From: an uncultured Candidatus Saccharibacteria bacterium
GTDB lineage: Bacteria; Patescibacteriota; Minisyncoccia; Phycocordibacterales; WO2-35-19
Direction: 5' to 3'
Length of the DNA: 64,000 nt
Assembly: GCA_964630525.1 (NCBI GenBank)
Contig: CAZVUY010000001.1
Coordinates: 114,901 to 178,900, forward strand
Shown: one piece after another, positions 1 to 64,000 of the stretch
Position numbering within the stretch: the stretch's first letter is position 1
Layout: each line of letters begins with the position of its first letter
Position numbers and translations under genes: made by a program
Notes under the pieces: generated by a model
What the model was told of the DNA's origin: nothing
Databases searched by the model: none
Seen by the model: the letters and a program-made list of their open reading frames with translations, nothing else

Positions 1-308
1 CTAGTATTATCAGTGTGATAATAGCCACGATAGTATCTGTCCTTATTGCTGGGGGAATTTTCATACTATCACCTTTCAAAAAAGAACCACATCACCATTA
101 GGAGCACTGCAGCAACAATGCCCAGCACGGTGGTATATTTTATCTGCGGATCTTCCTGGATTTTCATTCAAATACCAACCCTTTCTTGACGCATTATATC
201 ATAAAAATTAGCAAAAACAATGACGTGTATTTATTATTGTTTGCCCAATTAAAACATTCAGTATATTGATGCTAAAAATCTTGTTTATGTTATAATTGGG
301 TCATGAGT

Positions 309-379
309 CCCGTAGTGAATTTTGGCTATAATTCCTACGGAATCAGTTACAAAATAACTTAGCCAAAATCTACTACGGG
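309..379 (+). repeat. ~70-bp miniature element with ~18-bp terminal inverted repeats (copy 1), ending directly at the ATG of the downstream gene
   Basis: The left arm cccgtagtgaattttggc and the right arm gccaaaatctactacggg are reverse complements with 2 mismatches. An inner palindrome attcctacggaat is present. A near-identical copy lies at 11843-11909. Confidence 0.6.
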
Positions 380-745
380 ATGAGAAACGATATAGATACA
401 AACTATTTCAAGGGGAAGCTCGAGGAGGAGTTGGTTTTGGTAGAAAAAGAGCTCAACGATGTTGGACGTAAAAACCCCGACAACGCCAAAGACTGGGAAG
501 CGGAACCGGCAGACTTAGACACCAGCACCGCTGATGATAGTGAAACCGCCGACAAAATAGAAGAGTTCGAGGGAAATACCGCCATTCTAAAAGAGCTCGA
601 AATCAGATACAACGATATCAAAGACGCTCTCGCTAAAATAGAAAAAGAGGAATATGGTTTTTGCGAAGTTTGCGGTGCGCCAATCGAAGAAGATCGTCTC
701 AAAGCCAATCAGGCCGCCCGCACTTGCAAAACTCATATGCAATAA
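380..745 (+). CDS. DksA/TraR-family C4 zinc-finger protein
   Basis: The C-terminal motif CEVCGAPIEEDRLKANQAARTCKTHMQ (CxxC...C) and an acidic coiled-coil N-terminus are typical of DksA/TraR. Confidence 0.6.
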   Translation: MRNDIDTNYFKGKLEEELVLVEKELNDVGRKNPDNAKDWEAEPADLDTSTADDSETADKIEEFEGNTAILKELEIRYNDIKDALAKIEKEEYGFCEVCGAPIEEDRLKANQAARTCKTHMQ

Positions 746-766
746 TGATTAAAAGATTGAACTATC

Positions 767-2302
767 ATGTCCTACGCGAAAGTTCACAGCGCTCAGGCAC
801 ACCTACTAAAACCTTATATTGTTGACGTGGAAGCAGACCTCTCGCGGGGTCTGAATTCGTTTTCGATCGTTGGGTTGGGGGACAAGGCAGTCGATGAGGC
901 TAAAGACCGGATCAGTGCTGCAGTCAAAAATACCGGCTTCGAATCTCCCAAGTCCAAAAATCACAAGGTAGTGATTTCTCTAGCGCCAGCTGAGATCAGG
1001 AAGGAGGGCTCGGGTTTGGATGTAGCCATCGCCCTCTCTTATCTTCTAGCCAGCGGCGAGGTGGTTTTTGATCCAACTGACAAAATATTTTTGGGCGAAC
1101 TCTCACTCGACGGATCGCTGCGATCAGTGAGAGGTGCTTTGGCCTTTGCTCGCAAAGCCAAAGAGGCCGGCTTTAAAGAAGTCTACTTGCCAGTGGAAAA
1201 TACGACTGAAGCCGCGCTGGTGCATGGGATTCGTATTTTTGGAGCGGGCACCCTACAAGAAATAATCAACCATATCGCTCGAGACGCCGATGTGAAGCAA
1301 AAAATAAAACCAGAAAAACCGAGAGAGATTAGAAACACTCAGGAAATAATTTCAGACCTCGCTGATATCAAAGGTCAGGAGGCAGCCAAGCGCGCACTGG
1401 AGATCGCCGCGGCTGGTGGCCACAACATTGCTCTCTACGGCCCACCAGGGACAGGGAAGACCATGCTCGCTCGAGCCTTATCGAGCATTTTGCCCCCACT
1501 TTCGGCAGAGGAAATTTTTGAAGTAACAGAGATTCATTCGATGATCGGTGCACTGGATTATGATCTGCTCTCGGTCCGACCTTTTCGTTCACCACACCAC
1601 ACCGCTTCTCATGTAGCGATCATTGGGGGTGGCAGCAATCCGCGCCCCGGCGAAGTGACTCTGGCTCACAAAGGAGTTCTGTTCTTGGATGAATTTCCTG
1701 AATTTGAAAACAAAGCGATCGAAGCGTTAAGAGAGCCGTTGGAAGAAAGAGTGGTCTCGGTTTCTCGAGCCAAAGGCACGGTCAAATTTCCCGCTCACTT
1801 TATTTTGGTCGCCGCCATGAACCCTTGCCCTTGCGGCAACTTCGGCATCAAAGGCAAACCTTGCACCTGTTCGCCTCTCCAAATAGAAAGATACAAGCGC
1901 AAAATATCGGGACCTATTATTGACCGCATTGACATCTGGACCGAAGTTTCCAAAGTCGATCACGACAAGCTTACTGAAAAATCGGAGAAGAGTGAAAGTT
2001 TGCTGGCACGCGCGAGAGTTCTGCGAGCGAGAGATATCCAAAGCAAGAGATTTAAATTGGCAGGTCGCCAGATCGACACCAACGCAGAGATGAACGCTCG
2101 CGATATCGCCTCGATTTTAGAAATATCAGAAGAAGTCAAAGATATTTTGAACCGCTCCGCCAAGACTCTCGACCTCTCCGCCCGCTCCTATCATAAAATA
2201 ATCAAGCTCGCCCGCACCATCGCCGACCTGCAATCTAGTGCCGAAATCGCCCCTGCCCACCTCCTCGAAGCCATCTCTTATCGGCCTAAACAAAATCGCT
2301 AA
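767..2302 (+). CDS. comM: ComM/YifB Mg-chelatase-like AAA+ ATPase (competence-associated)
   Basis: An N-terminal Lon-like domain, the Walker A GPPGTGKT, the Walker B LFLDEF, a CxxC zinc ribbon and the C-terminal Mg-chelatase subunit ChlI-like region are all present. Confidence 0.8.
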   Translation: MSYAKVHSAQAHLLKPYIVDVEADLSRGLNSFSIVGLGDKAVDEAKDRISAAVKNTGFESPKSKNHKVVISLAPAEIRKEGSGLDVAIALSYLLASGEVVFDPTDKIFLGELSLDGSLRSVRGALAFARKAKEAGFKEVYLPVENTTEAALVHGIRIFGAGTLQEIINHIARDADVKQKIKPEKPREIRNTQEIISDLADIKGQEAAKRALEIAAAGGHNIALYGPPGTGKTMLARALSSILPPLSAEEIFEVTEIHSMIGALDYDLLSVRPFRSPHHTASHVAIIGGGSNPRPGEVTLAHKGVLFLDEFPEFENKAIEALREPLEERVVSVSRAKGTVKFPAHFILVAAMNPCPCGNFGIKGKPCTCSPLQIERYKRKISGPIIDRIDIWTEVSKVDHDKLTEKSEKSESLLARARVLRARDIQSKRFKLAGRQIDTNAEMNARDIASILEISEEVKDILNRSAKTLDLSARSYHKIIKLARTIADLQSSAEIAPAHLLEAISYRPKQNR

Positions 2303-2342
2303 TAAAATTTACTTTTCACCCAAAAACGATACTATGTATTGA

Positions 2343-3266
2343 ATGAGGAAATTTTTTATACTGATCGGTGTTATTGTGGGTTTAACACTTTTATATTTCA
2401 TCTCCCCCAAACAAGAATCTAAAATCTTTTTTGTCGGAGATATGTTTTTTGATAGACATATCAGAAAGGCAATGTACGCCAAAGGGGAAGACTACATTTT
2501 TTCTTGCATTGGTGATTTTTTGAAAGAGGCTGATTTGGTGGTCGGCAATTTGGAAGGTCCGGTCACCGAAAATGCTTCGGTCAGTCTCTTGAGCCAAGTG
2601 GGAGCACCAGACAATTTTACTTTTACTTTCCCGACCAATGTTCCAAAGCTTTTGGCCAAAAATAATATAAAAGTGGTTAGCCTTGGCAACAACCACATCG
2701 GCAATTTTGGCAAAGAAGGAATATTGTCGACCAGAAAGTTTTTGGCGGAAGCTGGGGTGGAATATTTTGGCGGTCTCTCTGGTGATGAACCAATACATCA
2801 AACCAAGATTGGGGGGCAGCAGATCAGTTTCATTGCTTACAACGAATTTGGCGGCGAAAGCAAGGAGAAAGTAGCAGAAAAAATAAAAAGTGAAAAAGCC
2901 GCTGGCCAAAAAGTGATCGTTTTTGCCCACTGGGGCGAAGAATACACATCACCTCCACAGCGAGTTAAAGATGCAGCCAGACTTTTTGCGGAAAATGGGG
3001 CTGATTTTATCGTCGGCGCTCATCCTCATGTTGTTTTAAATTCTGAAATCATTCCAATAGGATTTGAAGTCTCACCGACCGCAACTGGAGTCAGAAATGT
3101 CCCCGTTTACTATTCGCTCGGCAACTTCATTTTTGACCAATATTGGAATAAAGAAGTTTCGACAGGTTTGGTTTTGGAAGTAAAAATAAAGGGAAATGAT
3201 TTAGATATCACAGAACATGAAGTTTCAATAGGAAAGGATGGGAGAACGTGCCTGCTGAGAAACTAG
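2343..3266 (+). CDS. CapA/PgsA-family metallophosphatase-like protein (poly-gamma-glutamate capsule synthesis family)
   Basis: An N-terminal TM segment and the motifs GDMFFDRH, GNLEGP and GNNH match a CapA-type calcineurin-like fold. Confidence 0.55.
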   Translation: MRKFFILIGVIVGLTLLYFISPKQESKIFFVGDMFFDRHIRKAMYAKGEDYIFSCIGDFLKEADLVVGNLEGPVTENASVSLLSQVGAPDNFTFTFPTNVPKLLAKNNIKVVSLGNNHIGNFGKEGILSTRKFLAEAGVEYFGGLSGDEPIHQTKIGGQQISFIAYNEFGGESKEKVAEKIKSEKAAGQKVIVFAHWGEEYTSPPQRVKDAARLFAENGADFIVGAHPHVVLNSEIIPIGFEVSPTATGVRNVPVYYSLGNFIFDQYWNKEVSTGLVLEVKIKGNDLDITEHEVSIGKDGRTCLLRN

Positions 3267-3347
3267 GATTTTAAATATTCGACTTAATTATATTTATGTT
3301 TTGAGCTATTGATTTTTTGATGATTATTATGTACAATAATAATCATT

Positions 3348-4481
3348 ATGAAGATAGCCACAAACATCAAGAGGGAATTGGTCGGCGGTATAACCAACAC
3401 CGTACTTAGCCTTGTTAATCATTTGCACAAATTTGATGACCAATTTATAGGTATCGAGGTTGCTACTCAAATGTGCATGAAGGGACCGACCATGTTTAGA
3501 GTACTATCACCCGAATGGTTTGAGCACCATATAGTAAATATTCACCACCTTCCATTATCAGGGACCATAATCAAATCTAAAACTTTAAAAGAGATTGAGG
3601 ATTGTTATAAAGAACCGATTTTGGCGATTCGAAGAATTTTACGAGAAACAAAGCCGGATGTTTTGCTACTTAGTGGCACATACCATCTGCCTTGGCTCAT
3701 ATCTATAGCGGCCAAAAAAGAAAAGGTTCCGATTGTACTATGGTACGCTGGTATATACACACGAGAAACAAGCCACCATAAACCAGAAATCAGTAAAATA
3801 TACTCTCAAATGGAAAAATCAATAGTAAAAAGAGCAAAAAAAATAATTTTTCCATCAAAATTGTGTCGAACGGTGGTCGAAAAAGAGGTGGTTGGTAGAA
3901 AATTAAAAAAGAGTTTCGTCATCCCAAATCCAATATCAAGCGTTTTTACTGATTTAAACGTGGTTGGCAATTCTCTGGAAAGAAGAATCGCGGCTGTTGG
4001 ACGTTACTCAAAAATAAAAAATTTTCAGGCGTTTTTTGACTTACACAAAAAACTTAAGCAAAAAAAGTGGTATCATACTGCCTCTTTTGTTACTAACCAT
4101 AGTCAAAAAATTAAAGGTTTGCCTAAAGATGTAAACGTACTACCACCAATGCATCACGAGGGTCTAAAAGAATTTTATCTTACTCAAGGTCTCGTGATCT
4201 GCCCGTCTACTTTTGAAACCTTTGGCAACGTTCCAATGGAAGCCGCTTGTCTTGGGATACCAGTACTTGTGAGCGAAAATATGGGCTGCTCTGAAATACT
4301 AAAACAAGTTGGGTTGGACAACATGATAATTTCTTTTAGCGATATAGACAAAGTGACTGATCGCGTCATTCAGCTTTGTGGTCAACATATATTACCAAAA
4401 CAGTTAAACGCTTTGAAAAAAATTCTTGATTACCATTTTATAGGAGAAGAAATAAAAGCTGTTTTACAATCTGCAATTTAG
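3348..4481 (+). CDS. Glycosyltransferase family 1 (GT4-like)
   Basis: The C-terminal FETFGNVPMEAACLGIPVLVSE motif matches the EX7E region of GT1 enzymes. Confidence 0.65.
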   Translation: MKIATNIKRELVGGITNTVLSLVNHLHKFDDQFIGIEVATQMCMKGPTMFRVLSPEWFEHHIVNIHHLPLSGTIIKSKTLKEIEDCYKEPILAIRRILRETKPDVLLLSGTYHLPWLISIAAKKEKVPIVLWYAGIYTRETSHHKPEISKIYSQMEKSIVKRAKKIIFPSKLCRTVVEKEVVGRKLKKSFVIPNPISSVFTDLNVVGNSLERRIAAVGRYSKIKNFQAFFDLHKKLKQKKWYHTASFVTNHSQKIKGLPKDVNVLPPMHHEGLKEFYLTQGLVICPSTFETFGNVPMEAACLGIPVLVSENMGCSEILKQVGLDNMIISFSDIDKVTDRVIQLCGQHILPKQLNALKKILDYHFIGEEIKAVLQSAI

Positions 4482-4687
4482 CTATAGTAAAAAGCGAAGT
4501 GGCGCTCGCACCGCGTAGCTTTGGAGCGTAGCGGAGGAGTGAAGTGGTGGAGATGTTCGATACGCCTACCTCGCAATGCCAAAGCTTCAGCGAAGGATTG
4601 GCGAACTTTGGTTGAGGAGGTATATAAATCATTAGTGATAGGGGAATTGGAAATTTAAATAAAAAGAAAGCCACCCCGATCGTACAA

Positions 4688-5380
4688 TCAAAAGAGGTGA
4701 CTTATAAATCCAACGATAGACCGCAGAGCTTTGACTAGATATGGTTGCAAGAACTTTTCAGGTTCACCGACAATTCGCAAGCTAAACGAGTGGTAGATTA
4801 TAATTACCGAAACAGCAACCATCCCAATCAAAGCAAGAAGCGTCAAACACCGATGCAAATAACTAAGCTTAGAGATTTGAGACGGGGTAACAACTGCGCG
4901 GATCAATTTTCTGCCATCGTTGTTTATTCCCCAGACGCTAAGTAGATTACTCAACTCCAGGAAAGCGGCGAGGCAAGCCCCGATGATCACGTCCTCGTAT
5001 TTCCCAAACTCTCCACACGAAAAGATTAGGAGGCTAAACGCAAGACCAAACACGGGTCCCGTAGCGGTGGAAAAATTTCCTGATTCCCAGTTTCTAATTC
5101 TGGTCTTGTAAACGCAGAGCCCTCCAAACCACGGGAACAAGTAAATTCCACGAACCGGGATACCTTTTTGGTTTGCGCCAACCGCGTGGCCTATTTCGTG
5201 CATCCAGAGTCCCAAGAAAATAAGCAAGGCTATGGGGGCCCTGAAAACCAACCAATATGAGGCAAGGCATGTTGCTGCGAGAAAAATCTTGCCACAAGGG
5301 ATCTTGTCAACAAGTCTGCAGGTAAACTCTTGAATTTTGGTCACCTTACACCACCTTTCTTCTAAGGTAGATAGAATCAA
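4688..5380 (-). CDS. Polytopic membrane zinc metalloprotease-like protein (HExxH in a TM segment, M50/site-2 protease-like)
   Basis: It has the motif MHEIGHAVGA and several hydrophobic helices. Confidence 0.45.
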   Translation of the reverse strand: MILSTLEERWCKVTKIQEFTCRLVDKIPCGKIFLAATCLASYWLVFRAPIALLIFLGLWMHEIGHAVGANQKGIPVRGIYLFPWFGGLCVYKTRIRNWESGNFSTATGPVFGLAFSLLIFSCGEFGKYEDVIIGACLAAFLELSNLLSVWGINNDGRKLIRAVVTPSQISKLSYLHRCLTLLALIGMVAVSVIIIYHSFSLRIVGEPEKFLQPYLVKALRSIVGFISHLF

Positions 5381-5545
5381 AAAAATGGATAAATGTCAAT
5401 ATTAGAGATTACGGGATAAAGGCAAACTCACAATAGGTCTAAAAATAGGCGTATTTTAGAATGTTTGAAATTCAATTAAATATTGGAAAACAAAGGCGAA
5501 AGGAAAAACCCTTCGATAAACTCAGGGTCCTACAAAAATATAGTC

Positions 5546-5570
5546 GCAAAAAATCCGCCTAACGGCGGAC
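5546..5570 (-). terminator. Rho-independent terminator downstream of tmRNA
   Basis: The minus strand reads AGTCCGCC-GTTA-GGCGGA followed by TTTTTT. Confidence 0.6.
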
Positions 5571-5588
5571 TTTTACTCCTTATTTTTG

Positions 5589-6013
5589 TGGAGAAGGGGG
5601 CATTGAAGCCCCATCCAGATAAGTTTTAACAATGTTTCTACGCGATATATTCAACTTTGTTTCCGCCGATGAGACGGAAAATTCGACGCTTGTTCTTTAA
5701 AATTGAAGAAACAAACAAACGTCTAGTTTTTTAGTTCAAACATAGAGTAAACACTTTCCATGTCCTAAGTCCGATTTATTACAATTATTTCTTCCTCCGG
5801 ACGAAGAAAGAATAACCGTCGTTTAGGCCTGAACTTAATTAAGCTCGAGCGTAAGCGAAAGCAAAGTCATTGACTCCAAAGTATGGAGAAACAACGCCTT
5901 TTGCTTTTGCAACAATGTTTTCAGCATTTATTGCTTTCTCACCTTTTTAAGAGTTATGAGAGCTCTACCGCGCACATTGTCAAAGATCCTACCTGTCTAA
6001 ACCTTTCATCCCC
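5589..6013 (-). ncRNA. ssrA: tmRNA (ssrA)
   Basis: The minus strand begins GGGGAUGAAAGGUUUAGACAGG, matching the tmRNA 5' consensus GGGG.UG....GGUUU.GACAGG. The 3' end is a T-arm GGGGC-UUCAAU-GCCCC followed by the acceptor CUUCUCC and discriminator A, giving G3:U70 alanine identity. CCA is not encoded. The internal reading frame runs ...GUC AAU GAC UUU GCU UUC GCU UAC GCU CGA GCU UAA. The gene lies directly downstream of smpB on the same strand. Confidence 0.8.
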
Positions 6014-6117
6014 AAACTATTTTTTTAATTACATTTATTAAAAAAATAATTTGGGGCCCGAGGAGCACATGACGAGGGCCTGCTCTCAGGAACTTTTGAT
6101 TTTTACCTCTATACTAG

Positions 6118-6561
6118 CTACTTGCTACTAGATTCTCTTCTCATTTCTCTCTCCGTATCCCTTTTCTTGATCGTCTCGCGCTTATCAAACTTCTTCTTGC
6201 CGCGGACGATCGCGATCTCGAGTTTCAATTTTCTCCCCTTATTATACACCGAGATTGGCACTATTGTCAATCCTTTCTGAGCTTCCTCTTTGCTTAGGTG
6301 CTCTATTTCTTTTTTGGTGAGAAGGAGTCGCCGAGTCCGGAGGGGGTCGTATTCCTTAGGGGTGTTGGCTGGTTGGTAGGGAGGGATCTGCATATTGAGG
6401 ATAAAGGCTTCATTGCCGCGCACCGTTACGTGAGCGCCCTCGAGAGAACCTTGGCTATTTTTGAGAGATTTCACCTCAAAACCAAGCAGCTCAATACCAG
6501 CCTCGATTTTTTCGAGAATTTCGTAGTTAAAATGGGCTTTTTTGCTTTGAATAAGGGGCAT
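6118..6561 (-). CDS. smpB: SsrA-binding protein SmpB
   Basis: The whole-length sequence is characteristic of SmpB (KKAHFNYEILEKIEAGIELLGFEVKS...). Its C-terminal basic tail reads KKKFDKRETIKKR. Confidence 0.9.
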   Translation of the reverse strand: MPLIQSKKAHFNYEILEKIEAGIELLGFEVKSLKNSQGSLEGAHVTVRGNEAFILNMQIPPYQPANTPKEYDPLRTRRLLLTKKEIEHLSKEEAQKGLTIVPISVYNKGRKLKLEIAIVRGKKKFDKRETIKKRDTEREMRRESSSK

Positions 6562-6601
6562 GCTCGTAATATTAGCATTTTCGTGCTATGATTGCCCCAA
6601 C

Positions 6602-8521
6602 ATGGCTAAAAACCAAAAATCTAATACGCCACCCAAGGACCCGTTAGAGGGCGCTGGCGGCGGTTTCGGTAGTTCCTTTTTTGGTAATTTCCTGATTGGA
6701 ATTTTAATCATATTTCTTGTCATTTCCATTTATTCAGTTATTTCGGACAATAAACAAAAGGAGGAGATCAGCATTTCCGAATTGGCTAGAGCGGTGAAGG
6801 TGGGTGAGGTGAAAGAACTGCAAATAAAAAACGGCGCTGTGGAAGCTATTTTCAAAGATGAGAGCACCAAAAAATCAACCAAAGAAGACAACGCCAGTAT
6901 CGCTGAGACCCTCTCCGCTTACGGAGTGACTCCGGAAGAACTGGGTGCAATCAAGGTCAACGTCAACCAAGAAGAAGGATTCCTTTATTGGCTCGTCAAC
7001 CTTTCACCGATCCTTTTCCCGATTCTTTTCATCGCTGTCTTCATCTGGCTTATGACCAGACAAATAAAAGGGGCGGGGATGCAAGCGTTTTCTTTCGGTC
7101 AGTCACGAGCTCGACTCACTACTCCAGATGATCAGAAGCAAAAAGTTACCTTCAAAGACGTAGCTGGTTGTAAAGAAGCCAAGGAAGAACTTTCCGAAAT
7201 CGTCGATTTTCTAAAAAACCCTAAAAAGTTTTTTGAGATTGGCGCCAGAATCCCAAAAGGTATATTGCTCATGGGTGCACCTGGTACTGGTAAAACCTTG
7301 CTAGCGAGGGCGGTCGCTGGCGAAGCTGGTGTTTCTTTCTTCTCGATCTCTGGTTCGGAATTTGTCGAAATGTTTGTCGGAGTAGGAGCGAGCCGAGTGC
7401 GCGACCTTTTCTTGATCGCCAAAAAGGCGGCACCCGCTATCATTTTCATGGATGAGATTGATGCGGTCGGCCGAGTGAGAGGTGGGGGCTTAGGTGGCGG
7501 CAATGACGAGAGGGAGCAGACCCTCAACCAGATTTTGGTAGAAATGGACGGTTTTGAACCAACCGAAAAAGTGGTAGTGATGGCGGCCACCAACCGCCCA
7601 GACGTACTCGATCCAGCTCTTTTGCGACCAGGCCGATTTGATCGCAGAGTCACCATAGATCTACCGGACCGCAATGATAGGGAGGAGATCCTTAAAATCC
7701 ATGCGAAATCAAAACCGTTAGCCGAAGATGTAAACCTCTCAGTTATCGCCGAAAGAACACCTGGTTTTTCTGGGGCCGATCTTTATTCCCTGATGAATGA
7801 AGGTGCGATCCTGACAGCGAGGGAAAACAGAGGCAAAATATCTCAGTTTGACCTGATCCGCTCTATTGAGAAAGTAATGCTCGGTCCAGAACGCAGAAGT
7901 CACATCCTTTCGAAAAAAGAAAAAGAGATCACTGCTTATCATGAAGCCGGTCATGCCCTAGTCGCGAGCGCCCTACCTTATGCTGATCCGGTCCACAAAA
8001 TATCAATCATTAGCCGCGGCCGAGCTGCTGGCTACACCTTGAAACTGCCGATAGAAGACAGAAAGTTGCAATCCAAAAAAGAATTCCTGGACGATATCGC
8101 CATGTCACTTGGTGGTTATGTGACCGAAAAAATAGTTTTTGGCGATCTGACCACCGGCCCTTCCAACGATCTACAAGTTTCGACTGCCATGGCGAGAGAC
8201 ATGGTGACCAAATACGGTATGTCCGAAAATATTGGGCCCGTAGCCCTAGAAGAGGCGAGTGGCAAAGCCATCTTTGGCAAAGGAGTCAATGAGAAAGATT
8301 ATTCTGAACAGGTCGGCGCCCTTATCGATACTGAAGTCTCTAAAATTATGAAGGAGGCTTACAATAAAGCAGAGCAAATCATTACCGAGCACCGACCACT
8401 ACTCGACATTATCGCCAAAAGATTGATCGAGACAGAAACCATCGAAAGAGACGAGTTTGAAAAAATACTCATCGCAAACGGTATCCAACCAAAAAAGAAA
8501 GAGGAGGTTTCTGGCCAATAA
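6602..8521 (+). CDS. ftsH: ATP-dependent zinc metalloprotease FtsH
   Basis: It has an N-terminal TM segment, the AAA+ Walker A GAPGTGKT, the SRH region and the HEAGHAL zinc motif. The likely start is MAKNQ at 6602; the track ORF begins at 6560. Confidence 0.95.
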
Positions 8522-8592
8522 TCCAGATCTAGATTTGCTTGAGTTCAAAACTACTATAAGATTATAGTACTTGTTTAATTAAACAAAAATTA

Positions 8593-9075
8593 ATGATAAA
8601 AAACAAAAAAACTAAAGCTGGTTTTACCCTGATCGAACTTTTGGTAGTGATCGCTATTATCGGTATCCTCTCTTCCGTAGTACTCGCGAGCCTCAATATC
8701 GCAAGAAGTAGGGGGGCAGATGCAAAAGTGAAAGCTCAGATCGCAAACATTCGTTCATCGGCCGAAATTTATTCCGACACAAACAGTGGTTATAACGGCA
8801 GTGCCGGAGATATAGACGGAACAATTCTCACTTGCACTACTGCAGATTCAATGTTTCAAGATACTGATTCTGGCATGATCCAATACACTGATTTAAACAA
8901 TTATCCAGCCCCAACTACTATCAGATGCTCTTCTACCGCTGACTCTTTTGTGGTCAGTGCCTCGCTTAGTACCGCCGGCGAATTTTGGTGCGTTGATGGT
9001 AGCGGCAACTCCACTCTCATCACCGGTGTAGACCATCTCACTGCCCATCCTGACGGCGCCACCTCTTGTAGCTAA
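8593..9075 (+). CDS. Type IV pilin / pseudopilin with prepilin-type N-terminal cleavage-methylation domain
   Basis: The leader MIKNKKTKAG|FTLIELLVVIAIIGIL is a classic G|FTLIE prepilin signature. Confidence 0.8.
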   Translation: MIKNKKTKAGFTLIELLVVIAIIGILSSVVLASLNIARSRGADAKVKAQIANIRSSAEIYSDTNSGYNGSAGDIDGTILTCTTADSMFQDTDSGMIQYTDLNNYPAPTTIRCSSTADSFVVSASLSTAGEFWCVDGSGNSTLITGVDHLTAHPDGATSCS

Positions 9076-9138
9076 ATCAAATATTTGGCTAACCAAAAAT
9101 TGAAATTAGAGCTTAAAAAGGCTAGTATTTGATTACTT

Positions 9139-9215
9139 CCGCCCTTAGCTCAGTTGGTTAGAGCACAGAGCTTATACCTCTGGGGTCCCACGTTCGAATC
9201 GTGGAGGGCGGACCA
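9139..9215 (+). tRNA. tRNA, anticodon loop CUUAUAC gives anticodon UAU (Ile, AUA-decoding type)
   Basis: The cloverleaf has acceptor CCGCCCU/AGGGCGG, D-arm GCUC-AGUUGGUUA-GAGC, anticodon stem CAGAG/CUCUG, T-arm CCACG-UUCGAAU-CGUGG, discriminator A and an encoded CCA. The 1:72 pair is C:G, which is unusual. Confidence 0.6.
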
Positions 9216-9216
9216 G

Positions 9217-9291
9217 GCCGCCGTAGCTCAATGGATAGAGCAGTCCCGTCCTAAGGGAAAGATATGGGTTCGATTCCTGTCGGTGGCACCA
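9217..9291 (+). tRNA. tRNA-Arg (anticodon CCU)
   Basis: Acceptor GCCGCCG/CGGUGGC, D-arm GCUC-AAUGGAUA-GAGC, anticodon loop GUCCUAA, T-loop UUCGAUU and an encoded CCA. The overall sequence resembles known tRNA-Arg(CCU). Confidence 0.8.
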
Positions 9292-9346
9292 TGTAAAATT
9301 TGAACCATTAATTATATAATAATATTTATTATTATAATCTAATAAT

Positions 9347-9892
9347 ATGAGGCAACTTGATCCTAAAGCGGTTTGGTTATTTTTTCTCAGTTTTGTTTTA
9401 AGATGGGTATTCTTCGTGGCAATAATTGGGAGTCTTTGGGGAATATCGGTACTCCAAAACAGTCTTGTGGCTACCGGATACGATGAGGGTATGCCAGTTC
9501 CAATTAATTTTATCGGGTGGCTAATATCATTTACCCTGTTATTCTTTGTTATTTGCTTTATTTGGGCCAAACTTAGTTACAAATTTTACCGATATGAACT
9601 GACCGATCTTGGATTTAGAAAAGAATCTGGGGTAATTTATAAAAAATATGTGACAATACCTTACAATCGGATTCAGAACGTGGATATTTATAGAGGAATA
9701 CTGGCCCGACTTTTAGGGTTATCGGATCTCAACATTCAAACCGCTGGGTCAAGTGCTGTCATGGCTCAATATGGAGCTTACGGTATGGGTGCCGAAGGTA
9801 GACTCCCGGCCTTATCCAGAGAAGTGGCCGAGCAGTTGCGTGATGAGCTTATAAGGCGAGCATCAGAATCTCGAGGGAGTCAGGGATTATAA
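9347..9892 (+). CDS. Membrane protein with bacterial PH domain (bPH_2 / YdbS-YdbT-like)
   Basis: Two N-terminal TM helices are followed by the motif YRYELTDLGFRKESGVIYKKYVTIPYNRIQNVDIYRGILARLLGLSDL, typical of DUF304/bPH_2. Confidence 0.6.
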   Translation: MRQLDPKAVWLFFLSFVLRWVFFVAIIGSLWGISVLQNSLVATGYDEGMPVPINFIGWLISFTLLFFVICFIWAKLSYKFYRYELTDLGFRKESGVIYKKYVTIPYNRIQNVDIYRGILARLLGLSDLNIQTAGSSAVMAQYGAYGMGAEGRLPALSREVAEQLRDELIRRASESRGSQGL

Positions 9893-9996
9893 ACAAATTT
9901 CCCCGACTTCTAACTATCGCAGATCGGCGATTTTTGAGATCTCTCAATGTAAACAACTTTACTAGCCCACCAAATCGAGGGTGGTAGAATGGGGTT

Positions 9997-10755
9997 ATGA
10001 AAAATAAAAAAATTCTCACTTTTGGTATTATTTTAGTAATCATCGTCGCTATAATTATAAGTTTGGATTTTCCTTCAGAACCAAATCAACCTAACGAGTC
10101 CCAAGAAGAGGTAGCGGGTAAAGCGGGGGACAAAACAAACCCAACCGCCACAAATAAAGTTTCTACTCAGAGCAAAATTAACCAAACAGCACCCAGGGTG
10201 AGCTACCCTGAAATTGAATTCCTAGACAAGAGAACAGTCTTCAGTCTGAAAGATTTTCCAGGAGCCAAATTTACCATCGAAAAAGTGGTTTTCGGGAGAG
10301 GAAACTCGGTTATTTCTCCAGAATGCCAAGGGGTTCCAAATACCAATTTTACCACCTATCTCTACCCGGGTAGTCGAGCTTGCATAAAAGAATCTGCTGT
10401 AGACGGAAGTCCGGTGGGGATATTGGCCTTCCATCTCCTCGTAGAAAACAACAGCAATGTTGCTATCGGAGGTACAGATATTTTAAAACTTCACTATTTA
10501 AGGTCTGATCCTGCCGGATCACCTCAATTTAGATTTGCTACTCCACTCATAGATTTGCGTTCTTATTACATCAATGGATACTCTTCTAAAAATATTATTC
10601 TTTCTTATCTTGTCCCAGAAGATCAGTTAGTCTACAACCTAGTAGCCGGGTACAAGGAACCAAGTGTCGAGAATAGGACTTTGAACATCTATGACTTTTC
10701 GAAAAATGGCATCCTGATCGACTTTAAATCTAAAAACTTGACTGTTGTGAAGTGA
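9997..10755 (+). CDS. Hypothetical membrane-anchored/secreted protein
   Basis: The ORF has an N-terminal TM helix and no motif I recognise. A clean terminator follows it. Confidence 0.45.
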   Translation: MKNKKILTFGIILVIIVAIIISLDFPSEPNQPNESQEEVAGKAGDKTNPTATNKVSTQSKINQTAPRVSYPEIEFLDKRTVFSLKDFPGAKFTIEKVVFGRGNSVISPECQGVPNTNFTTYLYPGSRACIKESAVDGSPVGILAFHLLVENNSNVAIGGTDILKLHYLRSDPAGSPQFRFATPLIDLRSYYINGYSSKNIILSYLVPEDQLVYNLVAGYKEPSVENRTLNIYDFSKNGILIDFKSKNLTVVK

Positions 10756-10763
10756 TCCAAATC

Positions 10764-10788
10764 AAAACCCCCCTTACGGGGGATTTTG
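10764..10788 (+). terminator. Rho-independent terminator
   Basis: The sequence AAAACCCCCC-TTAC-GGGGG-ATTTTGAT lies right after the stop at 10755. Confidence 0.6.
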
Positions 10789-10843
10789 ATAAGTGAGAAC
10801 AAGATTTTTATATCCTGTTTTATTTAAAATAATAGCTTCGCTA

Positions 10844-11116
10844 TTATTTTACGGCATCCTTCAGGGCTTTTGAGGCTCTGAATTTTGGCACCCTCATGGC
10901 TGGTACACTGACTGAAGCACCAGTCCTTGGGTTCCTAGCGGTCCTCGCAGCTCTAGTTTTGGTAGAGAAGATGCCTAAGCCGGCAATCGAAACTTCACCA
11001 CCTTTTTTAAGAGCACCTACGATCTCACTTACAATAGTCTCAACCACTTCTTCGGCTTGCACCTTGGTACCACCAATCTTCTGGTGAACCACGTTGGCCA
11101 AATCTGCTTTATTCAT
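10844..11116 (-). CDS. hup: DNA-binding protein HU
   Basis: It is 90 aa and carries the HU/IHF signature ...GLGIFSTKTRAARTARNPRTGASVSVPAMRVPKFRASKALKDAV. Confidence 0.9.
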   Translation of the reverse strand: MNKADLANVVHQKIGGTKVQAEEVVETIVSEIVGALKKGGEVSIAGLGIFSTKTRAARTARNPRTGASVSVPAMRVPKFRASKALKDAVK

Positions 11117-11148
11117 TTTTTATAAAATTAAAAAGTTGTTAAATTCGA

Positions 11149-11184
11149 CCCGCCCGCAACGCTCTCGCTAGCGAGGCGGGCGGG
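11149..11184. repeat. GC-rich perfect hairpin element (CCCGCCCGC...GCGGGCGGG), copy 1
   Basis: It is 36 nt with a 9-bp GC stem and an inner CTCGCTAGCGAG palindrome. An exact reverse-complement copy lies at 22147-22182. A second hairpin (GACGGAC...GTCCGTC) follows at 11197-11223. Confidence 0.6.
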
Positions 11185-11296
11185 CCCTAGTTTTGCGACG
11201 GACAGTCTCGAGAGCCGTCCGTCAACCCTCCACAATCAAGTATATATTTAAGGAGTTTTTGGAGCAATATCTTGACCAAATAACAAAAAAATTTTG

Positions 11297-11641
11297 TTAT
11301 TTTACGTGAGAGATTATTTTTTTGATGATTTCTGGCTTATCAGCTGCAATTTCCGATAGCATCTTGCGATTCAAAACAACATTTTTCTTTTTGAGAGCCC
11401 CCATAAAAACACTGTAAGAAACTCCGCTCTGGTCGAGTAAAGCGTTTAAGCGCACATTCCAAATACGACGAAAGTCACCTTTCTTGTCTCGGCGGTGAGC
11501 AAAAGCGTAGCTACCGGCGTGAGAGATGGCTTCATACGCCTGGCGTTCCTTTTTTGAGCGTCCAAAACGATATCCTTTTACTTGTTTTAAAACATTCCTT
11601 CTGGTTTTGAGTGCATTGACTCCTTTTTTGACTCTGGTCAT
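11297..11641 (-). CDS. rplT: 50S ribosomal protein L20
   Basis: The full-length sequence matches L20 (MTRVKKGVNALKTRRNVLKQVKGYRFGRSK...). Confidence 0.95.
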   Translation of the reverse strand: MTRVKKGVNALKTRRNVLKQVKGYRFGRSKKERQAYEAISHAGSYAFAHRRDKKGDFRRIWNVRLNALLDQSGVSYSVFMGALKKKNVVLNRKMLSEIAADKPEIIKKIISHVK

Positions 11642-11656
11642 ATGTTTGTTGAAAAA

Positions 11657-11842
11657 TTAGAGATTGTTCAAGAAGCGGCCCCTTTCTTTATTAGACATAT
11701 CAATCAAAACTGATCGGCGTTTGCCGAGGGTAGTCCTGGTTCTGTTTTTTGCATTAAAATGGTTCTGGCCAATCTTGCGAGTTACCAATTTGCCATTTTT
11801 AGTGACTTTTATGCGTTTAGCGAAAGACTTGTTAGTTTTCAT
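11657..11842 (-). CDS. rpmI: 50S ribosomal protein L35
   Basis: The L35-like sequence is MKTNKSFAKRIKVTKNGKLVTRKIGQNHFNAKNR.... The track ORF extends 18 codons upstream via a TTG into the inserted repeat element. The ATG at 11842 abuts the element end. Confidence 0.8.
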   Translation of the reverse strand: MKTNKSFAKRIKVTKNGKLVTRKIGQNHFNAKNRTRTTLGKRRSVLIDMSNKERGRFLNNL

Positions 11843-11909
11843 CCCGTAGTAGATTTTGGCAATTTTTAAAAACGATTCCGTAGGAATTATTGCCAAAATT
11901 CACTACGGG
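11843..11909. repeat. ~67-bp miniature element with terminal inverted repeats (copy 2, inverted relative to copy 1), inserted between infC and rpmI
   Basis: The sequence cccgtagtagattttggc...gccaaaattcactacggg reverse-complements to about 85% identity with 309-379. In both copies the ...ACTACGGG end is followed directly by a gene ATG. Confidence 0.6.
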
Positions 11910-11923
11910 ATTCATGGGCTACT

Positions 11924-12439
11924 CTATTTTGCACGTTCTATTATAGATGTCAAGCCTTTAATGCTTTTTTTGGGCGCCTCGGCAATCCGGAAATCTTCAG
12001 ATATTAGCTTGAAAACTCGGTCGAGTCTTTCCTTCAAAAAAGCCTCATTCATATATTTGGTGCGGCCCGGTAGAAATAGGTCTATCTTGACCCTGTGACC
12101 CTCTTTTAGCCATTCCGACGCTTTCCTGGCCTTCAAGCCCAGATCGTGATCACCAGTACCAACCTTGATCTGTAAACTTTTGACTTCTACCGTCTTGCTT
12201 TTACTTTTGATTGACTTTTGTTTCTTATTTTCAGCATAGAGAAACTTGCCATAATCAACTATTTTAGCGATCGGGGGATTGGCGTTTGGAGATATTTCCA
12301 CCAGATCAAGACCAAATTCCATCGCCTTGTCCATCGCTTCCTTAAAGGGGGTAATACCGAAATTTTCTCCTTGCGGCCCGATCAAACGAACGTTTTCCGC
12401 CCTAATGAAGTTATTGATTCTGTGTTTTTCGTTGGCCAA
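11924..12439 (-). CDS. infC: Translation initiation factor IF-3
   Basis: It carries RINNFIRAENVRLIG and the ...DLVEISPNANPPIAKIVDYGKFLY... core. The start is non-ATG (TTG in the track), as is common for infC. Confidence 0.9.
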   Translation of the reverse strand: MANEKHRINNFIRAENVRLIGPQGENFGITPFKEAMDKAMEFGLDLVEISPNANPPIAKIVDYGKFLYAENKKQKSIKSKSKTVEVKSLQIKVGTGDHDLGLKARKASEWLKEGHRVKIDLFLPGRTKYMNEAFLKERLDRVFKLISEDFRIAEAPKKSIKGLTSIIERAK

Positions 12440-12515
12440 AAAAAGTTTCAGTTAAATTCTAAACAAGGGAAGCTTAGCATGTTTTTGAGTAATTGCCTAG
12501 ATGGTAGCCCGGCTA

Positions 12516-13499
12516 CTAAAAAGGGTTTTTGGCGCCACGAATCTCAAAGTGGAGATGTGGGCCTGTAGCTTTGCCGGTAGCCCCAATAAAGCCGATGATG
12601 TCTCCCTGTTTGACAGTATCGCCCACCGCAACAGCATTCTTACTATTGTGAGAATAGAGAGTTTGAGTACCGTTTGAGTGGCGGATAACCACATAATTGC
12701 CGTATCCACCATTCCAACCACCGCTTCTGCTTATGATCACCTCTCCATCAGCTGATGCATAGATCGGTGTACCGACCGGGGCTCCTATATCAACTCCGTT
12801 ATAGCCGTGAATACCTTGTGTTTTCTTACCACCAGCAACCGGCCTCATATAGTAGCCAGCATATTCTTTAAGACCACTCGATGAACTACCAGGGGGACGG
12901 GTCCCAGAACCAGAAGTGGATGAAGGGGCAGGCAAAACTTCACCGTCAGGAATAATGATCACCGAACCAACGGCCAGAGAATCCCCTTTATTTAGGTTAT
13001 TGTAAGCCAAGATTTCCTCCACATCTCCTTTGTATTTTTTGGCCAAAGAATTAACACTGTCACCCTTCTTGACGGTATGCTTAACCCCAGAAATAGGGAG
13101 GATGACCAACACCTCTCCCGCTTTTAAAGTATTGGAAGATAGATCGTTGCCCCATTTGATAGTGTTTACCGTCACATTGAACATCTCGGCTATCTGAGAA
13201 AGAGTATCGCCTTCCCGGACAACATAAACACTGATTTGATCGCTAGTCGCTTTATGAGCTATCGCCTCAGAAACAAGTCCGGCTGGTCCGGTTTCTGAGA
13301 CAAGGGCGTTGTGTTCAACCGTCGGTATGTGCTGACCAGAACCATTACTAAAAGGGGCGGCGCTCGCAACCAGTAAATTCATCTTGTGAATACTTTCCTG
13401 GTTTAACAAAATTTCATCACTTGTACCTTTAAAAATGCTGCTCAGGAAATTACCAACTGGACCAGCATAAACAGATATTGGCAACAGGAGTACAGCCAA
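12516..13499 (-). CDS. LysM-domain M23 family peptidoglycan endopeptidase
   Basis: Two LysM repeats (GDTLSQIAEMFNV...; VKKGDSVNSLAKKY...) are present. The C-terminal M23 domain reads HGYNGVDIGAPVGTPIYASADGEV...HSNGTQTLYSH...GATGKATGPHLHFEIR. Confidence 0.85.
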   Translation of the reverse strand: MAVLLLPISVYAGPVGNFLSSIFKGTSDEILLNQESIHKMNLLVASAAPFSNGSGQHIPTVEHNALVSETGPAGLVSEAIAHKATSDQISVYVVREGDTLSQIAEMFNVTVNTIKWGNDLSSNTLKAGEVLVILPISGVKHTVKKGDSVNSLAKKYKGDVEEILAYNNLNKGDSLAVGSVIIIPDGEVLPAPSSTSGSGTRPPGSSSSGLKEYAGYYMRPVAGGKKTQGIHGYNGVDIGAPVGTPIYASADGEVIISRSGGWNGGYGNYVVIRHSNGTQTLYSHNSKNAVAVGDTVKQGDIIGFIGATGKATGPHLHFEIRGAKNPF

Positions 13500-13783
13500 C
13501 AGAACAGCTACCTTCCTGGTACTGAAAAGTTTTATTAGCTTATTATTTCGCCTGATTTTTGTTGGAAAATAACGTTTTTTCGAATCAGGGTCATTAAGAG
13601 AGGTTAAAATAGCCTTTGGATTAATGATAATTCGGCTTTTTCTGTAAAAAATGGCTTAACTGAGCCATTTGGTGGAAATGCGGAAAAATCAAACCACGAG
13701 TCAAATTTTAACAAACAGAGCTAAGAGGTCAACCTTGCTTTCCCCAACGATCTTTACTCTAAATTTTCTGGTAAGATAGACGG

Positions 13784-15724
13784 GTGGAAATATTTAATTC
13801 ACTCAATGGGGCCCAAAAAGGGGCAGTTCTAAAAACCGATGGGCCAGTATTGGTGCTTGCCGGGGCGGGGGCCGGTAAAACCAAGACTGTTACTTATCGG
13901 ATTTTAAATTTAGTTCACCAAGGGGTCGCCCCAGAATCGATCCTGGCCGTTACCTTTACCAACAAAGCGGCCAAGGAAATGAAGGAGCGAGTGCTAAAAC
14001 TATTTTCCGAAACAAAGGAGCTTAACAGACCCATTTCGCCAGACACTCTACCTTTTGTTGCCACCTTCCATTCTCTTGGTGCTTATATCATCAAGGAAAA
14101 TTTGGACAAAGTGGGTTTAAAAAAACATTTTAGTATCTACGACCGAGAAGATTCCAAAAAAGCGATCAAGGAAGCTTTGGAAAAAAATAGCTTCAATCCA
14201 AAAGAGTTCGATCCAAACAAAATACTCTCGATCATCTCCAGAGAAAAAGGAGCCTTCGTTGGAGTAGATGAATACCTAGAAAGGGGGGCGGATAGTTTCT
14301 TTGGTGAAGTGGTAGGTAAGGTTTGGCAAGAGTATGAGACGATCCTACGCCATGAAAACGCCTTGGATTTCGATGATCTATTGCTAGTCACCGGTAAATT
14401 GCTGCAACAAGAAGAGGTTCGAAAAAAGTACAGCGAGAGGTGGCGGTATGTCCATATAGACGAATACCAAGACACCAACAAAGTACAGTATGCGATCACC
14501 GCAGCGATCGTCCAAGATCACCACAATATTTGCGCGGTCGGCGATATCGACCAAAATATTTATAGCTGGCGAGGGGCCAATATTCGCAACATTATGAATT
14601 TTGAGCGCGATTTTCCGGGCGCCGAACTGATCGTACTCGAGGAAAATTATCGGTCCACCAAAACCATTTTGGCAGTAGCCAACAAGGCTATCGAGAAAAA
14701 TAAATACCGTCGCGAAAAAACTTTGGTTACCAAAAACGGTGCCGGCGAAAACGTAAGTGTGTTTGAAGCACTGACCGAGGAACACGAGGCTCAATTTGTC
14801 GTAGAAAAAATAAAAGAATTGAGAAACCAGGGAATTCCCCTTGGGGAAATAGCGGTGCTTTATCGAGCCAACTTCCAATCTCGAGTATTGGAGGAACAGT
14901 TCTTAAAAAAAGAAGTTCCTTACCAAATACTTGGCACCAGATTTTTCGATCGCAAGGAAATCAAAGATATTTTGGCTTTTATGCGGCTTTCGCTCAACAG
15001 AGAGAGTATTGCTGATTTGAAAAGAGTGATCAACGTACCACCGAGAGGTATCGGCAAAACCACCTTGCTTAAAATAGTAGAGGGTAAGGAAGCTTTGCTG
15101 CCTGCTAGCATGAGAATAAGGATAGCTTCTTTTCGAAACCTGTTGGAGCGCATCAAAAATTTTGGTTTGCACAATCCACCATCAAAAACAGTTTTTTTCG
15201 TAGCCGAAGAAGTTGGTCTCAACCAAAACTTGGAAAAAACCGAAGAGGGAGTGGAGCGAATCGAAAACATCAAGGAGTTGGGAGCACTCGCTTCGATGTA
15301 CGACCATTTGCCCCCAGAAGAGGGTTTGGGTAAATTGCTTGAAGATACTTCTTTGGTTTCTGATCAGGATAGTGATCAAAAAGAAAAAGACGGGGTAAGG
15401 CTGATGACGGTCCATGCCAGCAAAGGATTGGAATTTGCCTATGTTTTCGTGACCGGCCTTGAAGAAGGGCTCTTCCCTCACAACAAAGATGGGGCTAACC
15501 TGAGTGAGGATGAGGCCGAGGAGGAGAGGCGGCTCTTCTATGTTGCCGTCACCAGAGCCAAGAAAAAACTTTTCCTCACTTACGCCCAGACTCGCACCAT
15601 TTTCGGCAGCCGAGGAGTGAATATCCCATCCGAATTTGTACTTGAGTTGCCAGATGAATACATCGATAAAGAATTCTTAGACTACACCCCAAAAAGAAAG
15701 CCGCTTCTGCATATTGAATTTTAA
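13784..15724 (+). CDS. pcrA: UvrD/PcrA-type ATP-dependent DNA helicase
   Basis: The Walker A AGAGAGKTKTVTYR, TFTNKAAKEMKERV, DEYQDTN and the UvrD C-terminal motifs VTRAKKKLFLTYA are present. Confidence 0.9.
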   Translation: MEIFNSLNGAQKGAVLKTDGPVLVLAGAGAGKTKTVTYRILNLVHQGVAPESILAVTFTNKAAKEMKERVLKLFSETKELNRPISPDTLPFVATFHSLGAYIIKENLDKVGLKKHFSIYDREDSKKAIKEALEKNSFNPKEFDPNKILSIISREKGAFVGVDEYLERGADSFFGEVVGKVWQEYETILRHENALDFDDLLLVTGKLLQQEEVRKKYSERWRYVHIDEYQDTNKVQYAITAAIVQDHHNICAVGDIDQNIYSWRGANIRNIMNFERDFPGAELIVLEENYRSTKTILAVANKAIEKNKYRREKTLVTKNGAGENVSVFEALTEEHEAQFVVEKIKELRNQGIPLGEIAVLYRANFQSRVLEEQFLKKEVPYQILGTRFFDRKEIKDILAFMRLSLNRESIADLKRVINVPPRGIGKTTLLKIVEGKEALLPASMRIRIASFRNLLERIKNFGLHNPPSKTVFFVAEEVGLNQNLEKTEEGVERIENIKELGALASMYDHLPPEEGLGKLLEDTSLVSDQDSDQKEKDGVRLMTVHASKGLEFAYVFVTGLEEGLFPHNKDGANLSEDEAEEERRLFYVAVTRAKKKLFLTYAQTRTIFGSRGVNIPSEFVLELPDEYIDKEFLDYTPKRKPLLHIEF

Positions 15725-15738
15725 TATACGAAAATTTT

Positions 15739-16743
15739 ATGAAAAATAAAAAGACCTCACCCCAAAGAAAACTAGGTCCCAAAAAATCATTGGGGCAAAA
15801 TTTTTTGAGAGATCCGAAAATTTTGAAAAAAATAGTTGATTTCGCTCAAATCGAAAAAGGTGACACTGTGGTAGAGGTTGGACCAGGCGAAGGAGGCTTG
15901 ACGGAAGAGTTGTTAAAACAAGCAAAAAAAGTAATCGCGATCGAAAAAGATGAGGAGCTAGCAAAAAAGCTGGAAGATAAATTTCGGGATCAAATTCTAA
16001 ACTCAAGACTGAAGATTTTGGTGGGAGATATATTGGAGCTGAGAGCTGAGAGCTTAGAGCTTGAAGGAAGAAATCAGAAAAACAAAAACTCTGAGCTCTT
16101 AGCTCCAAGCTATAAGCTTGTCGGCAATATTCCGTACTACATTACCGGCGCTTTGTTTAAAAAATTTTTGGAAACAGAGCAACAACCAAAATCGATCACC
16201 TTTGTTGTCCAAAAAGAAGTGGCGGAGAGGATAGTGGCCCGAAACCCCAACTCCGCTAAAGCTTCGCGGGGCAAGCAAAAGGAAAGTATTTTGAGTATAT
16301 CGGTCAAGGTATATGGGGAACCAAAATTTGGCGGAGTCATCAAGGCTGGTAGCTTCTTTCCTAAACCAAAAGTTGATTCGGCTATTTTAAGTATTAGGAA
16401 TATCAGCAAAGAAAGATTCAATGATCTAATCCCCCCAACCCCCTTTACTTTAAAGGGGGAGGAGGCTCGAATAGAAAATAATTTTTTTGAAGAAATAACT
16501 CCCCCAACCACTCTTACAACAAGAGGGGAGTTGGAAAATAAATTTTTTGAAATATTAAAGACTGGCTTTGCTCACAAAAGAAAGCTGCTACTCCGCAACC
16601 TCCTCGACGCAAAAGTGTCAAAGGGCACCTTTGACACTTTTGCGATTAAAGAGGTTTTTGGAGTTTGTGGGCTGGATGAGAAAGCGCGGGCTGAAGATTT
16701 GAGAGTGGAAGACTGGCTAGCGCTTACACAAAAACTGGCCTAA
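15739..16743 (+). CDS. rsmA: 16S rRNA adenine dimethyltransferase RsmA/KsgA carrying two in-frame insertions
   Basis: It has LGQNFLRDPKIL...VVEVGPGEGGLTEEL and NIPYYIT. It is about 334 aa against about 260-290 typical. The first insert is the palindromic AGCT element at 16035-16119. The second is a ~65-bp x2 tandem duplication at 16431-16560. Confidence 0.85.
   Translation: MKNKKTSPQRKLGPKKSLGQNFLRDPKILKKIVDFAQIEKGDTVVEVGPGEGGLTEELLKQAKKVIAIEKDEELAKKLEDKFRDQILNSRLKILVGDILELRAESLELEGRNQKNKNSELLAPSYKLVGNIPYYITGALFKKFLETEQQPKSITFVVQKEVAERIVARNPNSAKASRGKQKESILSISVKVYGEPKFGGVIKAGSFFPKPKVDSAILSIRNISKERFNDLIPPTPFTLKGEEARIENNFFEEITPPTTLTTRGELENKFFEILKTGFAHKRKLLLRNLLDAKVSKGTFDTFAIKEVFGVCGLDEKARAEDLRVEDWLALTQKLA
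16035..16119. repeat. AGCT-rich palindromic miniature element inside the rsmA reading frame
   Basis: The left arm is ggagctgagagctgagagcttagagcttgaagg, an A-rich loop follows, and the right arm is ctctgagctcttagctccaagctataagctt. The same family occurs at 22327-22420, 22831/23247, 23857-23925, 53065-53115 and 55205-55280. Confidence 0.65.
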
Positions 16744-16833
16744 TTATTCTAATTTACCTAAACAATCTCAAAACCGAGTCTTGATTTAGAATAATTAGAG
16801 TACTTGAAATCATTCCTGTGTTACAATTAGATT

Positions 16834-17151
16834 ATGGTTTTAAGATTTTCATCTGTTTTGTTTCTGGTATTCGTTGTTAGCCTGTTTTTCTACCAGAAAA
16901 GTTACGCATTTATTGGTTTTGGTGGCAACATTATTGCTGTTACTCCTTGTAGCGTTGGAGTATTGTTAGTTGTTGGTCCTCCACGAGGGGGAGTTTTTTT
17001 GTTGCCACCAGGAGCAAAAATTTATCCGTTCTTTAGTATAAAACCTGGATCTTGGGTTTTGGGTGCCTATGCCCCAGTTGGAACTTGTGTTGTGGGCTTT
17101 ATTCCCGTACCGGTACAAGGGACCATTCTCATGCTTGGAACTTCTGGGTAG
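16834..17151 (+). CDS. Hypothetical small secreted Gly/Pro/Val-rich protein (first gene of co-directional secretion-like cluster)
   Basis: It has an N-terminal signal-like hydrophobic segment and no motif I recognise. Confidence 0.35.
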   Translation: MVLRFSSVLFLVFVVSLFFYQKSYAFIGFGGNIIAVTPCSVGVLLVVGPPRGGVFLLPPGAKIYPFFSIKPGSWVLGAYAPVGTCVVGFIPVPVQGTILMLGTSG

Positions 17152-17192
17152 TAACCTTGGTTATTAAGACAAATTGTTGATATAATTTTGGT

Positions 17193-18032
17193 ATGGTTTT
17201 GCCTAGCCGAAAAGTTTTGAGTTTGATGGTGCTCACCATCGCTTTGGTCGCTTCGATCATTATTGTTTTTGGTAAAGAAAAATCCGGCCAAGCGATCAAT
17301 TTTGCCAACAACTTAGTGGCAGGGGAGAAGTTTAATATCCCAGAAAATGACGGCTGGCAAACAGAGGTCAACCAAGTAGCCAAGCCAATCGACGTCCCCG
17401 AGCTTGAAGCTGAAGAGCAGACGGTCACTGATACCGTCTCCACCACCATCCTCTCCAACTACCTGGCTCTAAAACAAAATGACGCTCTCACCCAGGAGTC
17501 GGCACAAGAACTTATCGATCAGGCATCTGATTATATAAAACAAAACACCCCAACCAAGACACAGTTGGCAGATTTGAAAATAGTGGAAAGCAGTAAAGAG
17601 TCTATAGCCACCTATGGAGAAACCCTCGGTGAAATATTAAGAAGGAACAAACCAAAAAATTTTATAGACGAGATCTCAGTCATAGAAAAAATTGTTGGTG
17701 GGACAAACAACAAATCTATAAATAACGAACTTGAGATAGTGATAAAAAATTACCAGTCACTGGCAACAGAAATAAAAAAAATGCCAGTTCCTAAAATACT
17801 TGCCAAAACAAATCTGGAAATGATCAGTGGCCTAGAGGGAATAACCTATGGTCTTGAAGAAATAAAGAAAATCTCAAATGACCCTTTGCTAGGATTGGAG
17901 GGAATAAAGGTCTATAAGTTGGGAGGAAACTTGTTTATACAAGCACTCAAAACGGCAACCGAATTTATAAAACAAAGTAATATTGACTATAAACAGGGTA
18001 GTGGTGGTTATTACCTTTTTTACGGCATATAA
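17193..18032 (+). CDS. Hypothetical bitopic membrane protein (N-terminal TM, helical ectodomain)
   Basis: It has the TM segment LSLMVLTIALVASIIIVF. Its topology is compatible with a VirB8/VirB10-like accessory protein, but no motif supports that. Confidence 0.4.
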   Translation: MVLPSRKVLSLMVLTIALVASIIIVFGKEKSGQAINFANNLVAGEKFNIPENDGWQTEVNQVAKPIDVPELEAEEQTVTDTVSTTILSNYLALKQNDALTQESAQELIDQASDYIKQNTPTKTQLADLKIVESSKESIATYGETLGEILRRNKPKNFIDEISVIEKIVGGTNNKSINNELEIVIKNYQSLATEIKKMPVPKILAKTNLEMISGLEGITYGLEEIKKISNDPLLGLEGIKVYKLGGNLFIQALKTATEFIKQSNIDYKQGSGGYYLFYGI

Positions 18033-18041
18033 TTAAATAAA

Positions 18042-19331
18042 ATGCCAGAAAAAAATAGAAAAAAATTCAATAAATACTTTGGGTTTTTATCCATAGTTTT
18101 AATTTCTCTGTTTATTTTTTCTCCAATAGTGGTCCATAGAGCTAGCGCTCAACTTTTTGTACCAGTCTGGGATCCTGCCAACTTATCCGCCAACACAGTT
18201 ACCGCATCGAATGCCACCAGTCTCTCAATAAAGGAGCATATTTTAGACGCCATTGTTTACAAGGTATTGGATCTTATAATACAAAAAATGGCCGCAAGTA
18301 CCGTTAATTGGATAAACAGCGGGTTTAAAGGAAAACCCACTTTCATCACAAACCCTGGAGCCTTTTTTCAAGACGTTGGTGATAAAGTAGCGGGTCAATA
18401 TATATACGCCAACCCAAATCTAAACTTCCTCTGTGGACCAATCAGTGGTCGAATAAAAATTGCCCTTTCAAACAAATACCGTGGCAACGATATTAGGTGG
18501 CAGTGTACCCTTACTGACGTGGCGGGCAATATGGAAGATTTCATAAATGATTTTGACAAGGGTGGCTGGGATAAATTTTTCAGATTGACTCAAGATCCTC
18601 AGAACAACCCAATCGGTGCCTACATTCAAGCCGAAGGGGAACTGGCAAGACGAATTGCCAAAGAAACGGATGAGAAAAATAAAGAACTTAGTTGGGGTAA
18701 AGGTTTTTTTTCTACAACAAAATGTCCGGCTGGTCGCAGTATAACTAACGTAGTAGATAATCCAGAAGGTGGGAAGACGGTTACTTATGAGGACGGATCA
18801 ACCATAAACCAAATGCCTGACCCGAGCCTAAAGGTTGGAGGATGCGGAGTTAAAGAAAACATAGTTACACCAGGGTCAGTTGTTGAGGGACAACTGGGAG
18901 AGGTTCTCAGTATTGGCGGTAAAAAACTAGCTGTTGCCGATGAGATAAATGAAATAATAAGTGCACTACTTAACCAACTGGTCAGCAAAGCTTTTAGTGG
19001 ACTTGCGAGTCTGAGTCAACGCAACCCGACAAACGAAGGGGGGCGTTCATTTACAGAGTTATTGCACAGCTCCACAACCGATTCGGTTATTGATAACTAT
19101 ATAGAGTCGTCAACAGAAACCCTTCAACAGGCTATCCAAAATTCTATTGACAATCCTTACAATCCTTACGCCTGCAGAGATAATCCAAACCTCCCAGAGT
19201 GTCAAGTGCCTCAAGGACAGGTTGGTGGTAGTGGAGGAATAGATGGTAGTGGCGGAACAAGGTCATCCTGTGATCCAACCATAGAAACTTGCGAAGCCCA
19301 AGGAGCGCCAGGTGGTGGGCGAGGGAGATAA
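18042..19331 (+). CDS. Hypothetical secreted/anchored protein
   Basis: It has an N-terminal TM/signal (FGFLSIVLISLFIFSPIVV), several Cys and a Gly-rich tail. Confidence 0.45.
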   Translation: MPEKNRKKFNKYFGFLSIVLISLFIFSPIVVHRASAQLFVPVWDPANLSANTVTASNATSLSIKEHILDAIVYKVLDLIIQKMAASTVNWINSGFKGKPTFITNPGAFFQDVGDKVAGQYIYANPNLNFLCGPISGRIKIALSNKYRGNDIRWQCTLTDVAGNMEDFINDFDKGGWDKFFRLTQDPQNNPIGAYIQAEGELARRIAKETDEKNKELSWGKGFFSTTKCPAGRSITNVVDNPEGGKTVTYEDGSTINQMPDPSLKVGGCGVKENIVTPGSVVEGQLGEVLSIGGKKLAVADEINEIISALLNQLVSKAFSGLASLSQRNPTNEGGRSFTELLHSSTTDSVIDNYIESSTETLQQAIQNSIDNPYNPYACRDNPNLPECQVPQGQVGGSGGIDGSGGTRSSCDPTIETCEAQGAPGGGRGR

Positions 19332-19342
19332 AATTTTTAAAC

Positions 19343-21748
19343 ATGGATATTTTAAAAAATACCAAAAAACCGACGATTAAAAAGATATTAACGATTATTG
19401 TTATAGTCACTATAACAATAGGGGTTTTGGGATTTCCTGATAAAACTGTTCTGGCAGATGTAAGTTTGCTTCAAGCAGCATTGGGACCGGGTGCCATAGG
19501 GTTGGGCATGATGGGTGTAGATGTTTTTGAGGTTATGGCAAAAGGTACAGCAGAAATGCTAATTAAAATTTCAGGTTTATTTCTAACAATAACAGGAAAG
19601 ATGTTTGACTATGTTGTTGATTTTACAATCCTCAATATGGCCCAGAGAGTTGGTAATTCCGAGGGAGGATTAGGGGCTAGCATTAGCGCGTCTTGGGCAT
19701 CTTTGCGTGATATAGCAAACATGTTGTTTATTTTTGTACTTTTGTACGTAGCCTTTAAAGCGATATTTGATTTAGACTTTGGTAGCGTAAGTAAGTCAAT
19801 CAGAAATATTATTATTGTTGCCCTACTAATTAACTTTAGTCTCTTTTTCTCGAAAGTAGTGATAGACGCCTCAAATATTGTGTCCATTGGATTCTATAAC
19901 TCTATAGTAACGGCTAACACCAGGAGTGTACAAGGAGAGGGTGCGGTGGTTGGTAACCAAACTATTTCAACTGGTTATATGCGGTTACTTGGACTAACAA
20001 AGTGGTTTGATTCAAAAATACTGGAAAAAACAAAAATGACTGACGCAAAACAAATACTGGCTTATGGAATTTTAACATTCATATTTATGATGGTGGTAAC
20101 AGTGGTTTTGCTTATCGCCACAATAATGCTGTTGGCTAGATTTGTCATGCTTATATTTATCATGATCCTTTCGCCACTTGCCCTAATTGCCATTATAGTT
20201 CCAGGTATGAGAGGTTATTTTGATAAGTGGTTTCATGCCCTAATAGACCAATCCTTTTTTGCCCCAGTTTTCCTTGCCTTAACTTGGGTAGTATTCAAAA
20301 TAGCCTCCACTCCCGGTTTTATAGTCGGTGGTACAACAATAATCGCTTCGCAGGGTGCCTCATACACCGATCTGATGTCCGAGGCACCATCTGGTGGAGT
20401 GCTAGCCCTTGTGCTTAATTACGCATTGATAATAGGATTTACAATCGCGTCTCTGGTGATCTCCAAACAAATGGCGAGCAGGACCGCCGGGTTTACAGCC
20501 ATCAGTGGTGGTATAGGTGCCGGTGCTATTGGTGGCGCGGCGATACTAGGAAGACAAACTATTGGGAGGGGGGCAAAAATGCTCGCCGAATCAAGCAAAC
20601 TTCGAGATGCGGCTTCTGCTGGCAAATGGTATTCGGGAGCTGCCCGAGCAGGCCTTTGGACGGCTGACAAGGGGGCAGGTGGTAGTTTTGATTTGAGAGC
20701 AACCGACACTTTAAAAAAGGTTCCGGGGCTTGGTAAGGAACTAGATCTGTTGGGCAAAGCGGGTGGTAAGGGTGGTTTTGTTAAAGCGGTTGAACAAAAA
20801 GCAGATGATAAAGCTAAATACGCTAAGCGTGTTTATGGTCAAACTGCGACTGAAACTGAAAAAGCGCGGGAATTGGAGATAGATTATAACAAGCAAAAAT
20901 CTTTAGATGAAATTAGGATTAAAACAGAAAGAGAAAAGATGGCTCGCGAGAAAGAAACTATTCATAATAGAAACATTATCAATAGAGATAGGTACTTCAA
21001 TGACTCAAGGGTGGCTGGAGACCAAAGACTTATAGATATTCAAAATGATTTTGAGTTTAAAAAAGACGAGTATGAAAAGGCAAAGAAATCAGGAACAAAA
21101 ACCAAGGAAGAGTTGGAAGAGCTAATGAAAGCCAGGGATGAAAGTAGAGAAAACATGGAAAAAACTCAGACATCTATCGCTGATGAGGTATTCAAAGGGG
21201 ATGTTGATTATGTGAACACTAGGGAAGCAGCCAAGTCAAGCAAAGAAGAGCTACGGAAAGCGAAAGAGAGGTTGAAAATGAACAAAGAAAATAAGTTTGA
21301 TGATAATGAATATTTGGATGAAGTGCAAAACCTAAAGAAAGAATGGGTAGCCAAAAAAGAAGCGGGTAAAAGGAGGATGATAGAATTTGCGGATAGAGTA
21401 GAAAAAGGTTCACCGGTTTCAACGATGGTGGGAGGGTTGGCTGGTGGCGCCTTAGGAACAATATTTGGGGGACCTATTGGGACGCTGATTGGAGCTGGAG
21501 CTGGTGCGGGAGGTGGCAGCTGGGCGGGCGGCAAGCTACCTAAGCGAGCTAACTGGGCAGGAAACACAGAGGCGGGAAGAAAAATAAGAGCGGCAGCCGA
21601 AGGAAGAGATAAAAAAGATCCTAAGAAACTTAAGAAAGAGATAGATGATTTGTTTGGTATAAAAAATGAAGAAGGGGATGGTCAAAGTGGTGACGAAGGA
21701 AATAAAAAAGAAGGCGAGGAAGATAAAGATAAGAAAAAAGAATCGTAA
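19343..21748 (+). CDS. Polytopic membrane protein with long charged coiled-coil C-terminus (VirB6/TrbL-like architecture)
   Basis: The first ~400 aa hold at least 6 hydrophobic helices. A K/E-rich region and GGxGG repeats follow. The likely start is MDILKNTKKP at 19343. Confidence 0.5.
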   Translation: MDILKNTKKPTIKKILTIIVIVTITIGVLGFPDKTVLADVSLLQAALGPGAIGLGMMGVDVFEVMAKGTAEMLIKISGLFLTITGKMFDYVVDFTILNMAQRVGNSEGGLGASISASWASLRDIANMLFIFVLLYVAFKAIFDLDFGSVSKSIRNIIIVALLINFSLFFSKVVIDASNIVSIGFYNSIVTANTRSVQGEGAVVGNQTISTGYMRLLGLTKWFDSKILEKTKMTDAKQILAYGILTFIFMMVVTVVLLIATIMLLARFVMLIFIMILSPLALIAIIVPGMRGYFDKWFHALIDQSFFAPVFLALTWVVFKIASTPGFIVGGTTIIASQGASYTDLMSEAPSGGVLALVLNYALIIGFTIASLVISKQMASRTAGFTAISGGIGAGAIGGAAILGRQTIGRGAKMLAESSKLRDAASAGKWYSGAARAGLWTADKGAGGSFDLRATDTLKKVPGLGKELDLLGKAGGKGGFVKAVEQKADDKAKYAKRVYGQTATETEKARELEIDYNKQKSLDEIRIKTEREKMAREKETIHNRNIINRDRYFNDSRVAGDQRLIDIQNDFEFKKDEYEKAKKSGTKTKEELEELMKARDESRENMEKTQTSIADEVFKGDVDYVNTREAAKSSKEELRKAKERLKMNKENKFDDNEYLDEVQNLKKEWVAKKEAGKRRMIEFADRVEKGSPVSTMVGGLAGGALGTIFGGPIGTLIGAGAGAGGGSWAGGKLPKRANWAGNTEAGRKIRAAAEGRDKKDPKKLKKEIDDLFGIKNEEGDGQSGDEGNKKEGEEDKDKKKES

Positions 21749-21753
21749 ATAAT

Positions 21754-22326
21754 ATGGAGGAGAGTAATAAAATATTAAAAGAACAGATAGAAAAATTGCC
21801 AACAGCGCTTAAAAATTTTGTGCTTAGCAATGAGTGGACAAAAAAATTGAGAGTATACCTGGATAGTCTTCAGCTGGAAGAGTGGCAGAAAGTTTCGGTA
21901 GAAAACGAAGTGTTTTTGATCTTGATGGGTTTCGAAGAGTATGCAAATTTACCAGGCAACATATCCGAAAATACCGAAATGGATTTTGAGGTAGCCGAAA
22001 AAATATCGGAGTTTGTAATAAAAGATATTTTGAAACCAGTAGCAGATTTGGTAGTAAAAGAATTTGAAAAATCGGAACAACCGCCATCCAGTTCAATCGG
22101 CAACTCATTCGAACGTATCATCTTAAACCAAGCGAGGGCGATGCAGCCCGCCCGCCTCGCTAGCGAGAGCGTTGCGGGCGGGCCAGCCCGCGAAGCGGGT
22201 AGTGGTAGCCAGCAACCAGCACCTAGCAGCCGGGTTCCGGACAATCTGCCGACTGAAGATTTGAAACCAAAACCTACAACACCAAATTATTCTGGGCAGG
22301 ATCCGTATAGAGAACCGGTGGAGTAG
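21754..22326 (+). CDS. Hypothetical acidic cytoplasmic protein with REP-hairpin-encoded low-complexity C-terminus
   Basis: The C-terminal residues ...ARAMQPARLASESVAGGPAREAGSG... are encoded by the GC hairpin copy at 22147-22182. Confidence 0.45.
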   Translation: MEESNKILKEQIEKLPTALKNFVLSNEWTKKLRVYLDSLQLEEWQKVSVENEVFLILMGFEEYANLPGNISENTEMDFEVAEKISEFVIKDILKPVADLVVKEFEKSEQPPSSSIGNSFERIILNQARAMQPARLASESVAGGPAREAGSGSQQPAPSSRVPDNLPTEDLKPKPTTPNYSGQDPYREPVE

Positions 22327-22420
22327 GGAGCTTGGAGCTAAAAGCTTAGAGCTTAGAGGAGAAAAATAAAAAATGATATAATTTTGAAAGCTTACAGCTC
22401 TAAGCTCTAAGCTCTAAGCT
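22327..22420. repeat. AGCT-rich palindromic miniature element filling the intergenic spacer exactly (stop-to-start)
   Basis: The sequence is ggagcttggagctaaaagcttagagcttagagg, an A/T loop, then aagcttacagctctaagctctaagctctaagct. Confidence 0.65.
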
Positions 22421-22423
22421 AAA

Positions 22424-22843
22424 ATGCGTTTTCAAATCCCACAATTCATCGACGTTGAAGATAAAATATTTGGTCCTTTTACCTTGAAGCAATTTATCTA
22501 CTTAGCCGGGGGGGCCAGTATCGCCCTCGCCTGCGTTACTATTTTCGGCTTAGTTTTGGGGCTCATGATCGCCTCACCGATCATCATCCTCGCCGCCGCG
22601 CTCGCTTTTTATAAGGTCAACAACAGACCGTTCATCAACATGCTCGAGTCTGCTTTCAAATATCTCACCAAAGACAAGCTTTATATTTGGCAAAAAAGCG
22701 AAAAAACTGAAGCTGAGATGGTGGCGGAAGAGAAAAAGTATAGCTCGGTCATTGTACCCAATCTTGGTGATAGCAAACTCAAAGACATGAACTGGCAATT
22801 GGATGTGAAGAAAAAGGAAGATGATCTATTAGCTAAGAGCTGA
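22424..22843 (+). CDS. Small two-TM membrane protein (VirB3-like position and topology)
   Basis: It is 139 aa with a hydrophobic hairpin LAGGASIALACVTIFGLVLGLMIASPIIILAAALAF. It lies upstream of the VirB4-like ATPase, as in Gram-positive T4SS operons. Confidence 0.4.
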   Translation: MRFQIPQFIDVEDKIFGPFTLKQFIYLAGGASIALACVTIFGLVLGLMIASPIIILAAALAFYKVNNRPFINMLESAFKYLTKDKLYIWQKSEKTEAEMVAEEKKYSSVIVPNLGDSKLKDMNWQLDVKKKEDDLLAKS

Positions 22844-22863
22844 GAGCTTGGAGCTTAGAGTAG
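22831..22863. repeat. Left half-arm of AGCT palindromic element
   Basis: The sequence agctaagagctgagagcttggagcttagagtag supplies the stop codon of the upstream gene. Confidence 0.55.
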
Positions 22864-22866
22864 AAA

Positions 22867-23235
22867 ATGCTAAAAACTTATAGAGATTTACTCATATGGA
22901 AAAGGTCGATAGATTTGGCAACAAAAGTATATAAAGTTACAGAAATTTTTCCAAAATCAGAAATATACGGGATTGTATCCCAAATGAGAAGATCGGCTGT
23001 TTCTATATCTTCAAACATAGCAGAGGGAAGGAACAGGGGCACAAGAAAAGATTTTGCTCAATTTTTGAGAATAGCGTTGGGTTCTACAGCGGAACTAGAA
23101 TCTCAGACAGAGATATCAAAAAATTTGAATTTTATAAACCAGATTGAATATTCACAGATAATCTCTGAGACAAATGAAATAGGAATGATGTTGCGTGCTA
23201 TAATTAGAAAGCTGGACTCTAAGCTCCAAGCTTAA
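22867..23235 (+). CDS. Four-helix-bundle protein of the '23S rRNA intervening-sequence protein' family
   Basis: It is 122 aa with YRDLLIWKRSIDLATKVYKVTEIFPKSEIYGIVSQMRRSAVSISSNIAEG, typical of the TIGR02436-like family. Half-arms of the AGCT element flank it on both sides. Confidence 0.75.
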   Translation: MLKTYRDLLIWKRSIDLATKVYKVTEIFPKSEIYGIVSQMRRSAVSISSNIAEGRNRGTRKDFAQFLRIALGSTAELESQTEISKNLNFINQIEYSQIISETNEIGMMLRAIIRKLDSKLQA

Positions 23236-23247
23236 AGCTCTAAGCTT
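23212..23247. repeat. Right half-arm of AGCT palindromic element
   Basis: The sequence ctggactctaagctccaagcttaaagctctaagctt encodes the last residues and the stop of the four-helix-bundle gene. Confidence 0.55.
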
Positions 23248-23250
23248 TTT

Positions 23251-23871
23251 ATGAAAAATGCTACTCAAGAATTTGTACCGATAGACGATGTGCGCGATGG
23301 GATAGCCATCCTCAAAAGCGGTGGGATGCGCGGCGTACTCATGGCTTCAAGCGTAAACTTCTCCCTCAAGTCAGAAGAGGAGAGGCAGGCTATCCTATTC
23401 CAATTCCAAGATTTCTTAAACTCTCTGGATTTTTCGGTCCAGATCATCGTCCAATCAAGAAAGCTCGATATCAGACCCTATATCGCCCTTTTGGAGAACA
23501 GGCACAAAGAGCAAACCAACGACCTGATGAAAATCCAGATCGAACAATACATTGCTTTCATTAGAAGTTTTACCGAATCGACCAACATCATGACCAAAAA
23601 CTTCTTCATTGTGGTCCCATATGATGCCGCCATCATCTCTACCAAAACAGGGTTGTTGGACAATTTGCGAGGCAATAGGAACAAAGAGACAAAGGAAGAA
23701 GATTTCGAAGAAAGGCGCAATCAGCTCGAGCAGCGAATGGGAGTGGTAGAGCAGGGCTTGGTGCGCTCCGGCGTCAGGGTAGCCAAGCTCGGTACCGACG
23801 AAGTGGTCGAGTTGTTTTATAAGATATTTAATCCGGGAGAAACGGAGAAACCAATCAAGCTTGGAGCTTGA
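23251..23871 (+). CDS. VirB4/TrbE/CagE N-terminal-domain-like protein (separate ORF)
   Basis: The motif IDDVRDGIAILKSGGMRGVLMASSVNFSLKSEEERQAILFQFQDFLNSL resembles the N-terminal domain of VirB4-family ATPases. Its stop codon lies inside a palindromic element. Confidence 0.5.
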   Translation: MKNATQEFVPIDDVRDGIAILKSGGMRGVLMASSVNFSLKSEEERQAILFQFQDFLNSLDFSVQIIVQSRKLDIRPYIALLENRHKEQTNDLMKIQIEQYIAFIRSFTESTNIMTKNFFIVVPYDAAIISTKTGLLDNLRGNRNKETKEEDFEERRNQLEQRMGVVEQGLVRSGVRVAKLGTDEVVELFYKIFNPGETEKPIKLGA

Positions 23872-23925
23872 AGCTAATAGCTTAGAGGAAAAAACTTTAA
23901 ACTCCAAGCTCTTAGCTCTAAGCTT
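23857..23925. repeat. AGCT-rich palindromic miniature element separating the two VirB4-like ORFs
   Basis: The sequence is aagcttggagcttgaagctaatagcttagagg, then aaaaaactttaaa, then ctccaagctcttagctctaagctt. Confidence 0.65.
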
Positions 23926-23933
23926 TCAAAAAT

Positions 23934-25727
23934 ATGTTCGACTTTTTAAAGAAAAAACCAAAAGAAAATCTGACCACCGTTTCGATCTTGCCCAAATCGA
24001 TCACCGAGAGCTCCGAGCTTGAGCTGCGCGATATCTTGGCCCCGAGCGCCCTCAAGGTCAATGTTAAAGAACTGAATTTGGGCGAGAAAGTAGTGAGAAC
24101 TTTTTTCGTCATCTCTTATCCTAGGTTTTTGTCCGAAGATTGGTTCGCACCGGTCATCAACATGGACAAAATGTTTGATATTTCTATCTTCATCCACCCA
24201 GTTGAGACCGCGACCGTCCTACGTGGTTTTCAAAAAAAGGTAGCCGAAGTACAAAGCCAGATCAGGATCAGGGAAGAGAAGGGGTTGGTCCGCGACCCGA
24301 TTTTAGACACCGCCTATCAAGATTTGGAGAATTTGCGCGACCAACTCCAACAAGCCCAAGAGAAAATGTTTGAGGTCGGTCTCTATGTATCCATCTACGC
24401 CAACAATACCGACGAGCTCGACAAGGCCGAATCCGAGATCAAATCGATCCTCGAATCAAAGCTAGTCTATATGAAGCCAGCCCTCTTCCAGCAAGAGCAA
24501 GGCTTTCGCAGCATCCTACCAATCGGTGAGGACGAACTCGCTGTCCACTCGAAAATAAACTCTTCGCCGCTTTCAAGTATTTTCCCTTTTATCTCCTTCG
24601 ACCTCACTTCCGACAAGGGTATCCTCTACGGTATCAACCGACACAACTCCTCTCTGGTACTTTTCGACCGTTTCTCGCTTGAGAACTACAATTCCGTCAC
24701 CTTCGCCAAATCCGGTTCTGGTAAATCATACGCTACCAAACTCGAGATTCTTCGTACTTTGATGTTCGATACCGAAGTAATTGTGATGGATCCGGAAAAC
24801 GAGTACCAATATATGGCTGAAGCGGTGGGTGGTCGTTATTTCAATATTTCTCTCAATTCCGACCATCATATCAATCCGTTTGAGCTGCCGGTGCCCGGAG
24901 AAGATGAGTCGAGCGCCTCGGTCTTGCGCTCCCAAATCATCAACTTGGTAGGTCTTTTCCGGATCATGATGGGTGGCCTCACCGCTGAAGAAGACGCGAT
25001 CATCGACCGAGCTATCACTGAGACTTACGCCCTCAAAGACATCACCGCTGATTCTGATTTTAAAAATGTTGAACCACCACTTCTCTCCGACTTCGAGCTC
25101 GTGCTAGGTGGGATGGAGGGAGGGGAGTCACTCGCTCAACGCCTTTCCAAATACACCCGCGGCACCTGGTCCAACTTCATCAACAAACCTTCCAATATCG
25201 ACATCAATAAAAAGTTTGTCGTCTTCTCGATTCGCGACATGGAAGACGAGCTCAAACCGGTCGCTATGTACATCGTCATGCACTACATCTGGAATGCTAT
25301 TAGGCGGGAGATCAGGAAGCGTCTCTTGGTGATCGACGAGGCCTGGTGGATGATGAAATCTGAAGACACCGCCTCCTTTCTCCTGTCGCTCGCCAAACGT
25401 GGCCGCAAATATTATCTCGGGCTCGCCACCATCACTCAAGACGTCGACGACTTTTTGAAATCACCTTATGGCATGCCGATCGTCACCAACTCTTCAATCC
25501 AAATACTACTCAAACAGTCGCCAACCACCATCGACCGACTGCAGGAAGTTTTCAACCTGACCAACGAAGAGAAATACTTGCTCATCGAGTCGGGGGTAGG
25601 TGAGGGAATATTTTTCGCCGGCCTCAAACACGTAGCGATCAAGATCATTGCCTCCTACACCGAAGACCAGATCATCACCTCCGATCCGTCTCAAATCTTG
25701 GCGATCAAAAAACAAAATGCAAAATAA
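23934..25727 (+). CDS. VirB4/TraC/CagE-family type IV secretion ATPase (ATPase domain)
   Basis: It has the Walker A FAKSGSGKSY, the Walker B LLVIDEAWWMM, and the C-terminal LGLATITQDVDDF and KQSPTTIDRL motifs. Confidence 0.8.
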   Translation: MFDFLKKKPKENLTTVSILPKSITESSELELRDILAPSALKVNVKELNLGEKVVRTFFVISYPRFLSEDWFAPVINMDKMFDISIFIHPVETATVLRGFQKKVAEVQSQIRIREEKGLVRDPILDTAYQDLENLRDQLQQAQEKMFEVGLYVSIYANNTDELDKAESEIKSILESKLVYMKPALFQQEQGFRSILPIGEDELAVHSKINSSPLSSIFPFISFDLTSDKGILYGINRHNSSLVLFDRFSLENYNSVTFAKSGSGKSYATKLEILRTLMFDTEVIVMDPENEYQYMAEAVGGRYFNISLNSDHHINPFELPVPGEDESSASVLRSQIINLVGLFRIMMGGLTAEEDAIIDRAITETYALKDITADSDFKNVEPPLLSDFELVLGGMEGGESLAQRLSKYTRGTWSNFINKPSNIDINKKFVVFSIRDMEDELKPVAMYIVMHYIWNAIRREIRKRLLVIDEAWWMMKSEDTASFLLSLAKRGRKYYLGLATITQDVDDFLKSPYGMPIVTNSSIQILLKQSPTTIDRLQEVFNLTNEEKYLLIESGVGEGIFFAGLKHVAIKIIASYTEDQIITSDPSQILAIKKQNAK

Positions 25728-25728
25728 C

Positions 25729-25802
25729 ACCCCTCCCAACCCTCCCCAAAAGAGAGGGTTCCAAACCCCCTTCCCCTTCGGGGAAGGGTTGAGGATGGGG
25801 TG
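25729..25802. repeat. GC-rich hairpin cluster (CCCTTCCCC-TTCG-GGGAAGGG etc.)
   Basis: It sits directly after the VirB4 stop. It is terminator-like and related in style to the other GC-rich REP-like hairpins. Confidence 0.45.
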
Positions 25803-25825
25803 GAAATGATATAATCAAGTGAAAT

Positions 25826-26263
25826 ATGGAAGAAGAAGTCCAACCAAAACAAAAACTAATTAGAAGGTCAGTGCCGCAACCTGCCCAACCAGAACAAAAA
25901 AAAGAGCGAATAAAAGTTTGGGTTGGTTTTATGTTAGCAGCCATTGTTTTGTTTATTGATGGGTTCCAAGCTTTGTTGGGCACCTTTGCCATAGGTATTG
26001 CCATAAATTCGGTTATAACAGCTGTGGCTTACTTTGCTTTCTGGGTCATATTTATGATCCTGGGAGTGTCTTTTATGGGAAATCCGAAAAGTTTTGCCGC
26101 CATAGGAGTGTCCGGGTTGGCAGAATTAATTCCAGCATTAAACATGCTGCCGGCATTGAGCGCTGGAGTCATATCTGTGATCTTGATCACTATGGCCGAA
26201 GACAAAGGTGGTATAATTGGTGAAGCTGCCGGCTTAATGCAAGGTAAATTCAAACAAGGATGA
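25826..26263 (+). CDS. Small polytopic membrane protein
   Basis: Three hydrophobic helices follow a basic N-terminus. Confidence 0.45.
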   Translation: MEEEVQPKQKLIRRSVPQPAQPEQKKERIKVWVGFMLAAIVLFIDGFQALLGTFAIGIAINSVITAVAYFAFWVIFMILGVSFMGNPKSFAAIGVSGLAELIPALNMLPALSAGVISVILITMAEDKGGIIGEAAGLMQGKFKQG

Positions 26264-27252
26264 GAATTTTTAGTAAAATCACAATATTATTTTTTGGTTT
26301 CTTATTGGTGCCAGCACTCTCTTTTGCCCAAACATTTGGCGCTTCTACCTTTGCAAATGAACTCGGTGTAGAGATCATCCCCACCTATCCCAAACCAAAC
26401 CAAAACGTTTCAATCAACCTTACTCTTTACAGTGGGGATCTGAATTCTGCAGATATCACTTGGTATCAAAACGGTAAAAATGTTTTGAGCGGCAAAGGGG
26501 AGAAACGCTACTCCTTCAAAATGGGTCCGGCTGGTACAGAAACAGATATAGAAATCAGAATAAAGCTCATGGGCGGCAGCTCCTTTACCAAAACTTTTAC
26601 TTTAGGCGGAGCCGGTGTGGATCTGGTCTGGGAAGCTAGCACTTACACTCCTCCATTTTACAAAGGCAAAGCGATGCATGGGTTCCAGGGCTATCTGAAA
26701 GTGGTAGCCATGCCTGATTTTATAAGGAATGGCAATCGAATCTCACCTAAAAACCTAATTTATGAATGGTCAAACAGTACCAGTGTTTACGAGGATCAGT
26801 CTGGCTATGGTCGAGACACTTTGGTCTTAAATGGTTCGTTGCTTGGCCGAGAAGAGCAGGTCGACGTTTTGGTCACCGATCCAACTACCAACCTGGTTGC
26901 TACTAACTTTATTATTATAAATCCGATTGAGCCGGAAATTATTTTCTATGAGAACAGTCCTTACTATGGACCCATTTTCGATAAGGCCATCAGGAGTTTG
27001 GAATTGGAAGCTGAAGAAACTCAAATTTTAGCTGCCCCTTACAACCTCTCAAAAGAGCCTTTGGGCAAATTGGTGTACGATTGGCGACTCAACGGTGTCT
27101 CGGTGCCAGAGCTCAAAAATTCTCGCACTGCTATCTTCAAAAAACCAGAAGAAGGGAGCGGTCAATCAGCGATCTCTCTCAGTATTGAAAATTTGAATCG
27201 CATTCTCCAGCAAGGGAGCGGCCAAGTAAATATCCAATTCAAAAATGATTAA
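26260..27252 (+). CDS. Secreted protein (signal peptide, beta-rich)
   Basis: It has the signal peptide ILFFGFLLVPALSFA. Its start overlaps the previous stop (ATGA). Confidence 0.5.
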   Translation: MRIFSKITILFFGFLLVPALSFAQTFGASTFANELGVEIIPTYPKPNQNVSINLTLYSGDLNSADITWYQNGKNVLSGKGEKRYSFKMGPAGTETDIEIRIKLMGGSSFTKTFTLGGAGVDLVWEASTYTPPFYKGKAMHGFQGYLKVVAMPDFIRNGNRISPKNLIYEWSNSTSVYEDQSGYGRDTLVLNGSLLGREEQVDVLVTDPTTNLVATNFIIINPIEPEIIFYENSPYYGPIFDKAIRSLELEAEETQILAAPYNLSKEPLGKLVYDWRLNGVSVPELKNSRTAIFKKPEEGSGQSAISLSIENLNRILQQGSGQVNIQFKND

Positions 27253-28168
27253 AAGATTTTATTTTTCAGTTATTTTGTTCGTTGTCTTGCTGGGTTTTAT
27301 GGCTCCGGTTTTGACTGCAGTCGCCCAAACAGCAGCGGATCGTGAATATACCGTACTAGCCCCACTGCCTGGCACCACTCTTGAAAATTGCGTATCTGGT
27401 CCAGAATGTAAAACAACCTTAGCAAAGTACCTACCCAGCCTCTTCAAATTATTGGTTGGTTTGGCAGCAGCAGGAGCGGTTTTGCGGATCGTTTTCGGTG
27501 GTTTCCTTTACATATCTTCAGATGCTCTCCAAGGCAAAGAAGATGGCCGGACCATGATCTGGAATTCGGTCAAAGGCTTGGTCTTGATAATCGGCGCCTG
27601 GCTCATTCTCTACACTATCAACCCCGGACTGCTTGAACTGCGACTCAACATAGAAACAGTCGAAATCAGCGGTCCACCCTCAAGTGCTAATGGTGGGGTA
27701 TTGTCTGGTGGTGGCACTCCAGGTAGAGCGATGACTCAAGCAGAAATAGATGAGAGCAATGCAATAAGAGAGGCTTTAGAAAAAGTGGGAGTTTACACCT
27801 ACACCGGCCCTTGCACCAAGGGACAGACCAGAGGTTGCGTAAATTTAAACGGATTAACCCAGACAACTCAAAGTGGGCTGGATGCATTAACTAAAATGTT
27901 AGCCGAAAATGGAGCGGCACGATTTATAACATTGACTGGAGGCACAGAAGGTGGGCATTCGAGTACTGGAGGGCACCCCGCTGGGGACTCTGTAGATATA
28001 GGAAGATCGGCTAACAGTGCTAGTTATACAGCGCTGAGTAATTTTATAATCTCCCGTGGTGGCACCCCAGTTCCAACTTCTTATGGGAACCTTTATACCA
28101 TCCAAATCAACGGCCGACCAGTAACATTTTTGGATGAAAATGATCATTGGCACGTAACTTTCAAATAA
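27245..28168 (+). CDS. Secreted protein with TrbC/VirB2-pilin-like hydrophobic hairpin plus Gly/Thr-rich C-terminal domain
   Basis: A signal peptide is followed by LPSLFKLLVGLAAAGAVLRIVFGGFLYISSD...GLVLIIGAWLILYTI, two hydrophobic helices separated by a short polar loop as in TrbC/VirB2. Confidence 0.45.
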   Translation: MIKRFYFSVILFVVLLGFMAPVLTAVAQTAADREYTVLAPLPGTTLENCVSGPECKTTLAKYLPSLFKLLVGLAAAGAVLRIVFGGFLYISSDALQGKEDGRTMIWNSVKGLVLIIGAWLILYTINPGLLELRLNIETVEISGPPSSANGGVLSGGGTPGRAMTQAEIDESNAIREALEKVGVYTYTGPCTKGQTRGCVNLNGLTQTTQSGLDALTKMLAENGAARFITLTGGTEGGHSSTGGHPAGDSVDIGRSANSASYTALSNFIISRGGTPVPTSYGNLYTIQINGRPVTFLDENDHWHVTFK

Positions 28169-28169
28169 A

Positions 28170-29408
28170 ATGTCAAAGAAAATATTATTGATTGTTGGAA
28201 TAATCTTGATCCTCGCCGTAGCCGCCTTCTTTATTTTCCGAGGCCAACCTCAAAACGGGGAAGAGGGTTTCGGTTTTTCTTTTGGTGACTTTTTACCCTT
28301 TGGTAGTAGCGGGAATATCGGCAGTGAGGCTGTTGTTGATACCACACCCAAAAAAGAAGAGAAGCCAAACCAGGCCGTTTCTGGTGTGGTGCCGAAACTC
28401 CGAAAAATATCGAGTGGACCAGTGGCTGGAGCAGCGATTTTCAACATTGGTAGCACCACCTACGTCAGGTTTGTCGAGAAGGGTACTGGCAATGTTTATG
28501 AAGCGAGATCTGATTCTTCGGAGGTAAAAAGGTTGACCAACACCACCATCCCTAAAATAATTCGTGCTTTTTGGTTGGGAGACGGCTCCGGTTTCCTAGC
28601 TCAAACACTGGTACCTGATACCGAGATAATCGAAACCACTTTTGTAAAACTTGGCAAAAATACAGCGACCAGCTCGACCGAAAGCCTGACCCCATTTACT
28701 ACCACTTTAAGCAAATTGCCGACCGGTATAGCTGAGCTCAGTATTAGGCCTGATGGAACAAAAATATTCTATTACACTCTCTCTCAAAATGGTTCCAATT
28801 GGTACACCAGCAATCCAGATGGTACTGGTGCCACTCTAGTCAATAACCATCCGCTCTCTGAATGGTTGCCGGCTTGGGTTTCTAACAATCTGATCACTAT
28901 GCAAACAAAAGGAAGTGTCGGAGTCACTGGCCACCTCTATCATTTTGATCCAACTACCAAAGGACTTAGAAAAGTGGGGGTACAAACTTTTGGCTTATCC
29001 ACCAAATCAAAAGATGGGAACATCACTCTTTTCTCAAAAGGTGGCAGTATCCCTCGTTTATTCGTCTTTAATAGCAAAGAAAACAATACTACTGATAGCA
29101 CCAGGGACACTCTGGCCGAAAAGTGTGTTTGGTCTGCCAAGGACAGTCTTTCGGTCTATTGTGGAGTGCCTGACAGCTTTGGTCCTGGCCTTTATCCAGA
29201 CAGTTGGTACAAGGGACTCACTAATACCGAGGATTCGATTCGCAAAATAGACCTGAATAACCTGGTTGACTACACCGTTTCCTATCTTTCTGACGAATCA
29301 GGCGAAAAAATAGACGTGGTAGACCCAAGGATCTCAAAAGATGAGTCTCATCTTGTGTTTAACAACAAAATCGATGGTTATTTGTGGGTTTTGAGAATAG
29401 GGGAATAG
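28170..29408 (+). CDS. Secreted/anchored protein, beta-rich
   Basis: It has the N-terminal TM segment ILLIVGIILILAVAAFFIF. Confidence 0.5.
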   Translation: MSKKILLIVGIILILAVAAFFIFRGQPQNGEEGFGFSFGDFLPFGSSGNIGSEAVVDTTPKKEEKPNQAVSGVVPKLRKISSGPVAGAAIFNIGSTTYVRFVEKGTGNVYEARSDSSEVKRLTNTTIPKIIRAFWLGDGSGFLAQTLVPDTEIIETTFVKLGKNTATSSTESLTPFTTTLSKLPTGIAELSIRPDGTKIFYYTLSQNGSNWYTSNPDGTGATLVNNHPLSEWLPAWVSNNLITMQTKGSVGVTGHLYHFDPTTKGLRKVGVQTFGLSTKSKDGNITLFSKGGSIPRLFVFNSKENNTTDSTRDTLAEKCVWSAKDSLSVYCGVPDSFGPGLYPDSWYKGLTNTEDSIRKIDLNNLVDYTVSYLSDESGEKIDVVDPRISKDESHLVFNNKIDGYLWVLRIGE

Positions 29409-29461
29409 TGTTGTATTATTTATATAGTGATTGTGTCTTTTATAAGAGTCATCATTAAAAA

Positions 29462-30538
29462 ATGAAAAAAAATATTATTGGCGGACTTATCGGACTGGCT
29501 TTATTGCTCCCAGGTGTGGCCTCTGCGACAGTAAATGAGCTTGAGGAATTGCGCGCTCGGATCAACAGTTTGCTTGCTATAGTGGCCCAACTTCAATCCC
29601 AGCTTGCGTCCCAAACAGGGGCATCCGAAGGGGCTTTTTGTTTTACTTTTAATACAGATCTAAAAATAGGGGATAGGGGTAGTGGGACAGGATACCTACA
29701 CAAAGCTCTTGAAAGAGAAGGGTTTTCTATACCAGACAGCGAGAAGCCACAAAAGGATGGGGAGACTATTAACGATAGCTTTTTTGGTGAAGCGACCGCT
29801 TCAAGAGTGAGTGCTTTTCAAGAAAAATATAGAAGTGAAATTTTGACTCCGGCTGGTCTTTCCAACGGTACTGGCTATCTCGGCGCTAGGACCAGAGCAA
29901 AATTAAATCAACTTTATGGGTGCAACCAAACACCTTGCACAGACGTAACCGGATCAAGGTGTGCTTACATAGAAAACCCAAATTGGTATCCAAAACCCAT
30001 AGCCATGTGCGACTATCCTGCTCCTCCGGAAAATTGCAAATACGTAGATGGGCCAAATTTTAATCCGACCACTCAGTGTGGCAAAATACTGAGCTGTTCT
30101 ACCACCATAAACCCAATCGCTTGCACCCTGGAGGCCAAACTTTGTTCTGACGGTAAAACTTATGTTGGCCGCACCGGCCCAAAATGTGAGTTTTCTGCTT
30201 GTCCTAATACAACAAATACACTTAAAATTGTTTCCCCAAACGGAGGGGAAAGATGGGAAACAGGTAACATCTACACCATTTCATGGGCAGGAACTAGTGC
30301 CAGCCCCGATTATTATGTTGGTAGAGTAGCACTTTACAAAGGCAATGATTTTGTGATCGACTTAGTGCCTTTTATGAAGCGCTCACTCCTAAATGGGTTT
30401 GTTCAGTATAAAGTACCGGCAACCAATGTACTGGGTCATGATTTTAGAGTTCAAGCTATTCTTTACAAAGGCGATTCAGAAATAATTCAGGATTGGAGCG
30501 ATGGTTATTTTAGTATAATCTCCCCAACAACAGACTAG
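29462..30538 (+). CDS. Secreted protein with peptidoglycan-binding-like domain and Cys-rich C-terminal region
   Basis: A signal peptide is followed by GDRGSGTGYLHKALEREGF...ASRVSAFQEKY, a PG_binding_1-like region, then about 14 Cys. Confidence 0.55.
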   Translation: MKKNIIGGLIGLALLLPGVASATVNELEELRARINSLLAIVAQLQSQLASQTGASEGAFCFTFNTDLKIGDRGSGTGYLHKALEREGFSIPDSEKPQKDGETINDSFFGEATASRVSAFQEKYRSEILTPAGLSNGTGYLGARTRAKLNQLYGCNQTPCTDVTGSRCAYIENPNWYPKPIAMCDYPAPPENCKYVDGPNFNPTTQCGKILSCSTTINPIACTLEAKLCSDGKTYVGRTGPKCEFSACPNTTNTLKIVSPNGGERWETGNIYTISWAGTSASPDYYVGRVALYKGNDFVIDLVPFMKRSLLNGFVQYKVPATNVLGHDFRVQAILYKGDSEIIQDWSDGYFSIISPTTD

Positions 30539-31251
30539 ATTGTTTGCTTGGTTAAACTTTTCTTTATATACAAATCTTGGGCAATACCTACCAAGTTGCT
30601 GACAAACCAATAAAGAGATACCACGGCGGATATTTTCCAAGAAACCAGAAAAACCACGACTGGCATGGTGTATTTCATTTGTTTGGCCATCATTTTAGCA
30701 AAATCTTCAGTGTTTCCAGGTTTGTTATTTGTTGGTGTGTTTGGAGAAGAGAGGTGCATTTGCCAAAAAGTACTGATCGCGGCAAATAGAGCCAAAATAA
30801 TACTTTTCTGGGACACATCGATAAAACCAAAAAGAGTCATCGAAACTGAGGCTGGCGCCTTGATAAACGAGTAGAGCAGGTTGGTGTCGATCACGGGCAG
30901 CCCGGACCTGAAAAATACGTAATAAAGCGAAAAGACGATCGGTATCTGGAGCAGGATAGTAAAAATACTTGAGAAAGGATTGATATTGTTTGTTTTGTAA
31001 AACTCCATCACTTTTAGGGCCTGCTCTTCACGGCTTTTGTATTTCTCCTTGATTGCCAAAAGCTCGCCTTCCTTTTCCTTCATTTTAAGTTGAGTAATGG
31101 TTGCTTTTTTAGAGAGGGGGTAGAGGAGTAGCTTCACCAAAACCGTGAGGATTATCGCCGCGAGCCCTACATCGACCCATTCTACATTCAAGATAAGGAT
31201 CAATATGTTGTATAAAGGGGTATAGATAATTGTTTTGAAAAAATTTATCAT
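30535..31251 (-). CDS. yidC: Membrane protein insertase YidC (short form)
   Basis: It carries ...LLYPLSKKATITQLKMKE...FYKTNNINPFSSIFTILLQIPIVFSLY.... The conserved rpmH-rnpA-yidC order supports the call. Confidence 0.85.
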   Translation of the reverse strand: MINFFKTIIYTPLYNILILILNVEWVDVGLAAIILTVLVKLLLYPLSKKATITQLKMKEKEGELLAIKEKYKSREEQALKVMEFYKTNNINPFSSIFTILLQIPIVFSLYYVFFRSGLPVIDTNLLYSFIKAPASVSMTLFGFIDVSQKSIILALFAAISTFWQMHLSSPNTPTNNKPGNTEDFAKMMAKQMKYTMPVVVFLVSWKISAVVSLYWFVSNLVGIAQDLYIKKSLTKQTI

Positions 31252-31263
31252 CTTATTTAAAAA

Positions 31264-31593
31264 TTACATTAGATTTGCTCTTTTAAAGACTTCTTTGAAA
31301 GCCACTTCGATTGAAATTTTGTCTGTCGGTATTTTTTTAAAAGAAAGGAGGGCTATTATATCTTTTTTGATATTTGGAATGTTTTTGGCAATAAGAGCAT
31401 ACCCCGATCTCCTTAGTTTGTTCCTTGTAACTGCTTTTTTGGCCACCTTCTTAGACACCGACACCCCAAAACGACTGCCTAGGTGTTGATTTCGATTAAA
31501 CCTTAACAAAAACAAGTCGTTTCCGAAAAACTTAGCCTGCTTCAAAAGAAGACTAAACATTTTCCTTGGGATTCGACTTTTTTTAGGCAACAT
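31264..31593 (-). CDS. rnpA: RNase P protein component
   Basis: It is a basic 109-aa protein with ...VSVSKKVAKKAVTRNKLRR... and sits downstream of rpmH. Confidence 0.85.
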   Translation of the reverse strand: MLPKKSRIPRKMFSLLLKQAKFFGNDLFLLRFNRNQHLGSRFGVSVSKKVAKKAVTRNKLRRSGYALIAKNIPNIKKDIIALLSFKKIPTDKISIEVAFKEVFKRANLM

Positions 31594-31606
31594 CTTGATC
31601 CGCTCC

Positions 31607-31741
31607 TTAAGGGGTCAGCTTTTTGCGCCCCTTGCGACGCCTACCTCTCAAAACTTTTGACCCAGAAGTTGTCTTGCTGCGCTTCAAAAATCCATGAGTT
31701 TTTGATCTTTTTCTTTTTTTGGGCTGGTATGTGATTGACAT
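31607..31741 (-). CDS. rpmH: 50S ribosomal protein L34
   Basis: The 44-aa [47 protein letters not shown] is not in the track because it is under 60 aa. I translated it by hand. Confidence 0.85.
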
Positions 31742-31909
31742 ATTAATACTTTATTCTTCCTTTTTAAGAAAATAGGGTTATAAACACATTATAAACACAT
31801 TTGGTTACAAACACAAGTTCCCGAAATTATTTTTAAATATATAATAGGCTCATAAAAATGGTTAGGTTTGAGTTTAAACGATAAGCATTACGATTAATTT
31901 CTAAAATAA
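31742..31909. promoter_or_regulatory. AT-rich spacer upstream of dnaA with tandem 11-mers TTATAAACACA x2 and TTACAAACACA (candidate oriC/DnaA-box-like part)
   Basis: The repeats are seen at about 31777-31814. The region is divergent between rpmH and dnaA. Confidence 0.4.
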
Positions 31910-33253
31910 ATGGATATCCATGAACTTTGGAAAGATGTCTTACCTAAAATAGAAGCTTCTGTTTCAAAAGCTAACTTCTCCACTTGGTTTAAAGATACTA
32001 AGGTAGCCGGTTTTGAGGGTGGCATAATATACCTAAGTGTCCCAAACACCTTTGTTCAAGAATGGCTATTAAAGAAATTTCATCAGCTTATTTTGCGATT
32101 CCTTAGGGAGTCCTCTGAATCAATCCATGCATTAGAATACGTAATCAAAGAAGAGGTTGAAACAAAAAACCAATACATCCCAACCAAAAACACTTCGGCT
32201 ACCAAGGAGTTGCCACTCTCTGAACATTATGTGAATAAGGACGATAATCTAAACCCACGCTATACTTTTGAATCTTTCGTAGTTGGTCCATTTAATGAGC
32301 TGGCTCACTCTGCTGCCCAAGCGGTCATTCGCAACCCAGGCATCGCCTATAACCCACTGTTTATCTACGGTAATACGGGGCACGGAAAGACCCATTTGAT
32401 CCAAGCAATCGGTAATGCCATAAAAGCTGTCGACGCATCCAAAAAAGTTTACTATTTCAACTCGGAAAAGTTCATCAACGATTATGTAAACTCTGTTCAA
32501 TCAAACAAGGTTAGCCAATTCAAAGAAAAATATCGAAAATACGATATGTTAATAATGGACGATGTCCAGTTCCTTTCTGGTAAAGAAAAAACCCAGGAGG
32601 AGCTTTTCCATCTATTTAACATCATGAAAGAGAGTAACAAACATATTGTCTTCTCTTGCGATAAGCACCCCAATTTCGTCACCGGCCTAGAAGATAGATT
32701 AAAATCCAGATTCTCAGCTGGTATGGTTATCGATATTCCAGCCCCAGATCACGAATCAAGAGTGGCGATTATAAAATCAAAATGTGCCAGCATCAACCTC
32801 TTTATAGAAGATGATGTTATAAATTATTTGGCTGATGCCATAAAGGGTAACATTCGAGATCTAGAAGGGGCGATCAATTTGATTGTTTGCCAGTCAGAAA
32901 CAAAAAACAAAGTTCTTAACTTAAACGAAATTAAAGATTTAGTTAAAAACAGTATAAAACAAAAGAAATTATTGTCTTACAAAGAAGTTGTGAAGATAAT
33001 ATCTGATTTTTATAAAATAGAAGAAGGTTCAATATACGAAAAAACCAGAAGAAAGGAAATAATAAAACCGAGACAAATTATTATGTATATTCTCCGAGAA
33101 GATTTCAGTATCTCTTACCCTTCGATAGGAGAAAAACTTGGTGGTAGAGACCACACTACAGTTATCCACTCTTGTGAAAAGATAAAAAAAGAAATAAAGG
33201 TCGATTCTTTATTATTAAAAGAAATTCAGGAAATCCGATCAATGATTGGATGA
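31910..33253 (+). CDS. dnaA: Chromosomal replication initiator DnaA
   Basis: It has the Walker A GNTGHGKTHL, the sensor motifs and the C-terminal DNA-binding domain ...GGRDHTTVIHSCEKI. Confidence 0.95.
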   Translation: MDIHELWKDVLPKIEASVSKANFSTWFKDTKVAGFEGGIIYLSVPNTFVQEWLLKKFHQLILRFLRESSESIHALEYVIKEEVETKNQYIPTKNTSATKELPLSEHYVNKDDNLNPRYTFESFVVGPFNELAHSAAQAVIRNPGIAYNPLFIYGNTGHGKTHLIQAIGNAIKAVDASKKVYYFNSEKFINDYVNSVQSNKVSQFKEKYRKYDMLIMDDVQFLSGKEKTQEELFHLFNIMKESNKHIVFSCDKHPNFVTGLEDRLKSRFSAGMVIDIPAPDHESRVAIIKSKCASINLFIEDDVINYLADAIKGNIRDLEGAINLIVCQSETKNKVLNLNEIKDLVKNSIKQKKLLSYKEVVKIISDFYKIEEGSIYEKTRRKEIIKPRQIIMYILREDFSISYPSIGEKLGGRDHTTVIHSCEKIKKEIKVDSLLLKEIQEIRSMIG

Positions 33254-33463
33254 TAATTTGTTATTTAACTGTTAATAACTTGTTCCCAAACCAAGTTGAT
33301 TTAGTGGATAAGTTTAGAGTGGTCGTAGGGTTGTTGATTTGATCAATAGACTATGCACAATTGATTATAGGAAAATTATCAACAAAACATTGATTAATAA
33401 ATACTTTATTGAGATATCCACAAATCCACAGTAATAATAAGAGTTTGTTTCTTTAAATAAAAA
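33254..33463. promoter_or_regulatory. dnaA-dnaN intergenic region with DnaA-box-like 9-mers (candidate oriC)
   Basis: GTGGATAAG, TTATCAACA, ATATCCACA and AATCCACAG all lie within an AT-rich spacer. Confidence 0.55.
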
Positions 33464-34573
33464 ATGAAATTTAAATCAGAAAAAATAAAAGTTGAAAATG
33501 TTTTTCAGAAGGCCGTCCGATTTTCAGGAAAACACCTAACTCTACCAGTATTGGCGTGTGTTTATTTGGAAACCATTGGCAATAACAAGGTTTTAGTCAA
33601 GGCAACTAATCTTGATGTTGGTATTGAGATTGAATTCAAATCAGAAGTCTTGGAGCCTGGATCGATGGCGGTACCAGCAAATATTATTCTAAATACAATC
33701 TCTTCAATGAGAGAAGGGGAGATCTCTTTTGAAACAATAGACAACAACCTGAAGATTTCTTCTGGTAAGAATTCTGTATTGATAAAATCAATGTCTCACG
33801 AAGATTTCCCGGTTATTCCAAGATTAAATCCGGATAATAATTCAAAATTTGTAAAAATCAGCAGTCATGATCTGGTTCTTGGTTTCAAGTCTGTTTGGTA
33901 TAGCGCCTCAAATTCAAATATCAAACCAGAATTAGGAAGTGTTTTTGTTTATCATAATGACAATAATCTAGTTTTTGTTTCCACTGATTCTTTTAGGTTG
34001 GCTGAGAAAAAAATAACAACAAAATCTGATTTGGAATTTCCACCAGTTTTGATTCCCTATAAAAACGCGGTTGAAATAATAAAACTTTTTGAGGATTATA
34101 AAGGGGATATAGAGATCATTTTTGAGAAAAACCAAGCGGCCTTTATGGTAGATGGGTTATACCTCATCTCTCGTTTGGTAGACGGCTCATTTCCTGATTA
34201 TAAACAAATAATACCAAAATCATTTGTCGCCAAAGCAACTGTTTTAAAAAACGATCTTCTAAACTCCATCAAAGTTTCAAATATTTTTTCTGACAACCTT
34301 AATCAGGTAAAATTAAAAATAAATATTAAAGATAAAATTATTAACCTCGAATCAAAAAATAATGATGTTGGGGAATATAAAGAGTCAATCAAAGCAACTC
34401 TTTCTGGTGATGATTTGGAGTTAAATTTCAACAACAAATATCTGACGGACTGTTTTCAATCTATACCAAGTGAGAGTGTTGATCTGGATTTTGGTGGTTT
34501 GGGTAAGCCGCTTATAATCACAGGACACAATGATAAAAGTTTTATGTATTTAGTGATGTCTATGAATAGATAA
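33464..34573 (+). CDS. dnaN: DNA polymerase III beta sliding clamp
   Basis: It is 369 aa and sits directly downstream of dnaA. Confidence 0.9.
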   Translation: MKFKSEKIKVENVFQKAVRFSGKHLTLPVLACVYLETIGNNKVLVKATNLDVGIEIEFKSEVLEPGSMAVPANIILNTISSMREGEISFETIDNNLKISSGKNSVLIKSMSHEDFPVIPRLNPDNNSKFVKISSHDLVLGFKSVWYSASNSNIKPELGSVFVYHNDNNLVFVSTDSFRLAEKKITTKSDLEFPPVLIPYKNAVEIIKLFEDYKGDIEIIFEKNQAAFMVDGLYLISRLVDGSFPDYKQIIPKSFVAKATVLKNDLLNSIKVSNIFSDNLNQVKLKINIKDKIINLESKNNDVGEYKESIKATLSGDDLELNFNNKYLTDCFQSIPSESVDLDFGGLGKPLIITGHNDKSFMYLVMSMNR

Positions 34574-34814
34574 AATGATCAATATCTCCGGTTTTTTAAA
34601 TAAATTCTTAAAGCTAGACAAGGACAATGAATCCAAAAAGAGTGTTGCTATCAGCATCATTAAGTCTTTTGTTGGTGTAGATCTGCCGGTAGATAGGTTG
34701 GAGATAAAAGGGGATAAACTTTTTATCAAATGTAACCCGAGTATTAGGAACGAGATTTTTATGCACCAAGAATCAATCAAGAACAGTCTTGTTTCCCAGA
34801 ATATATTTTTAGAT

Positions 34815-36968
34815 TTAATTTAGAATAACCGGCTTGTCTTCGTGTAGGTTGTTTTGTTGAGCCCAGATTCTGACACCGTACTCCCAACGTTCATATTGAG
34901 AGTCGTCACTAGGGTTTTCTGGGACCGACCCCCTCGGGTCGTCTTTGTTTACCCAGTTTAAGATTGTGTGGATACCGCCCACAACCATTTTCTCATTCCT
35001 GGTTGAGGTGGCGTATTCTCCACCTTGCCAAATACCTCTCAAAACTGGTTTTAACGATTCAACATCTTCTATTAATGGAGCCTCAAATTGACTGTCTGGT
35101 ATTTTGGCTAAAGCTTGGTCCATAAAAGCCCGCCACATTGGGGCAACGATAAAACCAGCCACCTTCTTTTCCATAGGAGTGTTGTCGTTGTTGCCGGCCC
35201 AGGCCCCAACAGCGATGTCGGGTGTATAACCCATAATCCAAGCGTCTTTGTAGTCGTTGGTGGTACCGGTTTTTACTGCTACGTCTCTATTGGCGAAATA
35301 AAGAACAGAGGTTTGGCCAAAAGCTGGTGCCCTCGCTACATTATCGGAGAGAATATCTGATATTTTTAAAGCGACTTCTTTTGGTAAAACCTGATTTTCA
35401 ATTGGATTTATCTTTTCCAAAACTTCGCCACTCTTATTTTTTATTTCAATGATTGGGGTTAAGTTTACTTTTGCTCCGTTGTTAGCAAAAACACCATAAG
35501 CACCAGTGAGCTCTAGGGGAGTAACTTCGCCACCTCCAAGAACCAAGGTCAGCCCATAGTCACCCTTGTTGCTCAGCGACTCTATGCCCATGTCTCTAGC
35601 TAGTCTGATAGACTCGTTTAAACCAGCCAAATATAAAACCTTAACAGAGGGAATGTTTAAAGATTGGGCCAAGGCGTTTCTTAAGGTTATTGGCCCCCTG
35701 AAAAGGTTGTCGTAATTTTCTGGCGAGTAGCAGCCGTTTCCGGTGGTGAGGTTGTTGGCGGCGCACGACGTAGAAAACTGGGTTTTAAGATCGAACACCA
35801 CTGTTTCCGGGGTGTAGCCCTTAATGAAGGCTTGAGAATAAACAAATGGTTTGAAAGTTGAACCAGGCTGTCTTTTGGCGGTAGTAACATTGAACGCCCC
35901 GTCTATTTCTTGGTCAAAATAATTTCTGGAACCAACCATTGTTAAGATCCCTCCCGTTTTCGGATCGGTGGCCACAATGGCACCATTTTCTGCGTTAAAA
36001 TTTTTTTTATTTTGGAGAGCGTAGTCGTGAGCGATCTTTTCGGCAATTGATTGGAGATCATAATCGAGGGTGGTTGTTACTCTCAGGCCACCAGTATTTA
36101 CAATATCTTCGCCGTATTTATTTTTGATGTACTCTAAAACATAGAAGACAAAGTGGGGCGCCTTAACACTCTGGTCTCCCTTTTCCAAAAAAGAAACTTT
36201 CTCTTGTTTTGCCGCCTCATATTCTTCCTCGGTTATAAAATTGTTACTTAACATTTCTCGTAAAACCAAGTTCTTTCTCTCCTCAAGCTTATCTTTATTT
36301 TTACCATAAGGAGAATAAAAAGAGGGGGCTTTTGGTAGGGCCGCCAAATAGGCAGCTTCAGCCAAAGTAACTTCCCCAGATTTTTTACCAAAAAAAGCCT
36401 CGCTTGCCTCTTCTACTCCATAAATCACACCCCCGTAAGGTATCTCATTTAGGTACATGGAAAGAATCTCTTCTTTTGAGGCCATCTGCTCTAGCTTTAT
36501 AGCCAGCACCCATTCTTTCATTTTGCGGGAGATCAACTTCTCATTAGTTAGAATAGAATTTTTTACTACCTGTTGGGTGATGGTTGATCCGCCCTGGCTA
36601 AAATCTAAAGAAAGCAGATTTACCAAGATTGCTCTCAAAAAAGCAGTTGGTCTAACTCCGATGTGGTTGTAAAACTCAGTATCTTCAATGGCGATGGTAG
36701 CGTTTTTTATGTGTCTAGAGATTTCTTCGATTGGCACAATACTTCTCCTTACGTTACCACCGGTATCATAAAGCAAAACTTTACCAGTTTTGTCGTATAT
36801 TTTGGTTGACTCAGTAACCCTTCTTTCCCTAATTGACTCAGAGGTTGGCACCTTAAAAGTGCTAATCCAAATCAAAACAAAGGCGCTAACGATAAGACCT
36901 ATAGAAATACCAAGTATTAGTAGGGTTTTTAAGAGGTGGCCGTGTGTTTTTAAAGATATTTTAACCAT
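34815..36968 (-). CDS. Class A penicillin-binding protein (transglycosylase + transpeptidase)
   Basis: It has the GT51 motifs EDTEFYNHIGV and GGSTITQQVVKN, and the TP motifs STFKPF and KTGTT. Confidence 0.9.
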   Translation of the reverse strand: MVKISLKTHGHLLKTLLILGISIGLIVSAFVLIWISTFKVPTSESIRERRVTESTKIYDKTGKVLLYDTGGNVRRSIVPIEEISRHIKNATIAIEDTEFYNHIGVRPTAFLRAILVNLLSLDFSQGGSTITQQVVKNSILTNEKLISRKMKEWVLAIKLEQMASKEEILSMYLNEIPYGGVIYGVEEASEAFFGKKSGEVTLAEAAYLAALPKAPSFYSPYGKNKDKLEERKNLVLREMLSNNFITEEEYEAAKQEKVSFLEKGDQSVKAPHFVFYVLEYIKNKYGEDIVNTGGLRVTTTLDYDLQSIAEKIAHDYALQNKKNFNAENGAIVATDPKTGGILTMVGSRNYFDQEIDGAFNVTTAKRQPGSTFKPFVYSQAFIKGYTPETVVFDLKTQFSTSCAANNLTTGNGCYSPENYDNLFRGPITLRNALAQSLNIPSVKVLYLAGLNESIRLARDMGIESLSNKGDYGLTLVLGGGEVTPLELTGAYGVFANNGAKVNLTPIIEIKNKSGEVLEKINPIENQVLPKEVALKISDILSDNVARAPAFGQTSVLYFANRDVAVKTGTTNDYKDAWIMGYTPDIAVGAWAGNNDNTPMEKKVAGFIVAPMWRAFMDQALAKIPDSQFEAPLIEDVESLKPVLRGIWQGGEYATSTRNEKMVVGGIHTILNWVNKDDPRGSVPENPSDDSQYERWEYGVRIWAQQNNLHEDKPVILN

Positions 36969-37012
36969 TCTAATATTATGCCAAAAATTTCAAATTATGG
37001 TAGCATTCTTCT

Positions 37013-38227
37013 ATGTTTTGGAATGAACCTAAAGTTTCAATAGATGAGAAAAAAATCGACAACCTTTTGAGTAGGGGGGTAGACAGGATTTACCCTTCAA
37101 GAGAAGCTTTAAAACAACTACTCATGTCTGGCAAGAGGTTGAGGCTTTATCAAGGCTTTGATCCGACCGGTAAAGACCTTCATATTGGTCATATGGTTGG
37201 TTTGCGTAAACATCGCGAATGGCAGGAGCTCGGCCATGAGGTCATTTTTTTGATCGGTGACGGTACTGGTACCGCTGGTGATCCGAGTGGCAAAAAAAAG
37301 ACCAGGGATAAATTTTTTACCAAAAAAGAATTACGGGAAAATGCTCATGGTTATCTCAATCAAGCTGGCAAGCTGGTGCGTTTTGACGGGCCAAACCCAG
37401 TAAAAGTAATGTACAACGGTGACTGGTTAGACAAACTCACTAAAGAAGATATTTTAAACATAGCCCAAAATTTTTCGGTGCAACAACTTATTGAGCGTGA
37501 CATGTTTCAAGAAAGGTTAAAACTCGGGGAGTCTATCAATATGCGAGAATTTCTATACCCACTCCTCCAAGGCTATGATTCTGTAGCAATGGATGTGGAT
37601 TTGGAAATCGGCGGTACCGACCAGACATTCAACATGTTGGCGGGCCGAACTCTAATGAGGGCCATGAAGGGTAAAGAGAAATTTGTTATGACAACCCCAC
37701 TCCTGGTTGATGCCAAAGGGGTAAAAATAGGCAAGAGCGAGGGGAATGTAATCGCTCTTAACGATGAACCAAGTGTGTTGTTTGGTAAAATAATGTCCCT
37801 TGGGGACGACGCCATTGTTCCAATGTTAAACTTGCTTTCCGATATCTCCTCCGAAGAAATAGCTACCTTTGATATTCAAAAAAATGCCATGTCCCTCAAG
37901 AAGATGGTCGCGGAAATCATTATAAAACAACTGTATGGGGTAGAATTGGCGAGTCAAGCTAGGGCCAAATTTGAAAATACTTTTGGTCGAGGAGAGTTCC
38001 CAACGGACGCCCTGGAAATCAAAGCTCCAAAAGAATCTAAATTGGTAGATGTTTTGGTTTCAGAAAAAATAATTGAATCAAAGTCGGAATTTCGTAGATT
38101 GATTGAGGCTGGAGCAATTTCTGATTTTCCTGATCAAAAAATTTCTGACCCAAATGAAGTGGTGGGGGAGTCAAAGAGAAAAATAAAAGTTGGTAAAAAA
38201 ACTTTTGTATTCGTTATTCCTCTATAA
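37013..38227 (+). CDS. tyrS: Tyrosyl-tRNA synthetase
   Basis: It has HIGH (GKDLHIGHMVG), KIGKSEGN (KMSKS-like) and a C-terminal S4-like domain. Confidence 0.8.
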   Translation: MFWNEPKVSIDEKKIDNLLSRGVDRIYPSREALKQLLMSGKRLRLYQGFDPTGKDLHIGHMVGLRKHREWQELGHEVIFLIGDGTGTAGDPSGKKKTRDKFFTKKELRENAHGYLNQAGKLVRFDGPNPVKVMYNGDWLDKLTKEDILNIAQNFSVQQLIERDMFQERLKLGESINMREFLYPLLQGYDSVAMDVDLEIGGTDQTFNMLAGRTLMRAMKGKEKFVMTTPLLVDAKGVKIGKSEGNVIALNDEPSVLFGKIMSLGDDAIVPMLNLLSDISSEEIATFDIQKNAMSLKKMVAEIIIKQLYGVELASQARAKFENTFGRGEFPTDALEIKAPKESKLVDVLVSEKIIESKSEFRRLIEAGAISDFPDQKISDPNEVVGESKRKIKVGKKTFVFVIPL

Positions 38228-38484
38228 TAAAAACAGACCCTCTAAATTTGGATCTGTTTTTATTGTTTCTATTCTTCCCTCTCCTCTCCTTCTTCGTCGG
38301 TTTCGTCTTCCTCTTCGTCAACCTCATCCCCAGTATCTTCTCCCACACCTTCTGTATCTTCCACTTCTTCTTCTAAAACATCTTTTTGTGGATCAAAATC
38401 ATCACTCATGATTTTAAAATTATCTTTCTAATTATCCGCTGGCGCGGCTAATACTTTTTAGCATACCAAAAACTTTTTGCAACA

Positions 38485-39000
38485 CTAATTAAGCGGAATT
38501 GTGGATTGGGTGATAGAAGCGCAAGTGATGGCTACCGCTATGGCGTCGTACTCATCATCATAACGTTTTTTTTCTTTTATTTTTAATAATCGCTCTACCA
38601 TGTTTATGACCTGGTTTTTATCACTCTTACCATAACCGGTAACTGCCAGCTTGATTTGATTAGGGTTGAACTCCCTTATTTTCAAGTTGTTTTTAGCGGC
38701 TGCAGCTAAAATCACCCCTCTGGCTTCGGCCACTAACAAAGCGGTCTTTTTGTTTTTACTCCAAAGAAGGGTTTCGAGAGCGAATTGATCAGGGTTGAAT
38801 TCTTTTATTATTTCTTCAATCTTGCAGCCCAATTTAAATAACCTTAGTGAATGGGGTAGCTTCACCTCGGTTTCAAAGCATTCCGAATAGATAAGCTTTT
38901 GATCGGGACCTTTTGTTTTTAGGATGGCAATACCCATTCGACCGTAGCCTGGATCAATGCCAATAATAGTCGAACAAGGGTCTTTGATTTTTTTATTCAT
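38485..39000 (-). CDS. ruvC: Holliday junction resolvase RuvC
   Basis: IIGIDPGYGRMGIAIL is the RuvC N-terminal catalytic motif. Confidence 0.9.
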   Translation of the reverse strand: MNKKIKDPCSTIIGIDPGYGRMGIAILKTKGPDQKLIYSECFETEVKLPHSLRLFKLGCKIEEIIKEFNPDQFALETLLWSKNKKTALLVAEARGVILAAAAKNNLKIREFNPNQIKLAVTGYGKSDKNQVINMVERLLKIKEKKRYDDEYDAIAVAITCASITQSTIPLN

Positions 39001-39006
39001 GATTTG

Positions 39007-39543
39007 CTATTCCGCGTTGGTGTAAACTTCTCTCACCTCGTCGTTTTCTTCAAGCTCCTCAATTAGCTTATCGAGAATTAACCCATCTGATTCGCTGACT
39101 GATACTTTCAAATTGGGTTCCCAAGAACTGTCGGCCGATTTGGTAAAAGCCCAAGAAGCTGAACCAGGGGCGGCCAGTTCGAAACCATTTTTAGAAAGAA
39201 TATGCTTGATCTCCTGAGCTGCTTTATTTCGGTTGTCTGTGAGAGCATCAATGATAAGAGCACACCCCCCCGGACCGTAAGCTTCATAAGTTATCTGCTC
39301 CAAGTTTCCGCCCTCGCTACCGCTTTTGCCTTTGCTGACTGCCCGTTCAATGTTGTCATTTGGTACATTGGCGGCTCGAGCTTTTTCAATCGCACTTCGT
39401 AGGCTGGGCGAATTTATATCCCCACCACTCTTTTTTGACTCGATTGTAATAAAACGGACTAGTTTGCCAAAAATCTTACTCTTCTGGGCATCGGTGACCG
39501 CTTTTTTATTCTTTATTTTTGACCATTTATTGTGTCCGGACAT
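39007..39543 (-). CDS. YebC/PmpR-family transcriptional regulator (short form)
   Basis: The N-terminus MSGHNKWSKIKNKKAVTDAQKSKIFGKL matches the YebC family. Confidence 0.8.
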   Translation of the reverse strand: MSGHNKWSKIKNKKAVTDAQKSKIFGKLVRFITIESKKSGGDINSPSLRSAIEKARAANVPNDNIERAVSKGKSGSEGGNLEQITYEAYGPGGCALIIDALTDNRNKAAQEIKHILSKNGFELAAPGSASWAFTKSADSSWEPNLKVSVSESDGLILDKLIEELEENDEVREVYTNAE

Positions 39544-39567
39544 ATAACGAATATATCATAATTTTTA

Positions 39568-39618
39568 AAACCCCACCCGGCTTTTCAGCCACCCTCCCCT
39601 TGTTCAGGGGAGGGAAGG
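39568..39618. repeat. GC-rich REP-like element (ccccaccc...ccaccctcccctt-gttcagg-ggagggaagg), left copy flanking DUF559 gene
   Basis: An inverted copy lies at 40002-40049 and a direct copy at 46317-46362. Confidence 0.6.
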
Positions 39619-39626
39619 CACCACAT

Positions 39627-39977
39627 TCACGCTAAATGGTTTTGTATGGTACTCAACACTTCGTTTATATTTTGTTCAATTTGAGCATTGGAAAATCTCA
39701 AAACTTTATAATCTAAATCTGTTAAAAACTTGTCCCGTACCTCATCATACCCTTTGGCCTCTCTGGTATTATGTATTTTACCGTCAAGTTCAATGATTAG
39801 TTTCTTTTCCTTGCAATAAAAATCAAGAATATAACCACTTACACTGTGTTGTCTTCTAAACTTAATTCCCAATCTTTTATCTTTCAAATACCACCATAAT
39901 TTTTCTTCTTGAGAAGTTTGGTTTTTTCTTAATTCTTTTCGACGATCAACAAGTTTATGAATATTATGAATTTTCAC
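39627..39977 (-). CDS. DUF559 / Vsr-like endonuclease-domain protein
   Basis: KLWWYLKDKRLGIKFRRQHSVSGYILDFYCKEKKLIIELDGKIH is typical of DUF559. A ~48-bp inverted REP pair flanks it. Confidence 0.7.
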   Translation of the reverse strand: MKIHNIHKLVDRRKELRKNQTSQEEKLWWYLKDKRLGIKFRRQHSVSGYILDFYCKEKKLIIELDGKIHNTREAKGYDEVRDKFLTDLDYKVLRFSNAQIEQNINEVLSTIQNHLA

Positions 39978-40001
39978 TACACTCTAAATTATCGCGGTTT
40001 T

Positions 40002-40049
40002 CCCTCACCTGAACAAGGGGAGGGCTACGCGAAGCGAGGGGTGGGGTTT
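40002..40049. repeat. GC-rich REP-like element, right (inverted) copy flanking DUF559 gene
   Basis: ccctcacctgaacaaggggagggc...cgaggggtggggttt is the reverse complement of the left copy, with a few mismatches. Confidence 0.6.
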
Positions 40050-40111
40050 GCATTGGTTTGAAAAATAATAAGAGTGGAGTATGATTTAGGTATTAAAATT
40101 AATATAAACAT

Positions 40112-40438
40112 ATGGGAATGGAATCATTTGGCGGAGTACCTTCTAAAAAAGAAATTGAGGAACAGATTACCCCAGAAGTAATGAATGAATCGCATGATAA
40201 ATTTTTAGAGGAAGCCAGAAGGCAAGCTGAGTATTGGAACGAGGCCATAAAAGGATACCAAGCCAAAATTGAGGAATACGAAAAAGCTACTGAAGACGAG
40301 AATGGAAATATTGTCGATAAAACAGTAGGCCACACTACTACAAAAAGAGAAGGTATCCAAGGAGTGAAGAAATTAATAGAAGAGGCCGAAATAGCAAAGG
40401 AAAAAGAGGAAACTAAATTTATGTCTAAACTAGAGTAA
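40112..40438 (+). CDS. Hypothetical coiled-coil protein
   Basis: It is an E/K-rich 108-aa ORF with no motif I recognise. Confidence 0.35.
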   Translation: MGMESFGGVPSKKEIEEQITPEVMNESHDKFLEEARRQAEYWNEAIKGYQAKIEEYEKATEDENGNIVDKTVGHTTTKREGIQGVKKLIEEAEIAKEKEETKFMSKLE

Positions 40439-41461
40439 TTTCTCTCTTCTCTCCCCCGGAAAAAATAATCCTAAATGTTCATATCCTAATTTGGTCAACA
40501 CTCTACCACGAGGGGTGCGTTCGATAAATCCAATTTGGATCAGATAAGGCTCATTGAATTCTTCAATCGTAGCCTCTTCTTCGGCGAGAGAGGTGGCCAA
40601 AGTATTGAGGCCGACTGGGCCGCCATTAAATTTTTGAGCGATTGTTGTTAATAAATTTCTGTCAGACAGGTTTAGGCCAACCTCGTCTATACCAAGTAGG
40701 GCGAAAGCCTGGTTTACCACCTCTTCATCTATTTTTCTTTTTTCCATTTGGGCGTAGTCGCGAGCCCGCTTCAGCAGATAGTTGGCGGTTCTGGGGGTGA
40801 AGCGGCTGCGGCTAGCGATCGCTTTTTGAGCCGGTGTATCCAACTCGATTCCCAAAATATCAGCCGATCTTTTTACTATCTCCATTATTTCTGCTGGTGT
40901 GTAAAATTCGAGCTTGAAAATACCACCAGAAAAACGGCTCCGAAGTGGGGAAGAGATCATCGCTACTTTAGTTGTCGCTCCGATCAGGGTGAATTTGGGC
41001 AACTCTAGCTGGATAGTTCTGGCACTCGGACCCTTGCCAAGAATTATATCCAACGAACCAGATTCCATGGCGGGGTAGAGAACCTCTTCGATGTTTTTGT
41101 TGAGCCGATGAATTTCGTCTATAAACAAAATATCCTGAGCAGAAAGATTGGTTAATATCGAAGCGAGATCACCGACCTTTTCGATAGCTGGGCCAGAGGT
41201 TGAGCGCATTTGACTACCAGACTCTTTGGCGATAAGGTGGGCCAGGGTTGTTTTGCCTAAACCTGGTGGTCCATAAAAAAGCAGGTGCTCGGGAGGGTGG
41301 TTGCGTTCTTTGGCTGCTGAGAGCAGAATATGGAGGTTTTTCTTGATGTTTTCTTGGCCGATATAATCTGACCAGCGAGATGGGCGTAAGGTTTGGTCCA
41401 AAAAATCATAATCTCGCCCCTCATCTGACTGATCAGCAGGGTTTTTTGTTTTCCTTGACAT
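40430..41461 (-). CDS. ruvB: Holliday junction branch-migration helicase RuvB
   Basis: It has the Walker A LLFYGPPGLGKTTLA and a winged-helix C-terminus. Confidence 0.95.
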   Translation of the reverse strand: MSRKTKNPADQSDEGRDYDFLDQTLRPSRWSDYIGQENIKKNLHILLSAAKERNHPPEHLLFYGPPGLGKTTLAHLIAKESGSQMRSTSGPAIEKVGDLASILTNLSAQDILFIDEIHRLNKNIEEVLYPAMESGSLDIILGKGPSARTIQLELPKFTLIGATTKVAMISSPLRSRFSGGIFKLEFYTPAEIMEIVKRSADILGIELDTPAQKAIASRSRFTPRTANYLLKRARDYAQMEKRKIDEEVVNQAFALLGIDEVGLNLSDRNLLTTIAQKFNGGPVGLNTLATSLAEEEATIEEFNEPYLIQIGFIERTPRGRVLTKLGYEHLGLFFPGERREKLL

Positions 41462-41524
41462 ATTTTATGCTACATGATATACTTCTCCAGAATTTGCATT
41501 GTGGCAAAATTGGCGGCGGTTGGA

Positions 41525-41684
41525 GGTACAAATCTCTAAGCGGCGGTTCACCTTGGGTGGATTTTGACATTAAATCAAGGAAGTGCCGGTGCCATCTTTC
41601 TAAGAGGGATTGCTAGCGCTCTCCTCAGAGTAATGTTTTGCTTTCGATATAAAAATTGAAAGTGCCGCTTAGAGATTTGTATCC
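41525..41684. other. ~160-nt element closed by a 20-bp perfect long-range inverted repeat (ggtacaaatctctaagcggc / gccgcttagagatttgtatcc); candidate structured RNA or miniature element
   Basis: The arms lie at 41525-41546 and 41664-41684 in the pilB-ruvB intergenic region. The interior contains GAAGUGCCGG and GAAAGUGCCGC motifs. Confidence 0.3.
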
Positions 41685-41747
41685 CTAATTCCCATTATTC
41701 ATAAAAGGTTGCCTCGGGCAATTTTTTATGTGAATAACTTTTCATTC

Positions 41748-43427
41748 TTAAGACTCTATATCGATGACCCTGCTCAGTTCATCCAAAGAAGTGATTCCTT
41801 TTAGAATTTTTATTACCCCATCTTGGAGCATGTTCGGTATGCCTTGATCTTCAGCGGCCTTATTTATCTCTCTTTCGCTCGGGTTTTGGATGACCGCAGC
41901 CTCTATTCTTTCGTCAGTAACGATCGCTTCATAGATACCGGTTCTACCTCGATAGCCGGTGAAATTGCACAGGGCACAACCGACCGCTTCATGAATGTTG
42001 TTTGGGTCAATTTCTTTCAAGAAATCCTTGTCTTTGATTTCACTCAAAACTTTTTTGATCAGGGCCGCGTCTCTCTCGTTTGGTAGTGATTTTTTCTTGC
42101 ATTTATCACAAAGTTTTCTTACCAATCTTTGAGCCATAGCCAAATTGATAGCGGAAGTAATAACTTTTGGGTTTACCCCGAGATCAATCAATCTGGGGAA
42201 TGTGCCAGCGGCGTTGTTAGTGTGTAAGGTAGAGAAAACCAAGTGTCCAGTCAAAGCCGAGTTTACGGCTATCTCAGCTGTTTCTTCGTCGCGAATTTCT
42301 CCAACCATGATAATGTCCGGATCTTGGCGTAAAGCACTCCTGAGGCCTTCCAGAAAAGTGTAACCTTTTTCTTCCTCTGTTTGGGTTTGGACGATTCCCT
42401 TGAGATGGTACTCGATCGGGTTTTCAATAGTGATAATTTTGACTTCTGGCGAGTGGATCTTTCTCAAGAAAGCATAAAGGGTGGTGGTTTTACCCGAACC
42501 AGTCGGCCCGGTATTGAGAATCATTCCGTTGGGTTTCTTTAGTTCTTTCAGAAGGATGTTTAACAGCTTATTGTTGATACCCAAATCTTCCAAAGAGACA
42601 GCGATGGCGTTTGGGTTGAGGACTCGCAGCACCACGGAGTCGCCATAATTACCAGGGAGTAGGGAAGTACGGATCTCTATTTCGGTATCGCCAATTTTTA
42701 TACTAAACCTACCGTCTTGAGCCTTACCTTTAATGTTGAGCTTAAGGTTTGAAATGAGCTTGATTCGGGAGAGTAACAGACTGTAAATATTGTGATCAAG
42801 CTCTAAGATATCGTTTAGTACTCCGTCTAGTCGGTAACGCAGTCGGACCGAAGCCTCTTCTGGTTCGATGTGGATATCCGAGGCGTTTATGGAGATGGCG
42901 CCCGCTAGGATGATCTCTAAGATTCTGGTTATTCGATAACTCTTTTTTTGGGCCAAGACTTGGTCAATAGAATTTTTGATATCGGAAACACTTTTGACGT
43001 TTTTCACTAAGTCCTGGATTTCTTCATTCGCAATATCCAAAGCACCTCCCTTGGTTTCCATCGAATAAGATAAGTCCTTGTAGCGCTCCCAAACTTTTTG
43101 GAGACTTTGGTGAGAGACCATAAAAAGATTGACCAAGTAGCCTCTACTTTTCAAATCATCTATTATTTCAATCGTTTTCGGGTTGTTGGGGGAAATAATC
43201 GCCAAGGAAACCTTTTTGTTTATTATATTGAAGGGGGCGACTTCCGCTGCCTTTGCCACCTCTTCTTTTACAAGACGTAGAGCATCAATATTGATCGGGT
43301 TTACGCCCAGGTCAATATAGGAGAGACCGTATTTTTGAGACATTATCTTTGCCAACCCCTCTTCTTCCTCTTCTCGTAGGGTTTCTAATTTTCTTTTCTG
43401 CTTTCCTTCGTTGAATTGGATAACCAT
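41748..43427 (-). CDS. pilB: Type IV pilus assembly ATPase PilB (GspE family)
   Basis: It has the Walker A LNTGPTGSGKTTTL, an Asp box, His box and a tetracysteine motif. Confidence 0.9.
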   Translation of the reverse strand: MVIQFNEGKQKRKLETLREEEEEGLAKIMSQKYGLSYIDLGVNPINIDALRLVKEEVAKAAEVAPFNIINKKVSLAIISPNNPKTIEIIDDLKSRGYLVNLFMVSHQSLQKVWERYKDLSYSMETKGGALDIANEEIQDLVKNVKSVSDIKNSIDQVLAQKKSYRITRILEIILAGAISINASDIHIEPEEASVRLRYRLDGVLNDILELDHNIYSLLLSRIKLISNLKLNIKGKAQDGRFSIKIGDTEIEIRTSLLPGNYGDSVVLRVLNPNAIAVSLEDLGINNKLLNILLKELKKPNGMILNTGPTGSGKTTTLYAFLRKIHSPEVKIITIENPIEYHLKGIVQTQTEEEKGYTFLEGLRSALRQDPDIIMVGEIRDEETAEIAVNSALTGHLVFSTLHTNNAAGTFPRLIDLGVNPKVITSAINLAMAQRLVRKLCDKCKKKSLPNERDAALIKKVLSEIKDKDFLKEIDPNNIHEAVGCALCNFTGYRGRTGIYEAIVTDERIEAAVIQNPSEREINKAAEDQGIPNMLQDGVIKILKGITSLDELSRVIDIES

Positions 43428-43558
43428 GAATTAAATTGTACCATAAGACCTCACCCCCGACCCCTCTCCCCCCGCTTCGCCAAGGCTTCGCTGGGCGAGT
43501 AGAATTAGGAGAGGGGAGAAATAGAAGCTTGTAGTTTTATGGTAGTATAGAAAATTAT

Positions 43559-43999
43559 ATGGAAATTATTTCTAAAAATACAGAAGAAACCAAACAGGCA
43601 GCTTTCGATTTTGCCGCTAATTTAAAGCCGAGAGGTACCGGCGCGACCATAGTCGGTCTTTATGGCGAGCTTGGTGCTGGCAAGACCACTTTTATGAAAT
43701 ATTTAGCCGAACATTTTGGAGTAAAAGAAACAGTACAGAGTCCAACTTTTGTGATTATGAAATCTTTCAATCTTTCGACCCCTCCTTTTTTTAATAAGCT
43801 GATCCATATTGACGCCTATCGCCTAGAAGACCCGTCAGAGATGCTCAAATTGGGTTGGCAAGAAATGATTGGTTACCCCAAAAATCTGATTTGTATCGAA
43901 TGGCCGGAAAAAATAGAAAACATCTTACCACCCCATATTGTGGTAAGATTTGAGCATGTTAAAGACGGGGAAAGTCAAAGAAAGATTAGTTTTGCTTGA
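43559..43999 (+). CDS. tsaE: tRNA threonylcarbamoyladenosine biosynthesis protein TsaE
   Basis: It has the P-loop GELGAGKTTFMKYLAEHFG and QSPTF. Confidence 0.8.
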   Translation: MEIISKNTEETKQAAFDFAANLKPRGTGATIVGLYGELGAGKTTFMKYLAEHFGVKETVQSPTFVIMKSFNLSTPPFFNKLIHIDAYRLEDPSEMLKLGWQEMIGYPKNLICIEWPEKIENILPPHIVVRFEHVKDGESQRKISFA

Positions 44000-46316
44000 T
44001 GCCCACGCCATCATTCACCGGGCGTATCACGCTTTGCCGGATTTTGCGACTAGCCGAGGGGAACCGACCGGGGCTCTCTACGGCCTTACTTTGATGGTTT
44101 TGAAGATCGCTTCCGAACTGAAACCCGATTTCCTGATCGCTTGTTTTGATCTGCCCAAACCCACTTATCGACACGAGGTTTACGAGGGCTACAAAGCTGG
44201 TCGGCAGAAGACTGACGACGACCTGGCAATCCAGCTTGAGAAGTCGAAATCGATCTGCGAGGCGCTCAACATCCCGATCTACTCCAAAGAAGGATTCGAA
44301 GCCGATGATATGCTTGGGACCATTGTGGAAAGGTTGAAAAATGAAGATTTAGAAATCATTATCGCTTCTGGTGATATGGACACTCTCCAGCTTGTCGACG
44401 GCCAGGTGAAAGTCTATACCCTTAAAAAGGGAATCAAAGACACGATCCTTTATGATGAAAAAGCTGTTAAAGAAAGATTTGGTTTTGAACCCCGACTTCT
44501 GCCCGATTATAAAGGTTTGCGGGGCGACCCCTCAGACAACATTATTGGAATTCCCGGTATTGGTGAGAAAAGTGCGACCGAACTCATCACCAACTTTGGT
44601 AGTCTGGAAAACATATACAAAAAATTAAAAGCCAAAAACTCAGAACTTCAGGAAAAAATAAAACCAAGAACTCTGGAATTGTTGAAAGAGGGAGAAGAGG
44701 AAGCCAAATTTAGCAAAATGCTCGCTACCATTAGAAGGGATGCCTCGATAGATTTTGAACTACCTAAAAAACGTTGGTCTGATGGACTAGACTTAAAAAG
44801 AGCTGAAGAGATATTTACCGCCTTTGAATTTAGAACAATGGGCCAAAAACTCAGGGAGGCTTTAAATAAAAATGGGACAGCAACAGTAGAAAAACAAAAA
44901 CAAACAGAAGATATAAATCCTACCGAACTAGAAGAGACTCTCTTGGCTTTGTGGGTGGTGGATTCGAATATCACTAACCCGAAAATCGAAGATCTTTTCA
45001 GATTTGCTCAGACTGAGGATTTCCGTGTGGCTAGAGACAAAGTTTTCTTGGAGCTTAAAAAGAGAGAAAGCGAATCTGTTTTTGCCGAAATAGAAAAGCC
45101 GCTAATCCCGATCCTGAAGGAAACCGAGCGCTATGGTATTTTGGTCGATAAAGTTTTTTTGGGTAAACTCAAAGAAGAATATTCCAAAGAATTGAAAGAG
45201 GTTGAAGAAAAGATCTGGCAACTGGCTGGTGCCACTAAATTCAATATCGCTTCACCAAAGCAACTCTCAGAGATTCTTTTTGATAAGCTTGGACTCCAGG
45301 TTAAAAATCACAAGAAGACTGGATCTGGTGCCAAGTCGACCCGCGAATCAGAATTGGAGAAGATGAAAGGAATGCACCCGATCGTACCGTTGGTGCTGGA
45401 GTATCGGGAAATCAGCAAACTTCTCTCTACTTATATCGAACCGATCCCAAAAGCACTTGACCAAAATTCAAGACTTCATTCTCACTTTGTCCAAGCCGGA
45501 GCAGCGACAGGTAGAATGTCTTCGGAAAATCCAAATTTGCAAAATATTCCGATTGGGAGTGAGAGGGGTAGAAGAATAAGACATGCTTTCTTGGCATCAA
45601 CAGGCCACCAGCTGCTGGCTCTCGACTATTCCCAGATTGAACTAAGGATCGCCGCTATCTTATCCAGAGAAGATAGTCTGATTGATATTTTTAAGAGCGG
45701 CAAGGATGTGCACACCGCGGTTGCGGCAGAAGTGTTTGGTGTTTCTCTGGAATCGGTGACCAAAGAGATGCGTCGCCAAGCGAAGGTGATAAATTTCGGT
45801 ATTCTCTATGGTATGGGAGTGAACGCTCTTCAGGTTAATCTGGGTACTGACCGGAAAACTGCCCAACAATTTTTGAATGCTTATTTTGCTAATTTCCCGA
45901 AATTGTCAGAGTATTTGGATCAGTCAAAACTGAGGGCGGAGCGTGATGGTTATACAAAAACCATCTTTGGCCGGCGCCGCTATTTTGAAGGGATCAAATC
46001 AAAAATCCCTTACATCAAGGCAGCGGCGGAGAGGATGGCGATCAACGCGCCAATTCAGGGTACCAACGCTGACATTGTCAAAATAGCAATGAAAAGAATT
46101 GATGAGATGCTACAGCAAGAGGGGTGGTCAAAAGAAGTACATCTGCTCATGCAAATACATGACGAATTGGTGTACGAAGTGAATGACCGGCTTATCGACC
46201 CTTTTAGTAGGGTGGCAAAAGAGATCATGGAACAAGTGTTGACCAAGGAGCAGACTCTCGGGGTGCCGATCGTTGTCAATCATTCAGTTGGGCCAAATTG
46301 GGGGGAGATGAAATGA
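43950..46316 (+). CDS. polA: DNA polymerase I (5'-3' exonuclease + polymerase domains)
   Basis: It has the 5'-nuclease N-terminus, motif A DYSQIELRIAA, motif B RRQAKVINFGILYGMG and motif C QIHDELVYEV. Confidence 0.95.
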   Translation: MSMLKTGKVKERLVLLDAHAIIHRAYHALPDFATSRGEPTGALYGLTLMVLKIASELKPDFLIACFDLPKPTYRHEVYEGYKAGRQKTDDDLAIQLEKSKSICEALNIPIYSKEGFEADDMLGTIVERLKNEDLEIIIASGDMDTLQLVDGQVKVYTLKKGIKDTILYDEKAVKERFGFEPRLLPDYKGLRGDPSDNIIGIPGIGEKSATELITNFGSLENIYKKLKAKNSELQEKIKPRTLELLKEGEEEAKFSKMLATIRRDASIDFELPKKRWSDGLDLKRAEEIFTAFEFRTMGQKLREALNKNGTATVEKQKQTEDINPTELEETLLALWVVDSNITNPKIEDLFRFAQTEDFRVARDKVFLELKKRESESVFAEIEKPLIPILKETERYGILVDKVFLGKLKEEYSKELKEVEEKIWQLAGATKFNIASPKQLSEILFDKLGLQVKNHKKTGSGAKSTRESELEKMKGMHPIVPLVLEYREISKLLSTYIEPIPKALDQNSRLHSHFVQAGAATGRMSSENPNLQNIPIGSERGRRIRHAFLASTGHQLLALDYSQIELRIAAILSREDSLIDIFKSGKDVHTAVAAEVFGVSLESVTKEMRRQAKVINFGILYGMGVNALQVNLGTDRKTAQQFLNAYFANFPKLSEYLDQSKLRAERDGYTKTIFGRRRYFEGIKSKIPYIKAAAERMAINAPIQGTNADIVKIAMKRIDEMLQQEGWSKEVHLLMQIHDELVYEVNDRLIDPFSRVAKEIMEQVLTKEQTLGVPIVVNHSVGPNWGEMK

Positions 46317-46362
46317 CCCCACCCAGCCTTTGGCCACCCTCCCCTTGGTAAGGGGAGGGAAG
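46317..46362. repeat. GC-rich REP-like element, third copy
   Basis: ccccacccagcctttggccaccctccccttggtaaggggagggaag lies immediately after the polA stop. Confidence 0.55.
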
Positions 46363-46370
46363 ACAAAAAC

Positions 46371-46799
46371 ATGGAAAATCAAAGTTTATTTAAAGAATAC
46401 AAAGGAGTTTTTGAAGAAGAAGTCGAAACTCCAAAAGAAAAGAAAGAGCTTGAATATACGTATTCTCCTTTTGCCCTACAAGATGCGATTGGGGAGCGGA
46501 ATGTTAAAAATATTTGGATACAATACAACAAACTCATCTTCCAAGGTGTTGAACCCGAAGAGTTGGTCCATAAAATTGTTGGCAAAGTGAGAGATATGGT
46601 GGCGATCGGTGCTGGGGCTAGTGCGCTAGACTTGGGTATCAAAGATTATCCATTCAATAAATCAAAAAAAGATTTGAAAAATTGGAAAACAGACGATTTG
46701 AAAAATTTTTATACCAAACTAATCACTCTTTATCACGAATCAAGAATGGGTGGTGATGAGCTAGGGATTGCTTTAGAGAAAGCACTGCTAAGTTTATAA
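46371..46799 (+). CDS. Hypothetical protein; its last ~25 codons are duplicated at 48122-48199
   Basis: The C-terminus is ...HESRMGGDELGIALEKALLSL. Confidence 0.5.
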   Translation: MENQSLFKEYKGVFEEEVETPKEKKELEYTYSPFALQDAIGERNVKNIWIQYNKLIFQGVEPEELVHKIVGKVRDMVAIGAGASALDLGIKDYPFNKSKKDLKNWKTDDLKNFYTKLITLYHESRMGGDELGIALEKALLSL

Positions 46800-46842
46800 T
46801 TACACCGAATTATAGTATGGAGATAAAGTAACGAATAAGTGC

Positions 46843-48108
46843 TTACCCAGCAAAACCTATAAAAGCGACGTATCTCCCAATTACAGCTCCAACTATCACA
46901 ATAATAATACACACGGAAAGAGTGATCATCAGATGAGATGGAGTGGCGTTAGTCGCTATTCCAGATAATTTCTTTTTATTGTTAAACTTGTAAGCCATTA
47001 CGGTAAAAATTATTGCGGAAATCCAGTAAAAAAAGATTGGGTCTGTTGTTTGTCCCACTACTTCACCCAAACGGGCAACAAAAATATTCCTGTAGGCGCT
47101 GTTTAGGAAACCATATTCCGAAGTTAGGGTAGACAATAAAGCGAGAATACTTGTAAAAAACCCTGCAAAAGAATAAACGTTTATTTTTACAAAATCATTC
47201 GTATTGTTTTTATAAATTAAAAATCCAATAAAGATGATTAGTAGAATTCGCATGATGTTTGTAAAAACCCCAGTCTCTAAGCCGGGAGTAATTTTTACAT
47301 CATCAATCATTGTGGGAAAATTTGTTGTCGTGTAATCCAACCACTGGCCCCTCTCTTTTTGTAACTGCTCTAATGTTGCAATATCGCTGATTTTTCTTAC
47401 CTGACTGTAAGAATTGTATGCTACATGGGGGTAAACGCTCCTATAAATTCCTGGCGAGATTTCCCCTTCATAACCTATTCCACCCGGACTGTATTTAACG
47501 GTATAATCCGCGGCGGGGACACTTATTATGTAATCATTATATTCTGCTGCTAATGCGTATATGTCGGTCACATCTACGTTGTCAAAATACTTTGTAATTT
47601 TAAAATAATGAGTACATGAACCATTACCACATAAGAAATTTATAATTTCTGTATCAGGGGCTTGGCCACTTGTTACAGGAAGACCATTACTTTGGGGGAA
47701 AGGCGTCTGGTCATCAGTGGTTACAGTAGGAATTGTTATTCCAAATTTATTACTAATTTCTAAACTCCCAGGAGCAATAATATATATCTTAAAACCATAG
47801 CCAGAACCATAAATGTCTGGAACAATCAAACTATATGAACCATTATTTGGTACTCCGGAAGCAATTTCATATACATAATTTCTGTCAGGGTTGTCGTTAT
47901 TCGGTACTTCTAGCTTAATATCAACAGTAGGAGAATTGGTGAAAGTGTTCCACTTTATATCAAAACTTGAACCTTGGACCAAATTTTCATTACCACTAGG
48001 GGCAAGAATAAAAGAGCTTGGGCTCGGTGTAGTAACTTGCGCGTAGATATGGAATGGGAATAAGACTAAAAACTCAAAAATAGCTATAAACGCTATTATC
48101 CTTCTCAT
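46843..48108 (-). CDS. Hypothetical surface protein: signal peptide, extracellular domain, C-terminal multi-TM anchor
   Basis: It is 421 aa with at least 4 C-terminal hydrophobic helices. Direct repeats at 46732-46765 and 48132-48165 bracket it. Confidence 0.55.
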   Translation of the reverse strand: MRRIIAFIAIFEFLVLFPFHIYAQVTTPSPSSFILAPSGNENLVQGSSFDIKWNTFTNSPTVDIKLEVPNNDNPDRNYVYEIASGVPNNGSYSLIVPDIYGSGYGFKIYIIAPGSLEISNKFGITIPTVTTDDQTPFPQSNGLPVTSGQAPDTEIINFLCGNGSCTHYFKITKYFDNVDVTDIYALAAEYNDYIISVPAADYTVKYSPGGIGYEGEISPGIYRSVYPHVAYNSYSQVRKISDIATLEQLQKERGQWLDYTTTNFPTMIDDVKITPGLETGVFTNIMRILLIIFIGFLIYKNNTNDFVKINVYSFAGFFTSILALLSTLTSEYGFLNSAYRNIFVARLGEVVGQTTDPIFFYWISAIIFTVMAYKFNNKKKLSGIATNATPSHLMITLSVCIIIVIVGAVIGRYVAFIGFAG

Positions 48109-48239
48109 TCTGAAATATTACATGAACCAACATCACGAATCAAGAATGGGTGGTGATGAGCTAGGTCTTGACCTCGAAAAGGCGATTCTCAAACTTTGAT
48201 TTATTATAATTTTATAGTATATTTGCTCTTGTATTTATT

Positions 48240-48315
48240 GCGCCCGTAGCTCAGTCGGTAGAGCAGCTCCCTTTTAAGGAGATGGTCGTAGGTTCGATTC
48301 CTACCGGGCGCACCA
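48240..48315 (+). tRNA. tRNA-Lys (anticodon UUU)
   Basis: Acceptor GCGCCCG/CGGGCGC, D-arm GCUC-AGUCGGUA-GAGC, anticodon loop CUUUUAA, T-arm GUAGG-UUCGAUU-CCUAC and an encoded CCA. Confidence 0.85.
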
Positions 48316-49779
48316 GAAAGGAAATTGCAAGTCAGAGCTCGCCGCCTCGCTCTGCTCGGCGGCTCGCGCGTATTGTATTTTCGGCTCAAAACGGAATTCG
48401 CGATTTCGCAAAACATGGTTCGCGCCGATGTTTTTTAGAAATGCTGTCATTTTGGCAAAATCATTTTCGTTAGTCAGATTCGCGGCTTGATTCAAGGATA
48501 AAACAAATTCACGAGCCGGTTCGAGCCAAGACGCTCCTTTTTGCTCGATGTCGGTAATTTTCTCCTCCAATCGCACTTTTTCATACACGAGAGAGTTCTT
48601 TTTGGCGGCGTATTCGTCTGTGGATAGCGCGTCAGAAAGATAAAGGTTGAGAAGTTTTTCGAGCTTTGCCTCAATCTGCGCGAGTTCTCTTTTTAGAGTT
48701 TCCGCTTCTGTTCGCGCTTCCTCCTTTGCTTGCTCCTCGTCTTGTTCCAACGCCGCCAAAACTTTCTTGGTGTCTTGGCCCGATAAAGAAACTTTTTGAA
48801 GATAAGTTTTGATTTGCGCGGCAAGCATAGTTTCGCTGATGTAGCGTTCCGGGCACGCGCCTCGTTTTTTGGTACAGCGATAGTAGGTATAAGAGCCACC
48901 ATTGCCTTTTGCATATTGCGCGGTAATAGAACAACCGCACGAGGCGCATTTGAGTAGTCCGAGGAACGCGAAACTGTGTTTGCGGTCTGGTCGCACCTTG
49001 CCGCGCTTTTGCATAACTTCTTGGCATTTATCAAAAAGTTTCTTTGAAATTAACGGCTCGTGTTTTCCCTCAAAAGTTTCCGACTTGTACCTCATCAAAC
49101 CAGTGTAGAAAGGATTTTGGAGTATGGACTGAACATTGCTTAATGATATTTTCTTGCCTTTGTTGCCGAGCAGTTTCTTTTTCTCACACCAATTTGCGAG
49201 AGCAGAAAGTGGATATGCTCCGGTGGCGTAGAGTTCAAACATTTTTCTCACTTTCGGTGCTTTGTCGGGGTCAATATCAATTATTCTCGTCTTGGGATTG
49301 TTGAGATAGCCCACCGGAGCCCAGCCGGGCCATACTCCATTTCGTATCTTTTGCCGCAAACCTCTTTTTACATTCTCTCTCAAATTGTCTACGAAATATT
49401 TACTCTGTCCGAAAGCAATGTTCAACATAAACAAGCCTTGTGGTGTCGGTTCAAACCAAAAAGTCGGAAACTTGAGGGAACGAATCAAGCCGCGATCAAT
49501 CAGATGTATGATTTTGCCTCCGTCCACCGAATTTCGGGCAAGGCGGTCGGGGTGCCACGCGATAATGCCGTCTGCTTTTTGTCGTTCAATCAATGACAGC
49601 ATTTCTGCGAACTTCGTTCGCCCGGGCTCTTTTGCGGTTTTCGCCTCCTCAAAGGAGGCGACAATTTCAAGTTTTTCTTTGACGGCGAATGCGCGCAACT
49701 CTTCAAGTTGCGCCTGAATAGAAAGCACCTGTCTGTCCTCTTCCTCTGTACTTTTTCTTGCGTAGAGTATGTATCTCAT
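48301..49779 (-). CDS. Large serine recombinase (resolvase/invertase catalytic domain + recombinase domain + zinc ribbon)
   Basis: It carries YARKST and the active-site Ser region, ...VGYLNNPKT..., CxxC...C, and a coiled-coil C-terminus. The ORF reads through IR-A into the tRNA, so the true 3' end is uncertain. GC content is visibly higher than in flanking genes. Confidence 0.8.
   Translation of the reverse strand: MRYILYARKSTEEEDRQVLSIQAQLEELRAFAVKEKLEIVASFEEAKTAKEPGRTKFAEMLSLIERQKADGIIAWHPDRLARNSVDGGKIIHLIDRGLIRSLKFPTFWFEPTPQGLFMLNIAFGQSKYFVDNLRENVKRGLRQKIRNGVWPGWAPVGYLNNPKTRIIDIDPDKAPKVRKMFELYATGAYPLSALANWCEKKKLLGNKGKKISLSNVQSILQNPFYTGLMRYKSETFEGKHEPLISKKLFDKCQEVMQKRGKVRPDRKHSFAFLGLLKCASCGCSITAQYAKGNGGSYTYYRCTKKRGACPERYISETMLAAQIKTYLQKVSLSGQDTKKVLAALEQDEEQAKEEARTEAETLKRELAQIEAKLEKLLNLYLSDALSTDEYAAKKNSLVYEKVRLEEKITDIEQKGASWLEPAREFVLSLNQAANLTNENDFAKMTAFLKNIGANHVLRNREFRFEPKIQYARAAEQSEAASSDLQFPFWCAR
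48309..48408. repeat. ~100-bp perfect inverted repeat IR-A (partner 49826-49925) bracketing the serine recombinase; begins inside the tRNA-Lys 3' end
   Basis: gcaccagaaaggaaattgcaagtcagagctcgcc...cggaattcgcgatttcg has an exact reverse complement at 49826-49925. Confidence 0.7.
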
Positions 49780-49825
49780 GTTGTTTTGATTGAATTAAGG
49801 ATTAAAAATTTTTCTTCCCCTCAAA

Positions 49826-49925
49826 CGAAATCGCGAATTCCGTTTTGAGCCGAAAATACAATACGCGCGAGCCGCCGAGCAGAGCGAGGCGGCGAGCTCT
49901 GACTTGCAATTTCCTTTCTGGTGCA
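49826..49925. repeat. IR-A' (inverted copy of 48309-48408)
   Basis: It is an exact reverse complement of IR-A. The 26-bp IR-C ggattaaaaatttttcttcccctcaa (49799-49824) precedes it, and its partner is at 50061-50086. Confidence 0.7.
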
Positions 49926-50012
49926 GGATACTTGAATTAGTGCGAACCCACCGCGCCTTCGGCGCGGCACAACCCCCGCCAAAAATGCAGGCGGCGAAGC
50001 CGCACCGCTCAA
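49921..50012. repeat. ~92-bp perfect inverted repeat IR-B (partner 51006-51097) bracketing a membrane-protein gene
   Basis: gtgcaggatacttgaattagtgcgaacccaccgcgccttcggcgcggcacaacccccgccaaaaatgcaggcggcgaagccgcaccgctcaa has an exact reverse complement at 51006-51097. Confidence 0.7.
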
Positions 50013-50257
50013 AACCGCAAAAGAGCCCGGAAAAAACATCGGCGCGAACCATGTTTTGAATTGAGGGGAAGAAAAATTTTTAATCCAATAAATTCCCAAG
50101 GAAGAAGCCGCAATCGTGCGGATTTTTCGTTGCCCTTGACGTAAGGTACGGAATATGCTATGCTTATTTGCGAAAGATTGAGCCATGGTGGCTTGGTCGC
50201 AATAGCACATTTTCAACTCAAAAAACGGAGGTGCAGCTTGAGCGCAGAAACGATTGG

Positions 50258-50849
50258 CATGGTTTCTGGGCTGTTGGTGGTGGCGAGCGTCATCCCTTAC
50301 AGCATCAGAACCCACCAGGGCAAGGTGCAGCCGAACCTGACGAGCTGGTCGCTCTGGACGCTGATCGGCCTCGCCCTCTTGCTCACTTACAAGAGTTCGG
50401 GTGCCGAAGCGAACGTCTGGCCAGCGGTGTTCGGGTTCACTAACCCGCTCCTCATCACCTTGCTTGTTCTCAAACAGCATGGTGGGTGGACGAAGCCAAA
50501 CCGAGTCGAGGTCGCTTGTCTCGTGTTTGGCCTGTTGTCTCTCGGCCTGTGGCTGGGAGTTCGCGAAAACAAGGAGATGGCCCAATGGGCTCTCTATCTG
50601 GCAATTGTCGCGGACTTGTTCGCGGCGATTCCCACGATTGTGTTCGTGTGGACGCAACCGAATGGCGACCGACCGTTTGCTTGGGCGTTCTTCGCCGTCG
50701 GCTATGGTCTGGCAATCTTCGCCATTACCGAACACACCTTCGCGAACTACGTTCTCCCGCTCTACATGTTCTTCGGAGCGTTGAGCGTTACTCTCCCACT
50801 CGTTCTGTATCGGTGGCGACACAAAGTCCCGTTGTCGGAGTGGGTATGA
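50258..50849 (+). CDS. Hypothetical polytopic membrane protein (about 6 TM) inside IR-B/IR-B' segment
   Basis: The sequence from MVSGLLVVASVIPYS... onward is GC-rich. The track ORF starts at 50160. The antisense ORF 49821-50975 is an alternative that I judge spurious. Confidence 0.45.
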
Positions 50850-51005
50850 GTCAGAGACGAATAGCAAATCCGAGGCCCCTTGTGGTAGCAACATCACCAC
50901 TTGGGGCCTTTCTTCTTTTTGATTTGTTTGGTTATTTTTCATACAATACATTTGGTGTTTGCTTCGCAAACTCACATTTATTCGCCGTCAAAGAAAAACT
51001 TGAAA

Positions 51006-51097
51006 TTGAGCGGTGCGGCTTCGCCGCCTGCATTTTTGGCGGGGGTTGTGCCGCGCCGAAGGCGCGGTGGGTTCGCACTAATTCAAGTATCCTGCAC
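51006..51097. repeat. IR-B' (inverted copy of 49921-50012)
   Basis: It is an exact reverse complement of IR-B. Confidence 0.7.
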
Positions 51098-51280
51098 AAA
51101 ATAGCGGAGCAATTTTGTGCGCCCGAGCAAGCAAACTGCTTTGCTTGCGGGTAGGAATCGAACGGCGGAATGTGAAATTTGGAGCACCAAATTTCCATGA
51201 GCCGGTGCCCAGACCAAAAATTTGTGACTGACAAATTTTTGAGTCGAGGGAGATATTCCTACCGAGATTTTATTATTATC

Positions 51281-51309
51281 TTGACAAATCCTTCCCAAAG
51301 AGGTAATTT
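51281..51309 (+). promoter_or_regulatory. Sigma70-like promoter (TTGACA-17-TAATTT) with strong SD AAGGAGG before 51387
   Basis: ttgacaaatccttcccaaagaggtaattt is followed by ggctaaggaggtcgcATG. Confidence 0.45.
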
Positions 51310-51386
51310 TGTGGTGGAACCGACTCAGACTTTTCCTATATGGGATTGCTCTGAAATCTACAAGCCTATATGGCTAAGGAGGTCGC

Positions 51387-51923
51387 ATGATAACACAAAG
51401 AGCCTTCAAAAAGCTCGCTGAACAGAACCGTTGGTTGGTTGGTGCCTTGGAAAATCTGAAGCATCCCGACGACGACAGACCGTTTGAACGACGGGTCAAG
51501 GAGAGCATTGCCTTTATCGCTTTTCGCCCATTTGAGAAGCTGAGTCCAAACTGGCTGGCAAAGGGTGAATTTTACCCAATCTTCCACAAATCTCGGATGG
51601 CTGGAAGTGACGGAGCAATGTGTAGCTCCTATCCGCTTATTGTTTTTCATAAAGAGGGTTGGGAAGGCTTCAAGTATGTCCAACTCTCTCCACTCAACAC
51701 GGGTCTGACGATCGGGAAATGTATGGAGTGGTATGTAGACACTGCAAAGAAGAATGGATATCCAAAATGTATTGCCTTTGATGCAGTTATTATCCCGCTT
51801 CAAGTTCGCATCAACCCACACCGAATGATCGCCGAGTGTTACGAGATTTACCGATTTCCCGAGCCACTTGATTTTAAGTTTGACGACTTCAAGAAGTGGC
51901 TGGTAACCGCACCGCAGGAGTAA
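51387..51923 (+). CDS. Hypothetical protein (island cargo)
   Basis: It is 178 aa with no motif I recognise. It has a strong RBS and promoter. Confidence 0.5.
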   Translation: MITQRAFKKLAEQNRWLVGALENLKHPDDDRPFERRVKESIAFIAFRPFEKLSPNWLAKGEFYPIFHKSRMAGSDGAMCSSYPLIVFHKEGWEGFKYVQLSPLNTGLTIGKCMEWYVDTAKKNGYPKCIAFDAVIIPLQVRINPHRMIAECYEIYRFPEPLDFKFDDFKKWLVTAPQE

Positions 51924-52202
51924 TCAGAGGCTCGCCTAGTAGTGGAGACACGAACGGCGAGTCTTCTTCGTTTTTATATTGACAATTCGTGCACAAAACA
52001 ATATTCTTCCGTCTAAGTCAGGTTCCTTGCGGAATGGAATGGGTAGAACGCGGTCAAGTCTGAACTGCAAGCTAGTATAGAGTTCGTGCCATTCTTCACT
52101 TGCTCCAACGTATAAGTGAGCGAGGCTTCTCTTGGGTTGGAAATCTGACAAGTGCCCGGGCGTTCACGCGTCCGGGCTATAATTTATACAAATAAGTATT
52201 TT

Positions 52203-52607
52203 CTACAACGGTAAATCGACAGCGAAGGCGCCGGCGCCGGAGAGGAGAAGGGAGAGTAGGATTGATAAAATCAAAATATAGAAGACAAAGTTTCTTTTGA
52301 GAATGCTCGGGTCTTTATATTCCACATAAGCTTCGGCAAAGGTGAGGAGGGCGAGCACTAGGGCAATGATTTGGGTATAAAATCCAACTAGCAACATAAG
52401 TCCTCCGATCACCTCGACGGTACCCAGTATTTTGACTGCCAATTCTGGTCTCGGTATTCGGAGGGCGGAACAGGAAACTATCCAACACCTCTTTTCGTTT
52501 TTGAAGGCGAGAGCGCCCAAATTTACGAATATCAAACCCACCACCACCCGGATAATAAAAGGCGAAAGAAGCGAGAAGGCGAGCAGGTCTGGAAATGGAT
52601 TTAACAT
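52203..52607 (-). CDS. DoxX-family membrane protein
   Basis: It has four hydrophobic helices and LLSPFIIRVVVGLIFVNLGALAF...GTVEVIGGLMLLVGFYTQIIALV. Confidence 0.7.
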   Translation of the reverse strand: MLNPFPDLLAFSLLSPFIIRVVVGLIFVNLGALAFKNEKRCWIVSCSALRIPRPELAVKILGTVEVIGGLMLLVGFYTQIIALVLALLTFAEAYVEYKDPSILKRNFVFYILILSILLSLLLSGAGAFAVDLPL

Positions 52608-52655
52608 TGGGGTAAATTATTCTAATTAACCTAATTATTCTAATTATACTAAACA

Positions 52656-53264
52656 ATGACTAAAACCCAAAACCCCAATATCGTCGTTGTTTTAAATGAT
52701 ATAAGGAGTAACGAAAATGTCGGCTCGATTTTTCGTACCTGCGATGCGGCTGGCGTCTCCAAGATTTTTTTATGTGGCTACACTCCAGCTCCGGTTGACC
52801 GATTTGGCCGGGAAAACAAGGGGTTGACCAAAGCGTCTTTGGGAGCCGAGAGGTGGGTTCTGTGGGAAAAAGTAGAAAGTTTGCAGGGGGCTATTGAAAA
52901 AATTAAGCAGCTTCCTTCGGGGAATTCTCAAAAATGCACGGATATTTTCTTGCTAGAAAATTCCTCGTGCTCGGCTCAGTCAGCCTCGCAAGGCATTTTT
53001 GATAACACCCACTCAGGAAGCTGCTTAGTGGTTGGAGTCGAACAATCAGAAAATTCGATTGATTACCGCGAGCTCAAAAAATCTACGCTCCTAGCTTCTA
53101 GCTCTCAGCTTGCTCTTGTTTTTGGAAATGAGGTAGGTGGTTTGTCTCAGGAAGACTTAAAACTTTGTGATCTGGTGGCCGAAATTCCAATGCATGGTCG
53201 CAAAGAGTCCCTCAATGTGGCCGTCTCAGTGGGTGTCGTCCTGTTTTCGTTAGTAGCTGACTGA
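52656..53264 (+). CDS. SpoU/TrmH-family RNA 2'-O-methyltransferase with in-frame insertion
   Basis: It has NVGSIFRTCDAAG, LVFGNEVGGLSQEDL and a C-terminal SPOUT knot. An inserted segment at about 52900-53115 ends in an AGCT-element arm (53088-53115). Confidence 0.8.
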   Translation: MTKTQNPNIVVVLNDIRSNENVGSIFRTCDAAGVSKIFLCGYTPAPVDRFGRENKGLTKASLGAERWVLWEKVESLQGAIEKIKQLPSGNSQKCTDIFLLENSSCSAQSASQGIFDNTHSGSCLVVGVEQSENSIDYRELKKSTLLASSSQLALVFGNEVGGLSQEDLKLCDLVAEIPMHGRKESLNVAVSVGVVLFSLVAD

Positions 53265-54179
53265 GTCGACGATCAGACCGTTGCGATCGTGGAGGTTGAG
53301 TTTTTCACGTTCTTTGCGCCAGAGAGGGCCAAATTTGTTGAGGTAGACACGGTACTGGTTGCCGGGGAAATCGGTGTCGCCAAAATGGAGGGCGACACAG
53401 GAGTTGTAGTTGATCTGGGTTTTCAAATAATTTTTGCAAGAAGTAGGCACGGTATCTGGCAATTTTCGGATAAATTCATTGCCGACGGTGGTGCAACGGG
53501 GGATCCGTTCTATGAGATCTATACATTCATCCTGACGGTCTAGATCGGTTGAAAATCTGGGCAATTTTTCATCTTCTGGTTCAGGGCACTGGCGGGGTAG
53601 GCCAGGAGTGAAGCGCCGATTTTCTTCAAAGAAGCCGGTACACTTGTTGGTGCGGAAGGAAATACCGATCGGAGAGAAACCTTTGGTGATGATGGCGCGG
53701 TCACCTCTTTGTAGCACTACATCACTTTCGGTTTTGGTGAAGGGGAAGGGGAGGAGAGAGGCTTTGCCGATAGTTGCGTAATAGCCGGTCACTTCGCTTT
53801 TAAAATACCAACCAGTGATGTTGACGGTCTCGTTTTTTTCTAGATTAGTAGAAAGTTCAATAAATTCTCTATTTGGATCATCGCCATAAATCCCAGAGAC
53901 TCCGGACATTCTGATTTTGTTGTAATAAGGTGATCTTTTGGTTTCGGCGATTTGTTTTTGAATATTTTTTTCCAATCTCTCAATGTCGTCCTCAACATCT
54001 CTGATATTTTCTGCCAATTCTTTGTTGGATGAATAACCCAGGCTTTGAGTTCCGTTACCAATGCTCGATCCACCTCTCGGAGTGTTGCTGGTCGTACGGT
54101 CAGCGTTTTTGATCGGCTCATAAGCCAACCCTAAAATAATGATGAGGATTATTAATATTGGTAGGGGGCTGTCCTTCAT
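53250..54179 (-). CDS. Hypothetical secreted protein with lamin-tail-domain-like segment and Cys-rich C-terminus
   Basis: It has an N-terminal TM segment, an NITGWYFKSEVTGYYATIGK...LQRGDRAIITKG LTD-like pattern and 8 Cys. Confidence 0.45.
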   Translation of the reverse strand: MKDSPLPILIILIIILGLAYEPIKNADRTTSNTPRGGSSIGNGTQSLGYSSNKELAENIRDVEDDIERLEKNIQKQIAETKRSPYYNKIRMSGVSGIYGDDPNREFIELSTNLEKNETVNITGWYFKSEVTGYYATIGKASLLPFPFTKTESDVVLQRGDRAIITKGFSPIGISFRTNKCTGFFEENRRFTPGLPRQCPEPEDEKLPRFSTDLDRQDECIDLIERIPRCTTVGNEFIRKLPDTVPTSCKNYLKTQINYNSCVALHFGDTDFPGNQYRVYLNKFGPLWRKEREKLNLHDRNGLIVDSVSY

Positions 54180-54324
54180 CCTGTTAGTGAAAAAATGGCA
54201 TAGCTTTCTGAAAGCCTCCCATTTTATTTATTAAATTTGTAATGAAATAAACCATCGACATTTTAATTTAATCTGATCGAAAAAGCTCTTCAATGCCATT
54301 TTATACTACAGGATTCATTTTGTT

Positions 54325-55200
54325 CTATAGATAAATTTTTTGATGTTTGGGGCAGAAATGAGCACTACGTCCTCTAACCACCGTTCTTTCTATTATACCG
54401 CTACAACTCTTTTTCTGACACCTCTCTTTTTTCTTACCATATACCTGATGAAAATTTTGGAAGCCACCCTTTTCTCCAAAGGCATTGCGATAATCTGATT
54501 TGGAGTCGCCACCGTGTTTGATTGAAAATTTTAGTATCCGCTGCATGTTTTTGAATATCTCATCAAATTTTTTCTTCGGAACTTTATCGGCTCTCGAAAG
54601 TGGGTGAATACCGCTTGCCCAGAGGATTTCATCAGAATAGATATTGCCAATGCCGGCAATTATTTTTTGGTCCAACAAGGCTGATTTGATAGGTGTGTTT
54701 TTGCGTTCACCGACCATTTCAAAAAGTTTTTTGGCACTCAGCTTGGGGTCAAGAGCGTCTGGTCCTAGTTTTGCTGCATCATGGCTCCCGAGGTCGTTTG
54801 TTTCGACGATCGAAACGGAAGCAAATTTCCGCAGGTCTGACAAAAGTAGAAAATCACCACTTTTAAAAGAGAGTACAAAATGGACGTACTTTTCTGTCTT
54901 ACTTTTTTTGTACATCAAGCAGCCAGTCATTTTCATGTGGACTATTATAGTGAAAGCCCCGCCTCCTGCCGGAGGATTGAGGTGGATCAAGATGTGTTTG
55001 CCACGCCTTTCCAGATTGTTGATTGTAGAACCAATGACTAGTTTTTTGAATCTTTCAAAATATTTTTTGTTTTTTATTGTCTGGCGGTCGCCATGAGCGC
55101 TGCCAATATGAAAATCCGACCAAGCATCCGTTATTGTTTTGCCTATGATCACCGTCTTTAGACCCTCGACGGTAGTATGGACTTCTGGTAGTTCTGGCAT
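54325..55200 (-). CDS. mutM: Formamidopyrimidine-DNA glycosylase (Fpg/Nei family)
   Basis: It has the N-terminus MPELPEV, an H2TH region and the C-terminal zinc finger CQKKSCSGIIERTVVRGRSAHFCPKHQ. Confidence 0.85.
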   Translation of the reverse strand: MPELPEVHTTVEGLKTVIIGKTITDAWSDFHIGSAHGDRQTIKNKKYFERFKKLVIGSTINNLERRGKHILIHLNPPAGGGAFTIIVHMKMTGCLMYKKSKTEKYVHFVLSFKSGDFLLLSDLRKFASVSIVETNDLGSHDAAKLGPDALDPKLSAKKLFEMVGERKNTPIKSALLDQKIIAGIGNIYSDEILWASGIHPLSRADKVPKKKFDEIFKNMQRILKFSIKHGGDSKSDYRNAFGEKGGFQNFHQVYGKKKERCQKKSCSGIIERTVVRGRSAHFCPKHQKIYL

Positions 55201-55204
55201 ATTG

Positions 55205-55280
55205 AAAGCTTAAAACTAAGAGCTTTTAGCTTAGAGTGTAAGGGAATAAACTTCAAGCTCCTAGCTCTCAGCTCTAAGCC
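55205..55280. repeat. AGCT-rich palindromic miniature element between mutM and murE; encodes the last residues and stop of the Mur ligase
   Basis: The sequence is aagcttaaaactaagagcttttagcttagagtg, then taagggaataaact, then tcaagctcctagctctcagctctaagcc. Confidence 0.6.
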
Positions 55281-56640
55281 TTTGCAATTCTTCTCTGGCC
55301 ACACTGGCGTCATCCCACTCCTCTTTGCTTCCATTTGGCCCCATGATGTAAGGGTCAGTACCTTTGCCAGTGATGAGTACGGCTACGTTTTCGGATTGTT
55401 TATCGTAAGCGAGCTCCTTAGCTTTAGAGAGAGCGAGTCGGATAGCCTCTCTTCTGTCCATTATTATTTCCACTTTATTTTTTTCTGTTATACCGCCAAC
55501 CATCTCCTCAACTATTTTTTTCGGATCTTCATCGTAAGGGTCTTCGTTGGTCAGTATTATCTGATCGCAATATTGGTCAGCTACTTTGCCCATCTCTGGT
55601 CTTTTCCAAGTATCGCGGCCACCGCCAGTGTTGCCCAGTACACAAATCAATTTATGCTTGATTCCGGATTTTTCTTGAGACTTGTATGTTTCGTAAACTG
55701 CTTTTAGTGAGTCTGGAGTGTGGGCATAATCGACTATCACCTCAAAGTTTTGTCCGACCGCTATCTTTTCCATTCGACCTCGCACCAACTCTATTTTTTC
55801 GAGGGCGGTTTTTATTTTCTGATCTTGGATACCGGCAAATTTGGCGAAGGCGATGGCTCCTAGCATGTTGTAGATACTGAAAACGCCAGGCAAATGGCTA
55901 TGGATCACGATTTTGCCGACTTGGAACGAAGAACCATTGTTGTCTGTCTTTACATTGACCGCATCGCGCAAAGAATAGGGGATTTTGTTTTTAATATTGA
56001 GGGCCAAAAATTTCTGACCCTCTTTGTCATCGGTGTTGGCGATAATTACCGGTTCAAAATAATGGGAAGAAAAATTTTGAGAAGCGTGGGAACCATTTAA
56101 GGAGGAGCTTTCAAAATTTTTCTTCCCATTATTTTCTAGTTCTTTAGCAATAGACAGCTTGGCTTCAAGATACTTTTGATACGAACCATGAGATTCTACA
56201 TGTTCCGGTGCCAAGTTGGTGAAGATCAAAGCGTCGGGGTAGGTAAATTTGTGGCGGAACTGTTTCGCACCCTCACTCGTCATCTCAATGACGGCGTGGC
56301 TGCAACCTTTTTTGATAGCGTCAGAGAGGAATTTTTGGATGAAGAAACGGCCGGGCATGCTCATCTTGAACAAGTTTCTTTCTGACCGCCTACCAATTTT
56401 AAATCGCAAAGTATTCATGAGAGCCGTTTGAAAGCCGGCTTCTTCTAGAATGGCATTTACCAGTTCGGTCACGGTGCTTTTGCCTTTGGTGCCCGTCACT
56501 CCGACGACGATTATTTTTTTACCCGGAAAGCCGTAGAGAGTAGCGCCGAGCAAAGCCAGTAGATAATGATAAATCGGCTGACCGAGTCGAAAGATTTTTT
56601 TTGGTATTATTTTTTTTGCCAATTTAAGCAAACTATTCAT
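55261..56640 (-). CDS. murE: Mur ligase family protein, MurE-like
   Basis: It has the P-loop VGVTGTKGKSTV, the central domain and the C-terminal ILTNEDPYDEDP...ITGKGTDPYIMG pattern, like MurE DNPR...AGKGHE. Confidence 0.65.
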   Translation of the reverse strand: MNSLLKLAKKIIPKKIFRLGQPIYHYLLALLGATLYGFPGKKIIVVGVTGTKGKSTVTELVNAILEEAGFQTALMNTLRFKIGRRSERNLFKMSMPGRFFIQKFLSDAIKKGCSHAVIEMTSEGAKQFRHKFTYPDALIFTNLAPEHVESHGSYQKYLEAKLSIAKELENNGKKNFESSSLNGSHASQNFSSHYFEPVIIANTDDKEGQKFLALNIKNKIPYSLRDAVNVKTDNNGSSFQVGKIVIHSHLPGVFSIYNMLGAIAFAKFAGIQDQKIKTALEKIELVRGRMEKIAVGQNFEVIVDYAHTPDSLKAVYETYKSQEKSGIKHKLICVLGNTGGGRDTWKRPEMGKVADQYCDQIILTNEDPYDEDPKKIVEEMVGGITEKNKVEIIMDRREAIRLALSKAKELAYDKQSENVAVLITGKGTDPYIMGPNGSKEEWDDASVAREELQRLRAES

Positions 56641-56660
56641 ATATTTTGATCTTATTTGGA

Positions 56661-57224
56661 TTATTTACCCAGATTTTTGAGGGCGATTTTTATTTTCTCA
56701 TTGGTGCCAGTGACTTCTTTTGGCAAGTTGCGGATCACTTCTTGGATATCTTTTTCTCGATAGCCGAGCGACTTGAGGGCGTCAAAAACATCAATATCTT
56801 CTCTGTTGTCTCGATGTTCTGATCTGGTGACTAATTTGCCATTGAGCTCTATCACTATTCGTTCGGCTGTTTTTTTGCCGATGCCGGATATTTTGGTGAG
56901 AGCTGAAATGTCTCCGGAGCCGACCGCTTCTTCGATCGCTCTTACTCCGGCTACTCCCAAAATAGCCAAGCCCGACTTTGGACCAACCCCAGAAACAGAG
57001 ATGAGAAGTTCAAAAACCCTCAATTCTTCTTCGGTTTCAAAACCGTAAAGATCGATTGAATTTTCTCGGACAGCCGTATATGTCCAGAAACTTGCTTCCA
57101 GACCAGCCCTTAGTCGTTCACTATAGGAGGGGACGATGTGGATGGTAAAGCCGATCCCACCAGTCATGACGATGACCTTGGTCGGTTTGAGATCAAATAT
57201 TTTGCCGCTGATGTAGCCAAACAT
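56661..57224 (-). CDS. ruvA: Holliday junction DNA helicase RuvA
   Basis: It has an OB-fold N-terminus MFGYISGKI and the HhH motifs VSGVGPKSGLAIL and ISGIGKKTAERI. Confidence 0.9.
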   Translation of the reverse strand: MFGYISGKIFDLKPTKVIVMTGGIGFTIHIVPSYSERLRAGLEASFWTYTAVRENSIDLYGFETEEELRVFELLISVSGVGPKSGLAILGVAGVRAIEEAVGSGDISALTKISGIGKKTAERIVIELNGKLVTRSEHRDNREDIDVFDALKSLGYREKDIQEVIRNLPKEVTGTNEKIKIALKNLGK

Positions 57225-57373
57225 AAATTAAGTGGCCAGTAGCAAGTAGCTAGTAGCTGGATATAATATAGCAAACCTAAGGTTATTTTGCCGTTGCATT
57301 TTTTAAAGCTTTCTGTTACTGTATTTAAGCCAATTTCCTAGATACTGGATACTGGCTACTAAATACTAAAATT

Positions 57374-57631
57374 ATGCCAATCACAAGTTCAGCCAAAAAA
57401 GCCCTCCGTTCTTCCAAAAGGAAGAAGGTTTTCAATTTGAAAAGAAAGAACGAAATGCAGGGGGTGATCAAGGAATACAAAAAACTCCTCGCTGGGAAGA
57501 AAGGTGAGGAAGCCAAGAAGCTTCTCCCTAAGCTCCAGCAGGCGATCGACAAAGCTAGCAAAAAAGGGGTGATCAAAAAGAACACTGCTTCTCGCAAAAA
57601 GTCTCGTTTGATGAAAAAACTGGCTAAATAA
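57374..57631 (+). CDS. rpsT: 30S ribosomal protein S20
   Basis: It begins MPITSSAKKALRSSKRKKVFNLKRKNEM.... Confidence 0.9.
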   Translation: MPITSSAKKALRSSKRKKVFNLKRKNEMQGVIKEYKKLLAGKKGEEAKKLLPKLQQAIDKASKKGVIKKNTASRKKSRLMKKLAK

Positions 57632-57762
57632 AGTTGGTCGCTCCTCAATATTTACAGGAGTGACACCAAGGCAACTTTGTTGGTATAGAGCAGGCCTCCG
57701 TCTGCCTTTTTGAAATTCCAATAGCCGGTTTTTTGTCTAGATCCAAACTGGGGATAACCCTA

Positions 57763-57790
57763 TTGACTAAATAGAAATTTTGTGTATTAT
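57763..57790 (+). promoter_or_regulatory. Sigma70-like promoter TTGACT-16-TATTAT upstream of protease gene
   Basis: The sequence is ttgactaaatagaaattttgtgtattat. Confidence 0.4.
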
Positions 57791-57856
57791 TTGGGCTAGA
57801 GTCCCATTTGGTTGGGGCCGCACTTTGAATATTTTTTGAACCCACGGGAGGAGTTT

Positions 57857-59296
57857 ATGTCCAACTGCGCTCGCATGTTGTTTGTGTTGCTCTGCGCAAC
57901 CATCTCTGTCTTTGGTCAGGTCAGCCTGATTGAAGGCAAATGGGAGGACGTAAAACCCCTTCCAAAACCGGAAACAGTTCGCTCAGCTGAAGCCGATATG
58001 CCAAATGATCCTCTGGTTCCATACCAGAATGCCATGTTTCGGCAAATCGGTTTTATTGATCTTGTGCGCGAGTATGGTATCGGTGTGTTGCGGCAGGAAT
58101 TTGATGTTCCTGTCGTAATTGTTGATACTGGCGTCTTTTCTCTCAAAGACTTTGAGGGGAGGGTTGACCCGGCCAAGAGTCGGACTTTCGCTCAAGACGG
58201 CGGAGATCCTTCGCAAGACGATGGTCCCCATGGGACTGCAGTCTCCTCGATTGGGTTTGCCACCGCTAACAACGGGACCGGGCTTGCGGGGATCAATTCC
58301 TCGAGCACCATCATATCGGTAAAGGCGCTTGGCGCTTACACCAACTCGTTCGGGCAGAAGGTTTTACGGCGGGACGACATGAATGGACTTGTTGAGTCCC
58401 TTAAGCATGTACGTTCGCTATCAGAAGAGCACCCTCTTTTGGTGGTAAACACGTCTCTTGCGGTTGACGGCATACCGGCGGAACTGCAGGAGGTGTTGGA
58501 CGACTTGCAACAGGGGAACAAAGTTCTCATTGTTGCCGCTGCGGATAACTTCCCGGGCGACTTGGCGAAACTCAAAAAGTCGTTCTGTGTCGATGAGCCG
58601 CATGTTTTATGCGTGGCCTCCCTTTCGGGCGAGGAAGGGCAGACATTCCTGTCTCTCTTCTCGGCTCACGGGTTACCGATCAACTATATCGCTCGGTGTC
58701 ACGATATCGCGGCTCAGTACACTGAGGGCTTCTATGGACGCTTCACTGGCAACAGTGGTTGTGCTCCACAGGTCTCGGCTGCTGCTTCTTTGGTCGCTAG
58801 TTATATGGCGAGCAAAGGGCGCATCCTCAAGGCATCGGAACTCAAAAATCTGATGCTACGAGGGGGGGAATTTGACCCGGGTCTCATCTCTGGAACTCGG
58901 CCAATCCGATACCCAATCACTCTCAACATGCTGCGTCTCTTTCGAGAGGCCGACAGTGTGTTGAAAAATCCAGAGTCGAACCTTCGTTCGCTTTCGGTCC
59001 TGCTGCAGGCAAATTCTCTCAAAGGAGAAGACGGCAAACCTCTCCGAGAAATCGAGAAGGGGAGGATCTATAAAGTTGAAGGTGTGGGATTTGGTGAGAA
59101 CACAACCGTGTTTCTCAATCGGATTCCGCTGGGGACAGTAGTTTTGTCCCCAAACACTTTGGAGTTTCGGGTAGGGGACGAATCATCCCTTGCTTCCGGC
59201 GAGAAGGTGGTCTATGTCGCCAACAGAGGGAATGATGGCAACATCAATCCTCTCGAGGTCGTACCAATCCTTCTCGGGTTGATAAATATTCGCTAG
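57857..59296 (+). CDS. Subtilisin-like (S8) serine peptidase, secreted
   Basis: It has a signal peptide and an Asp VVIVDTGV, His HGTAVSS and Ser GNSGCAPQVSAAASLVAS triad pattern. It is GC-rich relative to the genome. The likely start is MSNCARM at 57857, after GGGAGGAG. Confidence 0.65.
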   Translation: MSNCARMLFVLLCATISVFGQVSLIEGKWEDVKPLPKPETVRSAEADMPNDPLVPYQNAMFRQIGFIDLVREYGIGVLRQEFDVPVVIVDTGVFSLKDFEGRVDPAKSRTFAQDGGDPSQDDGPHGTAVSSIGFATANNGTGLAGINSSSTIISVKALGAYTNSFGQKVLRRDDMNGLVESLKHVRSLSEEHPLLVVNTSLAVDGIPAELQEVLDDLQQGNKVLIVAAADNFPGDLAKLKKSFCVDEPHVLCVASLSGEEGQTFLSLFSAHGLPINYIARCHDIAAQYTEGFYGRFTGNSGCAPQVSAAASLVASYMASKGRILKASELKNLMLRGGEFDPGLISGTRPIRYPITLNMLRLFREADSVLKNPESNLRSLSVLLQANSLKGEDGKPLREIEKGRIYKVEGVGFGENTTVFLNRIPLGTVVLSPNTLEFRVGDESSLASGEKVVYVANRGNDGNINPLEVVPILLGLINIR

Positions 59297-59327
59297 TCCG
59301 CCAGCGTACGGGTTACAAAGGCGGTGA

Positions 59328-59382
59328 ACGGGTTTGGTGTTTGCGAGGATGAAGAGTCCACGCAAACACCGGCCCGTTTTTT
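59328..59382 (+). terminator. Rho-independent terminator
   Basis: ACGGGTTTGGTGTTTGCG...CGCAAACACCGGCCCG is followed by TTTTTT. Confidence 0.6.
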
Positions 59383-59397
59383 GCTGTACATTTTTGC

Positions 59398-59426
59398 TTG
59401 ACAGATTTAATGAGACATGTAATAAT
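59398..59426 (+). promoter_or_regulatory. Sigma70-like promoter TTGACA-17-AATAAT
   Basis: The sequence is ttgacagatttaatgagacatgtaataat. Confidence 0.5.
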
Positions 59427-59476
59427 AGAGGGCAGAAAAACGTCGGGCACTTCGTCCCGCAAGAAAGGAGGGCGTT

Positions 59477-60139
59477 ATGAACGCTCTTGTGATGATTTTT
59501 GTCATTTTCTTCGGGGCGCTGGCCCCGGGGCAAACCATTAGTGAGATGAAAATGCTGGAAGGCGGAGTGATGGCGTCGCAAGATGGTGTGCATCTCTACC
59601 TCTCCTCCCCGGCTGGGGTGGATGTTAAGATCGGTGACATCGAACTGAAGAGTGGGGATGGTCCTCATTGGGGAGAAAAACTTTCCAATGGGATCGAAAA
59701 ATTCCCATTGAAAAATTTTGGCTTGGTGGGGGCTGGAGAGATCGTGGTTGGGATTCGGCAGCCTTCCGGCGAATTTATCAACCAAAAGGTTGAGAATATC
59801 GCTGGCAAGGTTACGTTGCTTCCGGGCGACGTGACCCTGATTGAGGGGCAGCAGCTTCGGATCGCCACACTCATTTTCGGCGCCCCGTCGGAGGTTCGCC
59901 TTATAGCCGGCTTCAAGCAATTGAAGCTTGGCATCGAAAAGAGGAAATCAACTCTTTCATCTGGCGCAGTGGCTACCGAATATCTGGAAGGATTCGAGTT
60001 GCCAGCGGGTGACTGGAAGGTTACCTTCTCTGCCCGAAACGCAAAAGGATTTTTCTCGGACACTATCCGTGTCAGGGTACTCAAAACTCTACAGATGGTC
60101 GCGTGCTCGACACGCGACTGCGACAACATCCTCAAGTGA
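59477..60139 (+). CDS. Hypothetical secreted protein (GC-rich island cargo)
   Basis: It has the signal peptide MNALVMIFVIFFGALAPG. A terminator hairpin plus TTTTCTTTT follows at about 60150-60200. Confidence 0.45.
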   Translation: MNALVMIFVIFFGALAPGQTISEMKMLEGGVMASQDGVHLYLSSPAGVDVKIGDIELKSGDGPHWGEKLSNGIEKFPLKNFGLVGAGEIVVGIRQPSGEFINQKVENIAGKVTLLPGDVTLIEGQQLRIATLIFGAPSEVRLIAGFKQLKLGIEKRKSTLSSGAVATEYLEGFELPAGDWKVTFSARNAKGFFSDTIRVRVLKTLQMVACSTRDCDNILK

Positions 60140-60302
60140 TCCGCGCGGGATGCGACGAGATCACACAACATACTGCCTTGGCGCATGACACGCCTGGGCA
60201 GTTTTCTTTTGGTAAAAATCTGTGGATAAAAAAGCTAGACAGAGGGGATGCGTGATATACTTATATTTGAATAAATATTTATTTTAGACTCCAAGCAAAT
60301 CC

Positions 60303-60758
60303 ATGAATAAACTCCAAATTTTTTTGATTGTGATCGTGGTCGCCATCCTAGCCTTTTTGGGTTTTAGGTATTATCAAGAACAAAAAGAAATATTGCCCCC
60401 GGTCGAAGAACCGAAAGTGGTGGTTGATAATGTGCCAACCGAAGAGTTGCCCCAGCGTTTCCCGGCCAATTTTCCTATAGAGAAAAACGTACCAGTGAAC
60501 GCTAACTATACCGCTCAGGCAGAGGGTGCTTTCCAGTCGACTCGGCAGTTTATCAGCACGAAAAGTGTGGCTGAAAATTTTAAAATTTATAATGATTTTC
60601 TAAAGAAAGATGGCTGGACCATACAAGCGGTGTTGGATCAGGAAAATATAAAGTCGATCTTTGCTCAAAAGAGCGAGAGATATTCGGTCACTGTTACTAT
60701 AAACAAGAGCGATTCGACCAGCGAAGTAACAGTCGACATCTCTTTTACTTATAGATAG
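60303..60758 (+). CDS. Hypothetical membrane-anchored protein
   Basis: It has the N-terminal TM segment IFLIVIVVAILAFLGF. Confidence 0.45.
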   Translation: MNKLQIFLIVIVVAILAFLGFRYYQEQKEILPPVEEPKVVVDNVPTEELPQRFPANFPIEKNVPVNANYTAQAEGAFQSTRQFISTKSVAENFKIYNDFLKKDGWTIQAVLDQENIKSIFAQKSERYSVTVTINKSDSTSEVTVDISFTYR

Positions 60759-60775
60759 AAAAATAAATTAAAATC

Positions 60776-63700
60776 ATGAAAAAATTGTTTTTTAATAAAG
60801 ACGTATCAAAAGTATTTTTTGTGGCGACTGTATTTCTGGGTTTGTTTTCTGTAACAACTAGTGTTTTTGCTGCAACACAAATAAATTTTGTTGGTATAAA
60901 TCAGGGGGCAAGTAATTGTACCGGTGGATCAGGGGGTGCCTGCCAGTCTTTGTTAACTAACAATACTACCGTAGGAATTACGTCTGACAGTAACCCGACC
61001 CAAAATAGTAACACCGCCATTATTGGTAGTGAGGGTTTAACAAATTGGCAGCCGTCAGGCGCCTTTCAGCTTCGAGGGATCAATTTTGGAGCCACTGGCA
61101 GTACTGTGCCTGGGAACGGGGTAATTCGAAATTTAGGTGGAGACCCCAGCGAATACGAGGCTCAGTATGCTTGTAGTGTTGGTGGCGGCAATACTGTGTA
61201 CCGCAACGAACCGGTTTCTTCAAACGGCACTTGGACAGCTTCCTTACCGGATGGTGCGACCTGTACTCTTCAGATTAGTCATACGGGGTTTGAACCAGAT
61301 CCGGTAAACCCAACCGCCTGTGATGGTACACCAAGTAATCCTTGTCGAATCAGTATATGTGAGACAGGACAATGTAAGGCAGTAACTAATTATCCCGATG
61401 GTACACCGGTTCAACCCGGTGCTCGAAGTCAATGCGGTCTGGAGGCAGGTACCGGAGCAGAAACAAGTTGCCTAACCCAATTTACCGTTTCTGTTTCGCC
61501 GGTCAATACGACCATCAATAAGGGCGGTGCAGCAGTTTATGCGGTGACTTTCAATTTCAATAACAACAAGCCTTATCGTTACGCGAACATAAACGTGAGT
61601 GCTCCCGGTCTTGCCAATAACAATTTTTCTTGGTCGGGCGTAGGGTATACCAACCAAACCTTAGGTTACCCTTCCTCAAATCCAAGTTTGGGTATTTTGG
61701 ATATGTATAACCCCAGCACCATGGCAATGGACCAAAGCAGAACCCTTTTCCTTACCGTCAGTAACGCCCCCGTGGGGAGTTATACATTAAATATCCGTGC
61801 TTCTACCGGAGATCCTGTGGGCGCTTTGAACGCGAACTCCCAGTTTGAATTTACCAACTGTTTCGGTGGTTGCAACCCGACAGCAGATGCGACCTTGACT
61901 GTTCAAGAAACGTCCTGTGCTTCTCTTATAACCACCAATCCAACCCCTGGACCTAATCAGTGTGGCAACACTTCTTCTACTGGCTATACGCTAGGTTGGA
62001 CCAGAGCGAACGGGACTTACCCTACTCAATATGTCAGAGTCTCCACTTCCTATGAGGGAGTAGCGAGTGGCTTGTGCGCAGTACCTGGTTCGCCGAGCTA
62101 TGATCCGGTCAATTGCCGCAACGATGTTTCAAATAGTGCCTCCACTTTTCCGGCTACCGGTTTGCAACCTGGTACGGTCTATTACAACAGGGTAGCTGCT
62201 GTCTGTACAGAAAACGGAATGGTGAAGTATAAAGATACACCGGTATGGACCTGTACTACCGGTTCGGGCGGGTCTTCCTGTGTTGATAATCCGACAATAA
62301 CTAGCATAAATGGGCAGTCTGTCCCAGTGAGCTCGGTTACTCTATCTGCAGCTACTGGCGATATTACCTTTAACTGGGCGTCTGTGGCTGGCGCTTCCGG
62401 TTATCGAGTGGAATTGTATCGAGCCGACAGCGGCTTAGTATTTCTTGAATCAAAGAATGTGTCTGGAACATCGGCGACTTTTTCAGTAACACCCGCCGCT
62501 GCGGGTACTAGATATGCTGTCGCCATCTATAGCAGTGTCACAGCTCCAGCCACCGCCTGTGTCGGTGTCAACTATTTCAATGTTATAGTTTTCCCGCCAG
62601 CCACATCTTGTCCGAGCACCCAAGGTACGGTGGTGCTTAGTAAATACACTTCATATGTGGGTGATACTAGCCCGATCAAAGCTTATTCTCCTCCTGGTTA
62701 TTCTTGCGGTGGTTTTAATAGTAGCGATAATGGAATAGTAAGTGCTCAGCCGGCTACTGGTAACCCGTCTAGCAGCGACCTTGTTTTGATGGGTGGTAAT
62801 GGTACAGCCACTATTAGCGCCAGCTCTAATTCATGTGTTTATCAGGGAGGACCAACTTGTCCGGTCAATTCTACTCAGCTTGTGGTAAATGCTGCACCGC
62901 CGCCTGCTGGTTATGATTTTACTATCACCCCTTCAGTTAGCCTTGAAGCCAAGTTGGTCAATGGATTACCAGTGATTAATCCGAGCGTGAAAGATTTTAA
63001 CATTACCAATACTGGTTCAAACTGGATGGCGGTCTGGCCAGTCTATGCTCAGACTCCAGCCAATGATAACCCCATCTTTAGTTTTGACAGGTACATATGG
63101 CGTACGGGTACTGGCCATGGCTTGAACCCCCTTCAACAATCATCGGTTACCGGGACAACTGTTTCCCCAGACGGCATATCTTTTGAGGATAGTGAATATG
63201 TGAGGAGGGTGGGGAATTATACAGAAACAATAGCTTTTGCCGGATACGACAGTACCGGTAATCCAGCTAACAAGCTTACAGCTGATAAATTCATTACAGT
63301 CAATCTTGCTGTTACGGTGGCCAACTCTTCTTATACCGTCAGTCCAGCTAATCTTACTTTTCCAGCTTCGGGATTAATGACAAGAGGAGGTACGTTACCT
63401 ACCGGTCAACCAATAACAGTTTATAACAATGGCGATGTTGATCTGAATATCAATGTTTCAGAATCTATTCCTTGGGCCACTTTGTCTGTGCCTGGAGGAG
63501 GATCAAGTTTTACTTTAAATCAGGGTGAGACCAAAGTAGTTACAGTGAATGTTACAGACAATAATCCTAGTCCGGATACTGAAACATCATACACCGGCGC
63601 TATAAACTTCACCGAAAGTTCTGCAGGGAACAAAACAGTGGGGGTAACTTACAATTTTGCTAGCGGGGGAGGTTCGTGTACTCCGGTTGATGGAGGTCCT

Positions 63701-64000
63701 TCAGGTTGGAGCGAATGTTCTTCTGGGTATAGAACACGGACATGTACTAACCCCGCACCATCTTGTGGTGGTGCGCTTTGCACAGAATCTTTAAGAGAGG
63801 CTTGCACCAATAATCCTGGTGAGGTAACGATAGAAAGGAGTGGGTGCGGTACGGTAACCAACACAAGCAACACTGGCAGTCCGGCAAACCTAAATTGCGG
63901 TCCGACCGGATCGGTCTGTCAGGCATCATTCCCACAAGATACAACAGTTCAGCTGACAGCCACACCATCTAGCCGCTGTGTCTTTATCGAATGGCAGGGC
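60776..64000 (+). CDS. Giant Cys-rich secreted surface protein (partial, continues beyond window end)
   Basis: It begins ATG at 60776 with the signal peptide VFFVATVFLGLFSVTTSVFA. I translated a stop-free frame by eye to the window end (1075 codons). The track lists only minus-strand ORFs here, which is consistent. The sequence is Thr/Ser/Gly/Asn-rich with many paired Cys, suggesting Ig-like or fibronectin-like repeats. Confidence 0.6.
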   Translation, partial: MKKLFFNKDVSKVFFVATVFLGLFSVTTSVFAATQINFVGINQGASNCTGGSGGACQSLLTNNTTVGITSDSNPTQNSNTAIIGSEGLTNWQPSGAFQLRGINFGATGSTVPGNGVIRNLGGDPSEYEAQYACSVGGGNTVYRNEPVSSNGTWTASLPDGATCTLQISHTGFEPDPVNPTACDGTPSNPCRISICETGQCKAVTNYPDGTPVQPGARSQCGLEAGTGAETSCLTQFTVSVSPVNTTINKGGAAVYAVTFNFNNNKPYRYANINVSAPGLANNNFSWSGVGYTNQTLGYPSSNPSLGILDMYNPSTMAMDQSRTLFLTVSNAPVGSYTLNIRASTGDPVGALNANSQFEFTNCFGGCNPTADATLTVQETSCASLITTNPTPGPNQCGNTSSTGYTLGWTRANGTYPTQYVRVSTSYEGVASGLCAVPGSPSYDPVNCRNDVSNSASTFPATGLQPGTVYYNRVAAVCTENGMVKYKDTPVWTCTTGSGGSSCVDNPTITSINGQSVPVSSVTLSAATGDITFNWASVAGASGYRVELYRADSGLVFLESKNVSGTSATFSVTPAAAGTRYAVAIYSSVTAPATACVGVNYFNVIVFPPATSCPSTQGTVVLSKYTSYVGDTSPIKAYSPPGYSCGGFNSSDNGIVSAQPATGNPSSSDLVLMGGNGTATISASSNSCVYQGGPTCPVNSTQLVVNAAPPPAGYDFTITPSVSLEAKLVNGLPVINPSVKDFNITNTGSNWMAVWPVYAQTPANDNPIFSFDRYIWRTGTGHGLNPLQQSSVTGTTVSPDGISFEDSEYVRRVGNYTETIAFAGYDSTGNPANKLTADKFITVNLAVTVANSSYTVSPANLTFPASGLMTRGGTLPTGQPITVYNNGDVDLNINVSESIPWATLSVPGGGSSFTLNQGETKVVTVNVTDNNPSPDTETSYTGAINFTESSAGNKTVGVTYNFASGGGSCTPVDGGPSGWSECSSGYRTRTCTNPAPSCGGALCTESLREACTNNPGEVTIERSGCGTVTNTSNTGSPANLNCGPTGSVCQASFPQDTTVQLTATPSSRCVFIEWQG

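Follow-up and report, generated by a model that had tools for sequence, protein, structure and literature searches.

Two copies of a small palindromic element lie directly against start codons in a 64,000-nucleotide stretch of DNA catalogued as an uncultured Candidatus Saccharibacteria bacterium (this whole stretch is referred to here as the window). One copy precedes the gene for a DksA/TraR-type zinc-finger protein and the other lies between infC and rpmI. The locus raises the question of whether the element is a mobile insertion or a native leader of these genes and, if it is an insertion, why it stands where translation begins and whether it has a function for the host there.

The two copies in the window

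A reading made from the sequence alone (hereafter the sequence-only reading) had described both copies, each with 18-nt arms, an inner palindrome and an ATG directly following (at 380 on the plus strand and at 11842 on the minus strand), and its coordinates and sequences hold (Table 1). The palindrome is one pair longer than was first described (T308..A380 and T11910..A11842). Similarity between the copies, put at about 85%, is indeed close, but the figure is about 83% when gaps are counted and a bit of flank is included; the 18-nt arms are identical in the two copies. Four matches to the arms were observed in the window, compared with 0.18 expected from shuffled sequences. The predicted folding energies are −36.8 kcal/mol for copy 1 and −32.9 kcal/mol for copy 2, with z scores of about −6 to −7.5 on either strand, and in the predicted fold the two bases 5′ of the stem are the partners of the A and U of the real AUG. 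Copy 1 is also present, at 100% identity, in an independent public assembly (L144) and is thus no assembly artefact.

Neither an arm search allowing three mismatches nor the covariance model run with its filters off found a third copy in the 64-kb window. A match at 6010–6056 was rejected as an extra copy, as it is the hairpin just past one end of the tmRNA gene. A search of the whole window against Rfam gave nothing at the gathering score, and at E <= 10 the region 200–500 gave only microRNA-hairpin noise (E > 0.4). No intrinsic terminator was called by a scan at either copy, where the stem is followed by AUGA..., and no promoter was called inside the element by a consensus scan of both copies. 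A canonical Shine-Dalgarno sequence is absent.

The open reading frames downstream of the copies encode the DksA/TraR zinc-finger protein and L35, with IF3 encoded upstream and L20 downstream of L35. A few nucleotides upstream of the left rpmI ATG there is a promoter-like site in the 3′ end of infC. The homologues of IF3 and DksA group the window with Zambryskibacteria-like Paceibacteria. A crude count found a Shine-Dalgarno-like sequence in only seven of 54 long open reading frames of the window and a leaderless-type −10 hexamer in 21 of the 54. In a mechanical list of open reading frames rpmI was stretched into the element (11657–11896), with a TTG start at 11896.

Table 1. Positions of the element copies, their parts and the adjoining genes in the window.
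Feature	Position	Strand	Remarks
Element copy 1	308..380	+	Including terminal T..A pair; 71.6 bits, E = 4e-15 (covariance model)
Copy 1 core as first described	309-379	+	Without terminal T..A
Copy 1 arms	309-326/362-379	+	CCCGTAGTGAATTTTGGC / partner GCCAAAATCTACTACGGG, 18 nt
Copy 1 P1 stem	308-329 paired with 360-380	+	Folding, arm match
Copy 1 hairpin 1	331-343	+	ATTCCTACGGAAT
Copy 1 hairpin 2	about 345-359	+	
Copy 1 internal TATAAT	327-332	+	
Element copy 2	11842..11910	-	Including terminal T (11910) and A (11842); 70.2 bits
Copy 2 core as first described	11843-11909	-	Without terminal T..A
Copy 2 arms	11892-11909/11843-11860	-	CCCGTAGTGAATTTTGGC / partner GCCAAAATCTACTACGGG, 18 nt
Copy 2 hairpin 1	11875-11887	-	ATTCCTACGGAAT
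Extended -10 promoter TGtTATAAT of dksA-like gene	288..296	+	6 nt upstream of left ATG; sequence read
Left target copy ATGAG, original dksA-like start codon	303..307	+	TGAG 304-307; direct repeat with 380-384
dksA/traR-type zinc-finger gene	380..745	+	PF01258; right TGAG 381-384
Left target copy ATGAA, original rpmI start	11911..11915	-	8 nt past infC stop TAG 11926-11924
rpmI (L35)	11657..11842	-	Start codon rebuilt by element; right TGAA 11841-11838
rplT (L20)	11297-11641		Downstream of rpmI
infC (IF3)	11924-12439		Upstream of rpmI
Promoter-like TTGACA-16 nt-CAAAAT in infC 3′ end	11926..11953	-	Consensus match only

Several other repeats were seen in the window. A palindrome at 16608–16644, CGCAAAAGTGTCAAAGGGCACCTTTGACACTTTTGCG, possibly lies within a coding region; its core, TGTCAAAGGGCACCTTTGACA, is the short palindrome found on both sides of a Y1_Tnp (IS200/RAYT-like) gene in L033, and it is probably a REP-type repeat of a different mobile system. 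The 25-nt inverted repeat at 56056–56135, AAAATAATGGGAAGAAAAATTTTGA, is perfect, has its arms 30 nt apart and is unrelated to the element (the family model gives only 16 bits, E = 0.13). Another 25-nt inverted repeat, at 41520–41688 (TTGGAGGTACAAATCTCTAAGCGGC / GCCGCTTAGAGATTTGTATCCCTAA), is 88% complementary with 119 nt between the arms. Short-repeat arrays of the AGCTTAGAGCT type, inverted around an AT-rich spacer, occupy 22329–22420 and 23858–23924. The region 9139–9215 holds a tRNA-Ile gene (anticodon TAT), followed directly by tRNA-Arg (CCT).

A family of foldback elements in Patescibacteria

A scan of one genome per GTDB species with the two-arm pattern CCCGTAGTNNATTTT...AAAATNNACTACGGG returned 118 elements in 113 stretches, and the family as a whole has more than 118 members. 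The sources are nearly all CPR MAGs, which comprise Zambryski-, Nomura-, Kaiser-, Yanofsky-, Vogel-, Nealson-, Wildermuth- and Moranbacteria, Paceibacterota and MAGs labelled Saccharibacteria; no match was found in viral contigs. The single MAGs JBBTWE, JBBUBJ and JBAYKK each hold at least 8–12 exact-pattern copies or stretches. On 100 loci the covariance model contributed no more than about a dozen further variants, whose ends are compensated (for example CCAG..CTGG and CCGG..CCGG). Compensated CCTG..CAGG ends, minimal hairpins of 36 nt and long forms of 130–145 nt also occur.

The element is small and non-coding, 56–80 bp in length (about 60–80 bp). Its conserved ends, YCCCGTAGTGAATTTTGG...CCAAAATCTACTACGGGR, form a 21-bp stem (P1) and carry 16–18 nt of conserved sequence, but the invariance of the arms across the family is partly a matter of ascertainment, since the search pattern fixed their outer 16 nt. 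The outermost pair is Y..R, being C..G in 90 copies and T..A in 25, with covariation between C-G and U-A. Of the 118 copies, 110 keep a tandem G.U/A.C mismatch at positions 9–10 of the stem, in either orientation. The five inner base pairs of P1 covary through all four pair types, with 148 both-side-changed cells compared with 44 in shuffles, and 95% of the inner P1 cells are paired, compared with about 43% when the partner is slid. The interiors (25–55 nt) have no sequence relation between subfamilies and fold better than shuffled sequences (mean z = −2.2). Two hairpins are predicted in 71 of 119, giving a three-way junction, and the loops are often UUCG-like or GNRA-like. Such covariation of stem and hairpins is odd for a classical DDE-type MITE and hints at a single-stranded DNA or RNA stage.

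Our literature search found no relevant paper on the element, on its arm sequence, on MITEs in Patescibacteria/Parcubacteria or on leaderless genes in CPR bacteria. We conclude that this is a previously undescribed, MITE-like family of elements from Patescibacteria.

Target duplications and empty sites

Direct repeats of 3–5 bp flank 100 of the 118 copies, compared with about 15 in a shuffled-pair control. With the Y..R pair counted in the element, repeats of 4, 5 and 3 bp number 61, 26 and 13, whereas random re-pairing of the flanks gave about 8, 0.7 and 6, respectively. The repeated sequences differ from copy to copy (TTGA/TCAA in 38, TGnTA in 14, TGAA in eight, TGA in five, and others). In the window the duplicated bases are TGAG at copy 1, where the junctions read ATGAG-T(element)A-TGAG, and TGAA at copy 2, where they read ATGAA-T(element)A-TGAA. 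Two other placements of the ends were considered and rejected: CCCG..CGGG with a 6–7 bp duplication, and AC..GT with a 2–3 bp duplication. In about 17 copies, of which L023 is a clear case, the repeat does not end in A, which favours a terminal Y..R pair and a duplication of 3–5 bp. The length of the duplication is not fixed, which counts against the explanation preferred below. Tandem insertions at the regenerated target were found in L002, L049 and L044.

Empty sites are present in relatives whose proteins are 72–98% identical. At rplC the empty site of L095 (87% amino-acid identity) reads TTTTTTAT followed directly by ATGAAATTT, or ...GGCGTTTTTTAT followed by ATGAAATTT in a longer read, and the filled sites of L133, L127 and L129 read ...TTTTTTATTGATGAAT, the element and then ATGAAATTT, the left flank being ...ATGAAT. 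L145 and L146, in which the DksA-like protein is 98% identical and the first 24 nt of the gene are the same, have TGtGATAGAAT-tagatc-ATGAGAAACG, with the junction ...tagatcATGAGAAACG, at the site that is filled by copy 1 in the window. The promoter at this empty site (TGtGATAGAAT-N6-ATG) is homologous to the TGtTATAAT of the window, which is the original leaderless promoter of the dksA-like gene. At rpmI the relative L141 has an infC–rpmI spacer of only 9 nt (TAG-ggtggtcat-ATGAAAACA, junction TAGggtggtcatATGAAAACA), as expected if copy 2 interrupts this junction, which the sequence-only reading had claimed. In L139 and L140 (IF3 98% identical) the element is also absent at rpmI, and an unrelated 51-nt spacer is found instead; judged from these sequences, the infC–rpmI junction is one that turns over fast. 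That spacer (2017–2067) contains CCACTAATGG twice, and the start of rpmI is identical. The rpsB and pilD sites are empty in relatives and filled in L054/L135 and L056/L130.

Two further sites indicate which bases the element contributes. At a glycosyltransferase gene the empty site of L036 reads aGTGGAAAA and the filled sites of L018 and L122 read gGTGGAT, the element and then ATGGAAAAG, so that GTG has become ATG. The tig site of L023 and L137 has the same pattern of a left GTG and a right ATG, in a comparison that for tig rests on filled sites alone. It follows that the final base of the element provides the A of the start codon now in use; in the reverse case, a C..G-ended copy in L009 has turned ATG into GTG. 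At the dksA-like gene, similarly, the ATG at 380 consists of element base A380 and the duplicated TG. The element had been taken to be inserted immediately 5′ of the start codon. An ATG does follow it, but the insertion lies inside the codon, between nucleotides 1 and 2, and supplies the A.

Terminal inverted repeats, target duplications that vary between copies, many non-homologous sites, empty orthologous sites and small, multi-copy, non-coding units together meet the operational definition of a MITE in all but a parent IS, and the identification of a miniature inverted-repeat element in the sequence-only reading is upheld. In our view it is highly probable that the element is a mobile MITE-like insertion with target rules of the T(T)GA/TGnTA type.

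A scan of about 1 Mb of flanking loci, which did not extend to whole genomes, yielded neither an autonomous parent nor a transposase bounded by these ends, and the chemistry of transposition is therefore unproven. Solo or kilobase-spaced arms were sought as a sign of a parent, and only variants of 35–145 bp turned up in the loci. L029 contains a related-looking inverted pair, CTGCCCCGTAGCTAACTTTTTCC / GGAAAAAGTTAGCTACGGGGCAG, at 96–120 and 762–790 (685 bp apart), the second arm of which lies inside what looks like an interrupted tRNA gene. It was rejected as the ends of a parent, being of different sequence and having its second copy in this tRNA-like region.

RAYT/IS200-like Y1 transposase genes (PF01797) are present at L110 5844–6536, L078 1814–2419, L032 2292–2903, L049 207–737 and L033 1452–1994. 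Clustering of open reading frames identified this Y1_Tnp family in the five loci, each gene with its own flanking palindromes, and a RAYT was rejected as a demonstrated partner of the element.

Target preference

Of 117 elements, 103 (about 85–90%) adjoin a −35 box (TTGAC), an extended −10 box (TGnTAnnnT) or a start codon. The sequence-only reading had proposed targeting of start-codon-proximal sites; this stands for the subfamily found in the window, but the wider family lies mostly at −35 and extended −10 boxes. In 45 of 234 cases the outward flank opens with a −35-like TTGAC and has a correctly spaced TAnnnT behind it, compared with 0.03% of random positions. About 29 elements adjoin an extended −10 box (G, then TGnTAnnnT) and about 20 a start codon. 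The arms are oriented randomly with respect to the promoter (24:20 in the −35 class and 4:8 in the −10 class), and in the −10 class the arm provides a TTGnnA hexamer, some 18 nt before the −10 box.

At apparently orthologous −35 promoters in L020, L038 and L078 the arms are the same and the two-hairpin interiors are entirely different, which could reflect either fast compensated evolution or repeated insertion at one hotspot. These members, at L020 2801–2867, L038 2238–2303 and L078 7659–7724, stand at one conserved promoter, GTTGACTT..ATAAAGGACAGAATATCCTTA.

We propose that the element is a non-autonomous foldback transposon of the MITE-like kind, widespread in Patescibacteria of the Paceibacteria/Parcubacteria type, which integrates at T(T)GA or TGnTA with a duplication of 3–5 bp, mostly 4 bp. 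In these compact genomes such sequences occur mostly as ATGA start codons and as −35 or extended −10 boxes.

The start-codon subfamily

Both window copies belong to a subfamily that is defined by the interior ATTCCnnnGGAAT and by terminal T..A bases. The sample of this subfamily comprises 43 matches, 17 from the genome scan and 26 from a subfamily-specific metagenome scan, and represents 24 distinct site/gene combinations in about 15 different genes: dksA, rpmI, rplC, rpsB, rpmE, gatC, pyrG, tig and dnaJ, together with genes for a PIF1-like helicase, a prepilin peptidase, a LOG-family protein, a glycosyltransferase and small membrane proteins. All 43 matches directly abut the ATG of a real open reading frame, with the interior pointing one way relative to the gene throughout. 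The wider search thus bears out, for this subfamily, both the positional bias towards start codons and the common orientation that two copies alone had suggested.

At 12 of the 24 sites TAnnnT precedes the left (ancestral) start by exactly 6 nt, compared with 2.8% of random ATGs. This implies that the target genes are leaderless and that the element lies between +1 and +2; on this sequence evidence the subfamily would usually sit between +1 and +2 of a leaderless promoter. In 21 of 22 distinct subfamily sequences, (T/A)ATAAT has one constant place within the element, 17–18 nt from the left TGA, and is confined to the sense strand. It had been suggested that the element might carry a promoter or RBS-like function. 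No such function has been shown, and the absence of a canonical Shine-Dalgarno sequence does not help the second option, but the internal TATAAT does exist, and it is plausible that it is a promoter which the scan did not call. We also considered a conserved upstream open reading frame, or a coupling rule, starting at the left ATG. This was rejected: frames 2, 1 and 0 (mod 3) occur in 11, eight and two copies, the stops fall at differing places and the length is not kept.

In the mechanism that we favour, the subfamily entered leaderless or tightly coupled genes by insertion between nucleotides 1 and 2 of their start codon. An ATG is restored at the 3′ foot of the hairpin by the duplicated TG and the last A of the element, and the original start codon and promoter stay at its 5′ foot. 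Since the old promoter is conserved at 6 nt from the left ATG, we infer that it is still the one in use, and transcription would then still begin at the old +1. If so, the mRNA would begin AUGAnU-(hairpin)-AUGAn, and the complete element would form a 5′ hairpin leader in which the AUG has its A and U paired. Entry of a ribosome beside such a stem is hard to picture, so that processing, unwinding or an internal start seems to be needed; we infer that expression would require the stem to be opened or processed, or transcription to start internally from the element's TATAAT. The copies may now be kept by the host as a leader/operator module that gates initiation, which is likewise an inference.

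Conservation and rival explanations

Orthologous start-codon copies are 95–99% identical between species in which synonymous sites are saturated. At the helicase site, copies from three species are identical at 70–72 of 73 positions (26–28 of 29 in the interior), compared with 35–42% identity at the fourfold-degenerate sites of the adjacent gene, which are saturated, and 63–77% over the upstream 60 nt. The inner-stem variant follows the site and not the genome (GGCAAT at helicase and gatC, GACTAT at rplC and GGCTAT at the membrane protein), which argues for inherited old insertions rather than repeated new ones. At orthologous rpmI genes there is a compensated flip, from GGCAAT..ATTGCC in the window to GGCTAT..ATAGCC in L098. 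The left ATG is kept while the preceding and neighbouring bases vary. These comparisons point to a host-level constraint on the subfamily, but an active element of very high site specificity could also produce near-identical orthologues, by inserting repeatedly or by conversion. Whether the start-codon copies have a host function rests on conservation alone, without transcript or protein data, and we place our confidence in it just short of an even balance.

What this conservation means is best seen against the other explanations. The copies could be purely selfish or neutral MITEs with no host function that persist only as harmless insertions, the start codon or promoter box being restored by the duplication. 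The target duplications and empty sites, the random orientation of the arms in the −35 and −10 classes, and the wholly different interiors of the −35 class at L020, L038 and L078 all sit well with this. The start-codon copies do not: their near-identity across species with saturated synonymous sites, the single interior orientation at 24 of 24 distinct sites, the conserved left ATG amid varying neighbours and the double changes that maintain stem pairing would be left without a cause, and we think it unlikely that selfish persistence is the whole account. The single orientation is explained if the element is a mobile promoter/operator module in which the left xTGAxx serves as the −35, the 17–18-nt arm as spacer and the TATAAT/AATAAT as the −10. 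Support for this comes from the constant position of (T/A)ATAAT in 21 of 22 sequences on the sense strand only, from its spacing of 17–18 nt to the left TGA and from the TTGnnA, about 18 nt from the −10, that is given by the arm in the −10 class. However, the consensus scan called no such promoter because the −35 matches at only three of six positions, the original −10 is still found 6 nt before the left ATG in orthologues, so that the old promoter seems to be in use, the L052 variant keeps the position without any TATAAT, and the conservation of both arms is left unexplained. We hold this module to be no more than a minor possibility. Equally tentative are its corollaries that transcripts start in hairpin 1, without the 5′ arm and with the AUG open, and, with the same reserve, that the AATTCC-N3-GGAATT palindrome over the start site is a repressor operator.

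Two further explanations concern the origin of the element. It could be of the REPIN type, with a single-copy RAYT (Y1 HUH transposase) that moves it in trans by way of a folded intermediate of single-stranded DNA. Its architecture is like that of published REPINs (Bertels & Rainey, 2011; PMC3116915). GTAG/CTAC lies close to each end, and Y1_Tnp genes occur in five of the fetched loci. A conserved stem mismatch is typical of structure-specific recognition, and the mismatch kept in the stem would fit this. Nevertheless, all five Y1_Tnp genes are flanked by their own, differing palindromes of about 20 nt and not by this element, and its arms are not themselves palindromic REPs. Transposition of the IS200/IS605 type through single-stranded DNA is not known to make target duplications, unlike this element, which makes variable ones, and we consider an origin of this type improbable. 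The possibility that the element is a native, vertically inherited cis-regulatory leader RNA (an r-protein leader or riboswitch-like), with no insertion at all, was the one that the sequence-only reading had named as refuting its own. The old insertions are conserved in sequence and structure at orthologous sites, far above neutral, and many of the genes function in translation (rpmI, rplC, rpsB, rpmE, gatC, tig and dksA), as such a leader would predict, but the flanking duplications are specific to each copy, the sites are empty in relatives with 72–98% identical proteins, the same arms stand upstream of promoters in either orientation and Rfam gives no match. A native leader is thus already contradicted as the origin of the element, and we assign it very little weight; as a present function it overlaps with the explanation that we prefer. 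That explanation, a mobile insertion and a host function taken jointly, is in our judgement the likely one overall, and the interpretation with which the analysis began was essentially right, with the amendments described.

One specific form of it is that the start-codon subfamily is an exapted mobile 5′ leader which, by dividing the start codon of leaderless mRNAs and doubling it at the two feet of a very stable three-way-junction hairpin, would bring translation and housekeeping genes under a new, shared control of initiation. This is speculative, as is the gene set that it would cover (rpmI–rplT, rplC, rpsB, rpmE, gatC, tig, dnaJ, pyrG and dksA). RNA processing at the base of the stem might regenerate a leaderless AUG, or ribosomes loaded on the 5′-terminal AUG might be passed over the stem to its duplicate.

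Comparison with known systems

The Correia/NEMIS elements of Neisseria and the enterobacterial ERIC/IRU elements are small, non-coding, multi-copy hairpin MITEs with terminal inverted repeats and a target duplication. They are found in promoter and 5′ regions, form long RNA hairpins if transcribed and can supply promoter hexamers. The present element resembles them in its small size, its multiple copies, its terminal repeats and duplication, its location in 5′ and promoter regions, the long RNA hairpin predicted for its transcript and its hexamer-supplying ends. It differs in that its duplication is of 3–5 bp at T(T)GA or TGnTA and not TA, in its base-precise placement at the −35 box, at the extended −10 box or within the start codon, in an interior that forms a covarying three-way junction, and in the conservation of one subfamily across species inside the start codons of essential genes; there is no sequence relation.

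REPINs consist of two invariant sequences of about 16 nt in inverted orientation, about 70 bp apart, with a variable spacer that keeps its hairpin through compensatory changes, and they persist vertically over long periods (Bertels & Rainey, 2011; PMC3116915). The element shares with them the inverted blocks of about 16 nt, the compensated hairpin spacer, the extragenic location, the persistence and the GTAG-containing ends. In contrast to REPINs it has clear and variable target duplications, non-palindromic arms and specific promoter and start-codon sites, and the RAYT-like genes in the loci carry other flanking palindromes.

IS elements of the IS1380 family (e.g. ISEcp1) have ends that begin with CC and 4–5 bp direct repeats, and this is the only IS family known to us with both features. 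The likeness of the element in these respects is a lead only; no transposase gene or full-length element with these ends was found. Stable hairpins flanked by matching codons are a feature of the bypass or shunting systems of T4 gene 60, the mitochondrial 'byp' elements and the CaMV leader. The duplicated AUGAn at both feet of the stem recalls these systems, but the element lies at the very 5′ end of the message and not within an open reading frame, the frame and length of the upstream open reading frame are not conserved and there is no evidence for bypass.

Two other classes were considered and rejected. The IS200/IS605-derived PATEs have subterminal hairpins, no terminal inverted repeats and no duplication and lie 3′ of a fixed tetra- or pentanucleotide, whereas the element has terminal inverted repeats and variable duplications on both sides. 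Integron attC sites, with their R''/R' core sites (RYYYAAC...GTTRRRY), form arrays beside an intI gene, whereas these copies are dispersed singly at promoters and have the ends CCCGTAG...CTACGGG.

Implications

The choice of target is unusual among bacterial MITEs, and it is found in CPR bacteria (Patescibacteria), which have tiny genomes, few known regulators and no genetics. The base-precise landing of the element makes it a natural marker for promoters and leaderless genes in these uncultured organisms. It also bears on annotation: gene callers can mis-start genes at filled sites, where the rebuilt ATG masks the ancestral start. A hairpin of −33 to −37 kcal/mol set directly against the AUG is tolerated by essential genes, and apparently conserved by them, which poses a concrete and testable question about how translation starts in bacteria that are rich in leaderless genes. 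If the exapted leader proves to be true, it would constitute a transposon-distributed regulon in CPR bacteria.

Follow-up and report, generated by a model that had tools for sequence, protein, structure and literature searches.

Why does one 36-nt GC-rich hairpin occur twice in the same genome, once in the spacer between rplT and hup and once, as its exact reverse complement, inside a protein-coding frame? An initial annotation of the window (the whole 64-kb stretch of DNA that was analysed) had read the pair as a REP-type terminator element that can also land in coding sequence. The pair itself is real: CCCGCCCGCAACGCTCTCGCTAGCGAGGCGGGCGGG is found at 11149-11184 on the plus strand and its exact reverse complement at 22147-22182, and the identity extends to 37 nt when one flanking base is included (11149-11185 versus 22146-22182). 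No further match with up to 3 mismatches exists in the window, and none of the dinucleotide-preserving shuffles (0 of 100) contained any 36-mer match. Read along local transcription, both copies point the same way, as minus-strand genes surround the first and a plus-strand ORF the second. The GC content of the window is 0.43, and the two copies are the strongest of its eight GC-rich hairpins of comparable strength, which agrees with the earlier remark that they are extremely GC-rich; they are not perfect hairpins as was also claimed, since a 2x2 internal loop separates the 9-bp GC arms (CCCGCCCGC/GCGGGCGGG) from a 4-bp inner stem (CGCU/AGCG) with a 6-nt loop. The predicted RNA folding energy is about -27.6 kcal/mol. 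Rfam 15, at gathering score, gave no match over either copy and matched only the tmRNA and three tRNAs of the window. A CRISPR repeat was also considered and rejected, as there is no regular array: the two copies are 10,960 nt apart, and loci elsewhere hold 1-2 copies per 8 kb.

The first copy (site 1) is surrounded by the following features, in which the positions of rplT and hup, confirmed by Pfam, and of a second GC hairpin agree with the initial annotation.

11149-11184, minus strand: copy 1 of the GC-rich palindromic element, in the rplT-hup spacer (transcribed strand CCCGCCCGCCTCGCTAGCGAGAGCGTTGCGGGCGGG)
11185-11187, minus strand: GGG run (minus-strand reading) directly 5' of copy 1, judged from sister-lineage empty alleles
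11197-11223, minus strand: hairpin B, GACGGACGGCTCTCGAGACTGTCCGTC, present in all close relatives
11239-11267, minus strand: TTGCTC-N17-TATACT block, putative hup promoter, conserved in every lineage compared
10844-11116, minus strand: hup (HU family DNA-binding protein), downstream of copy 1
11297-11641, minus strand: rplT (ribosomal protein L20), upstream of copy 1

Copy 1 lies 113 nt past the rplT stop and 33 nt before the hup ATG. If the TTGCTC-N17-TATACT block is the hup promoter, which is a tentative assignment because the block does not reach the cut-off used in the consensus scan, both hairpins are in the 5' UTR of hup. This arrangement does not suit an intrinsic terminator: the promoter-like block is upstream, the sequence downstream of copy 1 (TCGAATTTAAC) has no T-run, the terminator scan makes no call, and the other copy is inside an ORF. 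The terminator part of the earlier reading was therefore dropped, and a better candidate for that role is an AT-rich hairpin followed by T's just after the rplT stop, at about 11301-11279. A broader version of the idea is that the hairpin is selected as a regulatory structure, either terminating the rplT operon or stabilising or terminating mRNA in a REP-like manner, with the ORF copy being incidental. The high stability of the stem-loop would suit such a function, but the same position just before the hup ATG, downstream of the promoter-like block, and the silent terminator scan count against it.

The alleles of site 1 in related genomes bear on this question as well. In nine close relatives, whose HU proteins are identical or 98-99% identical, a 38-nt AT-rich hairpin stands in place of copy 1, so that some hairpin may be wanted in this slot, but lineages L150-L156 have no second hairpin at site 1 at all. 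The AT-rich hairpin was considered as another dispersed repeat and rejected, as no second copy was found in any sequence compared. The 36-mer does occur at site 1 in SRR13355620, where the assembly is broken inside the repeat. In the sister lineage represented by P0036, four contigs are empty and read GTGGGGGG joined directly to TCGAGAG, while two contigs have at this very position another hairpin, of 29 nt, which shares the arm; these alleles place the element between the G-run and TCGA, and GGG at 11185-11187 is probably a resident G-run target adjoining the insertion. Since the closest relatives have another hairpin and not an empty site, a simple insertion needs an unsampled intermediate or a replacement event. 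Hairpin B behaves differently from copy 1, as its loop is kept in the P0036 lineage and in L131 one stem pair is changed on both sides (A to G, T to C). As judged from these alleles it belongs to the hup leader as a resident, conserved structure and lies outside the mobile family.

The second copy (site 2) also varies among close relatives, and its features are the following.

22147-22182, plus strand: copy 2 of the element, in frame in ORF 21754-22326, encoding PARLASESVAGG (12 residues)
22183-22191, plus strand: CCAGCCCGC, which directly repeats the 5' arm of the element (8/9 positions), in resident Pro-Ala-Arg codons
22186-22198, plus strand: small hairpin CCCGC-GAA-GCGGG with a GCGAAGC core, present in both filled and empty alleles
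21754-22326, plus strand: host gene of copy 2, a hypothetical protein in a conserved type IV secretion-like cluster

Copy 2 is translated as part of ...MQPARLASESVAGGPAREAG..., as had been read before, and the insert comes after an invariant motif, ILNQAxAMQPAR, where a variable linker begins. NCBIfam has no family for this ORF; the cluster genes downstream of it encode PrgI, a TraC-like protein and a VirB4/TraG-like ATPase. A close orthologue, P0002 (87% identical, 178 aa versus 190 aa), lacks exactly these 12 codons and is a clean empty site at the DNA level. The precise 36-nt empty site, seen in one strain, is that of L001/L002, in which ATGCAA is joined directly to CCGGCCCGCGAAGCGGG, against ATGCAG, the 36-mer and CCAGCCCGCGAAGCGGG in the window. 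The 12 residues are missing in 11 of 15 aligned homologues. Compared with these alleles, CCAGCCCGC at 22183-22191 is a target-like sequence, and the CCCGC-GAA-GCGGG hairpin is resident and outside the insert. The corresponding pair of 9-mers also flanks the insert in L143 (9/9 identical), L141 (9/9, both CCTGCCCGA) and L160 (CCGGCCCGC/CCAGCCCGC).

Filled alleles are found in more distant relatives too. L003, L143 and L157 contain the identical 36-mer, set at the codon boundary that it occupies in the window, and in L003 and L143 (36-43% protein identity) all 36 nt agree while synonymous sites on either side differ; the distant orthologues P0009, P0013 and P0017 show the same peptide and identical 36-nt DNA with diverged synonymous flanks. 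The exact variant was found only in the family of ORF 21754-22326 and at site 1 of the window, and outside close relatives it is known from one genome locus and one metagenome contig, the latter (L004, Hainich groundwater) being the only hit of a metagenome scan with the exact 36-mer. As to whether the repeat is unique and its peptide conserved, the result is thus divided: the exact variant is rare and some distant orthologues keep the peptide, but P0002 lacks the segment.

These observations could also be explained without mobility, if the segment is ancestral in the ORF family and was repeatedly lost by slippage between the 9-nt direct repeats on either side, the hup copy being a one-off ectopic gene conversion. 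The near confinement of the exact variant to this family, the 8-9 nt flanking direct repeats, which favour precise deletion, and the decayed copies of the insert in L141 and L144, which indicate that the segment is old in some lineages, are all in line with such a history. Besides, the ORF family is mosaic, with P0009 and P0010 matching the C-terminus but not the N-terminus of the window protein, which indicates that alleles have been exchanged. It is hard to reconcile, however, with 36 nt that stay identical at such low protein identity within boundaries sharp to the base. For this rare exact variant, vertical descent plus allele exchange within the ORF family may be the explanation, and the filled site in distant orthologues could reflect old insertions instead of a hot spot.

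The combination of alleles at the two sites gives an order of events. One SRR12487014 contig combines the AT hairpin at site 1 with an empty site 2. In SRR12897917 and in a JGI contig, that hairpin is combined, again on single contigs, with a filled site 2, and the window carries the 36-mer at each of the two sites. Copy 2 is more widely distributed among relatives than copy 1 and is present in strains without the element at site 1, and copy 1 in the hup leader would be a recent intragenomic copy of the same rare variant. On the evidence of these alleles, the two 36-nt hairpins are probably copies of a small palindromic element gained and lost between closely related strains of this ultra-small CPR bacterium.

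To see the element beyond this ORF family, a degenerate search was carried out, and it turned out that at least 119 genomic loci, mostly from CPR and Verrucomicrobiota, contain related hairpins with different flanks at every locus. The number 119 is a lower bound, and as the search pattern fixed the arms, the conservation of the arms, the family size and the proportions of taxa are biased. In family members the conserved 9-bp arm (CCCGCCCGC...GCGGGCGGG) encloses about 18 nt of variable sequence, a centre which itself pairs, the main centre variants having 61, 15 and 10 occurrences among the matches listed. The range covers CPR/Patescibacteria, Verrucomicrobiota and a few other lineages. The centres of about seven matches in high-GC genomes (Streptomyces, Methylobacterium, Dactylosporangium and others) are unrelated, so these matches were treated as chance. 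An assembly or library artefact was ruled out, because short-read as well as long-read assemblies, made independently in many laboratories, contain the family. Neither the 50,697 phage records nor the 72,556 plasmid records searched matched the main variant, and a scan of IMG/VR matched 2 contigs, the meaning of which is uncertain. The part of the initial annotation that described a dispersed element able to enter coding sequence is borne out by these loci together with the polymorphic insertions and the empty site in P0002.

Most of the CPR members lie inside coding sequences. Among the hosts of coding copies, which include essential genes, are the genes for DnaE, UvrD, UvrB, MiaA, a MiaB-like protein, TsaD and others. 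In low-GC loci with ORFs of at least 300 codons, 16 of 19 intragenic copies among the matches listed are in frame 0. UvrD is empty between GLF and P in seven genomes including the window, and two genomes are filled with different variants. That UvrD, and separately the hup leader of another lineage, should have both filled and empty alleles is not what an immobile ancestral segment predicts, nor is the presence of the same arms with related centres in unrelated genes, tRNA fragments and tmRNA genes across phyla; we hold a segment that is only inherited and lost to be unlikely. The frequent coding location in CPR also speaks against a selected regulatory hairpin.

The insertion unit is a discrete 36-nt block, and its junctions show a preference for positions beside a resident G-run or C-run, or for a longer match to the arm, which leaves a short direct repeat. 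Among the matches listed from loci below 47% GC, 5' GG or 3' CC is found at 23 of 42 elements and an adjoining GGG or CCC at 15 of 42, against rough base-composition expectations of about 8% and about 2%, respectively. Direct repeats of the arm (7-9 nt) are seen at site 2 and in L143, L141, L068 and L078. Flanking duplications range from 0 to 9 nt with no consistent target-site duplication, and the copies in tRNA D-loops have none. The preference for G-runs, C-runs or arm matches points to insertion or repair that would be guided by microhomology.

A further possibility is that the palindrome is a cis-acting recognition site and not selfish, either an inverted repeat of the oriT/nic type belonging to the secretion cluster or a DNA-uptake signal. 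Copy 2 does lie within the lineage-conserved type IV secretion-like cluster, and the elements of L023 and L030 are located beside a perfect DnaA box (TTATCCACA). The empty alleles, however, show that orthologous clusters function without the element, other copies are found in DnaE, UvrD, UvrB and tRNA fragments, and 2 copies per 64 kb are far too sparse for an uptake signal, so that we regard a recognition site as extremely unlikely.

For the genes around the family members, we clustered 1268 neighbouring ORFs, among which GIY-YIG nucleases are the sole recurrent enzyme family, with no RAYT or other recurrent transposase. At tRNA or tmRNA genes in at least 14-16 loci, a GIY-YIG nuclease gene of about 80 aa adjoins the element, the distance being no more than about 100 nt. 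The six ORFs tested matched PF01541 with E-values of about 1e-15 to 1e-19, while NCBIfam has no family for these small ORFs. Within such a cassette, a duplicated tRNA fragment has its D-loop or its T-arm broken up by the hairpin, or else the hairpin directly adjoins the 5' GGG of the tmRNA gene, and these contexts were confirmed by ARAGORN and Rfam. By these domain matches, family members elsewhere have an intact GIY-YIG catalytic domain gene beside them, and the window copies have no such gene at their side. They are solo copies with no gene of their own: there is no GIY-YIG gene in the 64-kb window, and the tmRNA gene of the window, with smpB upstream, has neither the hairpin nor a GIY-YIG gene.

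The hairpin may be located at the 5' or the 3' end of the small GIY-YIG ORF, where it could protect the mRNA, which would again agree with a regulatory function; both loop orientations, however, occur in the same tmRNA context. With this and the coding locations taken into account, selection for a regulatory hairpin seems to us quite improbable as the origin of the pair.

The cassettes bring up a different alternative, namely that the hairpin is a repair patch laid down where a GIY-YIG or other structure-specific nuclease breaks DNA, the solo copies marking off-target breaks. The cassette hairpin occupies precisely the junction within the duplicated tRNA fragment, and in other GIY-YIG cassettes that junction holds small palindromes of other sequence, one of which (L068; CCTGCC-TACC-GGCAGG-CAGG-CCTGCC) is built from local sequence; at site 1, moreover, one hairpin has apparently replaced another. 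On the other side, the 36-mer has a centre which is kept from phylum to phylum, bears no relation to local sequence and must therefore be template-copied. We give a pure repair patch a small chance of being correct. It differs from a mobile palindrome solely in which component is selfish.

Taking the alleles, the family and the cassettes together, we consider it probable that the pair belongs to a family of miniature mobile palindromes, possibly mobilised by a GIY-YIG nuclease, and that the solo copies in the window need no host function. In this mobile-palindrome reading, the nuclease would make breaks that allow the hairpin and its own cassette to be copied, and solo hairpins would be non-autonomous passengers mobilised in trans. 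Coding copies would persist where their frame yields PAR-x6-AGG, a short and flexible peptide, within a linker that tolerates it, and copy 1 would simply add a strong stem-loop to the hup leader; neither window copy would need a function for the host. The nuclease is possibly the mover of the palindrome. As specific mechanisms, both a template switch at the arm and a free hairpin oligonucleotide acting as primer were weighed and set aside, as neither gives the observed junctions unambiguously.

More speculatively, and with more doubt than confidence, the 36-mer may represent a class of bacterial mobile element not described before, in its non-autonomous form; the autonomous counterpart would be a minimal cassette of a GIY-YIG gene of about 80 aa plus the palindrome, with a structure-acting nuclease spreading solo hairpins in trans. 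Such a cassette would invade the D-loop, the T-arm or the 5' end of tRNA and tmRNA genes and keep or restore an intact copy, and its nuclease would act on a DNA structure (hairpin or cruciform) instead of a long recognition sequence. The solo hairpins would spread across CPR, Verrucomicrobiota and other phyla and become fixed in frame as 12-residue PAR-x6-AGG modules in essential proteins.

Several known systems resemble the element in part. The Rickettsia palindromic elements (RPE), reportedly described by Ogata et al. in 2000, are about 100-150 bp long, are not known outside Rickettsia and have no known associated enzyme. They are similar in being selfish palindromes found in RNA genes and, in frame, in protein genes including essential ones, where they add a short tolerated peptide and leave orthologues either filled or empty, and by sequence comparison the window element is likewise an in-frame palindrome with orthologues lacking the insert. 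It is nevertheless no RPE in family sequence, length or host, being 36 nt (12 codons), spread over several phyla (CPR and Verrucomicrobiota among them instead of Rickettsia), linked to GIY-YIG genes and without sequence similarity to RPE.

REP sequences are extragenic, carry a conserved tetranucleotide of the GTAG type on their 5' side and rely for movement on a transposase of the Y1 (IS200-like) kind. REP/REPIN-RAYT systems share with our element the imperfect, dispersed palindromes of 20-40 nt and the principle of one repeat-flanked enzyme gene that mobilises solo copies, and the palindrome and its dispersal are evident across genomes, the 64-kb window holding 2 copies. By sequence, however, copy 2 and many other members are in frame in long ORFs, no conserved GTAG-type tetranucleotide flanks them, and the neighbouring enzyme is a GIY-YIG nuclease, with no RAYT transposase nearby. 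Of the REP-type reading, therefore, dispersal, polymorphism and entry into coding sequence stand, while REP membership, like the terminator, does not. MITEs are 50-500 bp long, derive from identifiable IS and make target duplications of fixed length. As small non-autonomous repeats with terminal inverted repeats, sometimes in transcribed regions, MITE and Correia-type elements are comparable; their size, parent IS and fixed duplications are not seen for the 36-mer, which from its sequence has inverted-repeat arms but duplications of 0 to 9 nt and no IS nearby.

In the accounts cited here, the GC clusters of yeast mitochondria (PMC4478555) and the organellar hairpins of sponges (RHE; PMC2800124) are GC-rich mobile palindromes of 30-50 bp in AT-rich genomes, mostly intergenic and occasionally in genes, which coexist with homing-endonuclease genes and whose insertion mechanism is unknown. 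As far as these accounts go, they resemble the 36-mer as short GC-rich mobile palindromes with coexisting nuclease genes, but they are organellar and eukaryotic, have other sequences and flank rules, and are described there with no fixed nuclease cassette at tRNA or tmRNA genes. For the nuclease, the closest parallel is T4 SegB, a GIY-YIG gene in a tRNA gene region (PMC2330249). Free-standing GIY-YIG homing endonucleases are similar selfish cassettes beside conserved RNA genes with an intact target copy kept, while Seg and I-TevI are larger and have DNA-binding domains and the cassette ORFs here, of about 80 aa, contain only the catalytic domain. A palindrome interrupting a duplicated target fragment, which is present in each cassette here, is not described for Seg loci. 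Literature searches on the arm and full variant sequences, on GIY-YIG/hairpin cassettes and on palindromic insertions in CPR found no description of this element.

In conclusion, if the proposed explanation is true, the element would be a bacterial counterpart of the Rickettsia RPEs and the yeast mitochondrial GC clusters, with two additions: a candidate mobilising enzyme, the minimal GIY-YIG nuclease, and an unusually clear set of natural alleles in which the site is filled, empty or replaced. For RPEs and GC clusters alike, the way in which such small palindromes move has been an open question, and the cassettes with their defined targets would make it testable. In practice, hairpin-interrupted tRNA fragments near small GIY-YIG ORFs should not be labelled as tRNA genes or introns in annotation, and the element would account for some of the 12-residue low-complexity insertions in CPR proteins and for some assembly breaks, e.g. 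in SRR13355620. For the organisms themselves, it would mean that even the very small genomes of CPR bacteria tolerate selfish insertions in DnaE, UvrD, UvrB and similar genes.

The two GC-rich 36-mers and the genes around them are located in the window as follows.

10844-11116, minus strand, HU gene (hup; Pfam)
11149-11184, rplT-hup spacer (site 1), 36-mer copy 1, CCCGCCCGCAACGCTCTCGCTAGCGAGGCGGGCGGG
11297-11641, minus strand, L20 gene (rplT; Pfam)
21754-22326, plus strand, ORF whose translation contains ...MQPARLASESVAGGPAREAG...
22147-22182, inside this ORF (site 2), 36-mer copy 2, exact reverse complement of copy 1

As the initial annotation had it, the two are exact reverse-complement copies, and copy 2 is translated within the ORF; none of 100 dinucleotide-preserving shuffles (0/100) gave any 36-mer match. 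The identity between the copies reaches 37 nt, and the 64-kb window holds no third copy when up to 3 mismatches are allowed. The window has 43% GC, and a scan of its 64 kb for GC-rich stems returned only 8 hairpins, of which both copies are the strongest. Because the site-1 genes lie on the minus strand and the site-2 ORF on the plus strand, both copies point the same way with respect to transcription. The hairpin, described initially as perfect, is strong (about -27.6 kcal/mol as RNA), but a 2x2 internal loop interrupts its stem between a 9-bp GC arm and a 4-bp inner stem (CGCU/AGCG) closed by a hexaloop.

The ORF with copy 2 encodes a hypothetical protein; in Paceibacteria-type genomes of the CPR (ultra-small bacteria), genes of this protein family are part of a conserved cluster, together with those for PrgI, a TraC-like protein and a VirB4/TraG-like ATPase. 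The close homologue P0002 (87% identical) is shorter by exactly 12 residues, and the check for orthologues lacking the segment turned out positive, the 12 residues being missing in 11 of 15 aligned homologues. On the syntenic contig L001, ATGCAA is directly followed by CCGGCCCGCGAAGCGGGTAGT, while the window reads ATGCAG[36-mer]CCAGCCCGCGAAGCGGGTAGT, a clean 36-nt difference. L003 and L143, whose homologues are only 36-43% identical, carry the same 36 nt at the same codon boundary; synonymous positions beside it differ from the window and identity ends at the element ends. Decayed and expanded versions occupy the position in L141 and L144. The 9-mer directly 3' of the insert repeats its 5' arm (9/9 in L143, 8/9 in the window); in L141 both 9-mers are CCTGCCCGA, and in L160 the 5' arm is CCGGCCCGC, identical to the 9-mer of the empty allele. 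The protein family is also mosaic: P0009 and P0010 are divergent in the N-terminal two-thirds and near-identical to the window's protein in the C-terminal third, a pattern that implies that lineages have recombined inside this gene.

At site 1, too, the 36-mer is a discrete palindromic unit that is polymorphic for insertion. Nine relatives with HU identical or 98-99% identical to the window's share its flanks, and in them an unrelated 38-nt AT-richer hairpin, TTTTGTCGTCCAAGCAATTGGGCGCACAAAAGGAGGGG, replaces GGG plus the 36-mer; this AT hairpin has no second copy among all sequences compared. In SRR13355620 the 36-mer is present and the assembly broke inside it. The next lineage out (P0036; HU 89% identical) includes four empty contigs, with GAGAAGTGGGGGG directly followed by TCGAGAG, and two with a 29-nt insertion at the same point (GTGGGGG[CCCGCCCGCCATGACGGCGAGTCGGGCGGG]TCGAGAG), a different hairpin with the same arm as the 36-mer. 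Another lineage, L155/L156, has nothing at this position, and the window without its 36-mer has the empty P0036 architecture (hairpin B at 11197-11223, 9 nt, G-run, TCGA). The states of both sites could be read together in the following sequences.

SRR12487014 (single contig): site 1 AT hairpin, site 2 empty
SRR12897917 (single contig): site 1 AT hairpin, site 2 filled
JGI contig (single contig): site 1 AT hairpin, site 2 filled
Window: site 1 36-mer, site 2 filled

Therefore, site 2 was filled before site 1. The hup-leader copy, which has the same rare centre variant as site 2, was probably copied within the genome recently. To explain the alleles at site 1, either an empty intermediate that was not sampled must have existed, or one hairpin must have replaced another in a single step.

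A terminator role, proposed initially for copy 1, did not hold: no T-run follows the 36-mer, the terminator scan made no call there, and it lies downstream of the putative hup promoter. The latter is a TTGCTC-N17-TATACT block common to all lineages (11267-11239, minus strand, upstream of hairpin B), which scored below threshold in a consensus promoter scan; if it is the hup promoter, hairpin B and the 36-mer would both lie within the hup 5' UTR. Immediately behind the rplT stop, an AT-rich hairpin with a T-run makes a better terminator candidate. The second hairpin reported after copy 1, hairpin B, is indeed present, as a resident conserved structure. In L131 both bases of one stem pair have changed and still pair, and the loop GGCTCTCGAGAC is constant across lineages (L131 and the orthologous positions of L146-L154) while the stem changes. 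For hup it may serve as a regulatory RNA or, with its CTCGAG core, as a palindrome bound by a protein.

Beyond the window, the 36-mer family spans several phyla. We searched species-representative genomes with the pattern CCCGCCCGCNNCGCNNNNNNNNGCGNNGCGGGCGGG, in which the arms are fixed, and took taxon labels as given in the records. The census proposed initially gave a divided answer: the family is dispersed over at least 119 loci, whereas the window's exact variant is rare, occurring once among the genome matches listed and, by exact-match scan, on only one contig of the metagenome collection. The matches listed include about 48 loci from CPR, about 52 from Verrucomicrobiota, 4 from Bdellovibrionales, and single loci from Margulisiibacteriota, Lentisphaerae and a few other groups or unclassified MAGs; about 7 more, from high-GC genomes, have unrelated centres and were taken as chance. 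Among the same matches the commonest centre is ATCGCTACGCGAAGCGTT (61 copies), followed by CTCGCAAGCGAGAGCGTT (15 copies; one base from the window's centre) and CTCGCTACGCGAAGCGTT (10 copies). No two loci share their flanks, which makes the 36 nt a discrete unit. The main variant had no match in phage and plasmid records. In two genomes (L023, about 123-136; L030, about 1692-1705) the element is directly beside a perfect DnaA box, TTATCCACA, and some copies may lie within replication origins or next to them.

Within coding sequence, the family tolerates or prefers in-frame positions. Among the matches listed, 19 copies at low-GC loci fall within ORFs of at least 300 codons, 16 of them in the PAR-x6-AGG frame. 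Host genes include DnaE (L125), UvrD (L031, L119), UvrB (L038, two tandem copies), MiaA (L016), a MiaB-like enzyme (L120) and TsaD (L060). For UvrD, seven genomes including the window are empty, reading GLF-PH, and two are filled exactly at this junction with different variants. In three cases (the ORF 21754-22326 family, UvrD and the hup leader), separate lineages have the element at orthologous sites, and in two of the three the family members differ, which suggests preferred targets. The element also lies next to G-runs, C-runs or arm-like sequences above chance: at loci below 47% GC, with both flanks pooled, GG before or CC after it was found in 23 of 42 (rough expectation about 8%), and GGG or CCC in 15 of 42 (about 2%). 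In the window's subfamily, 17 of 19 copies share one orientation relative to local transcription.

At tRNA and tmRNA genes, the element is found in physical linkage with minimal GIY-YIG genes. When all ORFs of the loci were put through an iterative profile search, small GIY-YIG ORFs (PF01541, catalytic domain only, about 80 aa) turned up next to the element in at least 14 loci. After clustering of 1268 ORFs within 1.5 kb of elements, GIY-YIG was the only recurrent enzyme family, and no recurrent transposase was found among them. Three layouts occur.

Layout 1: tRNA 5' fragment with the 36-mer in the D-loop, ORF, intact tRNA (L050, L074, L096, L058, L040, L036)
Layout 2: intact tRNA, ORF, duplicated tRNA 3' fragment with the 36-mer in the T-arm (L010, L110, L113)
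Layout 3: ORF, 30-85 nt, G-run, 36-mer overlapping the 5' GGG of the tmRNA gene by 2-3 nt (nine loci), the loop being seen in both orientations

L041 has the interrupted tRNA fragment without the ORF, and L068 and L040 have other GIY-YIG cassettes with different palindromes at the same kind of junction. The 64-kb window contains no GIY-YIG ORF; smpB precedes its tmRNA gene. In L074 (2748-3154), two direct copies of CAGTTGGTA-[36-mer]-GAGCAA flank a GIY-YIG ORF and a complete tRNA-Thr (D-loop GGCA instead of GGTA), with the halves of a second tRNA-Thr outside; this looks like a Campbell-type or homing product bringing its own variant tRNA.

Other repeats were seen in the window. A second palindromic family, with AGCTNAGAGCT-type hexamer periods, forms long hairpins at 16037-16118, 22329-22420, 22831-22861 with 23216-23246, 23858-23924, 53088-53110 and 55214-55280. 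One arm pair brackets a 23S_rRNA_IVP / bAvd-like four-helix-bundle gene (22867-23235), resembling an intervening sequence whose loop contains an ORF; relatives have this gene elsewhere in the cluster or lack it (L141, L157 vs L001). The copy at 16037-16118 is in frame within a KsgA/RsmA-like methyltransferase ORF (15739-16743), which has three variable in-frame insertion regions among relatives. One insertion (L001 4549-4571, L143 5228-5250) is the hairpin CCCTCCCC...GGGGAGGG, encoding PPLGKGR, so in-frame palindromic insertions extend beyond the 36-mer family in this lineage. Two intergenic copies of hairpin GCCACCCTCCCCTTGnnnAGGGGAGGGAAGnCA (39588-39620 and 46333-46365, 91% identical) belong to one family with the copy that lies in the L001 KsgA coding sequence. 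Inverted repeats at 302-386 and 11836-11916 (53 nt, 89%; 25 nt, 96%) connect the infC-rpmI spacer and rpmI start to a site 11.5 kb away; they may represent a leader or promoter that was duplicated, or a structure that regulates L35/L20. Beside tRNA-Lys (48240-48315), 99-nt inverted repeats (48310-48408/49826-49924 and 49914-50012/51006-51104; 100% and 97% identity) and several more exact ones of 26-29 nt suggest that 48240-51104 can invert, was duplicated recently or is an integrated element. Cumulative GC skew has its minimum and turn at about 12-13 kb, between divergently transcribed genes, where gene orientation switches; the dnaA gene of relatives is about 8 kb past the secretion cluster.

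No unique insertion mechanism follows from the site junctions compared. The element would spread by DNA-level copying guided by microhomology, with the GIY-YIG nuclease providing breaks, and the window copies would be passengers without host function. The 36-mer lacks the defining features of REPs, MITEs, terminators and CRISPR. Closest in behaviour are Rickettsia RPEs and yeast mitochondrial GC clusters (PMC4478555); REP/RAYT shares the idea of an enzyme gene with solo palindromes, and free-standing GIY-YIG homing endonucleases such as T4 SegB (PMC2330249) share the cassette context. Neither the element nor the cassette was found described in Rfam, NCBIfam or the literature covered, coverage that is incomplete and leaves room for an earlier description. 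By kind, the element falls among the miniature palindromic mobile elements; the GIY-YIG/hairpin cassette has a fair chance of being a new class of element.

Follow-up and report, generated by a model that had tools for sequence, protein, structure and literature searches.

The rsmA (ksgA) gene, for the 16S rRNA dimethyltransferase, in the 64-kb stretch of DNA analysed here (the window) contains a copy of a dispersed palindromic repeat that is translated without a stop: the reading frame is intact, the segment is matched by a covariance model of the repeat, and it folds as a hairpin. We put a probability of about 60% on the reading that the segment is a tolerated, translated insertion of an intervening sequence (IVS)-type element lacking an ORF, comparable to the Rickettsia palindromic elements (RPE). 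To our knowledge, in-frame palindromic repeats are textbook material only for Rickettsia, and the same phenomenon is now seen in Patescibacteria. The host gene and the element are as follows.

15739..16743, plus strand: rsmA/ksgA CDS, intact host gene, 334 aa (ORF list, Pfam, PDB, AF2)
16034..16119, plus strand: ORF-less AGCT-heptad hairpin element, in frame in rsmA and encoding residues 100-127 (repeats, fold, covariance-model match)

The product of 15739..16743 matched Pfam RrnaAD at 1.9e-44. In a PDB search the closest solved structure was B. subtilis KsgA (6ifs, 3.4e-37), with an alignment spanning both domains, and the AF2 model (pLDDT 84, pTM 0.80) had KsgA structures as its best Foldseek matches. 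As expected of an RsmA/KsgA protein, the RrnaAD region carries SAM-binding motif I (VVEVGPGxGxLT) and motif IV (GNIPYY) and is followed by a C-terminal helical domain; G48, G50, G52 and G129-N130-I131-P132 are invariant in the RsmA alignment. The reading frame proved uninterrupted, as had been proposed, with neither a frameshift nor a stop in the ORF. The same rsmA allele was present in independent Logan, JGI and NCBI assemblies and is therefore not an assembly artefact. E. coli ksgA null mutants are viable. To call the gene essential, as the preliminary description did, is an overstatement, since rsmA is counted among the less conserved factors in CPR (PMC12641178). Database relatives of this DNA carry the labels Candidatus Zambryskibacteria or Parcubacteria.

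The left arm of the element (~16036-16062) consists of the heptads GAGCTGA, GAGCTGA, GAGCTTA and GAGCTTG. It is followed by a purine-rich loop of 23 nt without an ORF (16063-16085) and by the right arm (~16086-16119), and the stop-free translation of the element includes GDILELRAESLELEGRNQKNKNSELLAPSYKLVGNIPYY. Inverted-repeat search and TRF gave a period of 7 in the arms; what had been taken for octamers are tandem 7-nt units with an AGCT core. The element folded as a hairpin with an MFE of -37.1 kcal/mol (z -4.4; equalled by 0 of 200 shuffles), with a stem of 17 uninterrupted bp and 22 left-arm positions paired in the MFE fold. Across the window, GAGCTNAGAGCT with at most one mismatch occurred 23 times as compared with 0.7 expected, and an AGCT-to-AGCT spacing of exactly 7 occurred 33 times. 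Chance or low complexity as the origin of the AGCT-heptad hairpin was ruled out by the shuffles.

A covariance model of 84 positions was built from the intergenic copies only, leaving out the rsmA copy. The model recovered rsmA 16034-16115 over its full length (model 1-84 of 84) at 64.9 bits and E 5.6e-11, confirming the suspected relationship between the rsmA segment and the intergenic copies. It also matched the rsmA orthologues in the relatives L002, L003, L004, L006 and L007, and a copy within the CDS of another gene, L132 7536-7632; the window orthologue of that gene (L132 7212-7793) does not carry a copy. The copies have a common layout of arm, GGAAGAAA-type purine tract, loop, AACTCT and arm, and the rsmA copy has the two complementary arms of at least three AGCTNNN units, the purine tract and the loop that define the family.

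Five AGCT-heptad hairpin elements are present in the window, with fold z-scores of -4.1 to -5.6. The copies outside rsmA, and one array that resembles them, are as follows.

22326..22421, plus strand: short hairpin copy that fills the gap from ORF 21754..22326 to the PrgI gene (ATG 22424); covariance model 84.3 bits; fold -38.3, z -4.9
22831..23247, plus strand: long form with PF05635 gene (Pfam 23S_rRNA_IVP, 4.8e-38; arms in sequence)
23855..23927, plus strand: short hairpin copy separating the TraC-like gene from the TraG/VirB4-like gene (ATG 23934); covariance model 78.6 bits; fold -27.6, z -4.1
55202..55276, minus strand: short hairpin copy with the Mur ligase gene (55261..56640) on one side and fpg (54325..55200) on the other; covariance model 65.9 bits; fold -35.4, z -5.6
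53093..53110, plus strand: three AGCT units in SpoU/TrmH, not an element copy; no partner arm, fold z +0.9, no covariance-model match

Sequence and translation bore out the earlier observation that the arms give C-terminal codons, a stop or both to four genes (22424..22843, 22867..23235, 23251..23871 and, on the minus strand, 55261..56640). The stop of the TraC-like gene sits inside the left arm of copy 23855..23927, which is kept at the orthologous place in L001, L130 and L131. The stop of the Mur ligase gene lies inside an arm of 55202..55276, a copy oriented with the minus-strand genes. The copy designated c4 showed a single substitution between the window and L001, with no difference in heptad copy number. 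The SpoU gene had also been credited with an in-frame copy. The three-unit array at 53093-53110 has no inverted partner, brings no length difference from the orthologues (LLAPSSQL etc.) and has no covariance-model match at E<=1; it is therefore not a copy, and membership of the family was rejected. Nor is a coding hairpin unusual for this genome, as had been supposed: long ORFs contain 8 of the 19 strongest window hairpins that were examined, and rsmA alone holds at least three further odd hairpin segments besides the AGCT element. Coding palindromes are numerous in this lineage, and the rsmA element is one of them.

In the long form, the PrgI gene takes its stop from the left arm (22831-22860). 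The PF05635 gene follows at 22867..23235 and ends within the right arm (23210-23247), which provides its final codons and stop; a further gene begins at 23251. PF05635 is S23p, or '23S rRNA intervening-sequence protein' (IVP), an Avd-like four-helix bundle homologous to the DGR accessory protein Avd. We know of no function established for PF05635. The finding that the same arms flank a PF05635 gene ties the AGCT-heptad family to S23p-type intervening sequences. These PF05635-flanking arms do not figure in the preliminary description. L001 has an identical long form, L003 and L008 have none at this junction, and the arrangement of arms plus PF05635 gene is repeated in L130, L131 and L132. The loops of short copies keep IVP 5' and 3' remnants: alignment to IVP-element ends revealed ATGAT...ATAATTTTGAAAGCT in the loop of 22326..22421, and L132 has an intact IVP gene at the position equivalent to this copy. 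Judged from these remnants, the short forms look like internal-deletion derivatives of the long form.

The Coxiella IVS contains an S23p ORF and tandem heptameric repeats (GACAGAT), is cut by RNase III at the first repeat and, in one strain, has a 176-bp deletion in its ORF (PMC4990558). The rsmA copy shares with S23p-type IVSs (Leptospira, Coxiella, Xanthomonas; PMC4990558) the stem of inverted flanks with tandem heptamers. The long form at 22831-23247 additionally shares the PF05635 ORF in the loop and the purine-rich tract before it, whereas the rsmA copy lacks the ORF. Deletion derivatives are a further common feature, and the Coxiella stem is an RNase III substrate. Unlike the S23p-type IVSs, the copies described here lie in operon spacers and CDSs and not in rRNA; an Rfam scan found no rRNA gene in the 64-kb window, which also contains no rnc signature motif of an RNase III gene. 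Cleavage without religation would destroy an mRNA, whereas rRNA is only harmlessly fragmented.

The association between PF05635 genes and heptad arrays was assessed in unrelated metagenomic loci. Arrays of period 7 or 8 were found upstream in 65 of 72 PF05635 loci as compared with 10 of 72 controls. The downstream flanks were complementary, with a flank duplex energy of -58 kcal/mol versus -39 kcal/mol in mismatched controls, and none of 40 checked loci was located in rRNA. AGCT-heptad arrays are present in many phyla, with an IVP ORF nearby in only 3 of 120 genome matches, even by profile HMM. A general link from any AGCT-heptad array to PF05635 was therefore not found; the link holds from IVP genes to arrays. 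In the literature on PF05635 with heptamers or coding palindromes in CPR, we found only the Coxiella IVS (PMC4990558) and nothing on Patescibacteria. It is possible, though doubtful, that PF05635 genes between complementary heptad or octad arrays represent a widespread, unrecognised class of transcript-embedded selfish modules, of which the classical 23S rRNA IVS would be the first-noticed special case. Such modules would be found in operons of many phyla, in the same orientation as the surrounding genes; their stems would free them from host transcripts, and they would decay to ORF-less hairpins scattered into spacers and coding loops, the rsmA copy among them. If the order array, gene, complementary array is indeed a general mobile or RNA-processing unit, PF05635 gains a testable role, and the source of many intergenic heptamer arrays and coding palindromes would be accounted for. 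The finding joins orphan PF05635 genes, heptanucleotide repeats of unexplained origin and RNase III-cleaved intervening sequences, which have so far been treated separately.

The element lies in rsmA where the strand ending in GDIL connects to the motif IV strand, a stretch of 8 residues in the shortest orthologues. Some insert was present at this site in 78 of 119 homologues, with at least six insert families represented; AGCT-type inserts occurred in 11, the site was empty (8 aa) in 40, and the remainder had inserts of other families. The site is a hotspot of indels, open to palindromic inserts of many kinds, and B. subtilis and E. coli KsgA also differ in length at this loop. A single rsmA loop as the landing pad for at least six repeat families is a natural experiment on the insertion tolerance of an enzyme core.

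The AGCT element is not the clean 85-bp insertion first envisaged. Between 82 and 85 nt stand in place of 24 native nt, giving a net gain over 'empty' orthologues of 17 codons (25 aa versus 8 aa) instead of 28. The conserved YKL is part of what the right arm encodes, and the element overlaps or replaces native codons. No direct repeat marking a target-site duplication was found at the borders of the rsmA, c2, c3 and c4 copies, where native sequence is replaced, and no transposase adjoins the long form in the window, L130, L131 or L132. The label 'miniature mobile element' is plausible from presence and absence among relatives, but neither a transposase nor a target-site duplication nor a mechanism was found to go with it. 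The untidy borders and the lack of a target-site duplication and of an associated transposase or known mobility gene count against the preferred reading.

These features would fit an alternative in which there was no insertion event. The array would have arisen in place by slippage or templated conversion of a short heptad tract, and its likeness to the other copies would reflect convergence or ectopic gene conversion. The 'empty' site of L213 is itself four GAATTAN heptads, and UvrD of L130 and L213 acquired a 4-unit AGCT array, AAGCTTTTAGCTGAGAGCTTAGAGCTT, without becoming longer or shorter than in the window; conversion or growth on the spot is thus possible. Solitary arrays also exist in the window (SpoU 53093 and 6112-6131), and the spread of AGCT-heptad arrays over many phyla points the same way. 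However, the rsmA copy shares the whole arm, purine tract, loop and arm layout with the intergenic copies, along the entire covariance model, which goes beyond periodicity, and insert lengths among rsmA homologues (23, 24, 25 and 27 aa) do not follow 7-aa steps. Moreover, other genomes have a second, unrelated palindromic family (SQKCTDIFLLENSSCS...) at the rsmA site, and the window has it in SpoU; dispersed repeats therefore do enter the rsmA site. We consider an origin in place improbable, and infer that the element arrived by insertion or recombination and not by local growth.

In the preferred reading, insertion, the rsmA segment is an ORF-less member of a dispersed stem-loop family whose arms are mutually complementary tandem 7-nt arrays with an AGCT core, and whose long form carries a PF05635 gene between the arms in the architecture of an S23p-type IVS. 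One copy would have come into the GDIL-to-motif IV connection of rsmA. No frame other than the gene's own runs through both arms without a stop. The copy would have survived because this frame was open, because a whole number of codons was added (net +17), and because its translation product would be a flexible loop at the protein surface, with the methyltransferase core left undisturbed. In the AF2 model, the insert lies between strands 91-95 and 125-133 and is mostly coil, with block pLDDT values of 79 and 54 as compared with >90 in the core; the low values are partly expected, because most aligned sequences lack the insert. By alignment of orthologues and structures, the element lies in a naturally variable loop between the GDIL and GNIPYY strands, predicted to be coil and probably, as suggested earlier, at the protein surface. 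Such a loop would probably be harmless to the enzyme.

Inside the rsmA element, pN was 0-0.017 and pS 0.07-0.20. With pN far below pS, the segment evolves as coding sequence. This result also argues against removal of the segment before mature RsmA is made, whether as an intron, as an intein or by translational bypass, and lends no support to the suggestion that it might fold out at the RNA level. Nothing speaks for removal except the strength of the hairpin and the parallel with IVSs excised from rRNA. No intron, riboswitch or other RNA family reached its Rfam gathering score in the 64-kb window, 25 aa is far below intein size and intein motifs are absent, and there is neither a stop codon nor a matching pair of take-off and landing codons of the T4 gene 60 type. 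In addition, RNase III excision proceeds without subsequent ligation (PMC4990558, PMC11270868). We regard removal as most improbable.

Synonymous sites are more conserved in the element than elsewhere in rsmA. This is not expected of a loop that is merely tolerated, and it counts against the preferred reading. Between the window and L004, pS was 0.20 in the element versus 0.65 elsewhere in the gene (Fisher p 0.0017). Third-position identity peaked at the element in every element-bearing pair (0.68-0.88 versus 0.3-0.55 elsewhere), making it the most conserved stretch of rsmA at these positions, and no such peak was seen in pairs with an empty site. This pattern would be consistent with the hairpin being a selected RNA- or DNA-level control element in rsmA, such as an internal RNase III site, a ribosome pause tuning the KsgA level or a binding site for a periodic-AGCT protein, with the peptide as a by-product. 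The rsmA stem, with its 17 uninterrupted bp and 22 paired left-arm positions, is close to the length that RNase III needs. An MFE of <=-31.8 kcal/mol is kept in 5 of 7 rsmA orthologues. Each of the window's four short copies has the orientation of the transcripts around it, and PF05635 modules are co-oriented with their neighbours at 52:7 upstream and 48:10 downstream. The homologous Coxiella stems are cut by RNase III (PMC4990558).

Other observations do not fit a control element. The MFE decays to -25 in L004 and -22 in L007 (z about 0), and synonymous changes in L001, L003 and L004 break stem pairs. Neither compensatory double substitutions nor covariation in support of the stems was found in the orthologous intergenic hairpins examined (c2 and c4), in which only the self-complementary AGCT cores are conserved. 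The 40 homologues with an empty site do without any insert, and others hold unrelated inserts at the same place. Finally, the high-identity block shared with L004 runs into the flanks (codons 60-132) and looks like a recombination tract rather than selection on the stem. A selected control element is thus unlikely in our view. Under the preferred reading, too, the 17-22 bp stem in the mRNA could still be an RNase III target or a ribosome pause, and would then lower rather than enable expression. If the elements derive from selfish modules, the raised synonymous identity and the L004 flank tract would reflect homing-like or recombinational spread of the element-bearing allele.

Several known repeat systems resemble the family in part. 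RPEs (Ogata et al. 2000, 2002), as far as they are covered in PMC10969869, are likewise dispersed palindromes found between genes and in frame in unrelated housekeeping genes of a reduced genome, and translated as an extra peptide; RPE peptides lie at fold-compatible positions, as the rsmA insert probably does. Here, too, a multi-copy dispersed family with hairpin potential (five elements in 64 kb) is in frame and stop-free in conserved genes that have orthologues without it (40 of 119 for rsmA; L132 7212-7793). RPEs differ in that they are ~150 bp long, their arms have no 7-nt periodicity and no long form carries a gene, and no sequence relation is expected. Their host is Rickettsia and not, as here, a Patescibacteria lineage that is free-living or epibiotic. 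Correia elements, ERIC and bacterial MITEs are also short inverted repeats at gene boundaries that can supply stops, be co-transcribed and occasionally be intragenic and in frame, and Correia elements can be cut by RNase III (PMC10969869; PMC2759123; PMC2229807). In contrast to MITEs, the present family has no target-site duplication and no related transposase-encoding parent, the long form encoding only the PF05635 protein, and its arms are built of repeating heptads, not of unique terminal inverted repeats.

The heptanucleotide repeats of cyanobacteria, Beggiatoaceae and Bacteroidetes (TAACTGA, PMC4679880) are intergenic tandem 7-nt units, often just upstream of starts and patchy across phyla, as here. 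They are described as direct, with almost no inverted partner, whereas the complementary arrays of the AGCT family form a hairpin and can enclose a gene. STRR repeats are heptanucleotide tandem repeats of the same kind. PARCELs share the property of being dyad-symmetric coding DNA that spreads among genes and genomes, but they are tandem 25-residue domains in surface proteins, not single hairpins inserted in enzymes.

The rsmA (ksgA) gene of the window is an uninterrupted ORF of 334 aa (15739..16743, + strand). Its product matched Pfam RrnaAD at 1.9e-44, and among solved structures the closest were KsgA chains of B. subtilis (6ifs, 3.4e-37), with alignments covering both domains. The genome is a Patescibacteria/Parcubacteria MAG, and relatives carry the label Candidatus Zambryskibacteria. 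Between GDIL and YKLVGNIPYY the product reads ELRAESLELEGRNQKNKNSELLAPS, and the DNA of this stretch forms a hairpin with the following parts.

Parts of the rsmA element (all within 16034-16119, + strand)
Left arm: four 7-nt units, GAGCTGA GAGCTGA GAGCTTA GAGCTTG
Loop, middle part: purine-rich
Right arm: complementary units, ..CTCT GAGCTCT TAGCTCC AAGCTAT AAGCTT

The repeat unit is a heptamer rather than the octamer of the preliminary description. The RNA folded at -37.1 kcal/mol (z -4.4; 0/200 shuffles equally good), with 22 left-arm positions paired in the MFE fold and an uninterrupted inner stem of 17 bp. In the window, GAGCTNAGAGCT (≤1 mismatch) occurs 23 times as compared with 0.7 expected, and AGCT-to-AGCT spacing is exactly 7 in 33 instances. 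The 82–85 nt of the element replace 24 native nt and take in the conserved YKL codons (TATAAGCTT), a net gain of 17 codons in the window; no target duplication is visible at the borders. To call the host gene essential was an overstatement, as rsmA is among the ribosome-biogenesis factors with lower conservation in CPR bacteria (PMC12641178).

As judged from the reading frames, the rsmA element is translated in frame. The rsmA frame is the only one that is stop-free through both arms (stops per frame, 0/2/1 left and 2/0/1 right), and the right arm of the intergenic copy at 22326-22421 has stops in all three frames. Intergenic copies in the window fill spacers between co-oriented genes, and four genes have their final codons and/or stop inside an element arm, the left one where the gene lies upstream of the copy.

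Intergenic copies, and genes ending inside an element arm
22326-22421: short hairpin
22831-23247: long form, arms 22831-22860 and 23210-23247
23855-23927: short hairpin
55202-55276, - strand: short hairpin
22424..22843: PrgI gene, ends in an arm
22867..23235: IVP gene, ends in an arm
23251..23871: TraC-like gene, ends in an arm
55261..56640, - strand: Mur ligase gene, ends in an arm

The gap from the right-arm end of the intergenic copies to the next start codon is 3–10 nt, and the window's four short copies, the one in rsmA included, all run in the direction of transcription. A covariance model, R1, was built (alignment A7) from intergenic short copies only, taken from the window and two related contigs. 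R1 recovered the rsmA copy over the full model length (64.9 bits, E 5.6e-11), demonstrating that the rsmA segment is related to the intergenic copies, as had been proposed, and belongs to a dispersed hairpin family. The model also recovered the orthologous rsmA copies in related contigs L002, L003, L004, L006 and L007, and a copy inside the CDS of a different gene in L132. A second in-frame copy reported in SpoU (53093-53110) did not stand: its three AGCT units gave no R1 match, have no partner arm (fold z +0.9) and align without length difference to LLAPSSQL, ILASSSHL and the like in orthologues.

The long form of the family is an S23p-type stem-loop module. The ORF between its arms encodes 122 aa and matched PF05635 (‘23S rRNA-intervening sequence protein’) at 4.8e-38, with a weak bAvd match. 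The module is identical in L001, whose rsmA is 86% identical. In L003 and L008 the corresponding PrgI|TraC-like junction lacks it; in the more distant contigs L130, L131 and L132 the junction has it, always flanked by AGCT-heptad arms. A further PF05635 gene precedes PrgI in L132, at the exact position of the short hairpin in the window, L130 and L131. The loops of these short hairpins keep remnants of both ends of the IVP gene: its start (AAAATGAT) and, of its coding sequence, the final ∼17 nt (ATAATTTTGAAAGCT versus CTATAATTAGAAAGCT). Because of these remnants and the intact L132 gene at the same place, the short forms appear to derive from the long form by internal deletion. The element-rich region (17193-29408), directly downstream of uvrD-rsmA and syntenic in all related contigs, is a conserved operon resembling type IV secretion or competence loci (PrgI, TraC-like and TraG/VirB4-like ATPase; T4SS pilin in relatives).

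To see how general the architecture is, 80 varied PF05635 loci were taken from metagenome contigs (42–61% identity to the window protein); 72 of them had 100-nt flanks on both sides. Upstream and downstream flanks were complementary, with a median duplex of -58.4 versus -39.0 kcal/mol in mismatched loci (n = 72). Self-similarity of the upstream flank was highest at lag 7 in 47/72 loci and at lag 8 in 18/72; the corresponding counts for a control stretch within the ORF were 5 and 5. In 65 of the 72 loci, a tandem array of 7- or 8-nt units thus precedes the gene and the reverse complement of that array follows it, the unit varying between loci (TAGTGGT, GGGTGTA, GGGGTCT, ACGAGTA, AGCTTTT and others). 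The PF05635 genes mostly share the orientation of the adjacent genes (52:7 upstream, 48:10 downstream), at median gaps of 55 nt. The co-orientation of the short copies in the window, and of PF05635 modules generally, suggests that the family lives at the RNA level rather than purely as DNA. The converse fails, a PF05635 ORF lying near just 3 of the 120 AGCT-heptad array matches listed. AGCTNNN arrays with at least four units are frequent across many phyla (at least 120 genome matches), with Acidobacteriota foremost among the matches listed, alongside Selenomonadaceae, Cyanobacteria, Bacteroidota, Planctomycetota and Omnitrophota; several of these listed arrays form hairpins built in the same way (L012, L036, L083, L093, L096).

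Our literature search did not find the general array-PF05635-array architecture stated, save for one remark on Coxiella. The IVS of Coxiella burnetii has an S23p (PF05635) ORF within a stem-loop, preceded by a purine-rich tract and three tandem heptamers (GACAGAT); heptamer number differs among strains, RNase III cleaves at the first heptamer, and one strain has a 176-bp deletion in the ORF (PMC4990558). PF05635 ORFs have also been reported from rRNA insertions of CPR bacteria (PMC11270868); 0/40 metagenome loci checked lay in an rRNA gene. Avd, a PF05635 homologue, assists a reverse transcriptase in DGRs (PMC10053308), and no reverse transcriptase was seen here.

The rsmA element occupies an insertion-tolerant loop. 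Of 119 rsmA homologues, 40 have 8 aa between DIL and Y(K)L (NYELRIKN-like) and one has 7 aa; the other 78 have 9–48 aa there, and at least six families of insert can be recognised among them. Inserts of the AGCT type are present in 11/119 homologues, at 25 aa in the window clade, 27 aa in P0007, P0009 and P0018, 24 aa in P0046 and P0049, and 23 aa in P0028. A second family (…SQKCTDIFLLENSSCSAQSASQGI…) occupies the site in P0017, P0026, P0050, P0057, P0073, P0095, P0113 and P0115, and also lies in frame in the SpoU/TrmH gene of the window (52656..53264). This SpoU palindrome (52906-53020; product ...SGNSQKCTDIFLLENSSCSAQSASQGIFDNTHSGS), whose termini form an 11-bp inverted repeat (AAGCAGCTTCC/GGAAGCTGCTT), is missing from the closest relative (P0248); therefore, dispersed palindromes do enter these loops. 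The hotspot may never have been free of heptad structure, since in L213 (10277-10304) the empty site NYELRIKN, the 8-codon basal state, is itself encoded by four GAATTAN heptads. AlphaFold2, run on the 119-sequence alignment (mean pLDDT 84.3, pTM 0.80), predicted residues 100–124 as mostly coil between strands 91–95 and 125–133, with block pLDDT of 79 and 54 versus >90 in the core; the odd segments 166–180 and 231–260 were also low. The model is consistent with the inserts being surface loops, low confidence being partly expected because most aligned sequences lack inserts.

The rsmA element evolves as coding sequence, since non-synonymous change inside it (0–0.017 per site in the window clade) is far below synonymous change (0.07–0.20 per site). 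Unexpectedly, it is also the best-conserved part of the gene at synonymous sites: between the window and L004, pS was 0.20 in the element versus 0.65 in the flanking N-domain (Fisher p 0.0017). Third-position identity peaked at codons 96–120 in every element-bearing pair (0.68–0.88 versus 0.3–0.55 elsewhere), and no such peak was seen in pairs with an empty rsmA site. This fits nucleotide-level constraint on the hairpin or its AGCT cores. However, some synonymous changes disrupt pairs, contrary to strict structural selection, and the hairpin MFE, -37 in the window, weakens to -25 in L004 and to -22 in L007 (z about 0); in orthologous intergenic hairpins the AGCT cores are invariant, without compensatory double changes. 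The pattern also fits an element-bearing allele that is younger than the gene divergence and was spread by recombination, under which the L004 high-identity block, covering codons ∼60–132, is readable as a co-conversion-like tract.

An ORF-less derivative would have reached rsmA by insertion or recombination, and may persist there because its frame and position render it harmless. By the length of RNase III substrates, and by the cutting of the homologous Coxiella stems (PMC4990558), the stem in rsmA RNA could suffice as a substrate or as a ribosome pause; an effect of this kind could only lower expression, since no religation follows an RNase III cut. Neither a transposase nor a target duplication was found with family copies, and the rsmA copy lacks these MITE features (target duplication, transposase parent). 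Its closest functional analogue is the Rickettsia palindromic element, with in-frame, fold-compatible insertions (PMC10969869), whereas in structure and genealogy it is closest to the S23p-type IVS (PMC4990558), of which it lacks the defining rRNA location and own ORF.

Further palindromes and arrays were observed. Three more odd segments of rsmA, at 16233-16275, 16425-16540 and 16608-16644, all fall in low-pLDDT or variable regions. They are a palindromic insert of 10 codons (NPNSAKASRG) shared only with relatives at least 86% identical, two hairpins (CCCCCTTTA/TAAAGGGGG, AACTCCCC/GGGGAGTT) in an apparent tandemly duplicated linker (…ENNFFEE / …ENKFFEI), and a perfect 17-bp inverted repeat encoding DAKVSKGTFDTFAIK. 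The Mur ligase CDS (55261..56640, - strand) contains a perfect inverted repeat of 25 bp around a 30-nt loop (56056-56135; ...NNGKKNFESSSLNGSHASQNFSSHYF...), to which a GGGAAGAAAAATTT motif at 50058-50095, inside ORF 49821..50975, is related. UvrD/PcrA helicase genes of L130 (1628-1652) and L213 (8271-8300) carry a solitary 4-unit AGCT-heptad array, AAGCTTTTAGCTGAGAGCTTAGAGCTT, encoding KLLAESLEL; its length equals that of the window counterpart KLFSETKEL (13980-14010), which suggests overwriting of native codons and not an insertion. Another heptad subfamily, (AGTAGCN)x4, lies at 57229-57260 (region 57229-57375), with a complementary (CTNNNTA)x5 about 80 nt away (57338-57372) that ends at a start codon. 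AGTAGCT-type heptads surround PrgI in L003 and L132, and a solitary TACTAGC array (6112-6131) adjoins the tmRNA gene. A GC-rich hairpin family (GCCCGCCCGC..GCGGGCGGGC) has copies at 22146-22183 and 11149-11184; the copy in frame in ORF 21754..22326 encodes PARLASESVAGGPA, a peptide that the L132 orthologue shares and that RIRESVAGG, in the rsmA homologue P0075, resembles.
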